Shown piece after piece: positions 1 through 64,000 of a DNA stretch of 64,000 nucleotides; position 1 is the first letter of the stretch, and each line of letters opens with the position of its first letter. Where the stretch lies: positions 4,736,001 to 4,800,000 of the forward strand of contig OY762007.1 of NCBI GenBank assembly GCA_963665115.1, given 5' to 3'. Both the position numbers and the translations under genes were made by a program. The DNA is from an uncultured Rivularia sp. (GTDB taxonomy: Bacteria; Cyanobacteriota; Cyanobacteriia; Cyanobacteriales; Nostocaceae). A model generated the notes under the pieces. The model had not been told where the DNA came from. It ran no database searches and saw only the letters and a program-made list of their open reading frames with translations.

Positions 1-2
1 AA

Positions 3-413
3 TTACAAGAGTTTAATCGGCAGCAAGTAGAAGATTTAGCGACGAGACATGGTATCAATACCCAAGATAGTTTAATCTCAGAGTTAAGGAGAATGGTAGG
101 AGGACATCCTTACTTGTTACGGTTGGCAATGTATGATGTGGCGATCGCTAAAACAACTTTTGAGGATTTATTACAGTCAGCGACAACAGAAGCGGGAATT
201 TATCGCAATCACCTGCGTTATTTATTAGATATATTACGTTCAGCACCGGATTTAGTAAGAGCTTTGCAACGAGTAGTTAACTCAACTACGGGGGTGGAAT
301 TAGATTCTATGGAAATTTATAAATTATACAGTTTAGGATTGGTGATTCGTGAAAATAATCACGTTACACCAAGGTGTCAGCTATATCGCGATTATTTCCG
401 TCGGGTGTTGTAA
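3..413 (+). CDS. AAA_35-like (STAND-type) NTPase protein, C-terminal part (5' end cut by window edge)
   Basis: Frame is open from position 3 (LQEFNRQQVEDLATRHG...MVGGHPYLLRLA...IYRNHLR...KLYSLGLV...PRCQLYRDYF). GGHPYL and the C-terminal motifs are typical of cyanobacterial AAA_35 proteins. Confidence 0.8.
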   Translation, partial: LQEFNRQQVEDLATRHGINTQDSLISELRRMVGGHPYLLRLAMYDVAIAKTTFEDLLQSATTEAGIYRNHLRYLLDILRSAPDLVRALQRVVNSTTGVELDSMEIYKLYSLGLVIRENNHVTPRCQLYRDYFRRVL

Positions 414-421
414 AAAGCCTT

Positions 422-480
422 GTTCGTAGTTGCGCTTCAGCGCTGAACACTATGAGGAGAGCGCTAAAGCGCAACTACAA
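422..480. repeat. GTAG-type REP doublet (inverted repeat)
   Basis: gtagttgcgcttcagcgct ... agcgctaaagcgcaactac inverted arms between the two AAA genes. Confidence 0.65.
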
Positions 481-502
481 ACATATTTTTGTAATTGTAA
501 TT

Positions 503-3022
503 ATGAGAGCAACCACAACCAATTCCAATTTCTACCAAGTAGGAGCGAGTCTCCCGGTTGATGCTCCCAGTTACGTAAAGCGTCAAGCAGATGAGGAATT
601 TTACCAAAAGTTGCAGGCTGGTAAATTTTGCTACGTCCTCAATTCGCGACAAATGGGTAAGTCGAGCTTGCGGGTGCAGACTATGCAGCGATTACAAAAA
701 GAAGGAACTGTTTGTGCTGCAATTGATTTGACGGGAATTGGTAAGGTAAGTCAACAACAGTGGTATGGGGGAATTGTTTACAACTTATCGGAAAGCTGTC
801 AGTTAGAAGATAAATTTGATTTTGATTGGCAGGAATGGTGGCAAAAACATCAAACTATTCTTTCACCAGTGCAATGTTTGAGTTTATTTATTGAAAAGGT
901 TTTATTAGACAAAATTCAGCAACCAATAGTCATTTTTGTGGATGAAATTGACAAGGTGCTGAGTCAAGATTTTTCCACTGATGATTTTTTTGCACTAATT
1001 CGCTTCTTTCAGAATCAACGGGTTGATAATCCCATTTTTCAACGATTAACTTTTGCTTTATTAGGGGTAGCGACTCCTGGTGATTTGATTCAGAATAAAA
1101 CCCAAACTCCTTTCAATATTGGGGAAGCAATAGAATTACATGGTTTTGAATTTGATGAAGTTGAACCGTTAATTGATGGGTTGGAAGGAATATTTGATAA
1201 TCCTCAACCGATAATGAGATCAATTCTAGATTGGACAGGAGGACAACCATTTCTGACTCAAAAGTTGTGTAAGTTTATGCTAGAGGAGTCTGAGAAAGAT
1301 AATCCCCATTCTGTTAAAGAAGTTGTAAGATCGAGGATTATTGAAAATTGGGAATCTCAGGACGAACCAGAACATTTACGAACTATCAGGGATAGGATTC
1401 TTTCCTCGGAGCAACGAGCGGGATATTTGTTGGAATTGTACCAGCAGATTCAACAACAAGGAGAAATAGCAGCTAAGAAAAATCTTGAATCGAGTGAATT
1501 AAGATTATCCGGTTTAGTTGTTCAAAGAGAAGGTAATTTAAGGGTTTATAATCGAGTTTATCAACAAGTTTTTAATAAAAATTGGGTTGAAACTCAATTA
1601 AAAAATCTGCGTCCTTATTCCGAAAATTTTAGATTTTGGGTAGCTTCTAAAGGTAAAGATGAATCTCGGCTTTTACAAGGAAAGGCTTTAGTAGATGCTG
1701 AAGAATGGGCTAAAGATAAAAGTTTAGGTTATGAAGATAAACAGTTTTTAGCTGCTAGTAGAGAGAAGGAAATTCAAGAGAAAATCGCTGCTGAGAAACA
1801 AGAAGCCCAATTGGAGAGGGAGAGAAAGGATAAGGAAGCAGTAGAAAAGATAAATTTGGTGTTGAGTGAAGCGAATAAGAAAGCTAAACGACGGATTCGG
1901 AGTGGAAGTTTAGTTTTAGTTTTGACTGTATTGGGAGCGATCGCTTCAGTCACTTATGGTGTTAACTTGGTTAACACCATTAGAACAGAAATTGAAAATA
2001 TCAAGAAATCGCAGGAAAATTTTTCAACTCTTGCTGAACTAGGTGCAAAACTTGGAGCTAACGGTAAATCAGATGAAGCAGCTAAGGTAAGAGAACAAGT
2101 AGGTTTAGCTTATCAAGTTCAAGAAAAATTCAAACAGCGTGAACTCACGCAAGCACTGCTGTTTGCTTCTATTAGTACAGCACATCAGCAACTGGAAGAG
2201 TGGGATAAGGCTGAAAAAGCCATTAACCGAAGCTTTAATCTGTTGGAGTCAACAAATCCATCCAAAGCAGAAAATTTACAAACTCAAGTATTTGCTTCCT
2301 TGGTAAAAGCCAATTTACTTACAAATCAAGAAAACAATAAACAACAAGCAATAAATGCTTATACAGCAGCATATAAAACTCTAAAAAATCATCCCAAAGA
2401 AACAAACCCTTTTGAAAACAATCAAATTATTACAACTGAAGATATCGAATCAGTTCATCGAGGATTACTTGAGTTACAGCCAAATCGCGATCAAGATGTT
2501 TGGAATTCTCTCAAAGAACACTTTTATGCTAGATTAGAAAACTCTTTGAAATCAAAAGATTGGAGAGCAGCCGACATCACAACTGATACACTTATGCTCT
2601 TTATTGCTGATAGAGAAAAAGAAAGATATCTCGATATCCCACAAATTGAGAAATTTTCCTGTACTGAACTCAAAAAAATGGATGACTTATGGGTAAAAAA
2701 TTCCAATGGAAATTTTGGTTTCAGCGTGCAAAAGGAAATTTGGGTTAAGACAAAAAATAGATTGGGTGTTAAGCCATCAGATTGGAATGAGAACGACTAT
2801 ATAAATTATTTGCGTTTCGCTAACGCTGTTGGGTGGTACAATATTGGAAACAAGAATGAAAGAGAGTCCGGTTTTGTGGGGTACAATGACTACATAAAGA
2901 CAGTAAAAGATGACCCTCTAAGCCCTAAGATACGAGGAGGGCTACCTCTACCTGGAAGCGACGAAGATTACAAAGCGATGGAGGAGGGGGAGGGAGTTCT
3001 TTTCTCGCGCTGCGACTTGTAA
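503..3022 (+). CDS. AAA_35-like NTPase with coiled coil, one TM helix, helical repeats and C-terminal GUN4-like domain
   Basis: Walker A-like SRQMGKSS, Walker B IVIFVDEID, WTGGQPFLTQK; hydrophobic segment LVLVLTVLGAIASV; GUN4 motifs DWRAADITT, FSCTELKKMDDLWVKNSNGNFGFSVQKEIW. ATG at 503 preferred over GTG 374, which runs through the REP hairpin. Confidence 0.85.
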   Translation: MRATTTNSNFYQVGASLPVDAPSYVKRQADEEFYQKLQAGKFCYVLNSRQMGKSSLRVQTMQRLQKEGTVCAAIDLTGIGKVSQQQWYGGIVYNLSESCQLEDKFDFDWQEWWQKHQTILSPVQCLSLFIEKVLLDKIQQPIVIFVDEIDKVLSQDFSTDDFFALIRFFQNQRVDNPIFQRLTFALLGVATPGDLIQNKTQTPFNIGEAIELHGFEFDEVEPLIDGLEGIFDNPQPIMRSILDWTGGQPFLTQKLCKFMLEESEKDNPHSVKEVVRSRIIENWESQDEPEHLRTIRDRILSSEQRAGYLLELYQQIQQQGEIAAKKNLESSELRLSGLVVQREGNLRVYNRVYQQVFNKNWVETQLKNLRPYSENFRFWVASKGKDESRLLQGKALVDAEEWAKDKSLGYEDKQFLAASREKEIQEKIAAEKQEAQLERERKDKEAVEKINLVLSEANKKAKRRIRSGSLVLVLTVLGAIASVTYGVNLVNTIRTEIENIKKSQENFSTLAELGAKLGANGKSDEAAKVREQVGLAYQVQEKFKQRELTQALLFASISTAHQQLEEWDKAEKAINRSFNLLESTNPSKAENLQTQVFASLVKANLLTNQENNKQQAINAYTAAYKTLKNHPKETNPFENNQIITTEDIESVHRGLLELQPNRDQDVWNSLKEHFYARLENSLKSKDWRAADITTDTLMLFIADREKERYLDIPQIEKFSCTELKKMDDLWVKNSNGNFGFSVQKEIWVKTKNRLGVKPSDWNENDYINYLRFANAVGWYNIGNKNERESGFVGYNDYIKTVKDDPLSPKIRGGLPLPGSDEDYKAMEEGEGVLFSRCDL

Positions 3023-3151
3023 ACTGTAACATATAAGCGTCCCAGTTCTTTATTAAAATTTGTAAATAGAAGTTTTTTTACGAAATCATAGGCTTTTCAA
3101 GAATCCGATACCTGGCACCAAAGTCAATTAACAATTATCAATGTTCAGTTC

Positions 3152-3478
3152 TCAAGCATCATCGAAAAACTGAGCCGCAATTTTGGGGTCATAACAATTA
3201 GCCATCACAAACTTTTCAGCTACCTGGCTCACTTCGCTATCTACAACTTCCCAATCATCCCAAGGTAGTCGCATTTTTCCTGGTAATGTTTTATTCTTCC
3301 TCTTACCCTTCGCTACTTTTGGCAGCAACTTATACTGTTTCACGAAATTATTGATACAAATGGAAATATATGGAGACGTTGCAGTGCAACGTCTCTACAC
3401 AGTTTATATGTATCATGATTAATGTGAAATGGTATTACTTCCCCAGTGGTAGTTTTTCTCAGGTTTGGGTTTCAGTTT
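3152..3478 (-). pseudogene. 3' remnant of a probable IS200/RAYT-like transposase, interrupted by a MITE
   Basis: Removing 3333-3437 rejoins KPKPEKNYHWGS|KLLPKVAKGK...LPWDDW...VAEKFVMANCYDP. I recall this as the C-terminus of cyanobacterial Y1-type transposases; not verified by search. Confidence 0.5.
3333..3434. mobile_element. 102-bp MITE with imperfect terminal inverted repeats and TTA target duplication
   Basis: Ends tactgtttcac...tgataca / tgtatca...gtgaaatggta; TTA at 3330-3332 and 3435-3437; central palindrome agacgttgca-g-tgcaacgtct. Confidence 0.75.
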
Positions 3479-3542
3479 GTAGTCAAGCATGGCAGCAAAT
3501 GGCATAAACTGCCATAATAAAGTTAAATAGTTTGAGCTAACC

Positions 3543-3815
3543 ATGAAAAGTATTAATATTTCTCTACCGGATACGATGCGTGCTTACATAGAGAAGCAGG
3601 TTGCAGGTGGTGGTTATAGTACTATTAGCGAATATTTCCGTGAGTTAGTGCGTCAAGACCAAAAACGTCAAGAGAAGGAACGTTTAGAGACTTTATTGCT
3701 AGAAGGATTAAATTCTGGAAGTGCAACACCATTAACTGAACAAGATTGGGATGATATTCGTCAAGCGGTGCAATCAAAAGTTCAAGGGGACAAAGGTTTA
3801 AATACCAATGGGTAA
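3543..3815 (+). CDS. parD: ParD-family (RHH) antitoxin
   Basis: MKSINISLPD...VAGGGYSTISEYFRELVRQDQ...LLLEGLNSG; overlaps the downstream toxin gene. Confidence 0.85.
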   Translation: MKSINISLPDTMRAYIEKQVAGGGYSTISEYFRELVRQDQKRQEKERLETLLLEGLNSGSATPLTEQDWDDIRQAVQSKVQGDKGLNTNG

Positions 3816-4137
3816 TGTTTATAAACATCCCCAGGTTATCCGTGACTTAATTGATTTAGCGACTTATATTGCTGCTGATAATATGGATGTTTCGGATAAA
3901 TTCTTGGCTGCTGCTGAAGAAACTTTTAAACTGTTAGCTCAAACGCCAAAAATGGGCAGGGTACGCGAGTTTGATAATCCCAATTTAGCTAATGTTCGTC
4001 AACAACCAATTAAGGGTTTTAGAAATTATTTAGTCTTTTATCGGACAAGAGATACTGATATAGAAATTTTGAGAGTTCTACATGGTCGAAGAGATATTAA
4101 TGCTATTTTAGATGAAGACTTAGGAGAAGAAAGTTAG
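3808..4137 (+). CDS. parE: ParE/RelE-family toxin
   Basis: DLIDLATYIA...LAQTPKMG...YLVFYR...IEILRVLHGRRDI; 8-nt overlap with the antitoxin. Confidence 0.85.
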   Translation: MGNVYKHPQVIRDLIDLATYIAADNMDVSDKFLAAAEETFKLLAQTPKMGRVREFDNPNLANVRQQPIKGFRNYLVFYRTRDTDIEILRVLHGRRDINAILDEDLGEES

Positions 4138-4170
4138 CTAAAACTTGATTAAGTTTGTAGTTTGTAGTTA

Positions 4171-4371
4171 GTAGGTTGGGTTAGACACGGAAGCCAATTT
4201 AACTTGTAACGAGAATTTATCTTAATCGTATCGTAACCCAACATTACAGTTGTCAATTTAGGATGAGAATCTAAAATCTTGTAAAATAACTCGGATTAGA
4301 TGTTGGGTTACGGCGCAAGTAAAAATTATCTATTAAAAACTTTACCTTTTGGTGCGCCTAACCCAACCTAC
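4171..4371. mobile_element. REPIN/MITE-like element with nested inverted repeats
   Basis: 14-bp terminal IR gtaggttgggttag / ctaacccaacctac plus internal cgtaacccaaca / tgttgggttacg; related copy at 7191-7396. Confidence 0.7.
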
Positions 4372-4445
4372 GAAATCATTAACAACTAACAACTAACTCT
4401 CAGTCTGCGCTACTGTAATAGTTGAAGTCTTATAAATAATTTCCC

Positions 4446-5786
4446 GTGCTGCACTGTAAATATCCAGGTGTATTTTTAAGTTTGGCTGTCTTACTCTCAA
4501 CCTTAACGGGTTGTGCAAATGCTCCCTTTGCAAAAAATCTTGAGCAATCTTTGCAAGCTGATTCTAGACTCGAAGATAACCCAGCTATTTTCGGTGCGAA
4601 ACAAGTAAGCAGCACTCCCTCACCGTCTGCAAAAACTTTACCTGCTGATTTTCCTAAAGAAATTCCTATATATCCCAACGCACAATTACAATCAGTTAAC
4701 CCAAGTAGCAATAATACTGGTAAAACATCTGCTCGCTTCTCTAGTTCAGATCCTAGTAATTTTATAGCTGATTTTTATCGCAAAGAATTTAGATCGAATA
4801 AATGGGAAGTTATAAAATCACCTACTGATGGGCAAGGAGAATTTGAAGCAGAGCGTAATAATTCAGAAATTAAAGTTGCTATCGAACCGAAAACTGTCAC
4901 AAACCCACAACCAAACCAACCCCAAACAACTACTGAATTGGTAATTGAGTATTCACCTAGTACCACAGCGCAAACTACATCAACTCCAACTGCTTCAAAC
5001 ACAACAAACCCGGATTTTATCGGCCCCATACAGCCTGAAAATACAGCGAATCTACCACCACAAACTACCCCTCAAACAATTGAGTCGAAGGAATTTGACG
5101 ATATAAACAAAGCACCTCAACAATTACAGCCATATATTCAGGATTTAGCAACATTAGGTGTTGTTACTGCTCCAACTAATACTGCTAAAACTAATAATCC
5201 TGCAAACCAATTTCAACCCAATACAAATATTACTCGTCGGGAATATGCTCGTTGGTTAGCTACTGCTAATAACGCAATACACGCCAATTCACCTTCCAAG
5301 CAAATTCGCTTAGCTAGTGAAAATAATAAAAGTGCTTTTAGCGATGTGAAAAATACAGATCCAGATTTTGGTGCAATTCAAGGATTAGCCGAAGCTGGAT
5401 TAATTCCTAGTGCCTTATCCGGTGATTCTACCCAAGTATTATTTCGTCCCGATGCACCTTTAACCCGAGAACAAATGCTTTTGTGGAAAATTCCTTTGGA
5501 TACCCGTCAAGGTTTACCGAATGCTTCCATAGATACAGTTAAACAAACTTGGGGTTTTCAAGATACAGGAAAAATCGACCCCAAAGCCTTACGAGCAGTA
5601 ATTGCAGATTATCAAAATGGCGAAAATTCAAACATTCGTAGAGTATTCGGCTACACAACATTATTTCAACCAAAAAAAGCTGTAACTCGCGCTGAATCTG
5701 CTGCTGCTTTATGGTATTTCGGTACAGAAGGTGAAGGAATATCGGCAAAAGAAGCTTTGAAATTAAGTCAGGGGAATGGGGAATAG
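4446..5786 (+). CDS. S-layer homology domain lipoprotein
   Basis: Lipobox LTGC; SLH motifs FQPNTNITRREYA, FSDV...IQGLAEAGLI, FRPDAPLTRE, FQPKKAVTRAESA. Confidence 0.85.
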   Translation: MLHCKYPGVFLSLAVLLSTLTGCANAPFAKNLEQSLQADSRLEDNPAIFGAKQVSSTPSPSAKTLPADFPKEIPIYPNAQLQSVNPSSNNTGKTSARFSSSDPSNFIADFYRKEFRSNKWEVIKSPTDGQGEFEAERNNSEIKVAIEPKTVTNPQPNQPQTTTELVIEYSPSTTAQTTSTPTASNTTNPDFIGPIQPENTANLPPQTTPQTIESKEFDDINKAPQQLQPYIQDLATLGVVTAPTNTAKTNNPANQFQPNTNITRREYARWLATANNAIHANSPSKQIRLASENNKSAFSDVKNTDPDFGAIQGLAEAGLIPSALSGDSTQVLFRPDAPLTREQMLLWKIPLDTRQGLPNASIDTVKQTWGFQDTGKIDPKALRAVIADYQNGENSNIRRVFGYTTLFQPKKAVTRAESAAALWYFGTEGEGISAKEALKLSQGNGE

Positions 5787-6104
5787 GTAATTTGTAATTG
5801 TTAATAGCAACGCCAGAATATCAATAAAAAGCTATTTCAATTAAAGTTGTAAATATCGGAATATACTTAGAGCGTTAGTAATATTCCGCAATTATGCAAA
5901 AAATATAAATATTTAACTATATCTTCATAAAATATTTGTTAATTATAAAAACCTTATAAGGATATAATTGCTGAGTAATTATACGGTTATCTATATAATA
6001 TTAATAAAAAATCTATAACTGCGTAAAAGTGTTGACAGAATAGGCTTTAAAATTCCTCTTTTGCTTGCAGTGGTTTGCGTAATATCCTAATCAACAGTAA
6101 TACT

Positions 6105-7160
6105 ATGAAAAAAGCATTCGCAACGGCAGGATTTGTTCTCTTCTCATTTATGCTGCCTTGCAAAGCAATGGCTAGCAATTTTAGTCAATTCTACGTATTT
6201 GGCGATAGCCTTTCAGATACAGGTAATTTATTTAATGCTACGGGAGGTTTAGAAAATCCCGAAAGTGCATTTCCTCCCAGCCCTCCTTACTCTGAAGGAC
6301 GTTTTTCTAATGGTGATATATGGGTAAATTTTGTTGGAGACGAGATAGGATTAACTCCAACTACATTCATACCACCGCAAACAAATATTCCTACAGATGG
6401 TGTTAACTTCGCTGTTGGTGGTTCTTCTTCTGGTTTAAATAACGCTTTTTTCCCAGATTTACCTTTACCGGGAGTTTTAGGACAAGTCGGCTTATTTACC
6501 CAAACCTTACAAGCAAATAATCAAAAAGCAGACCCAAATGCACTTTATACCGTGTGGGGAGGTGCCAATGATTACTTATTTGGTGGTGAAACAGACCCCA
6601 ATCAAACAGTCAGCAATTTATCAAATGCGGTTGGAGCCTTGACTCAAGCAGGTGCTAAGAATATTGCGGTATTTAACTTACCAGATTTAGGTAAAACTCC
6701 ATTTGCGATACGCGAAGCGTCAAGCCCTGGGCTTATCGCCAACAACTCTTTCGCACAATTGTCTCAACTTACCAACGCTCATAACGCAGCCTTAGAGAAA
6801 GCTTTGAAAAATTTGAGTGCTAATCCAGATGTTAATATTATTCCTGTTAACATCAATTCTCTACTGAATCGAGCAGTAGCCAATCCAGGAGAATTTGGTT
6901 TTACACAAAATCCAGCTATTCCTTGTGTCGTAGGAGACTTCAATAATATTAGTAGCGTATGCGATAATCCTGATGAATTTATCTTCTTCGATGCAGTGCA
7001 TCCAAGTTCAAAAAGTCATCGCTTAGTAGCAGATGCAACGCTGAGTGCAATCAAGCATGAAACTGTACCCGAACCTTCCACAATATTAAGTATGTTAGCT
7101 ATTGGTGCTATAGGTACGGTAGGAGTATTGAAGCGCAAACGCACAAAATTATTGCGATAA
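6105..7160 (+). CDS. SGNH/GDSL lipase-family protein with PEP-CTERM sorting domain
   Basis: FGDSLSD, GRFSNG, GANDY, DAVHPS; C-terminal VPEPSTIL-TM-KRKR. ATG at 6105 preferred over TTG 6075. Confidence 0.9.
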   Translation: MKKAFATAGFVLFSFMLPCKAMASNFSQFYVFGDSLSDTGNLFNATGGLENPESAFPPSPPYSEGRFSNGDIWVNFVGDEIGLTPTTFIPPQTNIPTDGVNFAVGGSSSGLNNAFFPDLPLPGVLGQVGLFTQTLQANNQKADPNALYTVWGGANDYLFGGETDPNQTVSNLSNAVGALTQAGAKNIAVFNLPDLGKTPFAIREASSPGLIANNSFAQLSQLTNAHNAALEKALKNLSANPDVNIIPVNINSLLNRAVANPGEFGFTQNPAIPCVVGDFNNISSVCDNPDEFIFFDAVHPSSKSHRLVADATLSAIKHETVPEPSTILSMLAIGAIGTVGVLKRKRTKLLR

Positions 7161-7190
7161 TGTGTATTAATGCCGACGAAATTTTAGATA

Positions 7191-7396
7191 TTAGGTTGGC
7201 TTTGCGGCGTATTTATAAGTATGGCTTTTTACAAATATTTAGTTGAAGCGCCGTAACCCAACATTGCAATTTTTGTATTTTATAAGTATTTAGTAGTCAC
7301 GATAATTTTGAGGGTTAATACATCGGTGGGTTACGACACGATATTATATATTGTCGTTACAACTAAAATTTATTTTTCGCGTCTAACCCAATCTAC
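7191..7396. mobile_element. Degenerate second copy of the 4171-4371 REPIN-like element
   Basis: taggttgg...cgtaacccaaca...gggttacg...ctaacccaatctac; similar length (about 200 bp). Confidence 0.6.
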
Positions 7397-7413
7397 CAAT
7401 CAAAAATTAATTA

Positions 7414-8457
7414 ATGCCAGATTACGACCAATTATTTAAAACAATTGAAGAATTAGTAATGCATCATTCTCCTAGTGGTGCAGAAACTGAAATTAATCAA
7501 TATTTAATGCAGCGATTTACGGCTTTAGGGGTAGAAGTATGGCAAGATAGAGCCGATAATATTATTGCCAAAATTCCGGGAAAAACAAGCGAATATCCGA
7601 TTGCAATTACCGCTCATAAAGATGAAATTGGCGCAATTGTCAAAACTGTTGGTGAAGCAGGTAGAGTTGAAGTTCGTAAATTAGGAGGTGCTTTTCCCTG
7701 GGTTTACGGTGAAGGTGTCGTAGATTTATTAGGCGATAAAGAAACCATTCACGGTGTTCTTAGTTTTGGTTCCCGTCACGTATCTCACGAATCACCACAA
7801 AAAAAGTTTCACCAAGATGTTGCATTGAAATGGGAAGATGCTTGGATTGAAACTAAATGCAGCACTTTAGAGTTAGAAAATGCCGGGATTCGTCCGGGAA
7901 CTCGAATGGTTATAAGTAAGCACCGCAAGCATCCCATTCGTTTAAAAGATTATATTGCTAGCTACACTTTAGATAATAAAGCTTCGGTGACTATACTATT
8001 AGCTTTAGCAGAAAACATAAAACAGCCAGCAGTAGATGTATATTTAGTAGCTTCCGCAAAAGAAGAAGTCGGAGCAATTGGAGCGCTTTATTTTTCTCAA
8101 AATCAGCGATTAGATGCAATGATTGCTTTAGAAATTTGTCCGCTTAGTAACGAATACCCGATAGAAGACGGTGAAAACCCGGTGATACTTTCCCAAGACA
8201 GTTACGGAATTTACGATGAAAATCTCAACGGACAACTTCGCGATTGTGCGAAAAAAATAGATATGTCCGTACAGTTAGCAACTTTGAGCCAATTTGGTAG
8301 CGACGCTTCCATTGCCATGAAATTCGGTCATGTTCCCCGTGGTGCTTGTTTAAGCTTTCCAACTCAAAACACCCACGGATATGAAATTGCACATTTAGGG
8401 GCGATCGCCAACTGTATCGATTTATTAAAAGAATTTTGTGAAACTGAGTATGGATAG
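7414..8457 (+). CDS. M42-family metallopeptidase
   Basis: HSPSGAE, AHKDEIG, TLDNK, KEEVG, THGYE metal-ligand motifs. Confidence 0.85.
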   Translation: MPDYDQLFKTIEELVMHHSPSGAETEINQYLMQRFTALGVEVWQDRADNIIAKIPGKTSEYPIAITAHKDEIGAIVKTVGEAGRVEVRKLGGAFPWVYGEGVVDLLGDKETIHGVLSFGSRHVSHESPQKKFHQDVALKWEDAWIETKCSTLELENAGIRPGTRMVISKHRKHPIRLKDYIASYTLDNKASVTILLALAENIKQPAVDVYLVASAKEEVGAIGALYFSQNQRLDAMIALEICPLSNEYPIEDGENPVILSQDSYGIYDENLNGQLRDCAKKIDMSVQLATLSQFGSDASIAMKFGHVPRGACLSFPTQNTHGYEIAHLGAIANCIDLLKEFCETEYG

Positions 8458-8629
8458 TGGAATTTGGATAGTTGTTAGTAAATAGTGGTTAGTGGTTAGT
8501 GGTTAGTGGATAGTAGAAAAAAACAAATACAACCAACAACTAATTAAGTAACAATGTATTAACCCTCTGAGCTTCAGAGCCGCAATTATCTACAATTAAT
8601 ACAGAGAAAATTAGAACAAACATTTTTAT

Positions 8630-9095
8630 ATGTTGAAAAGCATTGCTGAAGTGATGACTCGCGAGCCAATAACGGTTAAGGCTGAAACTCCTTTGCGCGA
8701 AGCAATTAAAATTCTTGCCGAAAAACGGATTAGCGGCTTACCTGTTGTGGATGATGCAGGTAATTTAATAGGCATTATTTCGGAAACGGACTTGATGTGG
8801 CAACAAGCTGGTGTTACCCCACCGGCATACTTTATGATTTTTGATAGCGTTATTTATTTAAAAAATCCTGTTGAATACGAACGCGAGTTACATAAAGCTT
8901 TGGGGACAAACCGTTGGGGAAGTCATGAGTGAAAAACCCGTTACTATTTCACCCGACAAACCTTTGAGAGAAGCTGCGAAAATAATGCGCGATCGCAAAA
9001 TTCATCGTCTCCCAGTTGTCGATGATTCTGAGAAAGTAATCGGAATGTTGTCATTAAGCGACATTATTCGTGATATGGCACAATCTCAAGCATAG
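8630..9095 (+). CDS. CBS-domain-pair protein, split by a +1 G frameshift at 8902-8905 (probably an artefact)
   Basis: ISGLPVVD in the first ORF and IHRLPVVD in the second; deleting one G restores HKALGQTVGEVMS. Confidence 0.85.
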
Positions 9096-9139
9096 TTAGT
9101 AGATAGTGGTTAGTGGATAGTTGAAATTTAACTTCTAAT

Positions 9140-9175
9140 AATTAACAACTAACAACTAACAACTAACAATTAATA
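9140..9175 (+). repeat. STRR heptamer tandem repeat (ACAACTA)n; related arrays near 8460-8545, 9890-9938, 14150-14180, 19120-19180, 24005-24031, 25548-25580
   Basis: Visible 7-nt periodicity in intergenic DNA, typical of Nostocales. Confidence 0.75.
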
Positions 9176-9206
9176 ACGAATAATTTAATAACCAAGAATA
9201 ACTAAT

Positions 9207-9857
9207 ATGAGTATTACTCCAGATTCCGTAAAGAAACAGCTAGAAAGCGAAGATTTGGGCGATCGATTGCGGGGAGTGAATGAAATCCGGGAATTGGAAC
9301 CAGCAATTGGTTTTGAATTAATTCAAAGTGCAATTACAGATCAAAACGCTCGCGTGCGATATTCTGCTGTAAGTCAGTTCGATACTTTGGGTACGCAAGA
9401 TTTAGATAAATCTCTAAATTTGTTACGGGGATTGCTTCAAGATCCTGAAGCTGATGTCAAAGCAGCAGCAGCAGACTGTTTGGGAGGGCTGAAATTAGTC
9501 GCCGCTTTTGACGATTTGCAACAACTTTATCAAACTACAGGTGATTGGATTATCAAATTAAGCGTAGTTGCTGCTTTAGGTGAGTTAGGTGAACCACGGG
9601 GTTTTGAAATACTTAAGCAAGCGCTCACGGAAGATAACGATTTGGTGAAAACTGCTGCAATTAGCTCTATGGGAGAATTAGGAAATACCGAAGCAGTATC
9701 GATTTTAGCTCCCTATGCTTCAGATTCCGATTGGCAAATTCGTTACAGAGTGGCTCAGGCTTTGAATCGGTTGGGTACTCCTGAAACTAAACCTATTTTA
9801 GAAAGTTTGGCGAATGATCAAGTTGAAGCAGTTGCACAAGAAGCAAAGAAAAACTGA
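9207..9857 (+). CDS. nblB: Phycobilisome degradation protein NblB (HEAT/PBS-lyase repeats)
   Basis: MSITPDSVK..LESEDLGDRL; ARVRYSAVSQ; DWQIRYRVAQAL HEAT repeats; adjacent to a CBS gene. Confidence 0.8.
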   Translation: MSITPDSVKKQLESEDLGDRLRGVNEIRELEPAIGFELIQSAITDQNARVRYSAVSQFDTLGTQDLDKSLNLLRGLLQDPEADVKAAAADCLGGLKLVAAFDDLQQLYQTTGDWIIKLSVVAALGELGEPRGFEILKQALTEDNDLVKTAAISSMGELGNTEAVSILAPYASDSDWQIRYRVAQALNRLGTPETKPILESLANDQVEAVAQEAKKN

Positions 9858-9938
9858 TGGTGGTTAGTAGATAGTGATTAGTAGAAAAATTCACAACTAA
9901 CAACCAACAACCAACAACTAACAACTAACAATTAACCA

Positions 9939-10325
9939 CTAATTTTGCTTTGATTTTAAATACTGACGCAAACTAAACAAACTTGCTGTTTGACCTAAAG
10001 AAAGCGGTAAAAGAGATATTCCTTCTAAACGAGACTGCACCCAACCTTCTCCCCAATACCACTCATGGAAGCCGTCAATTCCCTGACTCAGTAGTAAACG
10101 CAAGCTGTTAGAAGAAGCTACTTCTACTTGGCTTAGAATTGTAATAGGTCCGATATGGGTGGTAAACTCAAATCCAGAATCTAGTTGTTCTGGCATTCCA
10201 GTAGGAAATTTACCGCTAGGCAACCATTTTCCTAACTGCATTGGATGCAACAGGCTTTCACCGATTGCTTGCTGGGATGCATCTACTTCTATCCGCAGTT
10301 GACTTGTTTGAAAATTACCGAGCAT
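9939..10325 (-). CDS. Conserved cyanobacterial hypothetical protein
   Basis: 128-aa ORF with LLSQGIDGFHEWYWGEGWVQSRLEG motif. Confidence 0.7.
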   Translation of the reverse strand: MLGNFQTSQLRIEVDASQQAIGESLLHPMQLGKWLPSGKFPTGMPEQLDSGFEFTTHIGPITILSQVEVASSNSLRLLLSQGIDGFHEWYWGEGWVQSRLEGISLLPLSLGQTASLFSLRQYLKSKQN

Positions 10326-10598
10326 TTTTCGTTCCTCCGAGTTCAGCAGTTATTCTCTGAAGGGGAAACCTCAAGATACTGCTTCAACTTAATTATTTGA
10401 ATTATTAATATAGTATGGCAAATACAAGCATATCTCGGCGCAAAAACTTAGTTAATGCTTTGATATTGAAAAAAATTACGCTTGACGAAATAGAGTTTTA
10501 TTTTGTGTTTGATGAGCGTTTCGATAATATCCCATCTTCAGAAAATAAACATCTTACAATATAGAAAGTTTGTATATTAAGAAGTGTAAGGTTGATTA

Positions 10599-11504
10599 AT
10601 GGCGGATCAATTAATTCGCGCCACAGCAGCGGACGGTGGAATTCGTGCAGTAGGTGCTATTACTACAAAGTTGACCTCTGTTGCCCGAGAACGTCACAAA
10701 CTTTCCTATGTGGCGACAGCGGCTTTAGGTCGGACAATGACGGCAGGCTTGTTAATGGCTTCTAGCATGAAGCGAGTCGGTTCAAGGGTTAACGTCCGAA
10801 TAAAAGGTGATGGTCCTTTGGGCGGTATTTTGGTTGATGCAGGATTAGATGGAACTGTACGCGGCTACGTCGGAAACCCTAATGTAGAATTGCCTCCTAA
10901 CCGATACGGTAAATTAGATGTTGGGGGTGCTGTTGGTAAAGGTTTTCTATATCTAGTTCGCGATGTTGGTTTTGGCTATCCTTATTCGAGTACCGTAGAA
11001 CTAGTTTCTGGGGAAGTGGGAGAGGATATAGCTCATTACTTAGTAAGTTCCGAGCAAACACCTTCGGCTATTGTTTTAGGTGTATTTGTAGGAGCGCAAG
11101 GAGTTACTGCATCAGGAGGTTTGCTAGTTCAAGTTTTACCTAAAGCCGCTAGAGATGAAGCTTTAGTAGAAATATTAGAATCGCGTGTATCAGCCCTTCA
11201 AGGATTTACACCTTTGTTGCAAGCCGGAAAAAATCTCACCGAAATCTTTCAAGATTTATTAGGAGACATGGGGCTGCATATTTTTCCGGAATCCCAAATT
11301 TTACGGTTTAATTGTGGCTGTTCTTTTGACAGAATGTTAGGAGCTTTAAAAATATTTGGGGAAACTGAACTGCAAGATATGATTGCTAAAGATAATGGTG
11401 CGGAAGCTAAATGTGAATTTTGTGGCGAGGTATACCAAGCCAGTAGCGACCAATTAGCCCAGCTAATTGCCGATCTGCAAGCTGAGTCTTCGGTTTCTCA
11501 ATAG
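10599..11504 (+). CDS. hslO: Hsp33 redox chaperone
   Basis: ALGRTMTA, GDGPLG, YLVSSEQTPS, Zn motif CGCS...CEFC. Confidence 0.95.
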   Translation: MADQLIRATAADGGIRAVGAITTKLTSVARERHKLSYVATAALGRTMTAGLLMASSMKRVGSRVNVRIKGDGPLGGILVDAGLDGTVRGYVGNPNVELPPNRYGKLDVGGAVGKGFLYLVRDVGFGYPYSSTVELVSGEVGEDIAHYLVSSEQTPSAIVLGVFVGAQGVTASGGLLVQVLPKAARDEALVEILESRVSALQGFTPLLQAGKNLTEIFQDLLGDMGLHIFPESQILRFNCGCSFDRMLGALKIFGETELQDMIAKDNGAEAKCEFCGEVYQASSDQLAQLIADLQAESSVSQ

Positions 11505-11662
11505 CCGTATAAAATAATACTGATAGAAGCTGTAAAGTAATGGTATCTATGGAGATATAATGCTGTAAAAATAGCTTTTTCTATTTAGATAAAATTGCTA
11601 TAGTAACAGCTTACCGCTTCCTCAAGTCAACAAACCCCTGTTAATATAATTTGGTGTGAGAG

Positions 11663-13759
11663 ATGGCAGAACGGGATATTCCAGATGGCTGGTCATCAGC
11701 TAGAAGAACTCAGTCAGATGAAATGGCTCGATTATTCAACACGGAACAATCCGCTAATCATAAGTATGGTGTCCCGGCAACTGGTTCTAGCTCTAAATCG
11801 GTGTCAAGTAAAAACAAAAGCAATTCAAAAAAATCGACTTTAAAAAGTCATTCAAAAGAAAATTTGCAGGCAAAGGGTAGTTCTAAAAAATTACCGCGCT
11901 GGCTTACAAGTTGGGTTTTATGGGCGTTTTTGCTCGCTTTCGTACCCGGTACGATCGGGTTCATGGCAATGGCGATTTTGCTAAAGTTGCCTACAGCACC
12001 CAACTGCCCTTCTATTTTCTGGCCCTTAGCTAGTGCCTCTGTACGGATACACTGCGCTCAGGTAGCGGCTTCCAAAGAAACGGTAAAAGATTTACTCGAA
12101 GCAATTGATTTAGTCAAGAAATTGCCTCCAAATCATCCATTGCGCTCTGAGATTGACCGTAATGTGGAAGATTGGTCCCGTAGTGTATTGCAGCTCGCCG
12201 ACGAGAGTTTCCAAGCAGGTAGATTAGAGGAAGCGATTGAAATTGCTCGCAAGCTACCTGAAGATGTTTCTGCTTTTAAATTAGTCGAAGATCAAATTGA
12301 CAGTTGGAAATTAATTTGGGCAAAGGCTCAGGATATTTATAAGGAAGCAGAAGGTGAAATGCGCGAGCAGCGCTGGCAATCGGCTTTCATGCGTTCGGCA
12401 AAGTTGCTACGTTTAAATAATAGATTTTGGGCTAGTACGAAGTACGAAGAGTTAAATAACCTGATTATTGGGGCCAGAGAAGATGGCGAGAAGTTAGCAG
12501 AAGCTGAAAGTTTATCAAAGAGTAAAAATGTAGATAAAATACTCAAAGGGATTAAGCTGGCGCAATCGATCGGAAAAAATAGCTACGTTTATCAGAAAGC
12601 TCAAGAAGCAATTCCAGATTTTGGACTGAAGATGCTGGAATTAGCTGAAAACAAATTGGAGCAAAGGGATGCAGATGAAGCTATATACATTGCTCAAAAA
12701 ATTCCACCAATTTCTTCAATAGAACCGGAAACTACAGATTTTATATATTTAGCTGAAGCGCAAAGAAACGCTTGGACGGGGACAATTTCCGGTTTAGAAG
12801 CCGCAGTTGCTTCCGCACAGCAAATTGATTCCAATCGACCAATTTATCAAAAAGCGCAAAAACTGATTGCTAGTTGGCAATTAGAAATAGAGGACGTGTC
12901 TCGTTTAGAAAGAGCGCGAACCCTTGCTTCTCAAGGTTCGATCGGCGATTTATCCGCAGCGATCGCCGAAGCAAAAATGATTCCGAAAAACAATCCCCGC
13001 GCTAAAGAAGCCAGAAAAGAAATTAATTCCTGGGCTTCTCAAGTACAGACAATTGAAGACAGACCATATTTAGAACGTGCCGAAGAACTTGCACTATTTG
13101 GTGATACTTCTTCCTTAAAAGCTGCGATCGCCGAAGCAAGTAGAATTCGTCGCGGACGTTCTTTGTATAGAGAAGCACGGAAAAAGATCGCCGCTTGGAG
13201 CGCTAAGGTGCAGAGAGTAGAAGACCAGCCTTATTTAGACCAAGCACGCTCGTTAGCAAATAGCGGAGACTTGAGTGCAGCAATTAGCACCGCAAAACAG
13301 ATTAGATCGGGAAGAGTACTGTCGCGACAAGCTCAAAGAGACATTAATGAGTGGCAAGCTGAAGTCTCTGCTACAAACAATTGGAGGAAAGCGCGAGAAG
13401 TCGCATTAGGTGGAACTCCAAATGCCTTGTCGCAAGCAATTAGGTTAGCTCGGCGAGTACCTAGAGGTACTGGGTTTCGTTCCGATGCTAGGGTTGCAAT
13501 GGATCAATGGAGTCAGCAGTTATTTGATATTGCTCGTACTCAAAGTCAATCCGATATTGTTCGCGCCATTGAAACAGCTAAATTGGTTCCTAGAGGTACT
13601 CAAGCTTACAGTTCAGCGCAGCAGCAAATTGGTACCTGGCGCGATTATCTCAATCCCCCCGAACCAGAGCCAGAGCCGGAACCAGAGCCAGAACCACAAC
13701 CACAGGTAGTTGAGCCATCAGCCCCCGAACCTCTACCAATAACTGGTAATACTTTGTAA
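11663..13759 (+). CDS. Conserved cyanobacterial membrane-anchored helical-repeat protein with (PE)n tail
   Basis: TM segment, LPTAPNCPSIFWPLASAS motif, repeated helical units, C-terminal PEPEPEPEPEP. Confidence 0.75.
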   Translation: MAERDIPDGWSSARRTQSDEMARLFNTEQSANHKYGVPATGSSSKSVSSKNKSNSKKSTLKSHSKENLQAKGSSKKLPRWLTSWVLWAFLLAFVPGTIGFMAMAILLKLPTAPNCPSIFWPLASASVRIHCAQVAASKETVKDLLEAIDLVKKLPPNHPLRSEIDRNVEDWSRSVLQLADESFQAGRLEEAIEIARKLPEDVSAFKLVEDQIDSWKLIWAKAQDIYKEAEGEMREQRWQSAFMRSAKLLRLNNRFWASTKYEELNNLIIGAREDGEKLAEAESLSKSKNVDKILKGIKLAQSIGKNSYVYQKAQEAIPDFGLKMLELAENKLEQRDADEAIYIAQKIPPISSIEPETTDFIYLAEAQRNAWTGTISGLEAAVASAQQIDSNRPIYQKAQKLIASWQLEIEDVSRLERARTLASQGSIGDLSAAIAEAKMIPKNNPRAKEARKEINSWASQVQTIEDRPYLERAEELALFGDTSSLKAAIAEASRIRRGRSLYREARKKIAAWSAKVQRVEDQPYLDQARSLANSGDLSAAISTAKQIRSGRVLSRQAQRDINEWQAEVSATNNWRKAREVALGGTPNALSQAIRLARRVPRGTGFRSDARVAMDQWSQQLFDIARTQSQSDIVRAIETAKLVPRGTQAYSSAQQQIGTWRDYLNPPEPEPEPEPEPEPQPQVVEPSAPEPLPITGNTL

Positions 13760-13857
13760 TCAGTTATCAATTATCAGTTAACAGTTATCAGGTAGGAATG
13801 ATTTTTTTGTAGAAGATTAGAAAATATTTCTTTTACTGCTTATTACAATTACAGGTG

Positions 13858-13884
13858 AAGCCCTCTTTTTTAGAGGGTTTTTTT
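13858..13884 (+). terminator. Intrinsic terminator
   Basis: aagccctct-ttttt-agagggttt followed by a T run, about 100 nt after the upstream stop. Confidence 0.65.
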
Positions 13885-13898
13885 GTATTTACAGCAAC

Positions 13899-14115
13899 TA
13901 AGCTGCTGCACATCTAATTTTTATCGAGACTTTTGGGTCAAAAACCCCACCGTCTATACGGTGCTAGTAATTGGTTGGGGCTAAAAACCCCATTCAATTA
14001 CCTCTCCCTCCCTCACTCCCTCACTCCCTCACTCTTTATTATCGTAGCGGGCAAGATGCCTGCACTACAAAACTTTCAAAAATTCCAATATACAAATTAA
14101 AAGATTTTTAGCTTA
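13899..14115. mobile_element. Degenerate MITE-like element with internal REP hairpin and (CACTCCC)n
   Basis: taagctgctgcacatctaattt ... aaattaaaagatttttagctta ends; gtagcgggcaagatgcctgcactac inside. Confidence 0.4.
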
Positions 14116-14213
14116 CCAAAATGGTTATTTTTCAAGAACAAGCATTTTGATAATTGATAATTGATAACTGATAACTGTATGTCCCTTTCGGGACACGCTT
14201 CGCTAACACTGTT

Positions 14214-15714
14214 CTAACTGTCAATCTGCCTTACAACTGTCAAGGCTGAATAACTTACTCCCGCAGTACCTTCACCCGGATGTGTTGAATCACCTACCAA
14301 CCATAAATTATCTATTGGTGTACGATTGGCAAAACCAAAAGGACCGAAAGTTGGGACTCTTTGCCCTATACCGCCGACAATTCCTTTATCTCTAGCGGTA
14401 AAAGTGTAAAAAGTACGCGGTGTTGCTGCTTCTACATGAATGATAGTTTCTGGTTTTAAGTAGAAAAATTTGCTCAGATTTGTCAAAGCTTCTTGCGTAA
14501 ACTGCTGTTTTAAATCATCGTAAGTTTCTGCATCCCACCACTTGTCTGCATCTACAAAAGAAGAAGCAATAATTGTTGCCTTTCCCGCAGGGGCACGCCC
14601 ATCATGAGGACGACTTACTGAAACAAATAAAGAATTATTTTCGCCAATTGGGCCATTTACATCGTAGAGAAACTGGAGGTGTGGCGGACATTCGGGAGGA
14701 ATCGCACTTTCATCAACGCCTAAATAAATTACAAATGCACCGGATGAAGGAGGTAACTTTTCAACTCGCTTTTTGTAACCTTTAGGAGCTTTTTCTCCCA
14801 ACAACTGCATCAAGTTTTGAACTGTGACATTAGCAACTACATGGTTCGTAGATTCAGTCCAAGTCTCACCAGTTTTCTGGTTACGAATGGTAACAGCGCT
14901 AACTCGATTATTCTCTACCTCGATCTGTTCTACCGTATGACGCATTAATAATTTACCGCCATCTCTTTGCAAAGATTCTACAAGGCGATCGCTCAATACC
15001 TGCATACTTGCTTCGAGATGGTACAATCCTTGCGGTTCTTGAGATACGCTCAATGCAGTTGCCGCATAAAGTAACGCTGTTTCCTCTGCATTCACCTGGG
15101 AATACAGCTTTAATTGTAAATCTAAAAACGTTCGCAAACGATGGTTTTTACCTTGTCCGGTAAAGCGTAAAGCATCGCCAACCGTAGATAAAGTATAGGG
15201 AACCGTTACCAAAGTATCCGGACGCACCGCTGTAGTTAGCTGTAGTAAATCCCACCAGTTACGCGGTGGTAATACGGGGGTCGCGGGCTTGAAATTTCCA
15301 GCTTGCTTTGAATAAAGTTGATAGTAAATTCCAAAAAGGTTCGCTACCGGGAAACTGTCTTAAACGTTCTTCCTGCCACTTCTCTGGGTTACGCCAAACG
15401 TTGATAGGAGTAGTTTCTCCGGGTAAGTATACCGCACAAGCAGGGTCGCAAGGTGTAGCTCGTGGTAGTTCTATTTCTAACTCAGAAAAAATTCGATGAT
15501 GAATTCCTCCTGGCTCCAAACCTGCTACCTGAGTAGCACCGACATCAAAAGTAAAACCTTTGCGTTTGAAAGTGGAAGCACAACCTCCCGGCACGAGAGC
15601 TTGGTCTAAAATTAATACTTCGTAATTTCTATTTGCAAGTAAAGCGCCAGCAGTAAGCCCGCCAATCCCAGCCCCGACAACAACTGCACGGGATTTCCCC
15701 TTCCCATTTAACAT
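14214..15714 (-). CDS. crtD: Carotenoid C-3',4' desaturase, split by a +1 frameshift at 15276-15280 (probably an artefact)
   Basis: GAGIGG FAD motif, FDVGATQVAGLEPGGIH, C-terminal GDSTHPGEGTAGVSYSA; removing one base restores ARDPVLPPRNWWDL. Confidence 0.85.
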
Positions 15715-15830
15715 TGATATTTTGTTTATGTTTCTTAATATATATTTATTATTTTATAACTTTCGGGGTGTTGTGGGGGATTTGGGGATAAGTAGAGGCT
15801 GTATAATTTTGGGTTATTCCGCGATATTTT

Positions 15831-15858
15831 GGAGACGTAGCAATGCTACGTCTCTACA
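15831..15858. repeat. REP-like palindrome (same family as the core of the MITE at 3333-3434)
   Basis: agacgtagca-a-tgctacgtct overlapping the Uma2 gene stop. Confidence 0.6.
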
Positions 15859-16415
15859 CGCATCTTCAACCAATCGAAGACTTGCTGTGCTGTTAATTCA
15901 AGATCGATACCATCCAAGACAGTTAATTTATCGCTACCTTGAAATAATTTTGGTTGTTGATTGGGTAGAAAAACTAAAATAGATTTATCATCGGGATCGA
16001 CTAACCATCCAAGTTGACAACCGTGGCTGAGGCAATGAAGAATATTCCCTGTAACTCTGTTAGAACTTTGTTCTGGGGAAAGAATTTCTATAGTCCAATC
16101 TGGAGCAACAAGCACATCATCTACAGGTTCTCCTTCTTCATCTAATTCAATTTGATTCCAGCGAAGAATTGCCACGTCGGGAACAATCGAACGTCCTCCA
16201 AAAGTGCATCGCAATTCAGGAAATGCATAAGCTATCTGTTTTTCTTCAGTAACATGATTAATTTTAGTAGTAAATTTTGCCTGAAGTCTGGAGTGGCGAG
16301 TTTTGGGCATAGGTTTTTGAATAATTTCACCGTTAATATATTCTCTAACGGGTTTGGTTTCTGGAGAATTGAGAAATTCTTCTAAAGTTAAAGGCTTTGA
16401 AAATGTCTTTACCAC
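15846..16415 (-). CDS. Uma2-family (DUF820) endonuclease
   Basis: EYINGEIIQKPMP, PELRCTFGGRSIVPDV, APDWTIEILSP, GWLVDP. Confidence 0.9.
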   Translation of the reverse strand: MVKTFSKPLTLEEFLNSPETKPVREYINGEIIQKPMPKTRHSRLQAKFTTKINHVTEEKQIAYAFPELRCTFGGRSIVPDVAILRWNQIELDEEGEPVDDVLVAPDWTIEILSPEQSSNRVTGNILHCLSHGCQLGWLVDPDDKSILVFLPNQQPKLFQGSDKLTVLDGIDLELTAQQVFDWLKMRVET

Positions 16416-16621
16416 TGAAAGTTGCTTCCGATAAAGAAAATTAGATAATTATTATTATAGTATTTTAAACATTCTTTTATTGTTCGTAAATGTAAATAAA
16501 AGTATTGAAAGCTATAGAATAAATAAAGCGGGCAATTATACCCGCATTAATATAAATAACTAAATTAAACATTTAAGATGCTTCCTCAAAGTAATTTGCA
16601 ACCCAATTAAAAACAGCATGA

Positions 16622-17260
16622 TTAATCTTTATATGGACAAATACTATCGCTTTTATTTAGTTGTGTTACAACACAGCCAGCGTATTTTACTGCTGTCTTG
16701 TTCGATGTGGTATAAACCAGCAATGCTTCTGAATCCTGAAAATTTGTATGTTTAATCAATAAATTACCATCTATAAATCCGATACTTTTAATTTTTCCCA
16801 GAGGGTATGTAGAAAATCTATTATTAATTTGCCTTTTTCCGGGAACTGCTACGCGGTGAATCAGATAATTATTCCAATTGGGTTGGGGCTGAAGGATAAA
16901 TGCTGCACTTATATTTTGTTTAAAACAATCTTGCAATAATACTCCAACAGCTAAATTACCAGTTTTATTGTCTATTTTTATTGCTTCGGGAGAGAATTTT
17001 TTACCGGATAAAGTTCGGCGTTCAACTAGTTTTCCTTCACAAGTTAACGAGTCTAATACTCTGACTTTTAAACTATTAGCTTGAATGGTTTTAATTATTT
17101 TTCCATCGTAAATTCTTAGTTTGGTTCCATTTCCGACAACACGCACTGTTAGAAGGCTGCGATTTTCGATTTTTATGGGAGTAGGTTGAATTAGTTGAGC
17201 AGTAGCTGAAGTTGCTAGCGATAGACTTGCAATAGTCGTAAGAATAGGTAAAAATTTCAT
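16622..17260 (-). CDS. Secreted hypothetical protein
   Basis: Signal peptide MKFLPILTTIASLSLATSATA; 212-aa ORF with four Cys. Confidence 0.65.
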   Translation of the reverse strand: MKFLPILTTIASLSLATSATAQLIQPTPIKIENRSLLTVRVVGNGTKLRIYDGKIIKTIQANSLKVRVLDSLTCEGKLVERRTLSGKKFSPEAIKIDNKTGNLAVGVLLQDCFKQNISAAFILQPQPNWNNYLIHRVAVPGKRQINNRFSTYPLGKIKSIGFIDGNLLIKHTNFQDSEALLVYTTSNKTAVKYAGCVVTQLNKSDSICPYKD

Positions 17261-17695
17261 TTATATTTTGGTTTAATCATTAAGTGATGGAGATAGCTAC
17301 CCTTAATAGAAACCAAATTCCAGATAGATCGCTTTGTCTAACTGTTTCTTCATAAAATATACTTCATTTGGTCAGCTAAATAATCAATTTAAAATTACTT
17401 TTACAGACTATTTAAAGAAAAGTTAAAACAACACTTAGTTAAACAAACGAAATTTATCTGTATAGGTTGGAAAACAGTAATTTCTCTGACAAAAGCAAAT
17501 GAAATAGATCGGGCGTAAGTCCTAAATTCTATTTTTGTATGGCAACTGACTTGAACTACGCCGTGACATTAGCATTGCTATATATGAGATTTAATCGAAA
17601 TTCCCCCTAAAAGCCCGCGATCGAGCATTATTTTCGGTAAATAAATAAGACCTAGTTATGATAAAGATGTAAGACGCTCCGATCGATAACTACAA

Positions 17696-18985
17696 ATGTC
17701 CTCAACTCTGCTAGAATTTCCTCGTCTAAATGCGCCGAAGCTACGACAATTACCCAATGGGTTGACGATAGTTGTAGAGCAAATGCCAGTAGAAGCTGTT
17801 AACCTAAATTTATGGATTGACGTGGGTTCAACAGCCGAAAGTGATGCTATTAACGGGATGGCTCACTTTTTGGAACATATGATTTTCAAAGGAACCAAGC
17901 GACTGGCAAGCGGAGAGTTTGAACGTAGAATTGAAGAACGTGGTGCGGTGACGAATGCCGCGACTAGCCAAGACTATACTCATTATTACGTAACTGCGGC
18001 TCCCAAGGATTTTGCAAAACTTGCACCATTACAAATCGATATAGTAATGAATGCTGGTATTCCCGATGATGCTTTTGAACGGGAACGTATGGTGGTGCTT
18101 GAAGAAATTAGACGCAGCGATGATAACCCCCAACGCCGTACTTTTGCCAGTGCAATGGAAACTGCTTTTGAAAAATTACCATATCGCCGTCCGGTATTAG
18201 GGCCAGAAGCCGTAATTTCTCAACTTCAAGTAGAGCAAATGCGCTCTTTTCATGCTCAAAATTACCAACCAAAGTCTGTTACTGCGGTTGCTGTTGGTAA
18301 TTTACCTGAAGAAGAGTTGATTGAAATTATTGCAGAGGGGTTTGCTAATGTTGAAACGCGAAACTTAGGCAAAGTAGAAACCCAAGATATAAATTCTCTA
18401 CAATTAGAACCACCTTTCACAGAAATTGTTCGTAAAGAATCTGTTGACGAAAGCCTTCAGCAAGCAAGATTAATTATGCTGTGGCGAGTGCCTGGTTTGA
18501 TGCAGCTAAATCAAACTTATGCGCTGGACGTACTTTCAGCCATTTTAGGGCACGGGCGTACTTCTAGATTGTGGCGGGATTTAAGGGAAGAACGCGAACT
18601 GGTTAACTATATCTCTGTAAGCAATATGACCAATCAGCTACAGGGCACTTTTTTGATTGCTGCTCATTGTGAAGTAGAAAAATTAGCTGCTGTAGAACAA
18701 GCAATAGTTGAACACATACGTAAAGTTCAAACAGAAATAGAAGAATCAGAAATTACCCGAATTCGCAAACGTGTAGCCAATAGGTTTATTTTTGCCAACG
18801 AAAGACCTAGCGATCGCGCTAATTTATACGGCTACTATCAAACTTTAATCGGCGACTTAGAACCAGCCTTTGATTTCCCCCATCATATTCAGAGTCAGGA
18901 TAGAGATACTTTGATTGAAGCTGCTAGAACATATCTTTCCCCAGATGCTTATGGGGTAGTGGTGATGAAACCGAAAGAAAATTAG
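17696..18985 (+). CDS. M16-family (pitrilysin-like) zinc peptidase
   Basis: GMAHFLEHMIFKGT (HxxEH), NAATSQDYT, ERERMVVLEE. Confidence 0.92.
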   Translation: MSSTLLEFPRLNAPKLRQLPNGLTIVVEQMPVEAVNLNLWIDVGSTAESDAINGMAHFLEHMIFKGTKRLASGEFERRIEERGAVTNAATSQDYTHYYVTAAPKDFAKLAPLQIDIVMNAGIPDDAFERERMVVLEEIRRSDDNPQRRTFASAMETAFEKLPYRRPVLGPEAVISQLQVEQMRSFHAQNYQPKSVTAVAVGNLPEEELIEIIAEGFANVETRNLGKVETQDINSLQLEPPFTEIVRKESVDESLQQARLIMLWRVPGLMQLNQTYALDVLSAILGHGRTSRLWRDLREERELVNYISVSNMTNQLQGTFLIAAHCEVEKLAAVEQAIVEHIRKVQTEIEESEITRIRKRVANRFIFANERPSDRANLYGYYQTLIGDLEPAFDFPHHIQSQDRDTLIEAARTYLSPDAYGVVVMKPKEN

Positions 18986-19187
18986 GAGTTAGGAATTAGG
19001 AGTTACAAGTTATTCCTAATTTCTGATATTAATTTAGTAAAATTGGACGTGCCTTGATGTCCGTATCACAACACTTTTGATGAAATGTTGTGTTTAATTT
19101 GGTTGTAAAATACTTTAAATTCTCAACTTCTAATTACTAACTTTCAACTCATAACTCATAACTCCTAACTCTTAACTCTTTCTAAAA

Positions 19188-20057
19188 ATGTGGACTGAAA
19201 TTGATGCTCAAATTAGCCAAGCTACTGGGGAAAAATTCAAAACCCAGCAGCGGCGAAGTGTTTCTGGTGGGTGTATTAATCAAGGTTATTGTTTAAATGA
19301 TGGTGCGCGGACTTATTTTATGAAGTTAAATCAAGCTTCCCAAGTGGCGATGTTTGAAGCGGAAGCTTTGGGTTTAACACATATGTGCTATACAGATACC
19401 ATCCGCGTACCGGAACCTATTTGTTATGGTGTTGCGGGAAATTCCTGCTATATCGTTTTGGAATGGTTGGATATGGATAGGGGTGACAGTAAAGCTTACC
19501 AGGAGATGGGTAGGAAGTTAGGTCAAATGCATAAAGCATCTCTGAGCGAAACATTTGGCTGGAATATGAACAATACCATCGGTTCGACTCCACAAATTAA
19601 TACTCGCACTGATGATTGGGTAGAGTTTTGGACTAAACATCGTTTGGGATATCAGTTTGAATTAGCAAAGCGTCGTGGTGGTAGTTTTCCTCAAGCTGAT
19701 GATTTACTAAATGCCATTCCCGAGTTATTAGCAGGGCATGAAGTGCAGTCATCTTTGGTACATGGCGATCTATGGGGAGGGAATGCTGGATTTACTCACG
19801 AAGGGGAGCCAATAATTTTCGATCCGGCAACTTATTTCGGCGATAGGGAAGTTGATATTGCGATGACAGAAGTTTTTGGTGGTTTTCCGGCTGCTTTTTA
19901 TCAAGGTTATAACGAAGCGTTTCCGCTGGATGATGGGTATGAACGGCGGAAGACTTTGTATAATCTGTATCATATTTTGAATCATTTTAATTTGTTTGGT
20001 GGTGGGTATGGTTCTCAAGCGAATGGGATGATTGGGAGGATTTTGAGCAATAAATAA
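19188..20057 (+). CDS. Fructosamine kinase family protein
   Basis: GGCIN, MFEAEALGL, NTIGSTPQ, LVHGDLWGGN, FDPATYFGDREVD. Confidence 0.92.
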   Translation: MWTEIDAQISQATGEKFKTQQRRSVSGGCINQGYCLNDGARTYFMKLNQASQVAMFEAEALGLTHMCYTDTIRVPEPICYGVAGNSCYIVLEWLDMDRGDSKAYQEMGRKLGQMHKASLSETFGWNMNNTIGSTPQINTRTDDWVEFWTKHRLGYQFELAKRRGGSFPQADDLLNAIPELLAGHEVQSSLVHGDLWGGNAGFTHEGEPIIFDPATYFGDREVDIAMTEVFGGFPAAFYQGYNEAFPLDDGYERRKTLYNLYHILNHFNLFGGGYGSQANGMIGRILSNK

Positions 20058-20127
20058 TCCTCACCCTCCAAGGGTGGGGCTACAGGAGCGAAGCCCACCT
20101 GCGTGGGCTAAATTGTAATAAGAAGAT

Positions 20128-21447
20128 TTAGTCTTTAATTTCTAAATCGTAGGCTTGGCAGAGGGATTTTAGGTTTTCTCGGAAGCGCGATCGCACTTCT
20201 GGGGGGGAGATGATTTCGCAGTCTTTGCCGTAGCGGAAGACTTCTCGGATTAGCCAGAAGGGATTTGCTACTTTTCGCACTACTTCGCGTATATCTCCAA
20301 CTTTTTCGTTGCTGATATCTTTATTAACGGAAGATGCTTTAGGTTTATATGCTTTTACCATTCCTTTGCAAAAGTGTAAGTGTACTTCCAAATAATCTAG
20401 ACCTTCGTCTCGCCATTGTCCTTTGACAGGTAAAATTGTTTTCACTCGATCAAAACGTAAACACCTATTATGTATGAGTTCTGGGTATTCAGGATTTTTT
20501 ATATCTTCAGTTTCATCGCACCAGATATTTAGGTAAAATCCCTTCTCCTCTTCAAAAGAAGTTTCTGCATAACGAACTGTAAATGCAATATACTCTTGTT
20601 GAGAATTTTTATAAAACAATCTGAAAGGTTCTTTTTTTTGACAAGATTGTTCGACTACTATACGCCATGATTGGTCTGGATGAATTAGTTGATTCATCAC
20701 TGATTGGCGTATTGCTGAATCCAAATTCCCTTGTTCTAACAACAAATTACCGAGGATTTGAGCTTTACTTACATCACCAGAATTTTTGAAAAGCGAAATA
20801 GCTTCATAAATTACTTCAATACGTGGATCTGAGCAAATATCGTTTATTATACCGTCAGTATTACTCCCTTCCCGCTCTAAGATTACCGATATAGTTTCTT
20901 CTCTCCCTGCCACCTGCCCACTGCTCCCTGCCTTAGATTTTAGATAATTTTCCGGCGGAATAGGAGTAACATTACTTTGAGATATACTTGTAATCTCAGA
21001 TGTATTTTTAAATTCTAATTGTTGGTTTAATTTTTTAGAGTGTTTTTCATTCCACTTATCCGCCCACTTCTGAGAAAATTTTTCTAAAATAATTGTTTTA
21101 TTCCTTGACCAAAGGCTCAAAGTAAAATGTAATTCTTTTCTACCTTGTTTTGGTGGCACCCGATGGTCGTCCAAAATTCCTAGAAAATCTTTCATAAGAT
21201 GAACTGCTTCCCTAACTCTTGTAGAAGTAAACTTTTCTTGAGTTTGGTATTGGGAAGTAAGTTTGACCAAATCTTTACAAGTCGTTTTCACTAAAAGCTT
21301 GTGATTTTTATTCTCTTCTTCTTTCCACTCACAAACTAATTCCAAATTCTCATACATAGTTAAGCCATTTTCCTTGAAGTCCAAAATTGCTTCAAGCAGA
21401 TATCTTGTTCTTTTCTCAGGTACTGGACCGTGGCTAATATTTGGCAT
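20128..21447 (-). CDS. CRISPR-associated WYL-domain transcriptional regulator with atypical N-terminal domain
   Basis: C-terminal half matches cyanobacterial type I-D WYL regulators (PFRLFY, FTVRYA, YLNIWCDETED, HNRCLRFDRV, FWLIREVFRYG, IISPPEVR). ATG 21447 preferred over 21510 because 21473-21501 is a DNA repeat. Confidence 0.85.
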   Translation of the reverse strand: MPNISHGPVPEKRTRYLLEAILDFKENGLTMYENLELVCEWKEEENKNHKLLVKTTCKDLVKLTSQYQTQEKFTSTRVREAVHLMKDFLGILDDHRVPPKQGRKELHFTLSLWSRNKTIILEKFSQKWADKWNEKHSKKLNQQLEFKNTSEITSISQSNVTPIPPENYLKSKAGSSGQVAGREETISVILEREGSNTDGIINDICSDPRIEVIYEAISLFKNSGDVSKAQILGNLLLEQGNLDSAIRQSVMNQLIHPDQSWRIVVEQSCQKKEPFRLFYKNSQQEYIAFTVRYAETSFEEEKGFYLNIWCDETEDIKNPEYPELIHNRCLRFDRVKTILPVKGQWRDEGLDYLEVHLHFCKGMVKAYKPKASSVNKDISNEKVGDIREVVRKVANPFWLIREVFRYGKDCEIISPPEVRSRFRENLKSLCQAYDLEIKD

Positions 21448-21472
21448 CAGTGAAACGAACAGCTTTTCAATT

Positions 21473-21594
21473 AGTTTAGGGTAATAAAAAAGTTTAGGGT
21501 ACCGATACATAAAATACCTACCCTAAACTAAATTTACCTTGCTATTGAGCAAGTTTTAGAAATTTTATGGTAACTATTGCATTAGGGTATACCC
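21473..21594. promoter_or_regulatory. Putative operator boxes in the divergent WYL/cassette promoter
   Basis: AGTTTAGGGTA at 21473-21483 and 21491-21501; inverted TACCCTAAACT at 21519-21529; TTAGGGTATACCC at 21582-21594. Confidence 0.6.
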
Positions 21595-21664
21595 CCAAAG
21601 CGACAGTGTTTACACAAGCAGCAATAGCTTCTGAAACAACTTAGTCATTTAAGGGAGTTAAAAT

Positions 21665-22081
21665 ATGATAATTCGTCAAACATTAATTGACGAGCTTGAT
21701 AGCTTATTAGAAACTCAACGTAGCAAGGGTTATAAAACTGCTTGGGTATGGTATGAAATCAAAAGCCAATCAGCCCCATTCTCGGAAGCGGAATTATACT
21801 ATATTGCGAACTTGCTAGGTTATAAGCCTGGATGGGCTAAATATAAAATCGAAGAGCAACAGGCAAACCAACTATTATATCAACCACTTACTCCACTGCA
21901 AAAGAGTTTGAATTTATTGGAGTTAGACGTTCCTTTTTATTCACAGGATTTGAAGCGTTCGTATAAGAGTAAAGCATTGAAGTTACATCCAGATAAAGGA
22001 GGTAGGCATGAAGATTTTATAGCCTTAAATAAGGCTTATCAGTATTTAAAAAATTATTTACGCGCAGAAGGTGTAATATAA
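21665..22081 (+). CDS. Small J-domain (DnaJ-like) protein with two N-terminal GYKxxW repeats
   Basis: LKRSYKSKALKLHPDKGG...FIALNKAYQYL (HPD motif); KGYKTAWVWY and LGYKPGWAKY; SD-like AGGGAG upstream. Confidence 0.8.
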   Translation: MIIRQTLIDELDSLLETQRSKGYKTAWVWYEIKSQSAPFSEAELYYIANLLGYKPGWAKYKIEEQQANQLLYQPLTPLQKSLNLLELDVPFYSQDLKRSYKSKALKLHPDKGGRHEDFIALNKAYQYLKNYLRAEGVI

Positions 22082-22122
22082 CCAAACAGAAGTTAAATAA
22101 GACATAATAGTTGGTATAAAAA

Positions 22123-22896
22123 ATGCATATACTTTTAGAAGAAATTATCGATATATATCAGGAAAAGGCACGTAAAGCTTTATCCAAAGATTTACAAATA
22201 TCTCTTAGTGAAAATATCCAAGTCAATTTTAATCAATTAATAAAGGATGATGAAGAATTATCTAATATAATTAATAATCTTAGCAATAATCTTGTCAAAG
22301 CAGTTATATTTGGTGGATGGGTTAGAGACTATACTTGTAACTATTTACAACAGCAAAATTATAAGCCTCGTGACATTGATATAGTTGTAAATGGCTTAAA
22401 TTTTAATCAACTTCAGAAATTTCTACCATCAAACACGAAAATCAATATCTTTGGTGGTTTTTTAATTGAAACTTCAAAAATTAAAATAGATATTTGGTTA
22501 TTAAAAGATACGTACTTGATTAAACGTTTGAATTTAGATGTAAAGTTTAATCAGCTACCAGAAACAACCGTTTTTCGTATCAATTCTATAATATTTAAGC
22601 CTCAACAATTTTGGTCAAAACCTGACATCTTTGATTTAGGTTGTGTTGATGCTTTAGTAAATAAAGTTATAGATTTTCAGTCTACTTATATTCCACTTCC
22701 AGAAATTCAAGTTGCACGCGCTCTTATATATTCAGCAAAATTTAAATTCTCCTTAAAATTAGAGGTTCATAATTTTATTAGAATGATATGTAATAGTGAT
22801 GTGGAAATTACTAATCAAAAAAACAATCTACTGTTGTACTGTCCTCAGCATCTACGTCAAAATTGTATAACTATGCTTAAAGATATAACTGATTGA
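22123..22896 (+). CDS. Divergent nucleotidyltransferase (CCA/poly(A)-polymerase head-like, Pol-beta superfamily)
   Basis: IFGGWVRD...PRDIDIVV (GGxVRD + DxD); third acidic residue in KIDIW. Confidence 0.75.
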   Translation: MHILLEEIIDIYQEKARKALSKDLQISLSENIQVNFNQLIKDDEELSNIINNLSNNLVKAVIFGGWVRDYTCNYLQQQNYKPRDIDIVVNGLNFNQLQKFLPSNTKINIFGGFLIETSKIKIDIWLLKDTYLIKRLNLDVKFNQLPETTVFRINSIIFKPQQFWSKPDIFDLGCVDALVNKVIDFQSTYIPLPEIQVARALIYSAKFKFSLKLEVHNFIRMICNSDVEITNQKNNLLLYCPQHLRQNCITMLKDITD

Positions 22897-22929
22897 GAAA
22901 AATATTTTATATTAAACAGGTTATTCAAA

Positions 22930-23925
22930 GTGTTTCGGAAAATATATAAAGGCTTTGATCAAAAACTTTTATTACTAGTACAATTGATTTCGGAATGTAA
23001 TAATTATATATGGATATGTGACCGAAATACATATTGGTTATATTATATATTTCCTAGTATTTGGACTGCGGCGATTCGAGGAGTAAAAATTTGTCTACTC
23101 ACAAATCCTTGTGCGGACAACAAGGAAAACTATAGACGATGGCTTCTCAAACAGATTGGTTGCCATGTATACACTATAGATTCTCTGCCTTTTTATGGTT
23201 TTTTATTTGAACAATATGGGAATACAAAGTTAGCGTTAATAGATGATAATATAAAATTTGATAACAATAGTGTAGAATATACTGAGCGAAAAGTAAGATT
23301 ATATACAGAAAAATTAGATTATTCAGCTATATGTAATTTTTGGAATTTATTAAACTTTTGGCAAATTAAACTTTCTAGTATGCAACGAAAAGAGTTTCTC
23401 TTTGAAACTTGCTCTCAAAAAAAACTTTTTGATAAATTACGTAATGTAGAACAATATCGAAATGCACAATTTTCTATAGAAACGATTGATGTTAGAAATG
23501 TAATGCTTTTACAACATTATATTAAAGAATATAAATTTATTCAAATCAGCCAACTAGTTAATGATTTATATAATGATAATAACTTTGAACTATTTCAACC
23601 TTTGAAACTGACTTTTGAAGACAGTACATATTCAATTATTACGCCACCAATAGTAGAAATAAATTCAAAAAAACTTGTAGTAATTGAAGGAAACACCAGA
23701 TTTTTTTACTGTTTGCAGAAAGAATTATATAAAATTAAAGTTGTAATAGTAAATAATGTTACCGAGCCACTACCCGGTGAAGCATTTTCAATAAGTGATG
23801 TCAATCTTACTTCTCTCACATTACCTTTAGATGTTTTAATTAGTAAATTAAGCCGGAAAAGCTTCCGAAAGATAGAGGAAAAAATTCATATACAAATGTT
23901 ACCTTCAAATTTGATAACTGAGTAA
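22930..23925 (+). CDS. Hypothetical two-domain protein: PLD-fold-like N-terminus and ParB/sulfiredoxin-like C-terminus
   Basis: ISECNNYIWI...AAIRGVKICLLT (PLD-like, no HKD); ITPPIVE...LVVIEGNTRFF...IKVVIV (ParB/Srx-like); GTG start. Confidence 0.6.
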   Translation: MFRKIYKGFDQKLLLLVQLISECNNYIWICDRNTYWLYYIFPSIWTAAIRGVKICLLTNPCADNKENYRRWLLKQIGCHVYTIDSLPFYGFLFEQYGNTKLALIDDNIKFDNNSVEYTERKVRLYTEKLDYSAICNFWNLLNFWQIKLSSMQRKEFLFETCSQKKLFDKLRNVEQYRNAQFSIETIDVRNVMLLQHYIKEYKFIQISQLVNDLYNDNNFELFQPLKLTFEDSTYSIITPPIVEINSKKLVVIEGNTRFFYCLQKELYKIKVVIVNNVTEPLPGEAFSISDVNLTSLTLPLDVLISKLSRKSFRKIEEKIHIQMLPSNLITE

Positions 23926-24033
23926 GTAGAGATACGATGGGTGTATGGCACAAATAAATATTGCAACTACTAAAAATAAATTAGATTTGATGGCTTACTT
24001 TATAACTGTTCACTGATAACTGTTAACTGTAAA

Positions 24034-24864
24034 ATGCCTCACAGTCTAATCCTCAACCTCACCCCAAAATCCCCCATCTACCCCCAATACCTCACCGGAA
24101 GACACTTACACGCTTTATTCCTCACCCTTGTAAGTTCCGTTGACAAAGAATTAGGAGCCTATTTACACGACTCTCAAGCCGATAAAGCTTTTACGCTTTC
24201 CCCTTTGCAAATAATCAAAAATTCTCCTATTCATAAAGGATATAAATTAAAATCCCAACATCAAGAAATGATTCCGACGGGTACGCCTTGTTGGTGGAGA
24301 ATTTCTTTACTCGATGATGCACTATTTGGCAAGCTAACTCAACTTTGGCTAAACCTTAATCCACAACAGCCTTGGCATTTAGGCTCTGCCGACTTGTATA
24401 TTACCAGCATTCAAGGTACTCCCCAATCTACGCAACCTTGGGCTAATGCTTGCACCTATACACAACTTTACGAACAAGCCAGCGATTCGGAGCGGATTAT
24501 TTCACTTAATTTCGCAACTCCCACGGCTTGGAGACAGGGGAAATACGATAGTACGTTACCGACAAGGGAATCTGTGTTTAAATCTTTGCTTTCTCGGTGG
24601 AATAAATATAGCGGTATTGAGCTTGAAGGAATAAATTTTGATGCAATTTTTCCCAGCTTTATCAACATCCATACCGAAATAGTTCCCGATTCTCGTAGTA
24701 AATTCATCGGTGTTGTTGGTGAAGTTAGCTATCGAATCATGGGTGATGTTGAAGCAGTTCAAATAAAGCAAATTAACGCTTTAGCTGACTTTGCTTTATA
24801 TGCCGGAATTGGTAGAAAAACCACGATGGGAATGGGAATGGGGAGAAGAGTTAGGAGTTTGTAG
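24034..24864 (+). CDS. cas6: CRISPR RNA endoribonuclease Cas6
   Basis: MPHSLILNL, GRHLHALFL, FATPTAWRQG, Gly-rich loop YAGIGRKTTMGMG. Confidence 0.95.
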   Translation: MPHSLILNLTPKSPIYPQYLTGRHLHALFLTLVSSVDKELGAYLHDSQADKAFTLSPLQIIKNSPIHKGYKLKSQHQEMIPTGTPCWWRISLLDDALFGKLTQLWLNLNPQQPWHLGSADLYITSIQGTPQSTQPWANACTYTQLYEQASDSERIISLNFATPTAWRQGKYDSTLPTRESVFKSLLSRWNKYSGIELEGINFDAIFPSFINIHTEIVPDSRSKFIGVVGEVSYRIMGDVEAVQIKQINALADFALYAGIGRKTTMGMGMGRRVRSL

Positions 24865-24918
24865 TAAGGGCTTTAGCCCTGTCTTTAAAGAATTGAAGGC
24901 TGAAGCCCTTACTACGAA
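24861..24918. repeat. GTAG-type REP doublet between cas6 and cas4
   Basis: gtagtaagggctttagcc ... ggctgaagcccttactac. Confidence 0.7.
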
Positions 24919-24950
24919 CTTTGAATTTTAATCAACATTTAATCAAAAAT

Positions 24951-25541
24951 ATGAACAACACAGATTACATAACTATCGCTTCTTTAAATCAATATTCCTA
25001 TTGTCACCATCGTTGCTGGAGGATGTTTTGTTTGTGTGAGTTTACTGATAATCAATACACTATTGAAGGAACAAGTTTACACGAACGAGTTCACACTGTT
25101 GGTGATGTAAATAAAGAAGATATTTGGCAAGTTCGCGCTATTTGGTTGAAGTCGGAGAAATATAAGTTAATCGGAAAATCAGATTTGATTGAGTTAGAAA
25201 ATGGTGAATGGTATCCGGTGGAATATAAACGAGGAAAAAAAGGTGAATGGGATAATGATGAATTACAAGTTTGCGCTCAAGCTTTGTGTTTGGAGGAAAT
25301 GACGGGAAAAAATATTACTACTGGCTATGTTTATTATGCTCAAACTAATAAACGTCAATTGATAGAAATTAATGATGATTTGAGAAATGAAACTATTGCC
25401 ACGATTGCTGAGGTTACGAAGTTGTTAGAAACCGGAAAAATGCCACCAGCAGTTTATAGCAAACGCTGTAAAGGATGCAGTCTTTATTCACAATGTTTAC
25501 CAATGGCTGTTGATAAAGTGAAACGCTATCAAGAAATTTAA
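24951..25541 (+). CDS. cas4: CRISPR-associated exonuclease Cas4
   Basis: YSYCHHR, GKSDLIE, PVEYKRG, QVCAQALCLEEM, CKGCSLYSQC Fe-S cysteines; ATG at 24951. Confidence 0.95.
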   Translation: MNNTDYITIASLNQYSYCHHRCWRMFCLCEFTDNQYTIEGTSLHERVHTVGDVNKEDIWQVRAIWLKSEKYKLIGKSDLIELENGEWYPVEYKRGKKGEWDNDELQVCAQALCLEEMTGKNITTGYVYYAQTNKRQLIEINDDLRNETIATIAEVTKLLETGKMPPAVYSKRCKGCSLYSQCLPMAVDKVKRYQEI

Positions 25542-25589
25542 TATTTTTTCATTGTTCATTGTTCATTGTTCATTGATAACTGATTAATC

Positions 25590-26594
25590 ATGGGTACAGT
25601 TTACGTTACACAAATGGATTCTTTTGTGGGAAAAGTTGACGAGCGTCTTACCGTTAAATTTGAAAAAAAGAATATTTTAGATGTTCCTTTACTCAAAGTT
25701 GATGGCATCGTTGTTTTAGGACGAGCAACTATATCGCCTGCGGTCGTTTACGAACTATTAGAACGCCATATTCCTCTCACCTTTCTTACAGAAACTGGTC
25801 GTTATTTAGGCAGATTAGAACCAGAAGTTAGTAAAAATCTTTTTCTCCGCAAAGCTCAATGGCAAGCTTCCGATAATTCTCAGTTAGCTGTTGGTGCGGT
25901 ACAAAGTTTTGTCAGAGGTAAACTCAAGAATTACCGCAATATTATGGTTCGTCGTCAAAGGGAATCTGCCGAACTCGATTTATCTAAAAATATTACCCGT
26001 TTAGAAAATGCCATTACACCCATCGATATCACTCAAAATATTGATTCTTTGCGAGGTTTAGAAGGTGCGGGTAGTGCTGCTTACTTCGGTGGTTTTGACC
26101 AAATGATTCGCGCTACAGAGTTTAAATTTACTCGTCGAGTTCGTCGTCCGCCAACAGATCCCGTAAATTCTTTACTTAGTTTTGGCTATTCGCTGCTACG
26201 TCACGATGTCCAAGGTGCAGTAAATATTGTCGGATTCGATCCATATCTAGGATATCTACATTGCGATCGCTATGGAAGACCTTCTTTAGCATTGGATTTG
26301 ATGGAGGAATTTCGCCCTTTGGTTGTGGATGCGATGGTGTTATCTACTTTGAATAAGGAATTGTTGAAACCCGAAGATTTTCAAAGCGAACCCGTAAGCA
26401 ATGCTGTTTCTCTGACTAAAGAAGGACGAAAAACATTTCTCAAACTGTATACCCAGAAGAAACAAACTCGATTTACCCATCCAGTAATGAAACGCAAATG
26501 CAGTTACCAAGAGGCTTTTGAAATTCAAGCCAGATTATTAGGAAAATATCTGATGGGTGAAACCGATAAATATCCACCATTGGTACGTTGGTAA
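25590..26594 (+). CDS. cas1: Type I-D Cas1
   Basis: LRGLEGAGSAAYF, RRPPTDPVNSLLSFGY, GYLH, SLALDLMEEFRP. Confidence 0.97.
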   Translation: MGTVYVTQMDSFVGKVDERLTVKFEKKNILDVPLLKVDGIVVLGRATISPAVVYELLERHIPLTFLTETGRYLGRLEPEVSKNLFLRKAQWQASDNSQLAVGAVQSFVRGKLKNYRNIMVRRQRESAELDLSKNITRLENAITPIDITQNIDSLRGLEGAGSAAYFGGFDQMIRATEFKFTRRVRRPPTDPVNSLLSFGYSLLRHDVQGAVNIVGFDPYLGYLHCDRYGRPSLALDLMEEFRPLVVDAMVLSTLNKELLKPEDFQSEPVSNAVSLTKEGRKTFLKLYTQKKQTRFTHPVMKRKCSYQEAFEIQARLLGKYLMGETDKYPPLVRW

Positions 26595-26623
26595 TCAAGT
26601 AAAAAAATCATCTCTAACAATCA

Positions 26624-26911
26624 ATGAACGTTGTTGTCAGTTACGATATTTCCGAAGATAAACGCCGCACAAAAATCCATAAGATCCTTAAATCTTACGG
26701 ACAATGGGTACAGTACAGTATTTTTGAATGTCAACTCACCGATACTCAATATGCCAAATTGAGAAGTCGTTTGAATAAGTTAATTAAATCCGACACCGAT
26801 AGCATCCGCTTTTATTTTTTATGTGCCTGCTGTTTTGGTAAAGTGGAACGTATCGGTGGAGAAAAGCCTCGCGATGACAGCATTTTCTTTGCTGAATTCA
26901 CGGATGGGTAG
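26624..26911 (+). CDS. cas2: Cas2
   Basis: VVSYDISEDKRRTKIHKILKSYGQWVQYSIFEC, DSIRFY. Confidence 0.97.
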   Translation: MNVVVSYDISEDKRRTKIHKILKSYGQWVQYSIFECQLTDTQYAKLRSRLNKLIKSDTDSIRFYFLCACCFGKVERIGGEKPRDDSIFFAEFTDG

Positions 26912-27123
26912 GTGTTGAAAAACAAGACTTAAAAAAAATGGCTGAATCCCAGAGTTGATAAGCCTTTGAGGCTAAAAACATTCCCAACCCATCCGCGATG
27001 CTTACCCACAAAGGATTTCAGCCATTTATTCCCTTCTCATTTTCATTCTCACGTGTTATCATTAATTCATCCGTGAATCCGAACCTTGAAAACCTTATAT
27101 TTAAAGGCTTCCAGATGCCCGCA
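26896..27123 (+). promoter_or_regulatory. Type I-D CRISPR leader
   Basis: Between cas2 and the first repeat. attcacggatg (26896-26906) is inverted at 27068-27078; cggatgggt is inverted at 26987-26995; aaccttgaaaac motif about 40 nt before repeat 1. Confidence 0.8.
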
Positions 27124-28455
27124 GTTGAAATTCACATTAATCCCTATCAGGGATTGAAACACCAAAAACTTCGGCTTCGGCTAGTATCGTTGCAGTTGAA
27201 ATTCACATTAATCCCTATCAGGGATTGAAACGCAATAGAAGACTTATCCAATTATAAAGCTATAATGTTGAAATTCACATTAATCCCTATCAGGGATTGA
27301 AACGCTTGCAATTGGCTGTGTAGACTGACCGGAAACAAGTTGAAATTCACATTAATCCCTATCAGGGATTGAAACCTGTAGTTGGTCGGTATTGCGCTGG
27401 TTCATGGCATTGTTGAAATTCACATTAATCCCTATCAGGGATTGAAACGTATTCTGGGACATCTCCGGGTTTAACTGGGTCATAGTTGAAATTCACATTA
27501 ATCCCTATCAGGGATTGAAACCCATATTTTATTCCCCGGTTGATAAAGCCAAGCTTGTTGAAATTCACATTAATCCCTATCAGGGATTGAAACACAAAGA
27601 TATCAAATCGTTAATGCGCTATATCGAAGTTGAAATTCACATTAATCCCTATCAGGGATTGAAACTGACTAACAATTTATGGACTTTACAAGAAATACTT
27701 GTTGAAATTCACATTAATCCCTATCAGGGATTGAAACTTTTCATTAATTGATTGTGGTGCAAAATGCAATGAGTTGAAATTCACATTAATCCCTATCAGG
27801 GATTGAAACGAGGAAGATTTGGTGGAAGTTGAGCGGTTGTTTGGTTGAAATTCACATTAATCCCTATCAGGGATTGAAACAGAATCTCCTCCCCAGGAGT
27901 AAAAGTTAAAGGTAGTTGAAATTCACATTAATCCCTATCAGGGATTGAAACAGTATAGTCAAGCTGGGTTAAATGAAATTGAAGCAGAGTTGAAATTCAC
28001 ATTAATCCCTATCAGGGATTGAAACTTAAGCGAAGACGCAAGGGTCAATACCAACAGCAAGTTGAAATTCACATTAATCCCTATCAGGGATTGAAACTTA
28101 AATTATAGGTAGGTATTACAGCTACCTATAATTTGAAAATCACATTAATCCCTATTAGGGATTGAAACTTACAAATGTAAGATGCAGAGGGAAACTTGAA
28201 AGGTTGAAATTCACATTAATCCCTATTAGGGATTGAAACTCAGACATTGCTGAATCAATATTAGAACATCCAGAGTTGAAATTCACATTAATCCCTATTA
28301 GGGATTGAAACTCCTTCTAAAACATCATTTCCTTCTCCTCCTTCTTGTTGAAATTCACATTAATCCCTATCAGGGATTGAAACCAATCATTGATGGAGTG
28401 GCTTTTTGCTAGCTTGTTGTTGAAAATCACAGTAATCCCTATCAGGGATTAAAAC
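27124..28455 (+). CRISPR. CRISPR array: 19 repeats of 37 bp, 18 spacers of 34-37 bp
   Basis: Consensus GTTGAAATTCACATTAATCCCTATCAGGGATTGAAAC counted directly. Repeats 15-17 carry CTATT; repeat 15 also starts TTTGAAAAT; terminal repeat 28419-28455 is degenerate. Confidence 0.98.
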
Positions 28456-29052
28456 CAGAGAAGGCTTACAGTCTGTGGGCGGGCTTGAGTTTATTAACTG
28501 TGTTTTCAGCGAAAATAAGGAAAATGATATAAGGCATTGACATACTTACGAGTGTCACTTTACAATAGGTATTATAAGTAACATCTGTTTTTTTTAAATG
28601 CTCTAATTGTTGTCTTTCGTATAGTAAAGAAGGCTTATCTGCACTAATATTTATATCTGAATGGAACAAACTTAGTACTTGTATAAAAAATATTCATGTA
28701 AAACAAAATACTCTTTAATATAACTATTAAATATTTGTTTATATAAAAGAAAAGCACTATATTCTTATCGTTATAAAGTCAAGTTTTTCGTAAAGATGTT
28801 AAGCACTTTTAACTAATTTCTCATATTTAACTTCTATTTTGCTTATAATCAGAAAGTACATAGAAAATCTATCAGCTTGCAAAGTCTTCTCCTCGTCAAG
28901 AATCTACGAGCAAAGAATATCAACTTGATAGAGTAGATGTATGAGCCAGTTTTGAATAAGTGCTAAGTGTACCTGTTGCCTACCACTTGCTTAATGCTTC
29001 TTGATTATTTTACCTGTACGGCTTAATTAGCATAAAACCTTCTGGAAAATAC

Positions 29053-29517
29053 ATGAGACTGGCAGATACATTTTCAATGAATAAGAATCAAACTTTTGAG
29101 GCACCTTTAGTTTTAGTAGTAGAAGATAATGAAGATAATTTACTACTAATAACTTATATACTTGAATCTTTAGGTTGCAGATTAATTGCTCGTAAAAGTG
29201 GGGGTGAGACAACAGTAATTTTAGCGAAAGAACATCATCCCGATTTGATACTGCTTGATATCGTTTTACCAGAAGTCAGCGGTATTGAAATTTTGAAATC
29301 TTTAAGGAAAGAACCTTTGACTTGTGATGTTCCTGTAATTGCAGTAACAGCTTTAGCCACTGAAGCAAATCGCGAAGATATTATTCGAGCAGGATTTAAT
29401 GATTATATTATTAAACCTTATTTAATTGAAGACTTAGAGGAAATGGTTAAGCCTTATATTAGCGATAAATTAAATTATTCATCGAATATTACCGTAGGGC
29501 AAGATAGTTTTTATTAA
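29053..29517 (+). CDS. Single-domain response regulator
   Basis: LVVEDNEDN, PDLILLDIVLP, VIAVTA, YIIKPY. Confidence 0.9.
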   Translation: MRLADTFSMNKNQTFEAPLVLVVEDNEDNLLLITYILESLGCRLIARKSGGETTVILAKEHHPDLILLDIVLPEVSGIEILKSLRKEPLTCDVPVIAVTALATEANREDIIRAGFNDYIIKPYLIEDLEEMVKPYISDKLNYSSNITVGQDSFY

Positions 29518-29775
29518 TTAGCTTATTTATAGTCTTAAAGCAAAAGCAACCCTTAAGTAGTGTTAATTATTCTTTCATATTTTTCTTTAAATAACCCGCG
29601 CAGGTAGGTTTTGCCTGTGTAGCCGTGACTTCTAGTCGCAAAGTATGAATAAAATGTTACTTTATTTTCTAATATGCTTGTTGACTAATATTATTCAAAT
29701 TTTTTCTCTTATTCCCTATTCCCTCTTTTCGACTATTTAACGGCGCATACTAGGAACGGAAGAATCATAATTATT

Positions 29776-30888
29776 TTATCCCCGTGGTAGTAAAAAGGTA
29801 AATAAACTACCTTTCCCTAATTCGGAAGAAAATTCGATTTTTCCATGATGTGTTTTTGCAATCCACTTAGATAGATGAAGTCCCAAACCGCTACCAGAAC
29901 GTTTATTCTTACCGGAACGAAAACGCTCAAATATAGTTTTTTGGTCTTCTTGTGCAATGCCATAGCCAGTATCTTCTACGTCTAATTTTACCCAGTCTTG
30001 AGTTTCATCTGTAAATTCTGATAGACGTATTTCAATTTTACCTTCATCGGTAAACTTAATCGCATTTCCAATCAAATTACTAATAACACGTCGCAATTCT
30101 AATCGATCGCCATTGACTGTAGTAACGTCTTCGTTTTCTTGCGAAGAAATAATTTTAAATTCAAGGTTTAAGTCTCTTTCTTGCGCCAACGGACTCAACT
30201 CTTGAACTACTTCCTCAACTACGGAATGCATACTACAGCTTTCAAAATTCATGGTTTTTTTCCCCGCTTCAATGCGCGATACTTCTAGCAGGGTATTTAC
30301 CATTTCCAGTAAATTATTGTTACTGCGAACCATTGCGGCGATCGCCTTTTTCATTTCTGGTGAAATTTTGCAGAATGTTTCTTGTAAAAACAGGTTTAAC
30401 ATTCTATCGGCAGCTACCAAAGGGGTTCGTAAATCGTGGGTTAAACGCGATACAAAGTCTTCACGCTGACGGGCCATTGTTTTCTGCGCGTCGATGCTGT
30501 GCTTAAGACGCAAAAGACTTCGTACTCTTGCAAGTAACTCATCCGTGTCAAAAGGTTTGCGGATAAAATCATCTGCCCCTGCATCTAAACCTTCAACAAC
30601 GCTAGCATCGTCGAAGGCTGTAACTAATAATATTGGAATATAATTATTGTCAGTAATATTACGGATACGACGGGTCACTTCATAGCCATCTATTTCCGGC
30701 ATCATGACATCTAAAAGTATTAAACTCGGTGGTAATTCCTCAACTTCTTTTAGTGCTGATTCACCATCGGTGACTAACTTAACTTCATATCCTTCGCTTT
30801 CTAAAAGTGCCTGTACTAAAAACAGATTGTCAGGTATATCGTCAACTGCTAATATACGGTCTGCCATCTGCGATTCTTCAAGTGACAT
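29776..30888 (-). CDS. Hybrid REC-histidine kinase
   Basis: ILAVDD...LLDVMMP...IRKPF; H-box LTHDLRTPL; NLIGNAIKFT; GSGLGL. Confidence 0.92.
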   Translation of the reverse strand: MSLEESQMADRILAVDDIPDNLFLVQALLESEGYEVKLVTDGESALKEVEELPPSLILLDVMMPEIDGYEVTRRIRNITDNNYIPILLVTAFDDASVVEGLDAGADDFIRKPFDTDELLARVRSLLRLKHSIDAQKTMARQREDFVSRLTHDLRTPLVAADRMLNLFLQETFCKISPEMKKAIAAMVRSNNNLLEMVNTLLEVSRIEAGKKTMNFESCSMHSVVEEVVQELSPLAQERDLNLEFKIISSQENEDVTTVNGDRLELRRVISNLIGNAIKFTDEGKIEIRLSEFTDETQDWVKLDVEDTGYGIAQEDQKTIFERFRSGKNKRSGSGLGLHLSKWIAKTHHGKIEFSSELGKGSLFTFLLPRG

Positions 30889-31016
30889 AATAATTTTTAC
30901 AAATACTGACGTTAAAAAAGGTCATAGTTTATTTTTTGATAGACATAGTTAGAAACTAAAATCAAATATTCTTTAAATTAAGATAATTTTTGCTGCTGCT
31001 TTTTAGCATACAGTTT

Positions 31017-32303
31017 TCATCTGTAATCTGCTTGCTTATTGTCATTCATAAGTATTTTCGATGAAAAATCATAACTTGCTTCGGCAATATCTCGATCTGA
31101 AGATGACACTTGACGTGGTAATTTTATACGAAACAGCGCACCTTTTCCTAATTCACTTTCAACACTAATGTGACCGTTCATCATATTTACCAGAGCTTGA
31201 ACTGTAGATAAACCCAAACCCGTACCATCAAATTTACGGTTGGTACCTCGATCGAGTTGCCTGAAAGGTTCAAAAATATGTGGCATATTATCATCGGCAA
31301 TTCCAATCCCCGTATCTTCGACTGCTAATTCAACAGTATTGCTCGAATTTTCCGTTATTTTTACCTGAATGCTCCCATTATGCGTAAATTTAATCGCGTT
31401 TGAAAGCAACTTACTTAAAATCTGTCGCACGCGCAGCGAATCGTTATATAAAATAGGATTTTGTAAGTTGATATCAACTTTCATGGGCAGCTTTTTCGCA
31501 TCTGCTTCATATTGCATATCCGCAACGGTAATTTTTACCAGTTTCGCAACATCGAATACTTTTGGTTTTAAATCTAGCTTTCCTGCTTGTAGCTTAGAAT
31601 AATCTAAAATTTCATTTACTAGCATTAATAAATTTTTACCATTATTAAGAATACGTTCTACCATATCCTTTTGCGGTTTAGTGATTATACCGCACTTTGG
31701 GCGTAACAATAATTGAGAAAACCCAATAATTGCATTCATGGGAGTGCGTAATTCGTGAGATATAGTTGCCAAAAATTGTGATTTTAACTGTAATAGTTCA
31801 ATCAACTTCAGATTTTGTAGTTCGATTTGTTGTTTTTGCTGCTCTATTTGTTGATTTCGCTGGAAAAGCAATGCGTTTTTTTCTTGGACTTGTAGATGAA
31901 TGTCAGCTAATTGTGCTTGCATTTGGTAAATTCGCATAGCATTCCGTAGCGCTAAATCTAAAATATCTGGTGACAATTTCGATTTGTAAATATAGTCTGT
32001 AGCCCCAGCTTTGATGAATTCTTCAGCTTTGCCTTCATCACTTTTTTTGATGATAACTACTACAGGAACTAGATTTTTCCAACTATGTATTTGTTTTAAT
32101 AAATTTATGGCTTCAGCATTGGATGCACAATTGCCTAAGAATACAAAGTCATAGCAATTATTCTTAAAAGTATCGATGGCTTCCTTACTCTCAACGACTT
32201 GTAGCTGTTTTCGATTTAGACAATCTTTATTGAAAGCATGGTACACACTCATCCGATCTACTTCGTCATCTTCAATAATTAGAATCTTCAACTTTTTATC
32301 CAT
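31017..32303 (-). CDS. Hybrid histidine kinase with degenerate N-terminal receiver
   Basis: ILIIEDD; phosphoacceptor region reads FVFLGN; SHELRTPMN; LSNAIKFT; DTGIG; GTGLGL. Confidence 0.9.
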   Translation of the reverse strand: MDKKLKILIIEDDEVDRMSVYHAFNKDCLNRKQLQVVESKEAIDTFKNNCYDFVFLGNCASNAEAINLLKQIHSWKNLVPVVVIIKKSDEGKAEEFIKAGATDYIYKSKLSPDILDLALRNAMRIYQMQAQLADIHLQVQEKNALLFQRNQQIEQQKQQIELQNLKLIELLQLKSQFLATISHELRTPMNAIIGFSQLLLRPKCGIITKPQKDMVERILNNGKNLLMLVNEILDYSKLQAGKLDLKPKVFDVAKLVKITVADMQYEADAKKLPMKVDINLQNPILYNDSLRVRQILSKLLSNAIKFTHNGSIQVKITENSSNTVELAVEDTGIGIADDNMPHIFEPFRQLDRGTNRKFDGTGLGLSTVQALVNMMNGHISVESELGKGALFRIKLPRQVSSSDRDIAEASYDFSSKILMNDNKQADYR

Positions 32304-33566
32304 TGCTGTTTTGCCTCAATCGCTGCTTAGGCTATCAGATATTACTTAGGCAACATTTCTTTCAAGAATTTTTATACCTATCTTTATTAATCAAAATTAT
32401 AATATTAGGATTTACATAAAGCTCCGCAAATTAGTGGAAGTTGGGCGTTATCAATGTTTAGAACACGATACTTCCCGTCATTCCTGTGTAACTCCTAAAT
32501 ATCTTGAATAAGGCTAGTTTTTATTTATAATTTAACGTTATTATATAATCATAGGCTGTAATTATATTAAGCAATAATTATTAATAATCAATAGTTCATG
32601 TGCATTATATTTTGCTTTATTAACTTGGCGATAGTATTTATAGTATAAACTTGTCTATAAAGGTTATTTTGTATTCTTTTATTCAAATATTTTGAGCCGA
32701 TAGTAAAAATAATTAATTTTTATTTTTATGAGATATTTTATGATTAACTAATAACGTTCACACTACCCTTGCTTGAATTCTATCTTCTATCGCCGCAGAT
32801 AGCTTTTTATACATTGATGTATCTAACACTCTTTATAAACATATGAAAATTGACGATAAAGTATAAATTTTGTGCCGTTAACTTTAAGAGTAATATGAAG
32901 GTGATATAAAAGCCAAAAACAATTCGGAGATATTACAAAAAATAATTCGAGTGTTAAGGCTTATACATTTACTTAACTATATATTTATTTTATGCAAACA
33001 TAATTTTATTCGTCGTCCGTCTTTAGTATGAATTTAATTAGGATAAGCATATTCGATTTTTATAAATTATGAACAATAACTCTTAATTTAGATAGATGAT
33101 AATTTTAACAAAGCCTTTGAAGAGGATTTCTTGAAAAGGTATGAGTTGAACTCAAAAATTAGGATATTGCCGCTTAATTATCGGCTTATTGTCAGAAGAA
33201 TTTAAGCTTCGTTTTGAACTAAGAAAAGTATATGGAATAATCAATAATTATCAAATACATCTGATTAATCAATACTTTACTAATTTCAACTAAAATCAAT
33301 CTTATTTTATATATAAATAGATCGGTCTAAAATTTTTACGATGTATTTTACGATGTATAGTTATATTATAATTACAATATTGGCATATATCTTAAGCTAG
33401 ATTTAACCTGTATCTAAAGACTAAATGAAAGCTTTAGAATTGTTTCTGTTGATGGATGTATTGTTGATATAATAATATCTATCTTTAGCTTCTGTGCAAT
33501 TTAGATGCAAACAAGAAAAGCTTAAACTTAAAGGATGTTTTTGAGATATATTGAAAAATAAATAAT

Positions 33567-34298
33567 ATGAGTGTAAAGATGAGTGAAATTAGCATTGTAT
33601 TAATTGAAGACCATGATTTAACCAGAATGGGGATCAGAACTGCATTACAGGCAAGCAGCGAATTACAGGTAGTAGGAGAAGCAGCTAATGGTAGCAGAGG
33701 GTTGAAAATTTTAGAAAGTATGAAGCCAGATGTAGCACTTGTAGACATTGGCTTACCAGATATTGATGGTATTGAACTTACTCGCAAATTTAGAGAATAT
33801 CAAAGTCATACGGGAGATACTTCTACAAAAATCCTCGTTTTGACAATGAATCATACGGATGATACCGTACTTGCAGCTTTCGCAGCAGGGGCTGATTCAT
33901 ATTACATGAAAGATACAAGCATTGATAAGCTCACCGAAGCAATTCATGCAACTTACTCCGGCAACTCCTGGATTGATCCGGCGATCGCCAACATAGTGTT
34001 ACAGCAGATAAGACAAGAAATCTCCGAAAATCAAAAATCTGTACAGGCTAAAACGGTAAAAATTGAAGCGCTCTCTTCCGAATACGAGCAAGTTTTAGAA
34101 ACCTATCCCTTAACTCAAAGAGAATTAGAAATTCTTGAATTAATTGTAGCCGGGAAAAGTAATGGAGAAATTGCCGAGCAGCTATATATCACAGTTGGTA
34201 CCGTAAAAACCCACGTTCGCAATATTCTTAACAAGCTTTGTGCTGACGATCGCACTCAAGCAGCAGTTAGAGCATTACGTTCGGGATTAGTAGCCTAA
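33567..34298 (+). CDS. NarL/LuxR-family response regulator
   Basis: IEDHDLTR, LVDIGLP, LTQRELEILELIVAGKSNGEIA...TVKTHVRNILNKL. Confidence 0.92.
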   Translation: MSVKMSEISIVLIEDHDLTRMGIRTALQASSELQVVGEAANGSRGLKILESMKPDVALVDIGLPDIDGIELTRKFREYQSHTGDTSTKILVLTMNHTDDTVLAAFAAGADSYYMKDTSIDKLTEAIHATYSGNSWIDPAIANIVLQQIRQEISENQKSVQAKTVKIEALSSEYEQVLETYPLTQRELEILELIVAGKSNGEIAEQLYITVGTVKTHVRNILNKLCADDRTQAAVRALRSGLVA

Positions 34299-34460
34299 AA
34301 TCAGTAGATTCACACTTAAATATTAAATATTAGTTAGATCTGCGAATTTTCCTTCAAATCTAAACCTTCTAACTTGCAGTTCCTAACTTCTAACTGCTTA
34401 TCGTAACTTTGCTATAGTGTTGATTTGCTTTTATCCAATATCTACCACACGCACTCAGTA

Positions 34461-34811
34461 ATGAATTACGAAACCGCTCATCAATTCCTTTTAAACCAAA
34501 CTATAGTAAGCGAAAAAAACTCAGATGCGTTGCTAACCCGAATGCGACAAGGGAAACCGCCAATTCCCGGTCAAATCACTTCAATTTTACTGGCATTAAA
34601 AGTAGTATTTGAAGCTCTTAAAGATTCTAATACCCTTGAGAGAGAACTTATTTATGCCTTATATTTATTAACTATAAAAGCTCAACAATTATTTGCGGCA
34701 GGGTTAAAAGCTGGTGTAGATTGGCCTCCAATGCTAAAAGAAGATTTATTAAGAATAGGAAATGCAACCGAAAGTATTTTTTCTGGTGAATGGCATAATA
34801 TTCATCAATAG
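34461..34811 (+). CDS. Conserved cyanobacterial hypothetical protein
   Basis: MNYETA...GKPPIPGQITSILLALKVVF...WPPMLKEDL; ATG at 34461. Confidence 0.7.
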   Translation: MNYETAHQFLLNQTIVSEKNSDALLTRMRQGKPPIPGQITSILLALKVVFEALKDSNTLERELIYALYLLTIKAQQLFAAGLKAGVDWPPMLKEDLLRIGNATESIFSGEWHNIHQ

Positions 34812-34915
34812 ATAGTTGTTAGTTGTTATTAAAAATATTTGTCATTTATAGCGGCAGTATCTCCTTCGCTTTTGAATAGCAGGGAGCAAGACGCTCCCAC
34901 TACAAAGAAATTACT

Positions 34916-35110
34916 AATTTACATCTTGCACCAGTTGCGATAAAGTCTGATAAACCAGACTGGGCAAGGCTTTTAGTACGTTACAACTGACCAGACAGCA
35001 CCATTCTCAACAAGCCCGAATAAACCCGGTTTCTTGCTGAATGAACAACGAGATATTCGTGTTTCTCCGAAAATAAACCGGGTTTCTGACACTGATGCAA
35101 GAGGTGAATT
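34916..35110. mobile_element. MITE-like element
   Basis: 20-bp terminal IR aatttacatcttgcaccagt / actgatgcaagaggtgaatt (17/20); internal aaacccggttt / aaaccgggttt. Confidence 0.6.
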
Positions 35111-35242
35111 TCAACGTACTTTTTATATCAGGTTTAGGAGCTTCCACCCGAATTGTGCCAGAAGTCAGTTACTAATCAAAATTAATCTAGCAGAATAGTT
35201 TAGCCAGAGGGTGTGGAAGATCAACTAACAACTATCTACCAA

Positions 35243-35836
35243 TTAACGATTTCGCAATTCTTCTTCTAACTTATCCAAATCGGATTTAAGAAAAACCGTC
35301 ATTTGCCCGGTAAAAGCTTTACCGTTTTTAGCTTGAGCAACTTCTACCCAATAAGCATAACGCGAACCTACACGTAATTCTCCTTTCAAAGCCTCTCTAA
35401 CTGGAGTTTTTGCAAAACGTGCTTCATTAATTGCGCTTTGATTGGGGTATTCATAAATTACCTTGGCTTCCCTAAAATCTTGATAAATATCTAAGCCATA
35501 AATTCTCCGTAAAGACTCCCTCAATCTATCCAAACTCATACCGTTTATTGCATCATACATAGAGATGCGCTCGGCGCGACTTTGACTGCGGTTGTTAGAA
35601 AAGGTTAATCTACCTGGTGCTGAAACCATCGCTTGGAAACTGAATCTTTGCGCTGCGGTATCGGTTTTCGTTACCAAAAAGCGTTCCCCACTTCTAGGGC
35701 TTAACGTCGGATGTGCTTTAATCCAAGTTTCTACATCTTCCATCGGTTGTCCGGGTAAAGCCCTTGCCACACCATGATTAGAGATAAAGAATGCTAAAGG
35801 TAAAATGAGAATTTGCAATAGAGATTTGTTGAACAT
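35243..35836 (-). CDS. Conserved cyanobacterial secreted hypothetical protein
   Basis: Signal peptide, then ALPGQ...WIKAHPTL...GELRVGSRYAYWVE. Confidence 0.7.
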   Translation of the reverse strand: MFNKSLLQILILPLAFFISNHGVARALPGQPMEDVETWIKAHPTLSPRSGERFLVTKTDTAAQRFSFQAMVSAPGRLTFSNNRSQSRAERISMYDAINGMSLDRLRESLRRIYGLDIYQDFREAKVIYEYPNQSAINEARFAKTPVREALKGELRVGSRYAYWVEVAQAKNGKAFTGQMTVFLKSDLDKLEEELRNR

Positions 35837-36066
35837 TTTTCAGTCTTGAAAGTTTCTATATATAGAATTCCCCTTTTTTTCAATTAATTAACGTTCTGGG
35901 TGAGAAATTGGGAGATGGGGAAATGGGGGAGACAAGGAGACAAGGAGAAGAATAATTAAGATCGGTTCGTAGTTGGAACTTTAGTCCTAAACTTGAGCGC
36001 TGCCATCACTTACTACAAACCTTTATCAACCTCCTAACTCCTAATTACTCGCTGTTGTAAATAACA

Positions 36067-36091
36067 AACTCCACCCGATTCGGGTGGAGTT
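36067..36091 (-). terminator. Strong hairpin, probable terminator of the GT/small-ORF transcript
   Basis: aactccacccga-t-tcgggtggagtt. Confidence 0.55.
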
Positions 36092-36144
36092 GGTAACTTT
36101 TTAAAAGTGAATTAGTTTTGGTTTTTGAGAAACTAACTAATATC

Positions 36145-36318
36145 TTACAATTTGGGATGTTCGTTTGATTTAGTTCTAGCTTCAGAAGGAACGCTAACGG
36201 TACTCAAAGGTGGAACTTCTTGCCAGCAATTTTGACAGAACCAGTAAAGTTCAGAATGACGAACGTGGCATAGCAGAGAACCACCGCAACAAAGACAGCT
36301 GTTAGTTCTAATGCTCAC
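36145..36318 (-). CDS. Small Cys-rich zinc-ribbon-like protein (57 aa; not in the ORF track)
   Basis: GTG start, GGAGG 9 nt upstream; MSIRTNSCLCCGGSLLCHVRHSELYWFCQNCWQEVPPL... Confidence 0.7.
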   Translation of the reverse strand: MSIRTNSCLCCGGSLLCHVRHSELYWFCQNCWQEVPPLSTVSVPSEARTKSNEHPKL

Positions 36319-36382
36319 GAGTTTTGTCCTCCTCTCAAAAAGTTAAAAAAGTTATCGATCGAGACGCACTCTTATTGATGAA

Positions 36383-37450
36383 TTAACATTTGATCTTTGT
36401 AGAGTGAATGAAACCATTTTTCTGAATGCGATTTTCCAAGATTTTTCTGTAAATTGCTTCGTACCCATCTACCATTTTGCTTACGGTAAATCTATCTTCT
36501 ACATATTTGCGACAGCTATTACGCTTGAGTTCTAAAGCTTTAGGAATCATTGATGCCATGTCTTCATGACTTTCGCAGATAAAACCAGTTACCCCGTGGT
36601 TAACAACTTCGGGAACAGAACCCATATTAGTGGCAATTACTGGCGTACCTGTAGCCATTGACTCAATCATTACTAGACCAAAAGGTTCTTGCCAGGTAAT
36701 GGGAAACAGAGTGACGGCAGCATTTCCAAGCAGTTTGGCTTTCTCCGAGTGATTAACTTCACCGAGGTATTGAATCTGCGTTCCATCAATATGAGGAGCT
36801 ACTTCTTGCTCAAAAAATTTCCTATCGATTTCATCAATCTTTCCTGCCATTTTCAAACGCCAACCTGTTTGTTTAGCAATTGAAATAGCATGGTGGGGTC
36901 CTTTCTCTGGAGAAAGTCTTCCTAAAAATGCTAGATAGGGTGGATTTTCAGGCTCGGCAATAAATGGATAGCCGCTTTCATCAATGCCGTTATAAACAGT
37001 TCCAACGTAATTTAGGTCTATCTTGCGTTGAGCATCGCTGATACTAACGTATGCCTGCTTACAGTGGTGGGTGTATATCTTCGTAGTATCCGGATTAAAA
37101 CTGTGGTGCAAAGTATGTACCGTCGGTGTTGCCACCAACCCGGCCGTTGCCAAAGTTAAAACACCTAAATGGGAATGAATTAAATCGAATTCCGCTGCTC
37201 GTTGGTAAACTTGACTTAATTCAAGCAGTTCGTAGGCATCGCAATTGATTACATTTGGATCCAAACGCAAAGCGCGATCGCAAACAGCTTCCAACTTGGC
37301 CTGAGTCAGCGAGTCACCAGAAGCAAACAAAGTAACTTCATGACCCCGACGAACTAATTCATCGGTTAAGTGACTAACTACCAACTCTATCCCTCCATAA
37401 GAAGGAGGCGGAACTCGTTCCCTTAAAGGGGCTACTTGAGCGATTCTCAT
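36383..37450 (-). CDS. GT4 glycosyltransferase
   Basis: MRIAQVAPL..VPP..YGGIE; GRLSPEKG; EPFGLVMIESMATGTPV. Confidence 0.92.
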   Translation of the reverse strand: MRIAQVAPLRERVPPPSYGGIELVVSHLTDELVRRGHEVTLFASGDSLTQAKLEAVCDRALRLDPNVINCDAYELLELSQVYQRAAEFDLIHSHLGVLTLATAGLVATPTVHTLHHSFNPDTTKIYTHHCKQAYVSISDAQRKIDLNYVGTVYNGIDESGYPFIAEPENPPYLAFLGRLSPEKGPHHAISIAKQTGWRLKMAGKIDEIDRKFFEQEVAPHIDGTQIQYLGEVNHSEKAKLLGNAAVTLFPITWQEPFGLVMIESMATGTPVIATNMGSVPEVVNHGVTGFICESHEDMASMIPKALELKRNSCRKYVEDRFTVSKMVDGYEAIYRKILENRIQKNGFIHSTKIKC

Positions 37451-38158
37451 AGGTTCTGTATGTTTCTGAAATTGAAAAAGTCCATATTGAAGTAGGACTT
37501 GTTTTTCACTGGGTAGAGAATAAAATCTTCACCCATCTGAAATTTGATTAACCGCATTGACTCAAAAGAGTCTAAAAGGCGATAAGCAAAGCTTGATGCC
37601 TTCGGCATTACGCTCTAATTTGAACAGCTAGTCCAAATTATTTCAGATTATCAACAATTTACTATCAAGCAACTACATTTACAAATTACAGGTTATTCGT
37701 TTCTCGCATCATCTATCCAGGGGATCATAGATAATACTTTTTTTGGTATCTAGGAATACAGTTTATTTACCATTTTTCAGTTTGGTAACGGTATCTCCGA
37801 GCTTTTCTACTGTTTCCGAGGCTATTAGAAGAGCTAAAAAGAGGATTATAAAAAATAAGGATCGTTAACCTTTTCTCGTAGCTTATGAATCCAAAATGCT
37901 TTTCTTAAGTTGGTGAACAAAATAAAAATATTGGTTTTGCTGATTTGAAGTACAAATTGCATTTTGTGCATAACCAAAATTTGTGTAGAACGGGTTATGA
38001 GGGACTTCCCCCCAACAGTTATAAAAGAAATTAAAAAGCGCGGTATGTTTAAAAAGCGTATCTTTTAAAAAGATGTCATCTAGAAGTAGATGCTTACATA
38101 ATTAACTAAATTTACAATTTCAGTATGTATTATTCATAGTTCCAGTATTTCACGAAGT

Positions 38159-38346
38159 AAGAAGGAAGATGGAAGAAGGAAGATGAACCCACGTTTTTAA
38201 ACGTGGGATTGAAATAAGGACTTATTATTTCATAGCACTACGTGTCTCGAAATAAATATTTATTTTAAGTGGGCTTTAAACCCACAACTGAAGTTTTTAA
38301 TTATATTCATCCTTCTTCCTCCTTCCTTCTAACTCCTTCCTTCTTT
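38159..38346. repeat. Composite inverted-repeat element (GAAG-rich / CTTC-rich arms, internal hairpins)
   Basis: gaaggaagatggaagaagga... versus ...tccttcttcctccttccttc; hairpin cccacgttt-tt-aaacgtggg at 38188-38207. Confidence 0.45.
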
Positions 38347-38444
38347 GGTAACATTGAGATAAATCGCTGCCAAAATGGCATTACTTATGAAGTAAATTTA
38401 TGGTTAGATTGGTATGTAATATGCATCTACCAAATTAAATATTT

Positions 38445-39227
38445 ATGACATTTTCTCAGCAGGAAAGTTCTAAAGAGTATGCATCTCTTAGTAAAAAGGT
38501 ATACCAATACGTTAGCGATCGTAGTCTTCTTCAGTTGACTAGAGACATTTTTCAAAACGGTTTTCCTTTATTCCGTAGATTTGTAGCACTTTACTTTGAT
38601 AAAAATTTTGATAAAAAGTACAGTGTCGATACTTGCGGTTCTATTCATTTGCATGAACTAACAATACCAGATAAAGGCAATATCGAGTCTGCTTCTATAT
38701 ATGACCCAGCACCGGCTCAAACAGTTAGAAAGCTTTTTTCATATCTTCCCTCAGACTTGAATAACTATACCTTAATCGATTTCGGCTCGGGGAAAGGGCG
38801 AGTTATGTTCGTTGGGGCAGAGTATCCTTTCCGTAAAATTGTTGGTGTAGAGTTTGCTAGCGATTTACATGAAGTTGCAGTTGATAATATTAAGAATTAC
38901 AGAAACTCTAAACAAAAGTGTTCTGAGATAGAGTCTGTTTGCGCTGACGCTGCAAACTATGAGATACCAGAAGATAATTGCATTTTTTATTTTTTCGCTC
39001 CTTTTAAACAAGACGTTTTACAATCAGTAATCGAAAATATAAAACAGTCTTACCAAAAAGCTCCTAGAAGTATGTGGATTTTGTATATTACAGATCCCGT
39101 AACCCATCCTACAGCTTTCGAGATAATCAGAAATTCTGGAATATTTACCCAAGTACGCGCAGAATATTTCCCGTTTGAAATCGCCCAACGCGATAAGCTG
39201 TATTACGAGATATACAAAACTGATTAA
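38445..39227 (+). CDS. Class I SAM-dependent methyltransferase
   Basis: LIDFGSGKGR, IVGVEF, CADAA motifs. Confidence 0.85.
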   Translation: MTFSQQESSKEYASLSKKVYQYVSDRSLLQLTRDIFQNGFPLFRRFVALYFDKNFDKKYSVDTCGSIHLHELTIPDKGNIESASIYDPAPAQTVRKLFSYLPSDLNNYTLIDFGSGKGRVMFVGAEYPFRKIVGVEFASDLHEVAVDNIKNYRNSKQKCSEIESVCADAANYEIPEDNCIFYFFAPFKQDVLQSVIENIKQSYQKAPRSMWILYITDPVTHPTAFEIIRNSGIFTQVRAEYFPFEIAQRDKLYYEIYKTD

Positions 39228-39371
39228 CAATTCGTTTTGCTAGCTTGCTGAATAATTAACACATAGTTGTACCACATATAAAATGTATAGTGCTGGGTTT
39301 ATTTCCTCAACCCAGCACAAGATTATTAGATTATTTTAGAGCGAGAGGGAAATAATCTAGCGGGACAAAAA

Positions 39372-39570
39372 TCACCAACCTTTTCCCTTCAACCTCAACT
39401 CACTAACATTCAACAAAAACCTACTTACAGCGGAATACTCTACATTTTCCACACGATTCCGCACTGCTTGTAAAGATATGGGATTAACTAGAAAAAATAC
39501 AGGTAATTGTTCGGCTACTACTTGCTGAAATTCAGCGTGAATCTGCTTCCGCTTGCTTTCATCAGCTTGT
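39372..39570 (-). pseudogene. 3' fragment of a peptide ABC-transporter substrate-binding protein gene
   Basis: DESKRKQIHAEFQQVVAEQLPVFFLVNPISLQAVRNRV matches the family-5 SBP C-terminus; no upstream gene body. Confidence 0.65.
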
Positions 39571-39574
39571 TTAG

Positions 39575-39770
39575 ATTTGGAACCTTTAAACATATGAAAC
39601 GAACCATTACTAGTCATTGTTCGCTGTGTGAGGCATTCAGCCTTCACCGCAGGTGCGGCTCATCCCGACACCCTGCGGTTGCGTCGTTTCACTTTGCTCG
39701 TATATAAAATTATTCAAGGGTTTTAGTATGTTATGACGGACTGTAGCATTCGACTACGCACTCGCCGCAC
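39575..39770 (-). mobile_element. Probable 5' fragment (domain I) of a group II intron
   Basis: Minus strand starts GTGCGGCG; hairpin accgcagg...cctgcggt; GNRA-capped gacta-GTAA-tggtt; no RT ORF or domain V seen. Confidence 0.5.
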
Positions 39771-39804
39771 CTAGAGTTAACGTTTGTTGCCCAATGCCCA
39801 ATTC

Positions 39805-41993
39805 TCATACCTTCACCGCATCAATTGTTGTAATTTTTTCTTCTGGGTATTCTTCTCGGAAGTAGTAATTGATATGACGTTCGTTTTTGGGCACGACTCC
39901 ATTAACAACTTGCCCTAATACTTTCTGACCGGACTTTTCTAGCATTTCACAAGCAAAAGCAGCGTTGACAGAATCTACGACTCCAGGACGTACTACTAAT
40001 AACACGCCGTCAGCCATTTGACCTAAAGTTGCAGCGTCTGCGGCAAGGTTTAATGAAGGTGCGTCAATAATTACGTAGTCGTAATATGACCTAAAACTCT
40101 CAATTAATGAAGCCATACGCTTGGAATCTAATAAGGATGCGGGGGAAGGAGGTACTGCGCCACAAGTCAATACGTCTAAATTATCCATCCCTTTCTTGAT
40201 GGCTGCCATCACCTCTACCTGTCCCCCACAATCACGTTGCTCAGACCTTGGGCGTTGGGTAGTTCCCATATATGATGTTGGAATGGACGGTGTAAGTCTC
40301 CATCTATAAGTAATACTCTACGTTCCATTTGCGCCATCGAAGTAGCTAAATTAGCAGCCACAGTCGATTTACCTTCTTGAGGTACGGAACTAGTAACAAC
40401 AATAACTTTTAATTCTTTGTCCGCGCTCATAAATTTTAAGTTAGCTCGCAGCATCCGGAATGCTTCGCTGATGGGGGAACGAGGAGCATCGCGCACCATT
40501 AATGTGGGATATACGGCTTCTGAATCCTGCTTTCCTAGAATTGACTTTTTCGGCTTACTAAAGTCGGGGATGACTCCTAGTAAAGTTAATCCAGTTAATT
40601 CCTTAGCTTCTTCTATAGTTTTGATAGATTTATCTTGTGATTCCAAAAGATACATCGTTGCCAAGGAAACCAACATTCCTAACAAGCTGGCTGATAAATA
40701 ATTAATTAATGGAGAAGAAACTGGTTCTTGAGGAACTAAAGCTTCAGAAACTCTACTGGCATTGCCAATATTCTGATTTTCTGCAATGCTAGTTTCTTGT
40801 AATTTCTTCAATAGCAGCGAATAAGTTGACTGAGCAGCTTCTACCTTACGTTCTAACTCGCGCTGTTGTTGCTCTAGTTTTGGCAGATTTTCCAGCCTTT
40901 GTTTGTAAGATGTTTGCAACTCCGATAAAACTGCTAGTTGATTAGTTAATCCTAAAGAGGTAGATTCTAGATTTACTAATTCTCCAGCGAGCTGTTGTTT
41001 TAATTCTCCTTCTTGCAATCTACTATCCAGTTGCCCTGCATTAGTTCCCACCGTTCGACGAATTCTATTTTGCAGCAAGTTTCTCAAAGCATTATATTTG
41101 CTCTCCAAAGCTAGTATCTCTGGATGAGTATTAGTAAGAACTGTACGTCTTGATGCTAGCTGAGCTTCAACCTGCTGAACTTCTTTTAAAATATCTTGTA
41201 CCCCAGCAGCTTGATTCAAAGAAGTCATCTGCAACGCTTGCTGAGAGTTAACATCTAACTGCTTGCGAATTTGTTGACTCCGAGCGCTAATATCGGCTAA
41301 CCTAATCCTTATCTCCCCAACTTGGTTCTGTAAATTACCCAGTACTTGTAACGATTGACTTGCTTCTTCCTGCAAAGCATATACTTTGTTCTTTTCCCTG
41401 AACCTAGCTAGTTGTGCTTCTGCTTTACTTACAACTGCTTCGGCTTTGGGAAGCTGCGTTTCTATAAATTCCCTAGCTGATGTTGCAGCTTTCCTACGAG
41501 AAGATACGTTATGTTCCAAGTAAGCTGCCATTAAAGTATTAACCACTTTTGCAGCTTTCTGAGGTTCTGAATCTTTATAGCTGACTGTTAAAACGTCCGT
41601 TTTCTTTATGTCGCTTACCGTTAATTTTTCGAGAAAGTCTTCATAGTCTAGAAGAGTTCCATCTTCATCTTGAAGATTGAGTTGTCTTATAGTCTTTTGT
41701 ACCACTGGAACAGAACGTATTATTTCAGCTTCCGTTTGCAATGGATTCGATGTATTATCCTGGGCAACTGATTCTAATTTACCAATATTGGTGCCAAACT
41801 CTGTTAAAGAAGAAGTGGCATTTGTTCTTTGAAACTGTAATTTGCCTTCCGCAACAAAAATAGGCTTTTTCAAAGAAGAAGATAATAGCGATAGTAAGAA
41901 TACTGGAAAAAATGCCGCTAAACCTGGTACCCAGCGACGTTTAAGAACTTGCCAATATTTATCAAGCGATAAGCTAGATTCTTGAGATTCCAT
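39805..41993 (-). CDS. wzc: Polysaccharide co-polymerase/tyrosine kinase (Wzc/GumC), frameshifted at 40223-40227
   Basis: LKRRW, coiled coil, SEAFRMLRANL, Walker A PQEGKST, IDGDLHRP, YDYVIIDAP; the two ORFs join at a C5 run. Confidence 0.85.
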
Positions 41994-42233
41994 AAATAAT
42001 ATTCTATTTTTACTTTATTTTTAAGTTTTGACCGACCAATAGATAATTTAGAAAGCAAATAGATTGATTGTCTCGATGACAGCAGATTCCAATCGCCTGT
42101 AAATGCAAATAATTTAATTTATACCAGAATTTATACCAGACTAGATATAGTAACCCAGACAAGCGTTATTCTTTGTCTATAAAAATATAATATATGATAT
42201 ATGGATTCTTAGTTGAATTTACTCATATACTAC

Positions 42234-43396
42234 TCACACTAGAGATAAGCTACTCCGAGAATTCACCTTACGATAAACCTTCTTAAATTCTTCAATAACT
42301 CTTTCTAAATCCTCTTCTGCAAGATTAGAACCTGAAGGTAAACATAATCCCCGCTTAAATAGATCTTCTGCTACCTCGCCACCAATACTTTCGCATTCGG
42401 CAAATACCGGCTGCATATGCAGTGGCTTCCATACCGGACGAGATTCTATTTTCCTTTCTGCTAACCCAAGACGTATTTCCTCTCTATCCGTGCCAAAGGC
42501 TTGGGGATTAACTGTTAAACAAGTTAACCAACGAGTAGCGCGTCCAAATTCGGCTTCCGGCATGAATTCAATTCCGGGAATATCGCCTAAAGCTTTCTCG
42601 TAAATTTCAAAGTTACGTCTTCTGGCTTCTACTCGCTCTTTCAAAACCTGTAACTGTCCTCTACCAATGCCAGCTAAAACGTTACTCAGGCGGTAATTAT
42701 AGCCAATCTGCGAATGCTGATAGTGAGGAGCGGGATCTCTGGCTTGAGTTGCCAGAAAACGAGCTTTTTTAACTAACATTTCATCATCCGAAACTAACAT
42801 CCCACCACCAGAAGTAGTGATAATTTTGTTACCGTTGAATGAGTAAATTCCGATAGTGCCAAAGGTGCCAGGACAGCGCCCTTTATAACTAGCTCCTAAC
42901 GCTTCAGCAGCATCTTCGATTAATGGAACATCATACTTTTGACAAACTTCCACAATCGGATCGATATCGGCACATTGTCCATAAAGATGCACTAACAATA
43001 CTGCTTTGGGCAATTTACCGATTTTGGCACGCTTTTCCATCGCTTCGCGTAACAGTTCCGGATTCATATTCCAAGAAGTGCGATCGCTATCGATGAAAAC
43101 TGGCTTTGCACCTTGATAGATAATCGGATTGGCGCTAGCGATAAATGTTAAAGTCGAGCAAAAGATTTCGTCTCCACGCCCAACATCAAGCAATCGCAAA
43201 GCCAAATGAATTGCAGCAGTACCAGAACTTACCGCAGCTGCATAACCCGCACCAGTAGAAAGGCAAAATTCTTCTTCAAAAGCATCTACATGAGGGCCCC
43301 CACAGGGGCTATCCAATTAGTCTCAAAAGCTTCTGTGACGAACTTTAATTCTTGTTCACCCATGTGGGGTGTGGAAAGTAGAATTTGTTTTGTCAT
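42234..43396 (-). CDS. DegT/DnrJ/EryC1-family sugar aminotransferase (PglE-like), frameshifted at 43294-43301
   Basis: True start ATG 43396 (MTKQILLSTPHMG...WIAPVG); SSGTAAIH, IEDAAEALG, SFNGNKIITTSGGG, GYNYRLSN. Confidence 0.9.
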
Positions 43397-44484
43397 TTTA
43401 ATGGTGCTTGAGGTGAGCGATATGCGGGGAAAAACTTAGAGTTAAGCAAGTCTTCTACAGGAACATCTAAAGATTTTGCTTTCATTTCCACAAGATAACG
43501 ATATTTTTGTTCATCGACTATCAGTCTTAGGGTATAAAAGCTATGTCTTAACTTGGAAAATCCGGCTTTAAAATTATAAACTGGGTCTTTTGAAGCACCA
43601 ACTCCTCCACCCAAATGCAGGAATTGATTTCCACGCTGATGCGCCCAATATCGAGCGCAATCAGTTTCCAAACTACTTGGAGATAAATCTACAAATTTGT
43701 CTTTAGTTCCACCCAATGTGCTTTGCACTATACCGCAGACTTCCGTGTATAATCCTGCACAAGCTACTTCGTTTTCATATTCAACAATACAAAGATGCAG
43801 TTTATCGCCTAAAGCTGTTCGCATCTCTTCGTAGTATGTTAGATCGAAGGAATAGTATCTATCTGCTGCTTCTACCCTTCCCATTGTTTCTTGATAGATC
43901 GCAGTAAACTCATCTAAATTTTCGTCAATAGGAACGAATTTTGCTTCCATTCCCAAACGTTTGCACTTGTTAATTGTGCTTTTATGTCCTTTTCTTGTAT
44001 GAGACCATAATTGAGCTTCGGGAATTCTTAAATCGACGGAAACTGTTTCTCCATTTTCCGTAAATAATCCTGGCTCAAAAATTTCGTTAAAGTTTTCATT
44101 GAGTATGGGATGCATTCTAAAAAACGCCGAGCATACACCTTTGTTAGCTAATACCTGTTTAAATTCAGCCATTGCAGCATCGGGGAAACCGGGTGTATTT
44201 GCTGCTGCTTCGTTTAATAAAATCCCCGGATAACCGTAGGGAGATTTAACATCAAATACTTCTTCTAAAATCGATCCCGAATCTACGACGTTTTCGCACT
44301 TTGATATCAGATAAGGAGCAAAAAATATCTTATCTCCATCGGTAATTAAAATCGCTTCCGGTATTTGTTTATTCCGACTGGCTTCTAAAGATATATAATC
44401 TGGCAATTGATAAACATCATGTTTGACTTTATCTAAAGTTTCCATCCATAAAGGATTGGATAAATCTATGATTTGAGTATTCAT
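43393..44484 (-). CDS. GNAT/FemAB-like acyltransferase
   Basis: SPYGYPG, FFRMHP, FTAIYQETM, LHLGGG...YNFKAGFS; ATGA overlap with the aminotransferase. Confidence 0.8.
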   Translation of the reverse strand: MNTQIIDLSNPLWMETLDKVKHDVYQLPDYISLEASRNKQIPEAILITDGDKIFFAPYLISKCENVVDSGSILEEVFDVKSPYGYPGILLNEAAANTPGFPDAAMAEFKQVLANKGVCSAFFRMHPILNENFNEIFEPGLFTENGETVSVDLRIPEAQLWSHTRKGHKSTINKCKRLGMEAKFVPIDENLDEFTAIYQETMGRVEAADRYYSFDLTYYEEMRTALGDKLHLCIVEYENEVACAGLYTEVCGIVQSTLGGTKDKFVDLSPSSLETDCARYWAHQRGNQFLHLGGGVGASKDPVYNFKAGFSKLRHSFYTLRLIVDEQKYRYLVEMKAKSLDVPVEDLLNSKFFPAYRSPQAPLK

Positions 44485-44517
44485 GATTTTTTCTCAAGGT
44501 GATTTTTTCATTAAAAA

Positions 44518-44630
44518 GGGAACGGGGAGTAGGGAGTAGGGAGTAGGGAGTAGAAAGTAGAGAGTAGGGAATAGGGAGTAGGGAGTAGAAAGTAGGGAGT
44601 AGAAAGTAGAGAGTAGGAAATAGAAAACGG
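44518..44630 (+). repeat. STRR heptamer array (GGGAGTA/GAAAGTA)n
   Basis: Long 7-nt periodic purine tract between the phyH-like and GNAT genes. Confidence 0.85.
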
Positions 44631-44682
44631 GGTTGGGGGAATCACCCGTACGTTATTTTTAATTTTTAATTTTTAATTGAGA

Positions 44683-45564
44683 TTATTCCGACCATAAGGT
44701 AGGAAATATTGCCGGATCGGTATAATCTGGAAGTCCATTTGGTGATTTTCGGCACAGAGTATCAAGATAGTGATGAATCTGTTTTCCTTGGGCATTGCAA
44801 TAAGGCTGATAGCGATTTTCAAAATTCTGCATATGCACTGCCATTGCTAAGCGATAAGAATCGCTACGGTTGGGATAACTTCCATGAATCGCCCAGGTAT
44901 TATGAAAACTCATCTGCCCCTTTTCCATAACCATAGGTACTTCGATGATTTCTCGCCCTTGTTTAGTAAATTCCTTTGCCGTCTCTCGAAGATTTGGTTG
45001 GTTAAAGCACCGTAAGTGGTCGTTCCCAGACCATTTATTGCTACCATCGATAACTACTAACGGCGCTCTATCTACATCGGAATCATGGAAAGGTATCCAG
45101 GCCGCCAGCAACTTTTCCGAAGTACAGTTAGAGCAGTAAGCGCGATCGGTATGCCAACCAACTACACCTTTTTTATCCGAGCTACTGGGTGCTTTATAAA
45201 CGAGTTGGTCTTCAAAAAGCCGAATGCTTTTACTTCTTGTCAGCTTGGCTGCGATCGCTCCGATAATTGGTTGGAGTGCGAACTTTCTTAATACATTATT
45301 TTGTAATGTGGTAAATTCGTTGTTGCGAATTTCATCGCCATCGCCCGGTTTCCAGTTGCCATAACCTGTATCGGTAGGCAGAGTTGCATCTCTTTCTCCT
45401 TGATAGAATCTGAAACTAGCTTCAATCGCTTCATCAATCAGTTCTTCGGGGATAACTTTTTTCGAGATATACCAGCCGTGTTCCTCATAGAATGCGACAT
45501 CTTTCTCAGTGGGTAAGAGTTCTAACTGTTCCCGCGTTATATGCACTGTTGAAATCTGGCTCAT
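44683..45564 (-). CDS. Phytanoyl-CoA dioxygenase (PhyH)-family Fe/2OG oxygenase
   Basis: FYEEHGW, DQLVYK, GWHTD (HxD), AWIP, IHGSYPNRS...R. Confidence 0.85.
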   Translation of the reverse strand: MSQISTVHITREQLELLPTEKDVAFYEEHGWYISKKVIPEELIDEAIEASFRFYQGERDATLPTDTGYGNWKPGDGDEIRNNEFTTLQNNVLRKFALQPIIGAIAAKLTRSKSIRLFEDQLVYKAPSSSDKKGVVGWHTDRAYCSNCTSEKLLAAWIPFHDSDVDRAPLVVIDGSNKWSGNDHLRCFNQPNLRETAKEFTKQGREIIEVPMVMEKGQMSFHNTWAIHGSYPNRSDSYRLAMAVHMQNFENRYQPYCNAQGKQIHHYLDTLCRKSPNGLPDYTDPAIFPTLWSE

Positions 45565-46233
45565 CTAAGAAAGCTCCATAACTTTTTGTTTGTCTTGAAT
45601 TTTCCCTAAGAATTCTGAAGATGAAACCTGTCCTTCTTCATCGATGCCCTCTTTTCGCAAGACTTTAACAAATGTCATCACAAGAATTTTCAGGTCAAGC
45701 CATAAACTCCAATTATCGATATACCAAACGTCCAGTTGAAATTTTTCTTCCCAGGTAATCGCATTGCGACCTTTTACTTGCGCTAATCCCGTGATACCCG
45801 GTTTGACTTCATGACGACGCGCTTGTTGAGAACTGTAGCGTTCCAAATATCTTACTAATAAAGGACGCGGACCCACCAAACTCATATCTCCTTTAAGAAT
45901 GTTCCACAACTGTGGAATTTCATCCAAACTGCTTTCTCGTAGAAATTCACCAAAAGCAGTCAAACGCTGTTCGTCATCTAATAAATTACCCTTTGCATCG
46001 CGCTCATCCGTCATGGTACGAAACTTGTAGAATCGAAAAATCTTTCCATCCTTACCAGGACGAGGCTGACTGAAAATCAACGGACTACCCATACGAAAAT
46101 AAATTGCGATCGCCACTATTAATATCAGAGGAGAAAACATTAATAGAGCGATCGCTGCGAAAACTCTATCTAATAAGGATTTGATGAGGCGACTATTTTT
46201 ACTACGCTCACCCTGTAACTCTTGAGCAATCAT
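45565..46233 (-). CDS. Initiating phosphoglycosyl transferase (PglC-like sugar transferase)
   Basis: KFRTM, SLDEIPQLWNILKGDMSLVGPRP, KPGITGLAQV. Confidence 0.92.
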   Translation of the reverse strand: MIAQELQGERSKNSRLIKSLLDRVFAAIALLMFSPLILIVAIAIYFRMGSPLIFSQPRPGKDGKIFRFYKFRTMTDERDAKGNLLDDEQRLTAFGEFLRESSLDEIPQLWNILKGDMSLVGPRPLLVRYLERYSSQQARRHEVKPGITGLAQVKGRNAITWEEKFQLDVWYIDNWSLWLDLKILVMTFVKVLRKEGIDEEGQVSSSEFLGKIQDKQKVMELS

Positions 46234-46708
46234 TCAATATATCCCTTTACTTCAGATGTAATTCAAAACTTTTTGCCGCAATTAACTAATAAACCTTTCT
46301 AATAACTACATCGGAATCAAACTGAATAAACTCCAATAAGTTACTATGCATTACAAATAGGCACGCACATAAAACAGGAAAAGCATTACTTCGTTGGCTT
46401 TCCTTATTCTGGAAGGTGTTTGTTTACCTTTGTGTTACTGTTAGATATGGATAATTACGTAATTAAAATTGAAAATTAAATCTTCAATCCATGATAAATA
46501 TAACTAAACGGGGTTGATTTTTGTTGCCAATTTGGCAGTAATTTGTTGATAACTGGTTTATTATTCCTCGCCAAACATCCAAAAAGTTTTTTTAAGATAC
46601 ATCCCAGGTATAACTGTATTTCGGTATTAAACGATAAGCCAGTAATAGTGAATCAATTCTTTTACTGCTTTCAATACTTAAAAATAATGGTATTCGCTGT
46701 TTGATAAA

Positions 46709-47899
46709 TTACTTACAAATATGACTTTTTTCGTAGCTTCGAGATGAGTCAACTTGCAATCCTTTATAATATTTTGTAAGTCTATGAAAAACCAATTCTT
46801 CGCTATATTCAGCTTCTACACGTTCGCGACTTGCTTTGCCGTAATCTTGTCGTAATTTGGGATTAGAAACTAGCATTCGTAAAGCTTCGGCGAGCTTCAT
46901 ACTATTTTGAGATGGTACGATAAAACCATTTTTTTCATTAACTACCGCTTCTCGACAACCGCGAACATCAGTAGCAACAATCGGTAAGCTCATTGCCATT
47001 GCTTCAACAATAGAGCGGGGTAATCCTTCATGCGAGAAAGTTGGGAGGGTAAAGATATCTAAAAGACCTAAAAGTTCTGGGATATCTTGACGTTCTCCTG
47101 TAAGGGTGACGTGTTTCTCAAGCCCGAGAGTTTTAATTCTTTGATTGAGTTCAATTTGAAAAGGTTCGGGGTCGGTGCTAAGTTGAGAACCAATGACTAC
47201 AACGTGTAAGTTAGGAAATTCACAAATTAACTCACCTGCAGCTTCAATTAGATACCCACTGCCTTTTTTACGGGTTATACGTCCAATTGTGCCAATAACA
47301 AAACTGTCATTAGGTATACCTAATGAATGACGTAATTGTGATTGTGATTCTGAATTCAATTGCGAACGTTTGAAACGTTCGATATCTACACCATTACCCA
47401 AGTAGGCTATTTTTTCAGGCTGACAAAGACCTATTTTCTTAGCAGTGGTAATATCTTCGTGATTTTGAGTCAGGATTAAATCTGTAATAGTAGCAGCATA
47501 TTTTTCGATATTAGAGTATAAAAAATATTGCCTTGGAGATGATAAATCGTGAAATGGAAAACCATGAGCAGTGTACACAATTGCTTTTACTCCTGCTAAT
47601 TTAGCTGCAATCCGTCCTAATACAGCAGCGATAGGAGTATGAACGTGAACTAGGTCGTAGTTATTTTCTCTGATAATTTTTATTAAACCAGAAATGCTTT
47701 TAAAATTGGGTACTGGAGAAACTTTCCGGTCAATTTGAACTCCATGTACTGTATATCCCCTATCTTGCAATCGTTGAGCATCTTCATCCCAAGAACAAGC
47801 TATGCCAACTTCAAACCCTTGGGATAACAAGTAATTAATTTGAGGTAGCAAAAGGATGGAAGCAGTGCCTCCAATTGCACAAATATGTAAGATTTTCAT
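46709..47899 (-). CDS. GT4 glycosyltransferase
   Basis: HVHTP, YTAHGF, EGLPRSIVEAMAM, ATDVRGCRE. Confidence 0.9.
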   Translation of the reverse strand: MKILHICAIGGTASILLLPQINYLLSQGFEVGIACSWDEDAQRLQDRGYTVHGVQIDRKVSPVPNFKSISGLIKIIRENNYDLVHVHTPIAAVLGRIAAKLAGVKAIVYTAHGFPFHDLSSPRQYFLYSNIEKYAATITDLILTQNHEDITTAKKIGLCQPEKIAYLGNGVDIERFKRSQLNSESQSQLRHSLGIPNDSFVIGTIGRITRKKGSGYLIEAAGELICEFPNLHVVVIGSQLSTDPEPFQIELNQRIKTLGLEKHVTLTGERQDIPELLGLLDIFTLPTFSHEGLPRSIVEAMAMSLPIVATDVRGCREAVVNEKNGFIVPSQNSMKLAEALRMLVSNPKLRQDYGKASRERVEAEYSEELVFHRLTKYYKGLQVDSSRSYEKSHICK

Positions 47900-47962
47900 T
47901 TTATTTTCCGATTAATCGGAACACTATATTCCGCGTGATTGCTACGTAAGTCCTAATAGTTT

Positions 47963-49666
47963 TTAAGATGGTGCATTTAGTTTGATAAGCCTGACAAATC
48001 TGACTGTAATATCATCTTCTCCTCCATTAAATATCCGAAAATCCATATTACCGTTTTGACGATTCAGAAAAGCTGCATCGTCGATAGAGAAAGTCACAGT
48101 TTTCCACTGGTAATCGTTTTTATTTTCTACAGTGGAAGATTGTTTGTAAATATTTTCGTCAGAAGCATCGTATTCTAACCACCACTGACTACTTGTATTA
48201 TCTAAATAAGTAACTTTAATTTGGATTTGATTGCTACCGCCGTAAATAAATCTATCGTCAACTCCAAAATAGATATAATTACTACCATTTAAACTATCTG
48301 TACTCCGCGCTTCGTAGCTTTCCTCATTATGTTTTACTGGAGTTCTAACATAATAATTTCTCTTTGTTTTACCATCCGGATTTACTTCTCTTTGAACTAA
48401 CCAGCGTTCAAAATTTCCGATCCAAAATTCAGAGTTATTGCTAGTGTCCAACTGAGACCATTTTATATAATCATCTTTAGCTTCACGCAAGGCACACCAT
48501 GCATCTGGAGAATCATAGTAGTGTTTGCCTAAAGTTTTCATTATATAATTATGTAACTTAGGCGCTTTATTCCAAATATTTTTGTTCATAAATACGACAT
48601 TCGCACGTACTTGCAGATTCTTGAGTGCGGTCATTTTTAACTGCAAATAATTGTCTACGGGGATATTGGCATTATTGATTTCTTCAGCTTCACTACCAAT
48701 AAAACGTTTTGCATCGGCTATCAAAGGAGAACTTTCGTTAACCACCATGTAATTATTACCATCAATATTAACTACTGAAATGCCATAGTTTGGCATATCA
48801 GTTGCTACAAAGTTATATTTTTCAAGTAAACCAAAACGAGTACTCAAACCTCTCTCAAATGCATAGCCAGTAAGTTTTCTGTCCAAAAACTTTCGCCACT
48901 CCAAATCTCCATCCGCTAAGGAAATAACATCTTGATCTGTATACATCAGCTTATGAGCATTTTCTTCACCAAAAGCATCTATATATGTATCAATTAATTC
49001 TTTGAACCATTCAAAATAATCCTTGGGAGTCATCCCCTGACTTTTCATATAGTCAATAAAGACTAAGTCAAATTCGCCCCATTTCCATGCACCTGGTATA
49101 TAGGCAAATTTCAGACGCGGATTGGAAGCAAATTCTTTTTCTTTAAAGCTTTGCAATAGTTTTTCCAGTTCTTGTTTGAATCCTGGATGCCACATGGGAT
49201 AAAAATAACCTTCACTATAATTACCAAAATTGTCCTTATAGGAGGATAGTTTTAAGCGTTCCAGATCAGGATATTTTTCAGATAACCATAGGGGACAATG
49301 TTCAACATCAGAATTTTCCAAGCGCAAGTATATATTGTTATCACCTTTTAGAGCATTTTCCAAAATACTCCAGTCATAAACATCTTCTCGAGGATTTACA
49401 TCGCGCCACCGAAAAGTTACTAGCTTCAAAGTTTGGTTTGAAGCATCTTGCGGATTTGGACCATAAAATCCAATAACATCTGGAAGTGGCTGAACCCATG
49501 AAGGCAGCCACCAATCATCTTCGCTCTGTTGTTGTACGGCAGGATCTTCAGAAGCTGAGCTTTGGTTTGGAAACATAAGCATAAATGTAGTCGTTAAAGC
49601 TACTAAAAATAAGGATAATAGCTGTACTGAATTAGTTCGCCAAAGCCTTCTCATACAAATCCTCAT
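47963..49666 (-). CDS. Exported glycoside-hydrolase-like protein with C-terminal beta-sandwich
   Basis: N-terminal hydrophobic segment; WRDVNPREDVYDWS (GH-A clan-like); VTYLD...LEYD...WKTVTF...DFRI; exact start uncertain. Confidence 0.6.
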   Translation of the reverse strand: MRICMRRLWRTNSVQLLSLFLVALTTTFMLMFPNQSSASEDPAVQQQSEDDWWLPSWVQPLPDVIGFYGPNPQDASNQTLKLVTFRWRDVNPREDVYDWSILENALKGDNNIYLRLENSDVEHCPLWLSEKYPDLERLKLSSYKDNFGNYSEGYFYPMWHPGFKQELEKLLQSFKEKEFASNPRLKFAYIPGAWKWGEFDLVFIDYMKSQGMTPKDYFEWFKELIDTYIDAFGEENAHKLMYTDQDVISLADGDLEWRKFLDRKLTGYAFERGLSTRFGLLEKYNFVATDMPNYGISVVNIDGNNYMVVNESSPLIADAKRFIGSEAEEINNANIPVDNYLQLKMTALKNLQVRANVVFMNKNIWNKAPKLHNYIMKTLGKHYYDSPDAWCALREAKDDYIKWSQLDTSNNSEFWIGNFERWLVQREVNPDGKTKRNYYVRTPVKHNEESYEARSTDSLNGSNYIYFGVDDRFIYGGSNQIQIKVTYLDNTSSQWWLEYDASDENIYKQSSTVENKNDYQWKTVTFSIDDAAFLNRQNGNMDFRIFNGGEDDITVRFVRLIKLNAPS

Positions 49667-50816
49667 ATTGGGCTACAACTGTATCTAAAGAAAAATGTTC
49701 AACAATTCTGTTACGTGCAATAGCACCTAGTTTTACCCTACCTTCTACACCTAAAAGAATTAATTCTTTCCAGGCATTAGCTAGCTCTTGAGAACTTCGT
49801 GGTTGCACCACTTTCCCTGTCTCACCTACAATCCATGCAGAATCACCAACATCTGTAACGGCGCACGGGACACCGCAGCACATTGCTTCTCCGAGTATTA
49901 AAGGAAAAGCTTCACCATAAGCAGAAGAAGAAGAAAGGATATCTAAAGAGGGAATAATACTAGACATATCGTTCCTTTCCCCCATGAGATGGATTCGCTC
50001 CTCCATCCCTAAATCTTGAATTAATTTGTATAGTTCATAATTATCTTGATTAATATCAGTACCCACCATGAGGAAATACACATCTGGAAGTTCCTGTATC
50101 AATAAAGCAGCAGATTTCACAAAATTAGCATGGTCTTTCATAGGATGATAGCGAGCTATAGATCCTATCACAATACTATCTGCTGACAATCCTAAATCTC
50201 TTCTAAGCTTGAGTTTTAATTCATCTGAAGGTTTGAACAAGGATGTATTAAAACCATTTGGGATCGTACAGCTATTCTCATATGTATATCCTAATGAATG
50301 ATGCTGTCTTTGACTGTTTTGTGAAACAAAAGCGACTTTACTGGCATATTTAGATAAAATAGAACCTAGTTTGATAATCAACTGGGTAGTTTTCTTCTCT
50401 GATGACAATGAACTAATTGAATGATGAATTCCCCAGATAGTATAAGTGCGATTCAGAGTTAAAAAATTTCCAATCTGCGCTGCTAGATTTCCGTGATACA
50501 TCCAACCTTGAATTATATCCGGCTTAACCTGAGAAACTATATTCCTTAGTTTCCATATTGCACTTATATCTAGCATACCTTGTTGCATATCAAGTGTATA
50601 TATAGAAATGTTCAGTTCTGCGATGCGATCGCCTAAGCTGCCACGATCCATAAGAGAAACTACTACAGGAGTGATTTTACTTCTATTCGTTTTATTAAGT
50701 AAGTGATATAGCATCCACTCTGCACCACCTGTTGATAGTCCTGTAATAATGTGAAGTATTACTAAATTACCTTTTTTCTGATAATTAATTTTCGGCAATC
50801 TTTCATTTCTTATCAT
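49632..50816 (-). CDS. GT4 glycosyltransferase
   Basis: GLSTGGAE, QGWMYH, ARYHPMKDH, EAFPLILGEAM. Confidence 0.9.
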   Translation of the reverse strand: MIRNERLPKINYQKKGNLVILHIITGLSTGGAEWMLYHLLNKTNRSKITPVVVSLMDRGSLGDRIAELNISIYTLDMQQGMLDISAIWKLRNIVSQVKPDIIQGWMYHGNLAAQIGNFLTLNRTYTIWGIHHSISSLSSEKKTTQLIIKLGSILSKYASKVAFVSQNSQRQHHSLGYTYENSCTIPNGFNTSLFKPSDELKLKLRRDLGLSADSIVIGSIARYHPMKDHANFVKSAALLIQELPDVYFLMVGTDINQDNYELYKLIQDLGMEERIHLMGERNDMSSIIPSLDILSSSSAYGEAFPLILGEAMCCGVPCAVTDVGDSAWIVGETGKVVQPRSSQELANAWKELILLGVEGRVKLGAIARNRIVEHFSLDTVVAQYEDLYEKALAN

Positions 50817-52191
50817 GATATTTAACCTTTACAAAAGATATCTTTGTTCCAATACAAAGTAATATTAAAGTTGAACTAAAAAACCAAAAATGCGTATGCA
50901 AGATAATTTTAGGATCGGCATACGGTATAAAATCAGCCCAAACTAATCCAGCAGCAACATAAATAAAGGGCATCCAGTATATAATGATAATTTGCCTATT
51001 CAAAACATTATCTATACATCTACCGAGCCATCCATAGATAAAACTAAATATAATTACTCCAGCCCAAGAATAACTATAAAGACAAGAAGATATAAATCCT
51101 GATGGTATTTCGTATTCATTAGATTTTACTAAATAGTATGTGTTGTAAAATGATATTGTTTGCGGGACTTGATAATGCAATAAATCTTCTAACAACCTAT
51201 CGGGGAAAAAAGAAGCAAAACCATATACCCAATCATTAAAAAAACGAATTTCGTAAGGAGTGTTTACAGCAGCATATATAGATGAAAGTGGGAAAGAAAT
51301 TTCACCACTTAATTCATTCAAGTTGAATTCCTCTTTATCTTTTGTATCTAAAAAATAGTGAAACTTGTCAAAAACTGCATCTATACCATCAGGTAAAGCT
51401 GTTAAACTACCAAATATTTCTTTACCGTAGAATACGAATATGCTACTAAAGGCTATGAAAATCAGCATAAAGCTGATAGATACTTTTCCTTTACGAATAA
51501 TATAGGCTAAGTAGAATGTAACTATAGTCCTTACTAATACTGCTCGGGTAGCTATAATCAGAAACGAAACTATAAAATTTATTATAGATATAATAAAAAC
51601 AATCCCTAGAACATATTTATATTTTTTTATATTTTTAACAAATAAAAGTGAAGCTAATAAATAAGCAGCAAATAATGAAAAGAATACAAAGCGCTTAAGG
51701 AAGGACATTGATCCTGCATCTATAACGGTTGAACGTATTAATGCAGCATTAGAAATAGCTGACACTACACCTCCAAATTCCGAACTATATAAATATATTG
51801 AAATTGAAGAAAGTAATAGTAATAGTATAGAAAATATAATAATTCTCCGGTTCCGATCGTTAGTTTCAATAAGTATAGTTTTTGCAAATCTTTGAGAGGA
51901 CTTAGAATAAAAACCTATCGTTACTAAAAAATATGTCACAAAAATTGCTAAAGGAACTTGAGCATTATTCAAATCAATAGTAGTTCCTAACAGCATAGAT
52001 GAAATTAAATTGTTATTTGATGTTGCCGATAATATAAATCCTGGTAAAGGGTAAGAAATACAGAATACAAAATTAAAGAATGTAAGATAGTCAAAATTTC
52101 TTTGCTTATATCTAAAACATTCAAATAGCGTGATAAAAATAATTAATGATATATACAGTATCGACAACATAAACATATTAATTATTCTCAA
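50803..52191 (-). CDS. wzy: O-antigen/EPS polymerase (Wzy-like)
   Basis: Polytopic membrane protein with a large loop, overlapping flanking GT genes; assigned from topology and context. Confidence 0.65.
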   Translation of the reverse strand: MRIINMFMLSILYISLIIFITLFECFRYKQRNFDYLTFFNFVFCISYPLPGFILSATSNNNLISSMLLGTTIDLNNAQVPLAIFVTYFLVTIGFYSKSSQRFAKTILIETNDRNRRIIIFSILLLLLSSISIYLYSSEFGGVVSAISNAALIRSTVIDAGSMSFLKRFVFFSLFAAYLLASLLFVKNIKKYKYVLGIVFIISIINFIVSFLIIATRAVLVRTIVTFYLAYIIRKGKVSISFMLIFIAFSSIFVFYGKEIFGSLTALPDGIDAVFDKFHYFLDTKDKEEFNLNELSGEISFPLSSIYAAVNTPYEIRFFNDWVYGFASFFPDRLLEDLLHYQVPQTISFYNTYYLVKSNEYEIPSGFISSCLYSYSWAGVIIFSFIYGWLGRCIDNVLNRQIIIIYWMPFIYVAAGLVWADFIPYADPKIILHTHFWFFSSTLILLCIGTKISFVKVKYHDKK

Positions 52192-53285
52192 ATACCTATT
52201 ATTTTACAGTAATCCGATACAGAATTTTTAACTGAAAAATATCCTGCTCTATGCTGCAAAATATCTTTTTTTAAGGGGCTATTTAATACTTGAAGTATTG
52301 CCTGTGAAAGCGCTTGTGGATTTTTTATAGGTACTAGAGGTCCATATTTTCCAGATGCTAAAATTTCTTTAGGACCGCTCTGACAATCAGTAGAAACTAC
52401 AGGGCAACCACAACCCATCGCTTCTATTAAAACATTTCCTAGACCTTCCCATTGGGAGGAAAGAACAAATACACTGGCATTTTTCATGTATTGATAGGGA
52501 TTGTCAACAAAACCCGGCATACTAACATCTTGGGTAATTTCTAGTTCGTTAATTAATTTTATTAAATCACTTTTCAATTCCCCTTCACCTAAAATTACTA
52601 AGCGAATTGTCATCTTCTTTCTCAAAATTGCAAAGGCTTCGATTAGAGTTGCGAAATCTTTTTGCTCGGTTAGCCTACCAACAGCTAGAATAATAGGACA
52701 GGCTTTTTGCTGGAACCAAGGATGCTTAATAGGTAAATTAGCTAAAGATATTAAATCATTGTCAAGAACTGGATTGTATATACTTTTAACTCTTCCTTCC
52801 GGCAAATTCAATTGATGTTCTAAATCTCTAGAAACTGCTTGAGAAACTCCGATAATCTCATCTGCATAAGGATACAATCGCCTCATAAAAAATGGTAGAA
52901 ATTTTCCTCTAAACAGTTTGGTTCTACCAGCAGATAAAGTATCATGCTCTACAAGTAGTAATTTGGTTTCAGTTTGAGATAAATATCTTGCGATTACAGC
53001 CATAACGTTAGCGTGATTCATGTGAGACACTAAAGCAAACGGTTTAACTTCTTGCAAATAGTTTTTTAAAGGAATAATCGATTTGAGAACCCTATCTGCT
53101 GAAAAGTCAATAATACGTACTTGCTTATGTAACTGCTTTAAATATGGTCCTTCCGCACTTCCTACAACTAAATCTAAAGGTATGCTGCTATCTTTTTCAT
53201 AAAATCCTTTGAGTAAATTAATCACTACTCGCTCTGCACCGCCACCATGTAAAGTAGGAAGGAAAAAAGCAATAGGTTTTAACAT
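52188..53285 (-). CDS. GT4 glycosyltransferase
   Basis: GGGAERV, IYNPV, GRLTEQKDF, EGLGNVLIEAM. Confidence 0.9.
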   Translation of the reverse strand: MLKPIAFFLPTLHGGGAERVVINLLKGFYEKDSSIPLDLVVGSAEGPYLKQLHKQVRIIDFSADRVLKSIIPLKNYLQEVKPFALVSHMNHANVMAVIARYLSQTETKLLLVEHDTLSAGRTKLFRGKFLPFFMRRLYPYADEIIGVSQAVSRDLEHQLNLPEGRVKSIYNPVLDNDLISLANLPIKHPWFQQKACPIILAVGRLTEQKDFATLIEAFAILRKKMTIRLVILGEGELKSDLIKLINELEITQDVSMPGFVDNPYQYMKNASVFVLSSQWEGLGNVLIEAMGCGCPVVSTDCQSGPKEILASGKYGPLVPIKNPQALSQAILQVLNSPLKKDILQHRAGYFSVKNSVSDYCKIIGI

Positions 53286-53340
53286 TTTTATATAATTATA
53301 ATAGCGATTAAAGTAACTATTTTGCCTAGAAAATTACTGT

Positions 53341-54747
53341 CTATGAATTAGATTGATAAAGAGAATTTTTATTAATATACCTGTTTAAAAATATAAATAG
53401 AAAAAGAAATGAGAATATATATACACAACTTGTTGATAAAGCAATACCTCTTATGCCGAGAAAATTTATGAACAAATAGTTCAAAAATATGTTAATGAAC
53501 AAATTGCATCCAGAAGCCCACATCAAAACATTGTTCTTTTGGATGGAACTAATAATTCTAATTAACAAAAGATTACCAATGTAAAAAGGTATTTGTAAAG
53601 AGTATAAAGATTGTATCTGTGCAACTAAATATGTATCTTCTCTTGTGAAAGAACCTCTTTGAAAAGCTAAGCTAACTATAGGCTCAGAGAATAAGAATAA
53701 AATTAAAGCTAGGGGCACTGTACTAATAGCAATCAACTGCAAGTAGCGTCGGATAGTTTTTTGAAGTCCTACCCAGTCTCCAATAGCAAACATTTTTGAA
53801 CAATATGGCATGATTGCTGCTGTTAACGCAGTAGTTATTAGACTCATGGGAGCAGCAATAATTCTATTTCCATAATTTAATGATGCTACACTTCCCGGAG
53901 AAAGCATAGCTGCCATTGCCTGATCTACAGGAATAGCACTACATAGTAGAAAAGCTCCTGCAACCATTGGTGCATATTGATAATTGACTTGGCGTAAATC
54001 CTTACTAAATCCATACCATTTGGGCAACAGTAAAATACCTTGTTTGCGAAGCAAAGCTCTTAATACAATTATTTGTATAGATGTACCAATGAACAAAGCT
54101 ATAGGTAGTATATATATCCCCAACGATTTCAATAACATCAGTAGGACAATAGTTATTATTGGTACAGAAATTGGAGCTAAAGCAGCAACCGCAAATTTTT
54201 CACGTGCATTTAAGACAGCTTCCCAAACATATAGTATTCCAGAAATGACAACAAAAGGAGATACAGAGCAAAGTAGTTTAAAAGTTAAATCTAGCTTCTC
54301 CTTACTAAAACCTGAAGCAATCCAAGGTAAATATATGAGTGAACTTACAACCATTAAGATAGTTGTAATTAATATTATAAAAAGACTGTAGGTCATAAAA
54401 CCAGAAAATAGTTTTTGAGACGCTTCTACTCCTTCCCTCTCCTTGACGCTAATATAGATGGGAATAAAAGCAGATGCTAAAGAACCCCCGATTACATTCA
54501 TCAACAAACTAGGAACAACTAAAGCAATCAAAAAAGCATCTAACTGGTCACTCGTTCCAAATCTCCAAGCAATAACTAATTCCTTAATAAAAGAAACTGA
54601 TTTTACCATAGCTGCAAATGTTGCCACAGTAAATGCTGCACCAAAAATTTGTCTATTCACAGAACCAGTTGTCAGCTTTCTCCAAAAAGATAAAGCTCTT
54701 CCTAAAACTATACTTCGTTTAGATTCTCCTAACTTCTCATCTTCCAT
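53341..54747 (-). CDS. MurJ/MviN-like flippase (MOP superfamily)
   Basis: FGTSDQLDAF, AFIP, SLNYGNR, FQRGSFT; multiple TM helices. Confidence 0.8.
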   Translation of the reverse strand: MEDEKLGESKRSIVLGRALSFWRKLTTGSVNRQIFGAAFTVATFAAMVKSVSFIKELVIAWRFGTSDQLDAFLIALVVPSLLMNVIGGSLASAFIPIYISVKEREGVEASQKLFSGFMTYSLFIILITTILMVVSSLIYLPWIASGFSKEKLDLTFKLLCSVSPFVVISGILYVWEAVLNAREKFAVAALAPISVPIITIVLLMLLKSLGIYILPIALFIGTSIQIIVLRALLRKQGILLLPKWYGFSKDLRQVNYQYAPMVAGAFLLCSAIPVDQAMAAMLSPGSVASLNYGNRIIAAPMSLITTALTAAIMPYCSKMFAIGDWVGLQKTIRRYLQLIAISTVPLALILFLFSEPIVSLAFQRGSFTREDTYLVAQIQSLYSLQIPFYIGNLLLIRIISSIQKNNVLMWASGCNLFINIFLNYLFINFLGIRGIALSTSCVYIFSFLFLFIFLNRYINKNSLYQSNS

Positions 54748-54824
54748 CTATTTTTCCCTAAATAAGAAATCAGTCTTACATATTGTTTCCACCAAATTAT
54801 AAATAATCAAGTGATGTCTTTTTT

Positions 54825-56936
54825 CTACGTACTGCTTGTATAAGGTTTTCTCAATTTCTTGGATTCCACATTTGTTGAGGTTTTAACCTGTAAATTAGAA
54901 GAATGTCTTACTTCTGTATCCAAATATTTCGGCTTATAACCGGGCACTAATTGCTCCAACAAAAACTTAATTGAATTAGTATCATTTTTATCCGCAGCCT
55001 GACAAAGTGCTTCTACGGTCACATTCAAACTTGCAGGTATAATCCGGCTCGAATTCTTCACCATAAACAGCTTTTCATGTTCTGTTGGGTCGTATTCTTC
55101 TCCTTCTATAAACAACTCTTCAAACAATTTCTCTCCCGGCCGCAAGCCTGTAAAAACTATATCTATATCCTGATTTACTCTGTAACCAGAAAGTCTAATC
55201 AATTCCGAGGCTAAATCAACAATTTTTACAGGTTCGCCCATATTAAGCATCAGTACTTCTCCGCCTCTACCCAAAACTGCTGCCTGTAAAACTAGCTGTA
55301 CCGCTTCGGGTATAGTCATAAAGTAACGACAGATATCTGGATGAGTTACTGTTATCGGGCCACCTGCGGCAATTTGTCTTTTAAAGGTGGGGACAACGCT
55401 ACCGCGACTGCCTAAAACGTTTCCAAAACGTACAACAAGGTAAGATTTACCGCTTTGTTTTGCCGTTTGCAGTACTACCATTTCCGCAACTCTCTTACTC
55501 GCACCCATGATGTTGGTAGGATTTACCGCTTTATCGGTGGAAATCATCACGAAGTGTTTGACGTTGCATCGCAATGCTTCTTCAACTAAGTTTTTGGTGC
55601 CAATTACATTATTAGTAATTGCTTCTGGGGAATTCATTTCCATCAAGGGCACGTGCTTATGTGCTGCTGCATGGAAAACTACGTCAGGTTGGAATTTATC
55701 GAAAGCGTGTCTGAGTCTATCCTTAAATCGGATATCGGCGATAAATCCATGAATTCGAGTTGCATTTCCCGTACTTCTGTTCTCGTCTTTTAAAATTTGT
55801 ACGAGTAGATTTAATTCTTGCTGAATATTGAAGACGGAATTTTCACCGTGTCCCACCAACATGATTTCTTTAGGATGGCAAGAGCAAATTTGACGGCAAA
55901 GTTCGCTACCAATCGAACCACCCGCACCCGTAATTAAAACTCTTTTTCCATTGATAAATTCGGCAACTTTTTCAATCTCTGTCTGTACGGGTTCTCGTCT
56001 GAGTAAGTCTTCGATTCTTACATCTCGGATACTGTTTAAGCTGACTTTTCCATTGAGGATTTCATTTATCCCAGGTAAGGTACAGGCTTGTATTCCATTC
56101 GATTTACAGATATCGACGATTTCCCGAATCACTTCCCCTGCTACCGAGGGCATTGCGATAATTACCTTATCTACATTTAAAGGTTCTAAAAGATCGGGAA
56201 TCGAATGGCGATCGCCAAAAACCTGAATTCCGCGAATGCGTGCGTTTAGTTTGGTTCTATCATCGTCAATAAATCCAACAGCACGAAAACCTAAATGATA
56301 GTTTTTCTGCATTTCTTCAACAAGACTTACTCCAGCACTTCCCGCACCAACAATAAGTACTCGTTCTCCCTGATGATGAAACCCAGGGCTAAAAGCCATA
56401 CGGGAATGTTTACTTCTTTCAACAACCCGAACGCTAAAACGTAATCCACCAATGAAAATACATGAGAGCAATCCATCAATAAATGGTAGTGACTGTGGTA
56501 ACGTATCTACAGCCCAAGGTAAGGTGAAATCTACAACATCGAATAACAAAGTTTGGATTACCACCGCAGCCACTACTAACATAGCGACATAGGTCAATTC
56601 TTCTACACCCGCATATCGCCAATAACGGCGGTAAAAACCTAAACTATAGAACACCCCAATCTTAACGGCTAAAAAAAGTAATGTTGCCGTTACTAAATCA
56701 GATGCATATGCTTGAAGAGCTAAATTGCCATCTAAACGCAGTATCAACGCTAAAAGCGGTGTAATAGTGAAAACAATAATATCGAATATCAGTAAATGAC
56801 GGTTTCTCAGCTTTAATAGATTCCTTAATAAAACCTTTATCGATTTATCAAGCAGCCAATGTGAAACCATGAATAAACCATTCATAGTTCTAAATACCTC
56901 CTGGGAAATCAGCAACAAGCACACCCTTGAGTTCAA
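54825..56936 (-). CDS. Nucleoside-diphosphate sugar 4,6-dehydratase (CapD/PglF-like)
   Basis: GAGSAG, ITGAGGSIGSE, HAAAHKHVP, STDKAVNP, RFGNVLGSRGSV, RPGEKL; start may be an ATG at 56885 or later. Confidence 0.92.
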   Translation of the reverse strand: MNSRVCLLLISQEVFRTMNGLFMVSHWLLDKSIKVLLRNLLKLRNRHLLIFDIIVFTITPLLALILRLDGNLALQAYASDLVTATLLFLAVKIGVFYSLGFYRRYWRYAGVEELTYVAMLVVAAVVIQTLLFDVVDFTLPWAVDTLPQSLPFIDGLLSCIFIGGLRFSVRVVERSKHSRMAFSPGFHHQGERVLIVGAGSAGVSLVEEMQKNYHLGFRAVGFIDDDRTKLNARIRGIQVFGDRHSIPDLLEPLNVDKVIIAMPSVAGEVIREIVDICKSNGIQACTLPGINEILNGKVSLNSIRDVRIEDLLRREPVQTEIEKVAEFINGKRVLITGAGGSIGSELCRQICSCHPKEIMLVGHGENSVFNIQQELNLLVQILKDENRSTGNATRIHGFIADIRFKDRLRHAFDKFQPDVVFHAAAHKHVPLMEMNSPEAITNNVIGTKNLVEEALRCNVKHFVMISTDKAVNPTNIMGASKRVAEMVVLQTAKQSGKSYLVVRFGNVLGSRGSVVPTFKRQIAAGGPITVTHPDICRYFMTIPEAVQLVLQAAVLGRGGEVLMLNMGEPVKIVDLASELIRLSGYRVNQDIDIVFTGLRPGEKLFEELFIEGEEYDPTEHEKLFMVKNSSRIIPASLNVTVEALCQAADKNDTNSIKFLLEQLVPGYKPKYLDTEVRHSSNLQVKTSTNVESKKLRKPYTSST

Positions 56937-57817
56937 TCATCAGAGCGTTGATGAGTAATACAATTAATTTTAATTATTCGCACGCAACATTGAAAGTCTC
57001 TATCAGTAAACCAGAGATAGATCGAATAAAAATTAGGCAAATAAAACAACTTTTTAATTGACTCAATTATCGCACTGACACTGACCCAAGAAGAACATTT
57101 GTTTTGTAAAAATGGGCTTAGTCAATTATTAAAATCCGATCTATTTAATCTCGCAGATGCATTCCCTCTCCTTCAATAATAAACATTATCAGCTATTAAT
57201 TATCCGCTCCAATCTACTAATATAAAAGCGCCCTTGCAGCCAGTAATTATTTTAAATAAAATGTTCTGAGTAATTTTTATCTGATTTCTTTTTATAGTAT
57301 CAAAGTTAGGAATTGCCGAACTTATTCTACTATGGCATCTTCGTTTAAAACCAATATCTCATCATCATCAAACAAAAATATGCCCGCATTACAAGCTTGC
57401 TCGTTATAACTTACAGAGATAACAAGTTTTACATTTATTACTTCCTTTGCATCTAATTTCTACGCTTTTATAAAAATCAGCAATTTTACCACCGCATATT
57501 ATTTAGCGGTAACTAACAAAATAGGTAAAACCTTACGCTCTTCACAAGCACCATAAAAAGATACGGCAAGTAACAATAACAAAAAAATGAAAACTTACTG
57601 TAACTGATTTATCTGCTTTTTAATCTCAATATAATATGTAACAGTTTTCGCGAACTGAGTCATGCCAATTTGGCATTAATTTAATGCCTTCGTAAATAAT
57701 TAGGCTTTTTTATCGAGTATGAGATGAGGGGATGGGGAGATAAGGGGACAACTTTCATCCCTGGGGTTTAGTCTAACGACTTACTTCCCGAACAGCATTT
57801 TTTTTAATTAAATTATT

Positions 57818-57958
57818 TAAGGGACTGCCAAAAAATCATCGATCAAAAACAACCGTAGTGCGTGAACGTTAACGCACTACGGCGAGCGTGTGTCCGCCTT
57901 TGACATTCATCTTGCTCGCACTACCGTAATTGGATATTTTTTAATTCGGAAATGCTTA
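57818..57958. mobile_element. Degenerate MITE-like element with REP hairpin
   Basis: taagggactgccaaaaaa ... ggaaatgctta ends; ccgtagtgcgt...acgcactacgg at 57853-57882. Confidence 0.45.
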
Positions 57959-58012
57959 AAAAGGAAGCACTGCTACTAAAAGTCCCCAATTCCCAGCTTT
58001 TCCCTACTCCAA

Positions 58013-58533
58013 CTACACTTTTGCTTGCAAAGACTTGAGCCATTCGGTATTCACACCAGACTCACGAGTTAACGAAATTCTTCCGGTACGCGCGATTTCT
58101 CGCAAACCAAATTTTTGCAACACCTGCACAATCGCCACGATTTTTCCTGGATCTCCAACAACTTCCACAGTTAAGGAATCTTCTGCGACATCTACCACTC
58201 GCGCTCGGAAAATCTGAGCTAATTCAACAACCTCCGAACGATTACTGCTAGTAGCATTCACTTTAATCAACATTAATTCTCGTTCCACACAGGGAATTTC
58301 TGTGATGTCTTGAACCTTGAGAACGTTAATTAACTTATATAATTGCTTCGTAAGTTGTTCAATAATACGGTCATCACCAGGTACAACCATCGTAATTCTG
58401 GAAATTCCCTGTTGTTCGGCTGGGGCCCTACCGCAAGACTTTCTATATTAAAGCCACGACGTGCAAATAAACTGGAAATTCGCGAGAGAACTCCCGCTTC
58501 ATCTTCTACTAGTACCGAAAGCGTATGTTTCAT
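58013..58533 (-). CDS. ilvN: Acetolactate synthase small subunit, frameshifted at 58422-58428
   Basis: [36 protein letters not shown] | ...ISRITMVV...QLYKLINV...ERELMLIKV...EIARTG. Confidence 0.92.
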
Positions 58534-58771
58534 CAGTGAGCAGTGACCAGTCACCAGTGACCAGTTGGCAGTAAATAATTGTTCTGTTAGGTTATAGGTT
58601 TGGGGGGACGTGTGTCAAAGGGCTACGGATTTTAGATTTTGAGGACACTACGTTGCGGAGGTTTCCTCCGTTATAGTAAGTGTCCGGGATTTTGGATTTG
58701 AGTCAGGAGTTATAAGTTAGTAATTTTCTCCCCATCTCCTTATCCCCTTGTCTCACTATCCCGCTATCTCC

Positions 58772-60844
58772 TCAACTCCCTCTCTTATAACTAGAAACTA
58801 CTTGCTCCAATAATTTCTCTTCACTTTGGGCAGGTGCTAGACATTTTAATCCTTGGCAAACTAAGCCGATGCTATTTTGAGGTAAATTGGATTGTTCGAC
58901 AAACATTGCAACAGGTAAAAATCCAGATATAAGCGAGTTTATCCGCTCTTTTTTGGTACGAATTAAAGTACAGTTTCTATACCAATCTAAAGCGATAAAT
59001 AAACTGGGACAAGCTTGAGTAGCGTTATTCATGACGTTGCGAAATGCTTTTAATCCCTGCTCTGCTAAATTCAAGTATTGAAGATTATCTGTAATCAAAG
59101 TTAGTCGTACCAAATTGGATAAAGCTATTCCGTTGGCAGAAGGTGTAGCACTATCAATATAATTGCGTTCTCTGACAATCAATTCTTGGCTGGCATCGCT
59201 TGCTGTATTAAAATAACCACGAAATTCGATACTCCATAAATATTCGTTGAATTCTTCTTGAAGGGACACTGCTTTTTCTAACCATAAAGAAGATTCGTTA
59301 TCAGTTTTCAAGGAAGCTTGATGTAAATCGAGCAAAGCTTTGATAAATAAAGCATAATCCTCCGATTGTGCCAATACACTCGGTTTACCTTCGTAGTTCA
59401 ATCTGTGAAATCTTCCATTAACAAATTGATTTTCTAAGATAAACTTAGTTGCTTGAATTGCTAGTTCGAGATATTCTGGCTGTGAAAATACTGCATAAGC
59501 TTTTGCCAAACCCGAAATCATTAAACTATTCCAAGCTACAATCATTTTGGTATCTGTAACTGGTGGAATACGACCTTGCCAATTATGAGATTTTGCTTCG
59601 GTGTTGTCGCGAGCGGGAGCAAAGGTTTTAATTTCGCTATTATTTTTACCGTAACGAGCAACAAATAATTTCTCTAAGATAGCTTCAACCGAATCGCTTA
59701 ATTTCTCGGAGTTAAGCTTTTGCAAAACATTTTGATTTTCAAAGTTACCGTTGGGGGTAACTGTAAAAGTTTGTTGCAGTTGGGTGAGTTCTTCTGAAGT
59801 TAACAGTTCTTCTAATTCACTGTAACTCCAAACGTAAAATGCACCTTCTTCGGGTTCAACATCCTCTTGGGTAATAAAACTATCGGCATCTTGAGCGGCA
59901 TAGAAATAACCATTGGGTGCTGTCATTTCTCTTTGCAGCCACTGTACGGTTTTGGCGATCGCACTTTTAAATTGTGGTTCTTCGATCCCCGCACTCCACA
60001 GGTTAGCCAAATACTCTACTATCTGACCGTTATCGTAGAGCATCTTTTCAAAATGAGGTACCGTCCAGGTAGGATCGACGGTATAGCGATGGAAACCACC
60101 GGCAACATGGTCAAAAATTCCGCCAAGTGCTAAATCCAAACCTCGCTGGGTACAAATTTGTTTGCCCTTCTTACTCGATTTGAAATCAAATCTGCTGCCT
60201 TGCAGTGCCATCTGTGCGTAAGGGATTGTAGGAAAACTATTGCCCTGCTGGTTGCGAGTGATGATTCCGGTAAAAGTTTCCCAACCTTTATTCAATAATT
60301 GATTATCTTCTGTTTCTGCGTTAGTTTCGGTTTGCAATACAGCAGATTCGAGCAGCGATTCTAAAATAACTGCTTTACGTTTTTGCAAATCTTGTTTTTC
60401 TGTATCGTAATAATGACGAATTGCTTGCAGTACCTGTAGAAAACCCGGACGGCCGTAATGTTCTTCTAAAGGGAAATAAGTTCCCGCATAGAATGGTACC
60501 AAGTCATCGGGAGAAAGAAACACATTTAAAGGCCAACCTCCTTGCCCGCTCATCATCTGCAAAGATTGCATATAAATGCTGTCAATATCAGGTCTTTCTT
60601 CCCTATCAACTTTAATCGGAATAAAATTGGCATTCATATATTCAGCTATTTCCAAATCTGAAAAAGCTTCCCCTTCCATCACCGTACACCAATGGCAACT
60701 TGAATAACCAATGGAGAGAAATATAGGTTTATTTTGCGACTTGGCAGTTTCGTGAGCATCCGAACACCAACTCCACCAATCAATTGGATTTTCGGCGTGT
60801 TTGCGGAGGTAAAGACTTTGAGATGAAGCGAGGCGATTAGTCAT
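58772..60844 (-). CDS. YyaL/SSP411-family thioredoxin-domain protein
   Basis: MTNRLASSQSLYLRKHAENP, SSCHWC, KVDREERPD, PHFEKMLYD; ATG at 60844. Confidence 0.9.
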   Translation of the reverse strand: MTNRLASSQSLYLRKHAENPIDWWSWCSDAHETAKSQNKPIFLSIGYSSCHWCTVMEGEAFSDLEIAEYMNANFIPIKVDREERPDIDSIYMQSLQMMSGQGGWPLNVFLSPDDLVPFYAGTYFPLEEHYGRPGFLQVLQAIRHYYDTEKQDLQKRKAVILESLLESAVLQTETNAETEDNQLLNKGWETFTGIITRNQQGNSFPTIPYAQMALQGSRFDFKSSKKGKQICTQRGLDLALGGIFDHVAGGFHRYTVDPTWTVPHFEKMLYDNGQIVEYLANLWSAGIEEPQFKSAIAKTVQWLQREMTAPNGYFYAAQDADSFITQEDVEPEEGAFYVWSYSELEELLTSEELTQLQQTFTVTPNGNFENQNVLQKLNSEKLSDSVEAILEKLFVARYGKNNSEIKTFAPARDNTEAKSHNWQGRIPPVTDTKMIVAWNSLMISGLAKAYAVFSQPEYLELAIQATKFILENQFVNGRFHRLNYEGKPSVLAQSEDYALFIKALLDLHQASLKTDNESSLWLEKAVSLQEEFNEYLWSIEFRGYFNTASDASQELIVRERNYIDSATPSANGIALSNLVRLTLITDNLQYLNLAEQGLKAFRNVMNNATQACPSLFIALDWYRNCTLIRTKKERINSLISGFLPVAMFVEQSNLPQNSIGLVCQGLKCLAPAQSEEKLLEQVVSSYKRGS

Positions 60845-61849
60845 AATTCCAAAAAGATGAGAAGCGTTCTTTTCACCTAGTTTATCGTTTAAATACGATC
60901 CCACACGCTTTTACAATCATTTCAATTCATTTGCAGTGGTAGTCGATTGCATAAATTCTGAAGGGTTCGTTTTTCCCGTAACCTTCGGGAGACTAGCTAC
61001 CAGGAAGATGTTCGGCTACCACTACAGAGATTGATTAAAACGACTATAAATACTATAAATTTAAAAAATGAACAAACCCATCTTTGCTTAAAAGCTGGGT
61101 TTGTCAGAAGAATAATTAAGTATAAAATAAGACTGTGATTTAGGACGATAAAATGTAGATGGATAAGTATGTATAACCGGAAAATTCGCTAAAATTAGTG
61201 AATTTTGCTGCAAAATATTCTGCTGTAATCGCACAACAAAAAGGTAAGCTATATTAGTGAAATTGTTTAAGAAATATACGGTGATATTAACCGTTATTAA
61301 GCAAAAAGCTAATTGTGCACAAGTTTTTTACTTATTTATATCTATGTTTCGATCGATACTAATTATGGCTACCTTACTACTAATTGTCAATACGGCTAAT
61401 CTATTTCAAAGAACGTACTAGTACGCTGACTATTGGTTCTGAGTATGTATCTATAGGAGATTTATTTTTTGAAATTAAAACTTGGTTGGTATGGTCGCTT
61501 AATCCAAATATTAAATTGAGTAACAAAGTTATAATTGTTGCTTGTACTAATCTTCTTAACATGACGTTTTCCTGTAGCTCTAAATTAATGGCATTTGAAG
61601 TTTAAATAGAATGGCGAATATGCCTCTCGTATTATTGTTTTACCTAGAATGATACTTTTATCCGGACACCCAACCACATAAATATAGCTTATGTTACATT
61701 GTTTACTATTCTTCCTAAGTTTTATCACTTAACTATTTTGCAAATAAATATATGCTTAAGAATCAATATTGTTGCAAACGTACTGTTGATGACAACAAAC
61801 CGCTTAGTAATCGATAAAATGTATGTAAACTAACTATGAACTAGGCTGC

Positions 61850-62455
61850 ATGATTCCTATCGTTATTGAGCAATCGGGTCGCGGCGAACGCGCCTTTGAT
61901 ATCTACTCGCGACTACTGCGCGATCGCATCATCTTCTTAGGACAACCTATCGATAGCAACGTAGCCAACTTAATAGTTGCCCAAATGTTGCTATTAGATG
62001 CTGAAGATGCGGAGAAAGATATTTATATGTATATCAATTCTCCTGGTGGTTCGGTAACTGCTGGCATGGGCATTTTTGATACCATGAGACATATCCGTCC
62101 GGATATTTGTACTATTTGCACCGGACTCGCTGCTAGTATGGGTGCTTTCTTGCTTACTGCTGGCACTAAAGGTAAGCGGATGAGTTTACCTCATTCTCGA
62201 ATTATGATTCACCAACCTTTAGGTGGGGCACAAGGGCAAGCAACCGATATCGAAATTCAAGCGAAAGAGATTCTCTATCACAAGCAACAGCTAAATAATT
62301 ATTTGGCTGAGAACACTGGTCAACCCATTGAACGCATTGCAGAAGATACTGAAAGAGATTTCTTCATGTCGCCCTCGGAAGCCAAAGATTATGGCTTAAT
62401 TGACCAAGTGATAGACCGTCACGCTGCGGGTAGCCGTCCTATGGCTGTCGTCTAA
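61850..62455 (+). CDS. clpP: ATP-dependent Clp protease proteolytic subunit
   Basis: DIYSRLL, YINSPGG, AASMG, MIHQP, TERD. Confidence 0.97.
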
Positions 62456-62554
62456 TCAATATTTACGCTATCAACAGTTGATTTTTATATTGACTATCGA
62501 CGGCACGAATATTGACTTATAAAGACTTCATTTCACGAGTCATGGATTTCGCAA

Positions 62555-62583
62555 TGGAATTCCTCTTCTGAAGGGGAATTCCA
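62555..62583. terminator. Palindromic hairpin downstream of clpP
   Basis: tggaattcctcttc-t-gaaggggaattcca. Confidence 0.4.
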
Positions 62584-63171
62584 CTTGTTACTTATTCAAC
62601 AAGTTGCAATGGGGATTTTTGAACTTTATTTTTGATTATTTTTCCCAATATTCACTTGTTGTCAACTATTCCAGGTAGTATTTAACTATCAGTTTTACTT
62701 ATTATACCAGAATAATCAAGTAGTTTTATAACTTTTGTAACTATTTCTATCTGATAATAAGAATACCGAATCGAGGAAGTAGGGGTTTTTCCGATCTATC
62801 TGTATTCGTTTAGATTCTGGCTTCACATAACTCTAACCCAGAAAAAATACATTTTATCCAGGTCTTCCCTATTCTCGATTTTATCCTATACGACTATTTA
62901 GTTAGCAGTAGGAGCAAGGAAGATCCGTTAATTTCAAGACAAGCAGATAATTCAACCAATAGAGCTTCAGATGGATGGTATTTTCAATTTCAATTCGCTT
63001 AACTCTTGATTTTTTTGATCTAATTAGAGTTTCAAACTATAGATAGTAACTTGATTTTTCAATCTCGCTAGCACTTCTTCAAGCTCAAATGGTTTAGTTA
63101 AAGAATCAACAGCCCCTACTTGGAACAGTGAATTGCTCTAAGTTAATATTGCTTTCAAAGTAAGAAATATT

Positions 63172-63999
63172 TTATTCAGACTCGTAAGTATATTTAGCTC
63201 CTGTATATAGGGCTATTTTTTGTAAAAGAAGTTCTTCTTGAAACGGTTTAGGAATAAAATCATCGCAGCCAATCGCCAACATCAATTGTTTGTTTTCGTT
63301 AAATGCTGTTGCAGTTAAAGCAATAATTGGCGTGCTACTTTCAGTATTTATTTTTTCTTCTTTTTCTTGTTGCTTAATTATTTTGGTAGCTTGATATCCA
63401 TCCATAACTGGCATTCGCATATCCATCAGTATTAGTTGTGGATGGTATTTTTCCCATAAATCAATTGCTTCTTGACCATTACTAGCTTCTATTAACTTAA
63501 ATCCAATGGGAGAAAGAATTTGTATTAATAATTGACGATTATCCCAATTATCTTCAACTAAAAGAATACAAAATTCTGTTTGATTAGCAACTAAACCAGT
63601 TACACGCCCTTTTGGTAAAGATTGATTTACTTGCTGATGGTTTGCGGAACCAGAAAGAATATCAAATTTAACTATAGTTCCTTGTTGTAAAGTACTTTCA
63701 ATATTGATATTACCACCCATTAATCGCACAAAACGCTTGCAAATTGCCAAACCCAAACCCGTTCCATCTTCAACTTGATAAGTCGGATTGCTTTGCACAA
63801 ATGCATCAAAGATATTGTTTAATTCTTCCGGTGCGATACCTCTTCCGGTATCTGTAATTTGGAATTGCAAACTTAGCGTAGAAGGGGAGGAAGAATTTTC
63901 TGTATTTTCTGCTCCATTTATCTCGTTTTCAAAAATGCCTACTCGTAACTCGACGCTACCAGAATCGGTAAACTTGATGGCGTTTCCTACTATGTTAAT
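63172..63999 (-). CDS. Hybrid histidine kinase, C-terminal HATPase + receiver (5' end cut by window edge)
   Basis: INIVGNAIKFTD at the window edge, DTGRG, GTGLGL, LLVEDN, LMDMRMP, FIPKPF. Confidence 0.9.
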   Translation of the reverse strand: MNIVGNAIKFTDSGSVELRVGIFENEINGAENTENSSSPSTLSLQFQITDTGRGIAPEELNNIFDAFVQSNPTYQVEDGTGLGLAICKRFVRLMGGNINIESTLQQGTIVKFDILSGSANHQQVNQSLPKGRVTGLVANQTEFCILLVEDNWDNRQLLIQILSPIGFKLIEASNGQEAIDLWEKYHPQLILMDMRMPVMDGYQATKIIKQQEKEEKINTESSTPIIALTATAFNENKQLMLAIGCDDFIPKPFQEELLLQKIALYTGAKYTYESE

Positions 64000-64000
64000 T

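Follow-up and report, generated by a model that had tools for sequence, protein, structure and literature searches.

An acquired nucleotidyltransferase and iHKD-ParB cassette in place of the Cascade genes of a Rivularia type I-D CRISPR locus

Related systems and layout of the locus

Clover consists of the dGTPase CloA and the nucleotidyltransferase (NTase) CloB, which makes the inhibitory product p3diT (Yamaguchi et al., PMC12265719), and the labels in Extended Data Fig. 1a of the preprint place patatin and ParB-like/HNH proteins among the partners of CloB. The cassette described here is like Clover in that its NTase is homologous to the NTases of dGTPase-NTase operons and carries the same acidic triad, and in its two-gene layout of an enzyme and a partner, but it has no adjacent HD-family dGTPase (CloA). 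Its neighbours are instead a J-domain gene and a patatin-less iHKD-ParB gene; besides the J-domain gene it adds an EAD4-WYL gene, and it sits in a CRISPR locus. The patatin/TIR-iHKD-ParB-CE systems of PF24402, PF24392 and PF24387, reportedly and probably those of Nicastro et al. 2023, share with it the iHKD-ParB module and, in proteobacteria and on a plasmid of the distant cyanobacterium Kovacikia, the same NTase upstream; unlike them, the cassette lacks an effector domain and is WYL-headed in cyanobacteria. We found no literature on the cassette or its place in I-D loci, and Nicastro et al. 2023 and Supplementary Table 1 of the Clover work may list the genes. As outlined in a review (PMC13434031), Hailong has a template-free NTase, HalB, whose product restrains a partner; the likeness is one of proposed logic only, and the cassette has no membrane channel of the kind given in that outline.

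Effector genes have been noted to shuffle while adaptation genes remain (PMC10212523). With the Sll7009-headed system of Synechocystis (PMC10212523) our locus shares cas6d, cas4, cas1d, cas2, a 212-bp leader, an I-D repeat and a divergent WYL gene, but it lacks cas3', cas10d, csc2 and csc1, and the N-terminus of its regulator has been swapped for EAD4. WYL-WCX genes also head varied defence systems in the case of BrxR/CapW (PMC9122601; PMC11662680), to which the candidate inverted-repeat operator found here adds a further likeness; in contrast, EAD4 stands in place of the proven wHTH, and the WYL gene is here also the apparent recombination anchor.

The window analysed is a 64,000-nucleotide stretch from an uncultured Rivularia sp. 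The gene order, strands and gaps (41, 33 and 108 bp) given in the first-pass annotation were all reproduced from the open reading frames: a WYL gene on the minus strand is followed, all on the plus strand, by J-domain, NTase, iHKD-ParB, cas6, cas4, cas1 and cas2 genes, a leader and an array. In the list below, G726 is the closest relative, and L013, L014 and L063 are three other Nostocales loci.

19188..20057, plus strand: fructosamine-kinase-family gene, conserved left flank of the locus (Pfam PF03881)
20128..21510, minus strand: chimeric EAD4-WYL-WCX regulator (PF19959, 6e-30; PF25583; PADLOC WYL, 5e-9)
20128-20783, minus strand: WYL core, resident I-D regulator lineage (tree; DNA match to G726)
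20600..20800, no strand: left junction zone, inside the WYL gene (comparison with G726)
~21061-21429, minus strand: EAD4 part, cassette-derived (PF19959; DNA matches to L013, L014 and L063)
21491..21529, no strand: perfect 11-bp inverted repeat in the divergent promoter, candidate operator (arms 21491-21501 and 21519-21529)
21665..22081, plus strand: small J-domain protein, 138 aa, HPD intact (PF00226, 6e-8)
22123..22896, plus strand: CloB-like class II pol-beta nucleotidyltransferase, 257 aa (alignments, profiles, fold model)
22930..23925, plus strand: iHKD and ParB-CE-like protein, 331 aa (PF24402, 4e-26; PF24392, 9e-5)
23999..24033, no strand: right junction (homology to G726 restarts sharply at ~24002)
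24034..26911, plus strand: cas6d, cas4d, cas1d and cas2d, intact (Pfam, NCBIfam, PADLOC)
26912..28455, plus strand: 212-bp leader and type I-D array (repeats 27124-28455)

Replacement of the Cascade genes and a chimeric regulator

Compared with G726, about 3.2 kb (20784-24001) stand in place of about 9.7 kb with cas3, cas10d, csc2 and csc1; the type I-D Cascade genes have here been replaced by acquired DNA. The earlier proposal that a horizontally acquired module took the Cascade slot holds up within the genus, where none of the 21 loci inspected at this position has the cassette and 13 of them have WYL plus Cascade genes. Its companion claim, that nothing is left of the Cascade genes, was borne out by tblastn with the genome's own copies, which found no remnants of cas3, cas10d (C-terminal part), csc2 or csc1 at the locus, the matches being confined to a second type I-D locus. 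At its 3' end the WYL gene is 100% identical to G726, with identity dropping to background past ~20783; the right junction sits in a short heptamer-type repeat directly 5' of cas6, with the 20-mer at 24002 occurring five times in the genome. The replacement likely came about by recombination within the WYL gene. Cascade order and WYL clade vary among close relatives at the site, which marks the slot as a swap point; in relatives it is also filled by MNT-HEPN-like and DUF433-type pairs. The fructosamine-kinase-family gene on the flank is present in 24 of 26 other genomes of the genus and is 98% identical to its G726 counterpart.

Misassembly at the cassette, named beforehand as one result that would count against it, was rejected as unlikely, because contigs from the sequencing runs match 19500-25200 base for base. 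In two of the four runs compared, a single 7,715-nt contig covers this interval with 0 differences, and in a third run three overlapping pieces cover it with no differences, all three runs coming from one study that may be the source DNA of the assembly. A biofilm metagenome from a different study contains a copy of the cassette with 93-97% identity; among the matches listed, no X4 contig joined the cassette to cas6.

GC is low in the NTase (27.3%) and iHKD-ParB (27.8%) genes, both among the lowest 0.3% of the 4,308 long ORFs (genome, 37.9%). The low GC noted earlier from spot counts in these two genes thus stands, but the J gene, at 35.3%, does not share it, and cas1, earlier put at about 45% in one line, measured 39.6%. 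HIP1 sites are indeed missing from the cassette, but we rejected this as a sign of transfer, because only 0.68 were expected (P(0)=0.51); cas6, cas4 and cas2 likewise have none. Promoter and terminator scans were uninformative, with 23 promoter-like sites where shuffled sequence gave 27.3, and 5 terminator-like sites where it gave 4.4; in the latter scan no site fell on the plus strand between cassette and cas6.

The regulator gene is a chimera of an EAD4 N-terminus from the cassette and the core of the resident regulator. Its WYL core clusters with the regulators of G726 and G725 (SH-aLRT 99), apart from the EAD4-WYL proteins of other cassettes; WYL-WCX was recognised by PF25583, over its cut-off, and by PADLOC, the Pfam WYL model itself being unmatched. 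Translation likely starts at Met22, at 21447. The inverted repeat was equalled in 1 of 500 shuffles, takes a 13-bp form with a compensatory change in L063 and is imperfect in L013 and L014. By these comparisons, the promoter and the N-terminal half of the regulator came with the cassette, and the earlier picture of an intact CRISPR regulator whose control the cassette simply shares is therefore unsupported. EADs have been described as interaction adaptors (PMC7159879), and a second EAD4-like protein is encoded at 905 kb (E 2e-8).

The proteins of cas6d, cas4d, cas1d and cas2d are 93-96% identical to those of G726, with dN/dS values of 0.04-0.16, and these genes were inherited vertically. Its 19 repeats of 37 nt and 18 spacers of 34-37 nt make up the array of this locus, no spacer having a full-length match in the rest of the genome or in the comparison loci. 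A genome-wide search placed cas3, cas10d, csc2 and csc1 all at the second type I-D locus, which lies across contig ends. The repeat there has the same 8-nt end but differs in its body. The cas3 gene of this second locus carries a frameshift both in the assembly and in one of three runs, and its cas6 appears split. The adaptation genes retained in the window may serve this second Cascade.

The nucleotidyltransferase and its iHKD-ParB partner

The NTase resembles class II CCA-adding enzymes and poly(A) polymerases (4wby, 3h37, 1miv) in its head and neck fold and in the presence of GGxVRD and DxD..D, with D84, D86 and D123 invariant. Unlike them it has no body or tail, and in alignment with the CCA enzymes 4wby and 1vfg it carries TTV for RRD and PEIQV for EDxxR, which we take to be the templating motifs of CCA-adding enzymes. 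In the fold model (pLDDT 92.7) the best matches were CCA enzymes (Z 12-16; best Z 15.9, rmsd 3.5 over 204 residues), compared with Z 4.4-4.7 for the CD-NTases CdnE and CdnG; as modelled, the protein is a CCA-enzyme fold minus the templating motifs. It is not a CD-NTase of the CBASS type, with 0 PADLOC families matched at E <= 0.1. PDB sequence searches gave 0 and 1 weak matches with narrow alignments and, with wider ones, only matches at E 0.03-0.1, to CCA enzymes and to PLD domains of polyphosphate kinases. No relatives were found in viral contigs (0 among 38 pattern matches).

Comparison of the NTase family with the dGTPase-linked family by hhalign gave 98.2% and E 3e-14, but alignment A5 contains one dGTPase-linked member, and a search with the NTase as sole query therefore served as an independent test. 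It retrieved six Bacillus plasmid genes (E 1e-8 to 4e-8), which in both neighbourhoods opened (2 of 6) lie directly 3' of a dGTPase gene. Another homologue, in G239, adjoins a dNTPase whose best PDB matches are the 8-chain, 473-aa enzymes 9p8s-9p8v (E ~1e-75). By comparison with these dGTPase-linked sequences, the NTase is related to those of Clover-type dGTPase operons. Its product and the sign of its signal may differ from Clover's, since identity to the dGTPase-linked NTases is only 27-29% over 147-166 residues.

The partner had been described as PLD-like and ParB-like; its folds, like that of EAD4, are assigned from profiles. The PLD domain is, however, a catalytically dead iHKD (residues 36-142; PF24402, 91.8 bits versus a cut-off of 27), missing the HKD motif where PPK carries one, and the ParB-CE-like domain (residues 171-288) falls just under its PF24392 cut-off (22.9 versus 23 bits). 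The latter retains SIITPP..E..GxxR, whose G254 and R257 do not vary across 22 sequences, and reached an Atlas value of 0.93 to a ParB-CE cluster. The module is common to 518 representative proteins, and a patatin-type N-terminal extension is present in 84 of 149 representative homologues, TIR and other fusions also occurring. Here no N-terminal effector precedes it: the protein begins at the iHKD module, 33 bp past the NTase stop, and is 31-42% identical to fused forms. A constant iHKD-ParB module below variable effectors reads as a sensor as much as an effector. Across genera, dN/dS for NTase and iHKD-ParB is 0.24-0.39, with dS up to ~1, which shows purifying selection on both.

Recurrence, proposed function and alternatives

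The cassette recurs as a unit. The same four-gene block, without cas genes, is found in L013, L014 and L063, each time adjoining a second WYL gene and an MBL + E2-ThiF-JAB operon, and the Kovacikia plasmid carries a patatin-fused version in the same WYL-cas6 slot, a second independent case of occupation, with intact cas6d, cas4, cas1 and cas2 and a 16-repeat array. Among 30 other loci, many on short contigs, cas6/cas1 lie nearby in one and WYL in five, the non-cyanobacterial loci having no WYL gene and the cyanobacterial versions being WYL-headed. Where a WYL gene adjoins a cyanobacterial-type locus, two cases in six (the window and Kovacikia) precede cas6, a share above what chance would give for a rare cassette, which tells against the reading favoured below. 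Sampled searches gave 1/401 at order level (its own genome), 2/401 at class level (its own and one distant 451-aa protein without WYL) and 2/401 at phylum level.

On balance we favour a mobile nucleotide-signalling defence cassette in a WYL-headed exchange slot that sends a restraining signal to iHKD-ParB and acts independently of CRISPR. This agrees with the earlier suggestion of a nucleotide-modifying or signalling defence, though the cassette is more familiar than had been proposed, its parts being traceable to Pfam iHKD/ParB-CE and to Clover CloB-like NTases. A predicted role in defence and independence from the CRISPR machinery are both very probable. A soluble dinucleotide-type product is probable, and the signal probably restrains rather than activates; whether ParB is the effector is an even call. 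The full chemical chain is tentative and, taken whole, less likely than not. In it, template-free joining of two (deoxy)nucleotides by the CloB-like enzyme would yield a short, linear signal similar to p3diT of Clover, which would bind to the ParB pocket, the dead HKD domain or both. Phage infection would shift nucleotide pools or destroy the signal and so release the partner, whose ParB-CE domain, the only catalytic candidate because the patatin is gone, would deplete nucleotides or nick DNA and halt the infected cell. Through the candidate inverted repeat, EAD4-WYL would keep the operon repressed for as long as no DNA damage is sensed. The retained cas6, cas4, cas1, cas2 and array would stay useful because the second I-D Cascade could load their crRNAs.

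Alternatively, the two genes could form a toxin-antitoxin pair, in which a harmful NTase (draining dNTPs, making a toxic nucleotide, or tailing tRNA or protein) is neutralised by iHKD-ParB through hydrolysis of the product, patatin or TIR being optional. Patatin-less two-gene forms are indeed under selection in Nostocales and occur in Limnoraphis (adjacent locus tags), the NTase fold derives from tRNA-tailing enzymes, and the MNT-HEPN-like and DUF433-type pairs fill the same slot. We nevertheless consider this unlikely: the homologous Clover NTase is protective and its mutation toxic (PMC12265719), the 257-aa enzyme has no CCA body or tail, and at other loci, such as L018, the partner enzyme is of a different, AEP-like polymerase fold (PF24387), which fits signal synthesis.

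CBASS-like activation, whereby infection turns on the NTase and its product binds an iHKD-ParB sensor that fires an effector, is quite unlikely. The variable effectors (patatin, TIR and others) on a constant module match the layout of an activating messenger, but no effector is encoded in cis, the CD-NTase similarity noted above is low with no PADLOC match, and the characterised relative, Clover, inhibits. The patatin-less form would have to act on an effector in trans, possibly via EAD4, of which the genome encodes the second copy, or via the J-domain protein. That protein is 60% identical to its L013/L014 counterparts, and its gene stands alone at the same chromosomal site in three relatives (G706, G713 and G721); it is an accessory, separable part of the cassette.

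Improbable, too, is a functional coupling to CRISPR, in which Cas6-cut crRNA or Cas1-Cas2-Cas4 intermediates serve the cassette as primer, ligand or trigger. The independent occupation of the slot in Kovacikia, the strong selection on the cas genes and the missing terminator-like site before cas6 (from a scan no better than shuffles) are in its favour. Coupling, as the first-pass annotation had considered, is nonetheless weak, because 29 of the 30 other loci (many on short contigs) have no cas6/cas1 nearby and a further I-D Cascade exists in the genome; cas10d likewise lies elsewhere in Kovacikia, and the slot is a known swap point, effector genes having been noted to shuffle (PMC10212523). 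It is doubtful that the WYL-to-cas6 interval is a regulated plug-in slot, twice filled by NTase and iHKD-ParB because these work with the genes left there, in which Cas6-processed crRNA or adaptation intermediates feed a signalling effector as Cascade-free, CRISPR-linked immunity. A disarmed passenger left by patatin loss is highly improbable: although most relatives have an effector domain, the related L038 copy is broken by deletion and J survives alone in three relatives, here all catalytic motifs are retained, the frames are open, selection extends across genera and the biofilm metagenome holds a close copy.

Set against a close relative, the locus shows one immune system overwritten by what is probably another, through a WYL regulator gene common to both, with a chimeric regulator left behind. 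The cassette enzyme, a minimal CloB-like signalling member paired with a protein that lacks any known effector domain, could tell whether the family makes p3diT or a new signal, and what iHKD-ParB does. Our results also suggest that cyanobacterial I-D loci be mined for new defence genes between WYL and cas6.

Replacement of the Cascade genes, and the same site across the genus

Re-reading of the sequence bore out the open reading frames (ORFs), strands and gaps of the first-pass annotation, together with its assignment of the four cas genes to type I-D. An array of 19 repeats follows 3' of these genes behind a 212-bp leader, and cyanobacterial I-D leaders are given as 202-220 bp (PMC10212523). 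Positions 19500-25200 are spanned by a single 7,715-nt contig with 0 differences in two of the four sequencing runs compared and are covered by overlapping pieces in a third; all three belong to a single study, and the assembly itself may have been built from them. In the fourth, a biofilm metagenome from a different study, cassette pieces are 93-97% identical. The cassette is real, and it is recurrent. Its reported low GC content holds for the NTase (27.3%) and iHKD-ParB (27.8%) genes, which rank among the lowest 0.3% of the 4,308 long ORFs, but not for the J-domain (J) gene, which at 35.3% is as ordinary as the WYL gene (36.2%). Chance suffices to explain the absence of HIP1 sites, earlier regarded as a sign of transfer, with 0.68 sites expected. 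A repeat of about 55 bp, present dozens of times in the genome, lies at 20059-20114 between the end of the WYL gene and the left-flank fructosamine-kinase-family gene (fruK).

This fruK gene is present in 24 of the 26 other genomes of the genus, and the site was read in 21 of these, three being left out for short or partial contigs. WYL plus Cascade genes occupy 13 of the loci, the J gene by itself 3 and other neighbours 3, and 2 are empty. The window genome is sister to G726 (support 100/99), nested among Cascade-bearing strains. DNA homology with G726 covers 18067-20783 and resumes at 24002, with 3,218 bp in the window occupying the place of 9,715 bp that hold the start of the regulator gene (5' part), an MNT-HEPN-like pair, cas3, cas10d, csc2 and csc1. 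At the left junction, inside the WYL gene, identity to G726 is 100% at the 3' end and declines to background around 20800; the right junction is abrupt and located in a short repeat. Together, the junctions suggest recombination through WYL homology. The slot is labile within the genus, as Cascade order differs in G725 and two WYL clades alternate. Two cas1 alleles also occur at this locus, 62-66% versus 91-95% identical to that of the window (groups compared: L032, L074, L080, L081 and L084 versus L065 and L067-L072), while cas6 and cas4 stay 80-96% identical across the genus; cas1 of G708 is broken by two ORFs on the opposite strand.

The J gene is accessory, because it is missing from the Kovacikia and non-cyanobacterial loci and is the sole occupant of this site in three relatives (76% DNA identity). 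In these (L075:1746-2144, L076:1411-1824 and L085:1664-2077) it lies between fruK and a response regulator, where other genus members carry the CRISPR locus, and is either a remnant or an independent arrival. Its dN/dS is 0.14-0.44. A 271-aa J-domain protein in a mobile-looking region (L087:7410-8225) has the GYKxGW-type N-terminal segment of the cassette J protein (28%).

Recurrence of the cassette and its control region

An iHKD-ParB profile matched 4 of 389 family genomes, the window genome included, and 0 of the 26 other genus members. Two of the three non-window matches appear to duplicate known loci, and distinct loci were counted as three:

L013, Calothrix PCC 7103, cassette locus; second WYL operon at 11011-16143
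L014, Scytonema NUACC26, cassette locus; second WYL operon at 11011-16154
L063, third distinct cassette locus; second WYL operon at 11785-16286

All three read EAD4-WYL, J, NTase, iHKD-ParB, a second WYL gene and an MBL plus E2-ThiF-JAB operon, and cas genes are absent from them; the arrangements probably reflect one ancestral event. The second WYL gene heads the MBL-like plus E2-ThiF-JAB (plus membrane gene) operon, which stands back to back with the cassette and is probably another defence system. The single plasmid match, Kovacikia minuta NZ_CP083583, carries a different version without J in the same WYL-cas6 slot: WYL (5'-damaged), NTase (45% identity to the window), patatin-iHKD-ParB (42%), MNT, HEPN, cas6d, cas4, cas1, cas2 and 16 repeats. 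The neighbourhood check proposed earlier found a cassette that recurs as a unit. Among 30 loci tested, many of the metagenomic ones being short, a WYL gene occurred in five and cas6/cas1 in one. In a metagenomic relative (L038:481-1825, 81% DNA identity), the WYL 3' part has been fused to iHKD-ParB through a deletion that shows a 13-bp overlap, and no cas6 follows.

The regulator is chimeric, its EAD4 part (residues 28-150) and WYL core having different affinities. In a quick tree the core clusters with the G726 and G725 regulators (SH-aLRT 99), and the EAD4-WYL proteins encoded at other cassette loci fall apart from it; the EAD4 part, promoter and three genes share about 66-70% DNA identity with L013, L014 and L063. 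The promoter scores 125-157 in alignment with cassette loci versus 20 with that of G726. The control elements thus came with the cassette. A perfect 11-bp inverted repeat in the promoter was matched in 1 of 500 shuffles; it is 13 bp in L063, with a compensatory change, and imperfect in L013 and L014. Many defence systems are headed by WYL regulators (PMC9122601), and CapW is described as sensing ssDNA (PMC11662680). PMC7159879 describes EADs as interaction adaptors, which makes it a guess that EAD4 binds DNA.

The NTase and its iHKD-ParB partner

G64, G65, R68, D84, D86 and D123 are invariant in 20 NTase sequences. The structural model (pLDDT 92.7) gave Z scores of 12-16 with class II CCA-adding enzymes and of 4.4-4.7 with CD-NTases. 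RRD and EDxxR, the motifs that select ribose and template C/A, are lost, and a template-free, possibly deoxy product is therefore plausible. As sole query, the window NTase retrieved seven plasmid records, Kovacikia and six Bacillus, and the gene lies directly 3' of a dGTPase in both Bacillus regions opened. A homologue in G239, a distant member of the phylum, adjoins a dNTPase; the best matches to that enzyme in the PDB, 9p8s-9p8v, we take to be octameric CloA; this Clover-type dGTPase-NTase pair is at L057:9287-11540. dN/dS is 0.24-0.39 for the NTase and iHKD-ParB genes.

In the partner, the iHKD domain is clear and ParB-CE is borderline by Pfam profile, with SIITPP, E243, G254 and R257 kept invariant, plus a C-terminal RxIE. 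Outside cyanobacteria the module carries a patatin or TIR fusion. It is partnered there either by the same NTase, as in L015-L017, L019 and L039-L043, or by an AEP-like gene, assigned by Pfam in L018 and by BLAST in L044, L052 and L053, and putative in L020-L022. The profile gave 518 representatives, 149 of which were analysed. A long N-terminal extension containing GxSxG is present in 84 and a different long extension in 18; the extension is of medium length in 17 and shorter than 40 residues in 19, of which many are probably cut, and the other 11 sequences are fragments. The Nostocales proteins that lack patatin fall in one clade (99, quick tree) among NTase-linked patatin fusions, and Limnoraphis has a patatin-less pair as well. 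The protein may be a sensor, an effector or an eraser. We prefer a ParB effector that would be held back by a nucleotide signal, a reading we consider about evenly balanced, because ParB is the only catalytic candidate left in the form kept by selection.

Retained cas genes and known systems

The window locus is not a complete I-D system. A check of the genome for the lost genes found a second I-D locus with cas3, cas10d, csc2 and csc1 (contig ends L011:12427-15924 and L012:1-9400), bearing three arrays of another repeat, which differs in body and shares hairpin position and 3' end with the window repeat. Its cas3 is thrown out of frame by one extra base in the assembly and in one of three runs, a base that the other two runs lack; other genes nearby, including cas6 and a WYL gene, likewise look split. 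Because this locus exists, and the Kovacikia plasmid likewise has a cas10d match elsewhere, the window cas genes and array could possibly be used in trans by a second I-D Cascade. An array of about six repeats of the window type lies at 2.19 Mb (L088, 2191810-2192200), with no cas genes recognised within 20 kb. Labelled by eye, L086:1400-13600 (about 1.70 Mb) holds a 90-repeat array, cas2, cas1, a reverse-transcriptase-like ORF and a 509-aa regulator-like ORF, and L089:7257-19109 (about 1.45 Mb) a type III-like cas cluster, cas6 and two small arrays.

In Clover, CloB makes p3diT, which restrains CloA, and dead CloB is toxic (PMC12265719); Hailong follows the same restraining logic (PMC13434031). 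According to the labels of Clover Extended Data Fig. 1a, the partners comprise dGTPase, patatin, single NTase and ParB-like/HNH (PMC12265719). The cassette is likened to Clover through the NTases of dGTPase operons; having no dGTPase it is not Clover, and neither is it CBASS. Literature searches returned nothing on the patatin-less form or on its position in I-D loci. Nicastro et al. 2023 may cover the fused system, and passages of PMC12839542, PMC10853773 and bioRxiv 10.64898/2026.10.19.760177 do not describe the cassette. By analogy, it would work like a CloB-type signalling system. A new CRISPR effector was set aside in favour of this relationship, and the best reading is that of a Clover-related defence cassette using a WYL-headed exchange slot.
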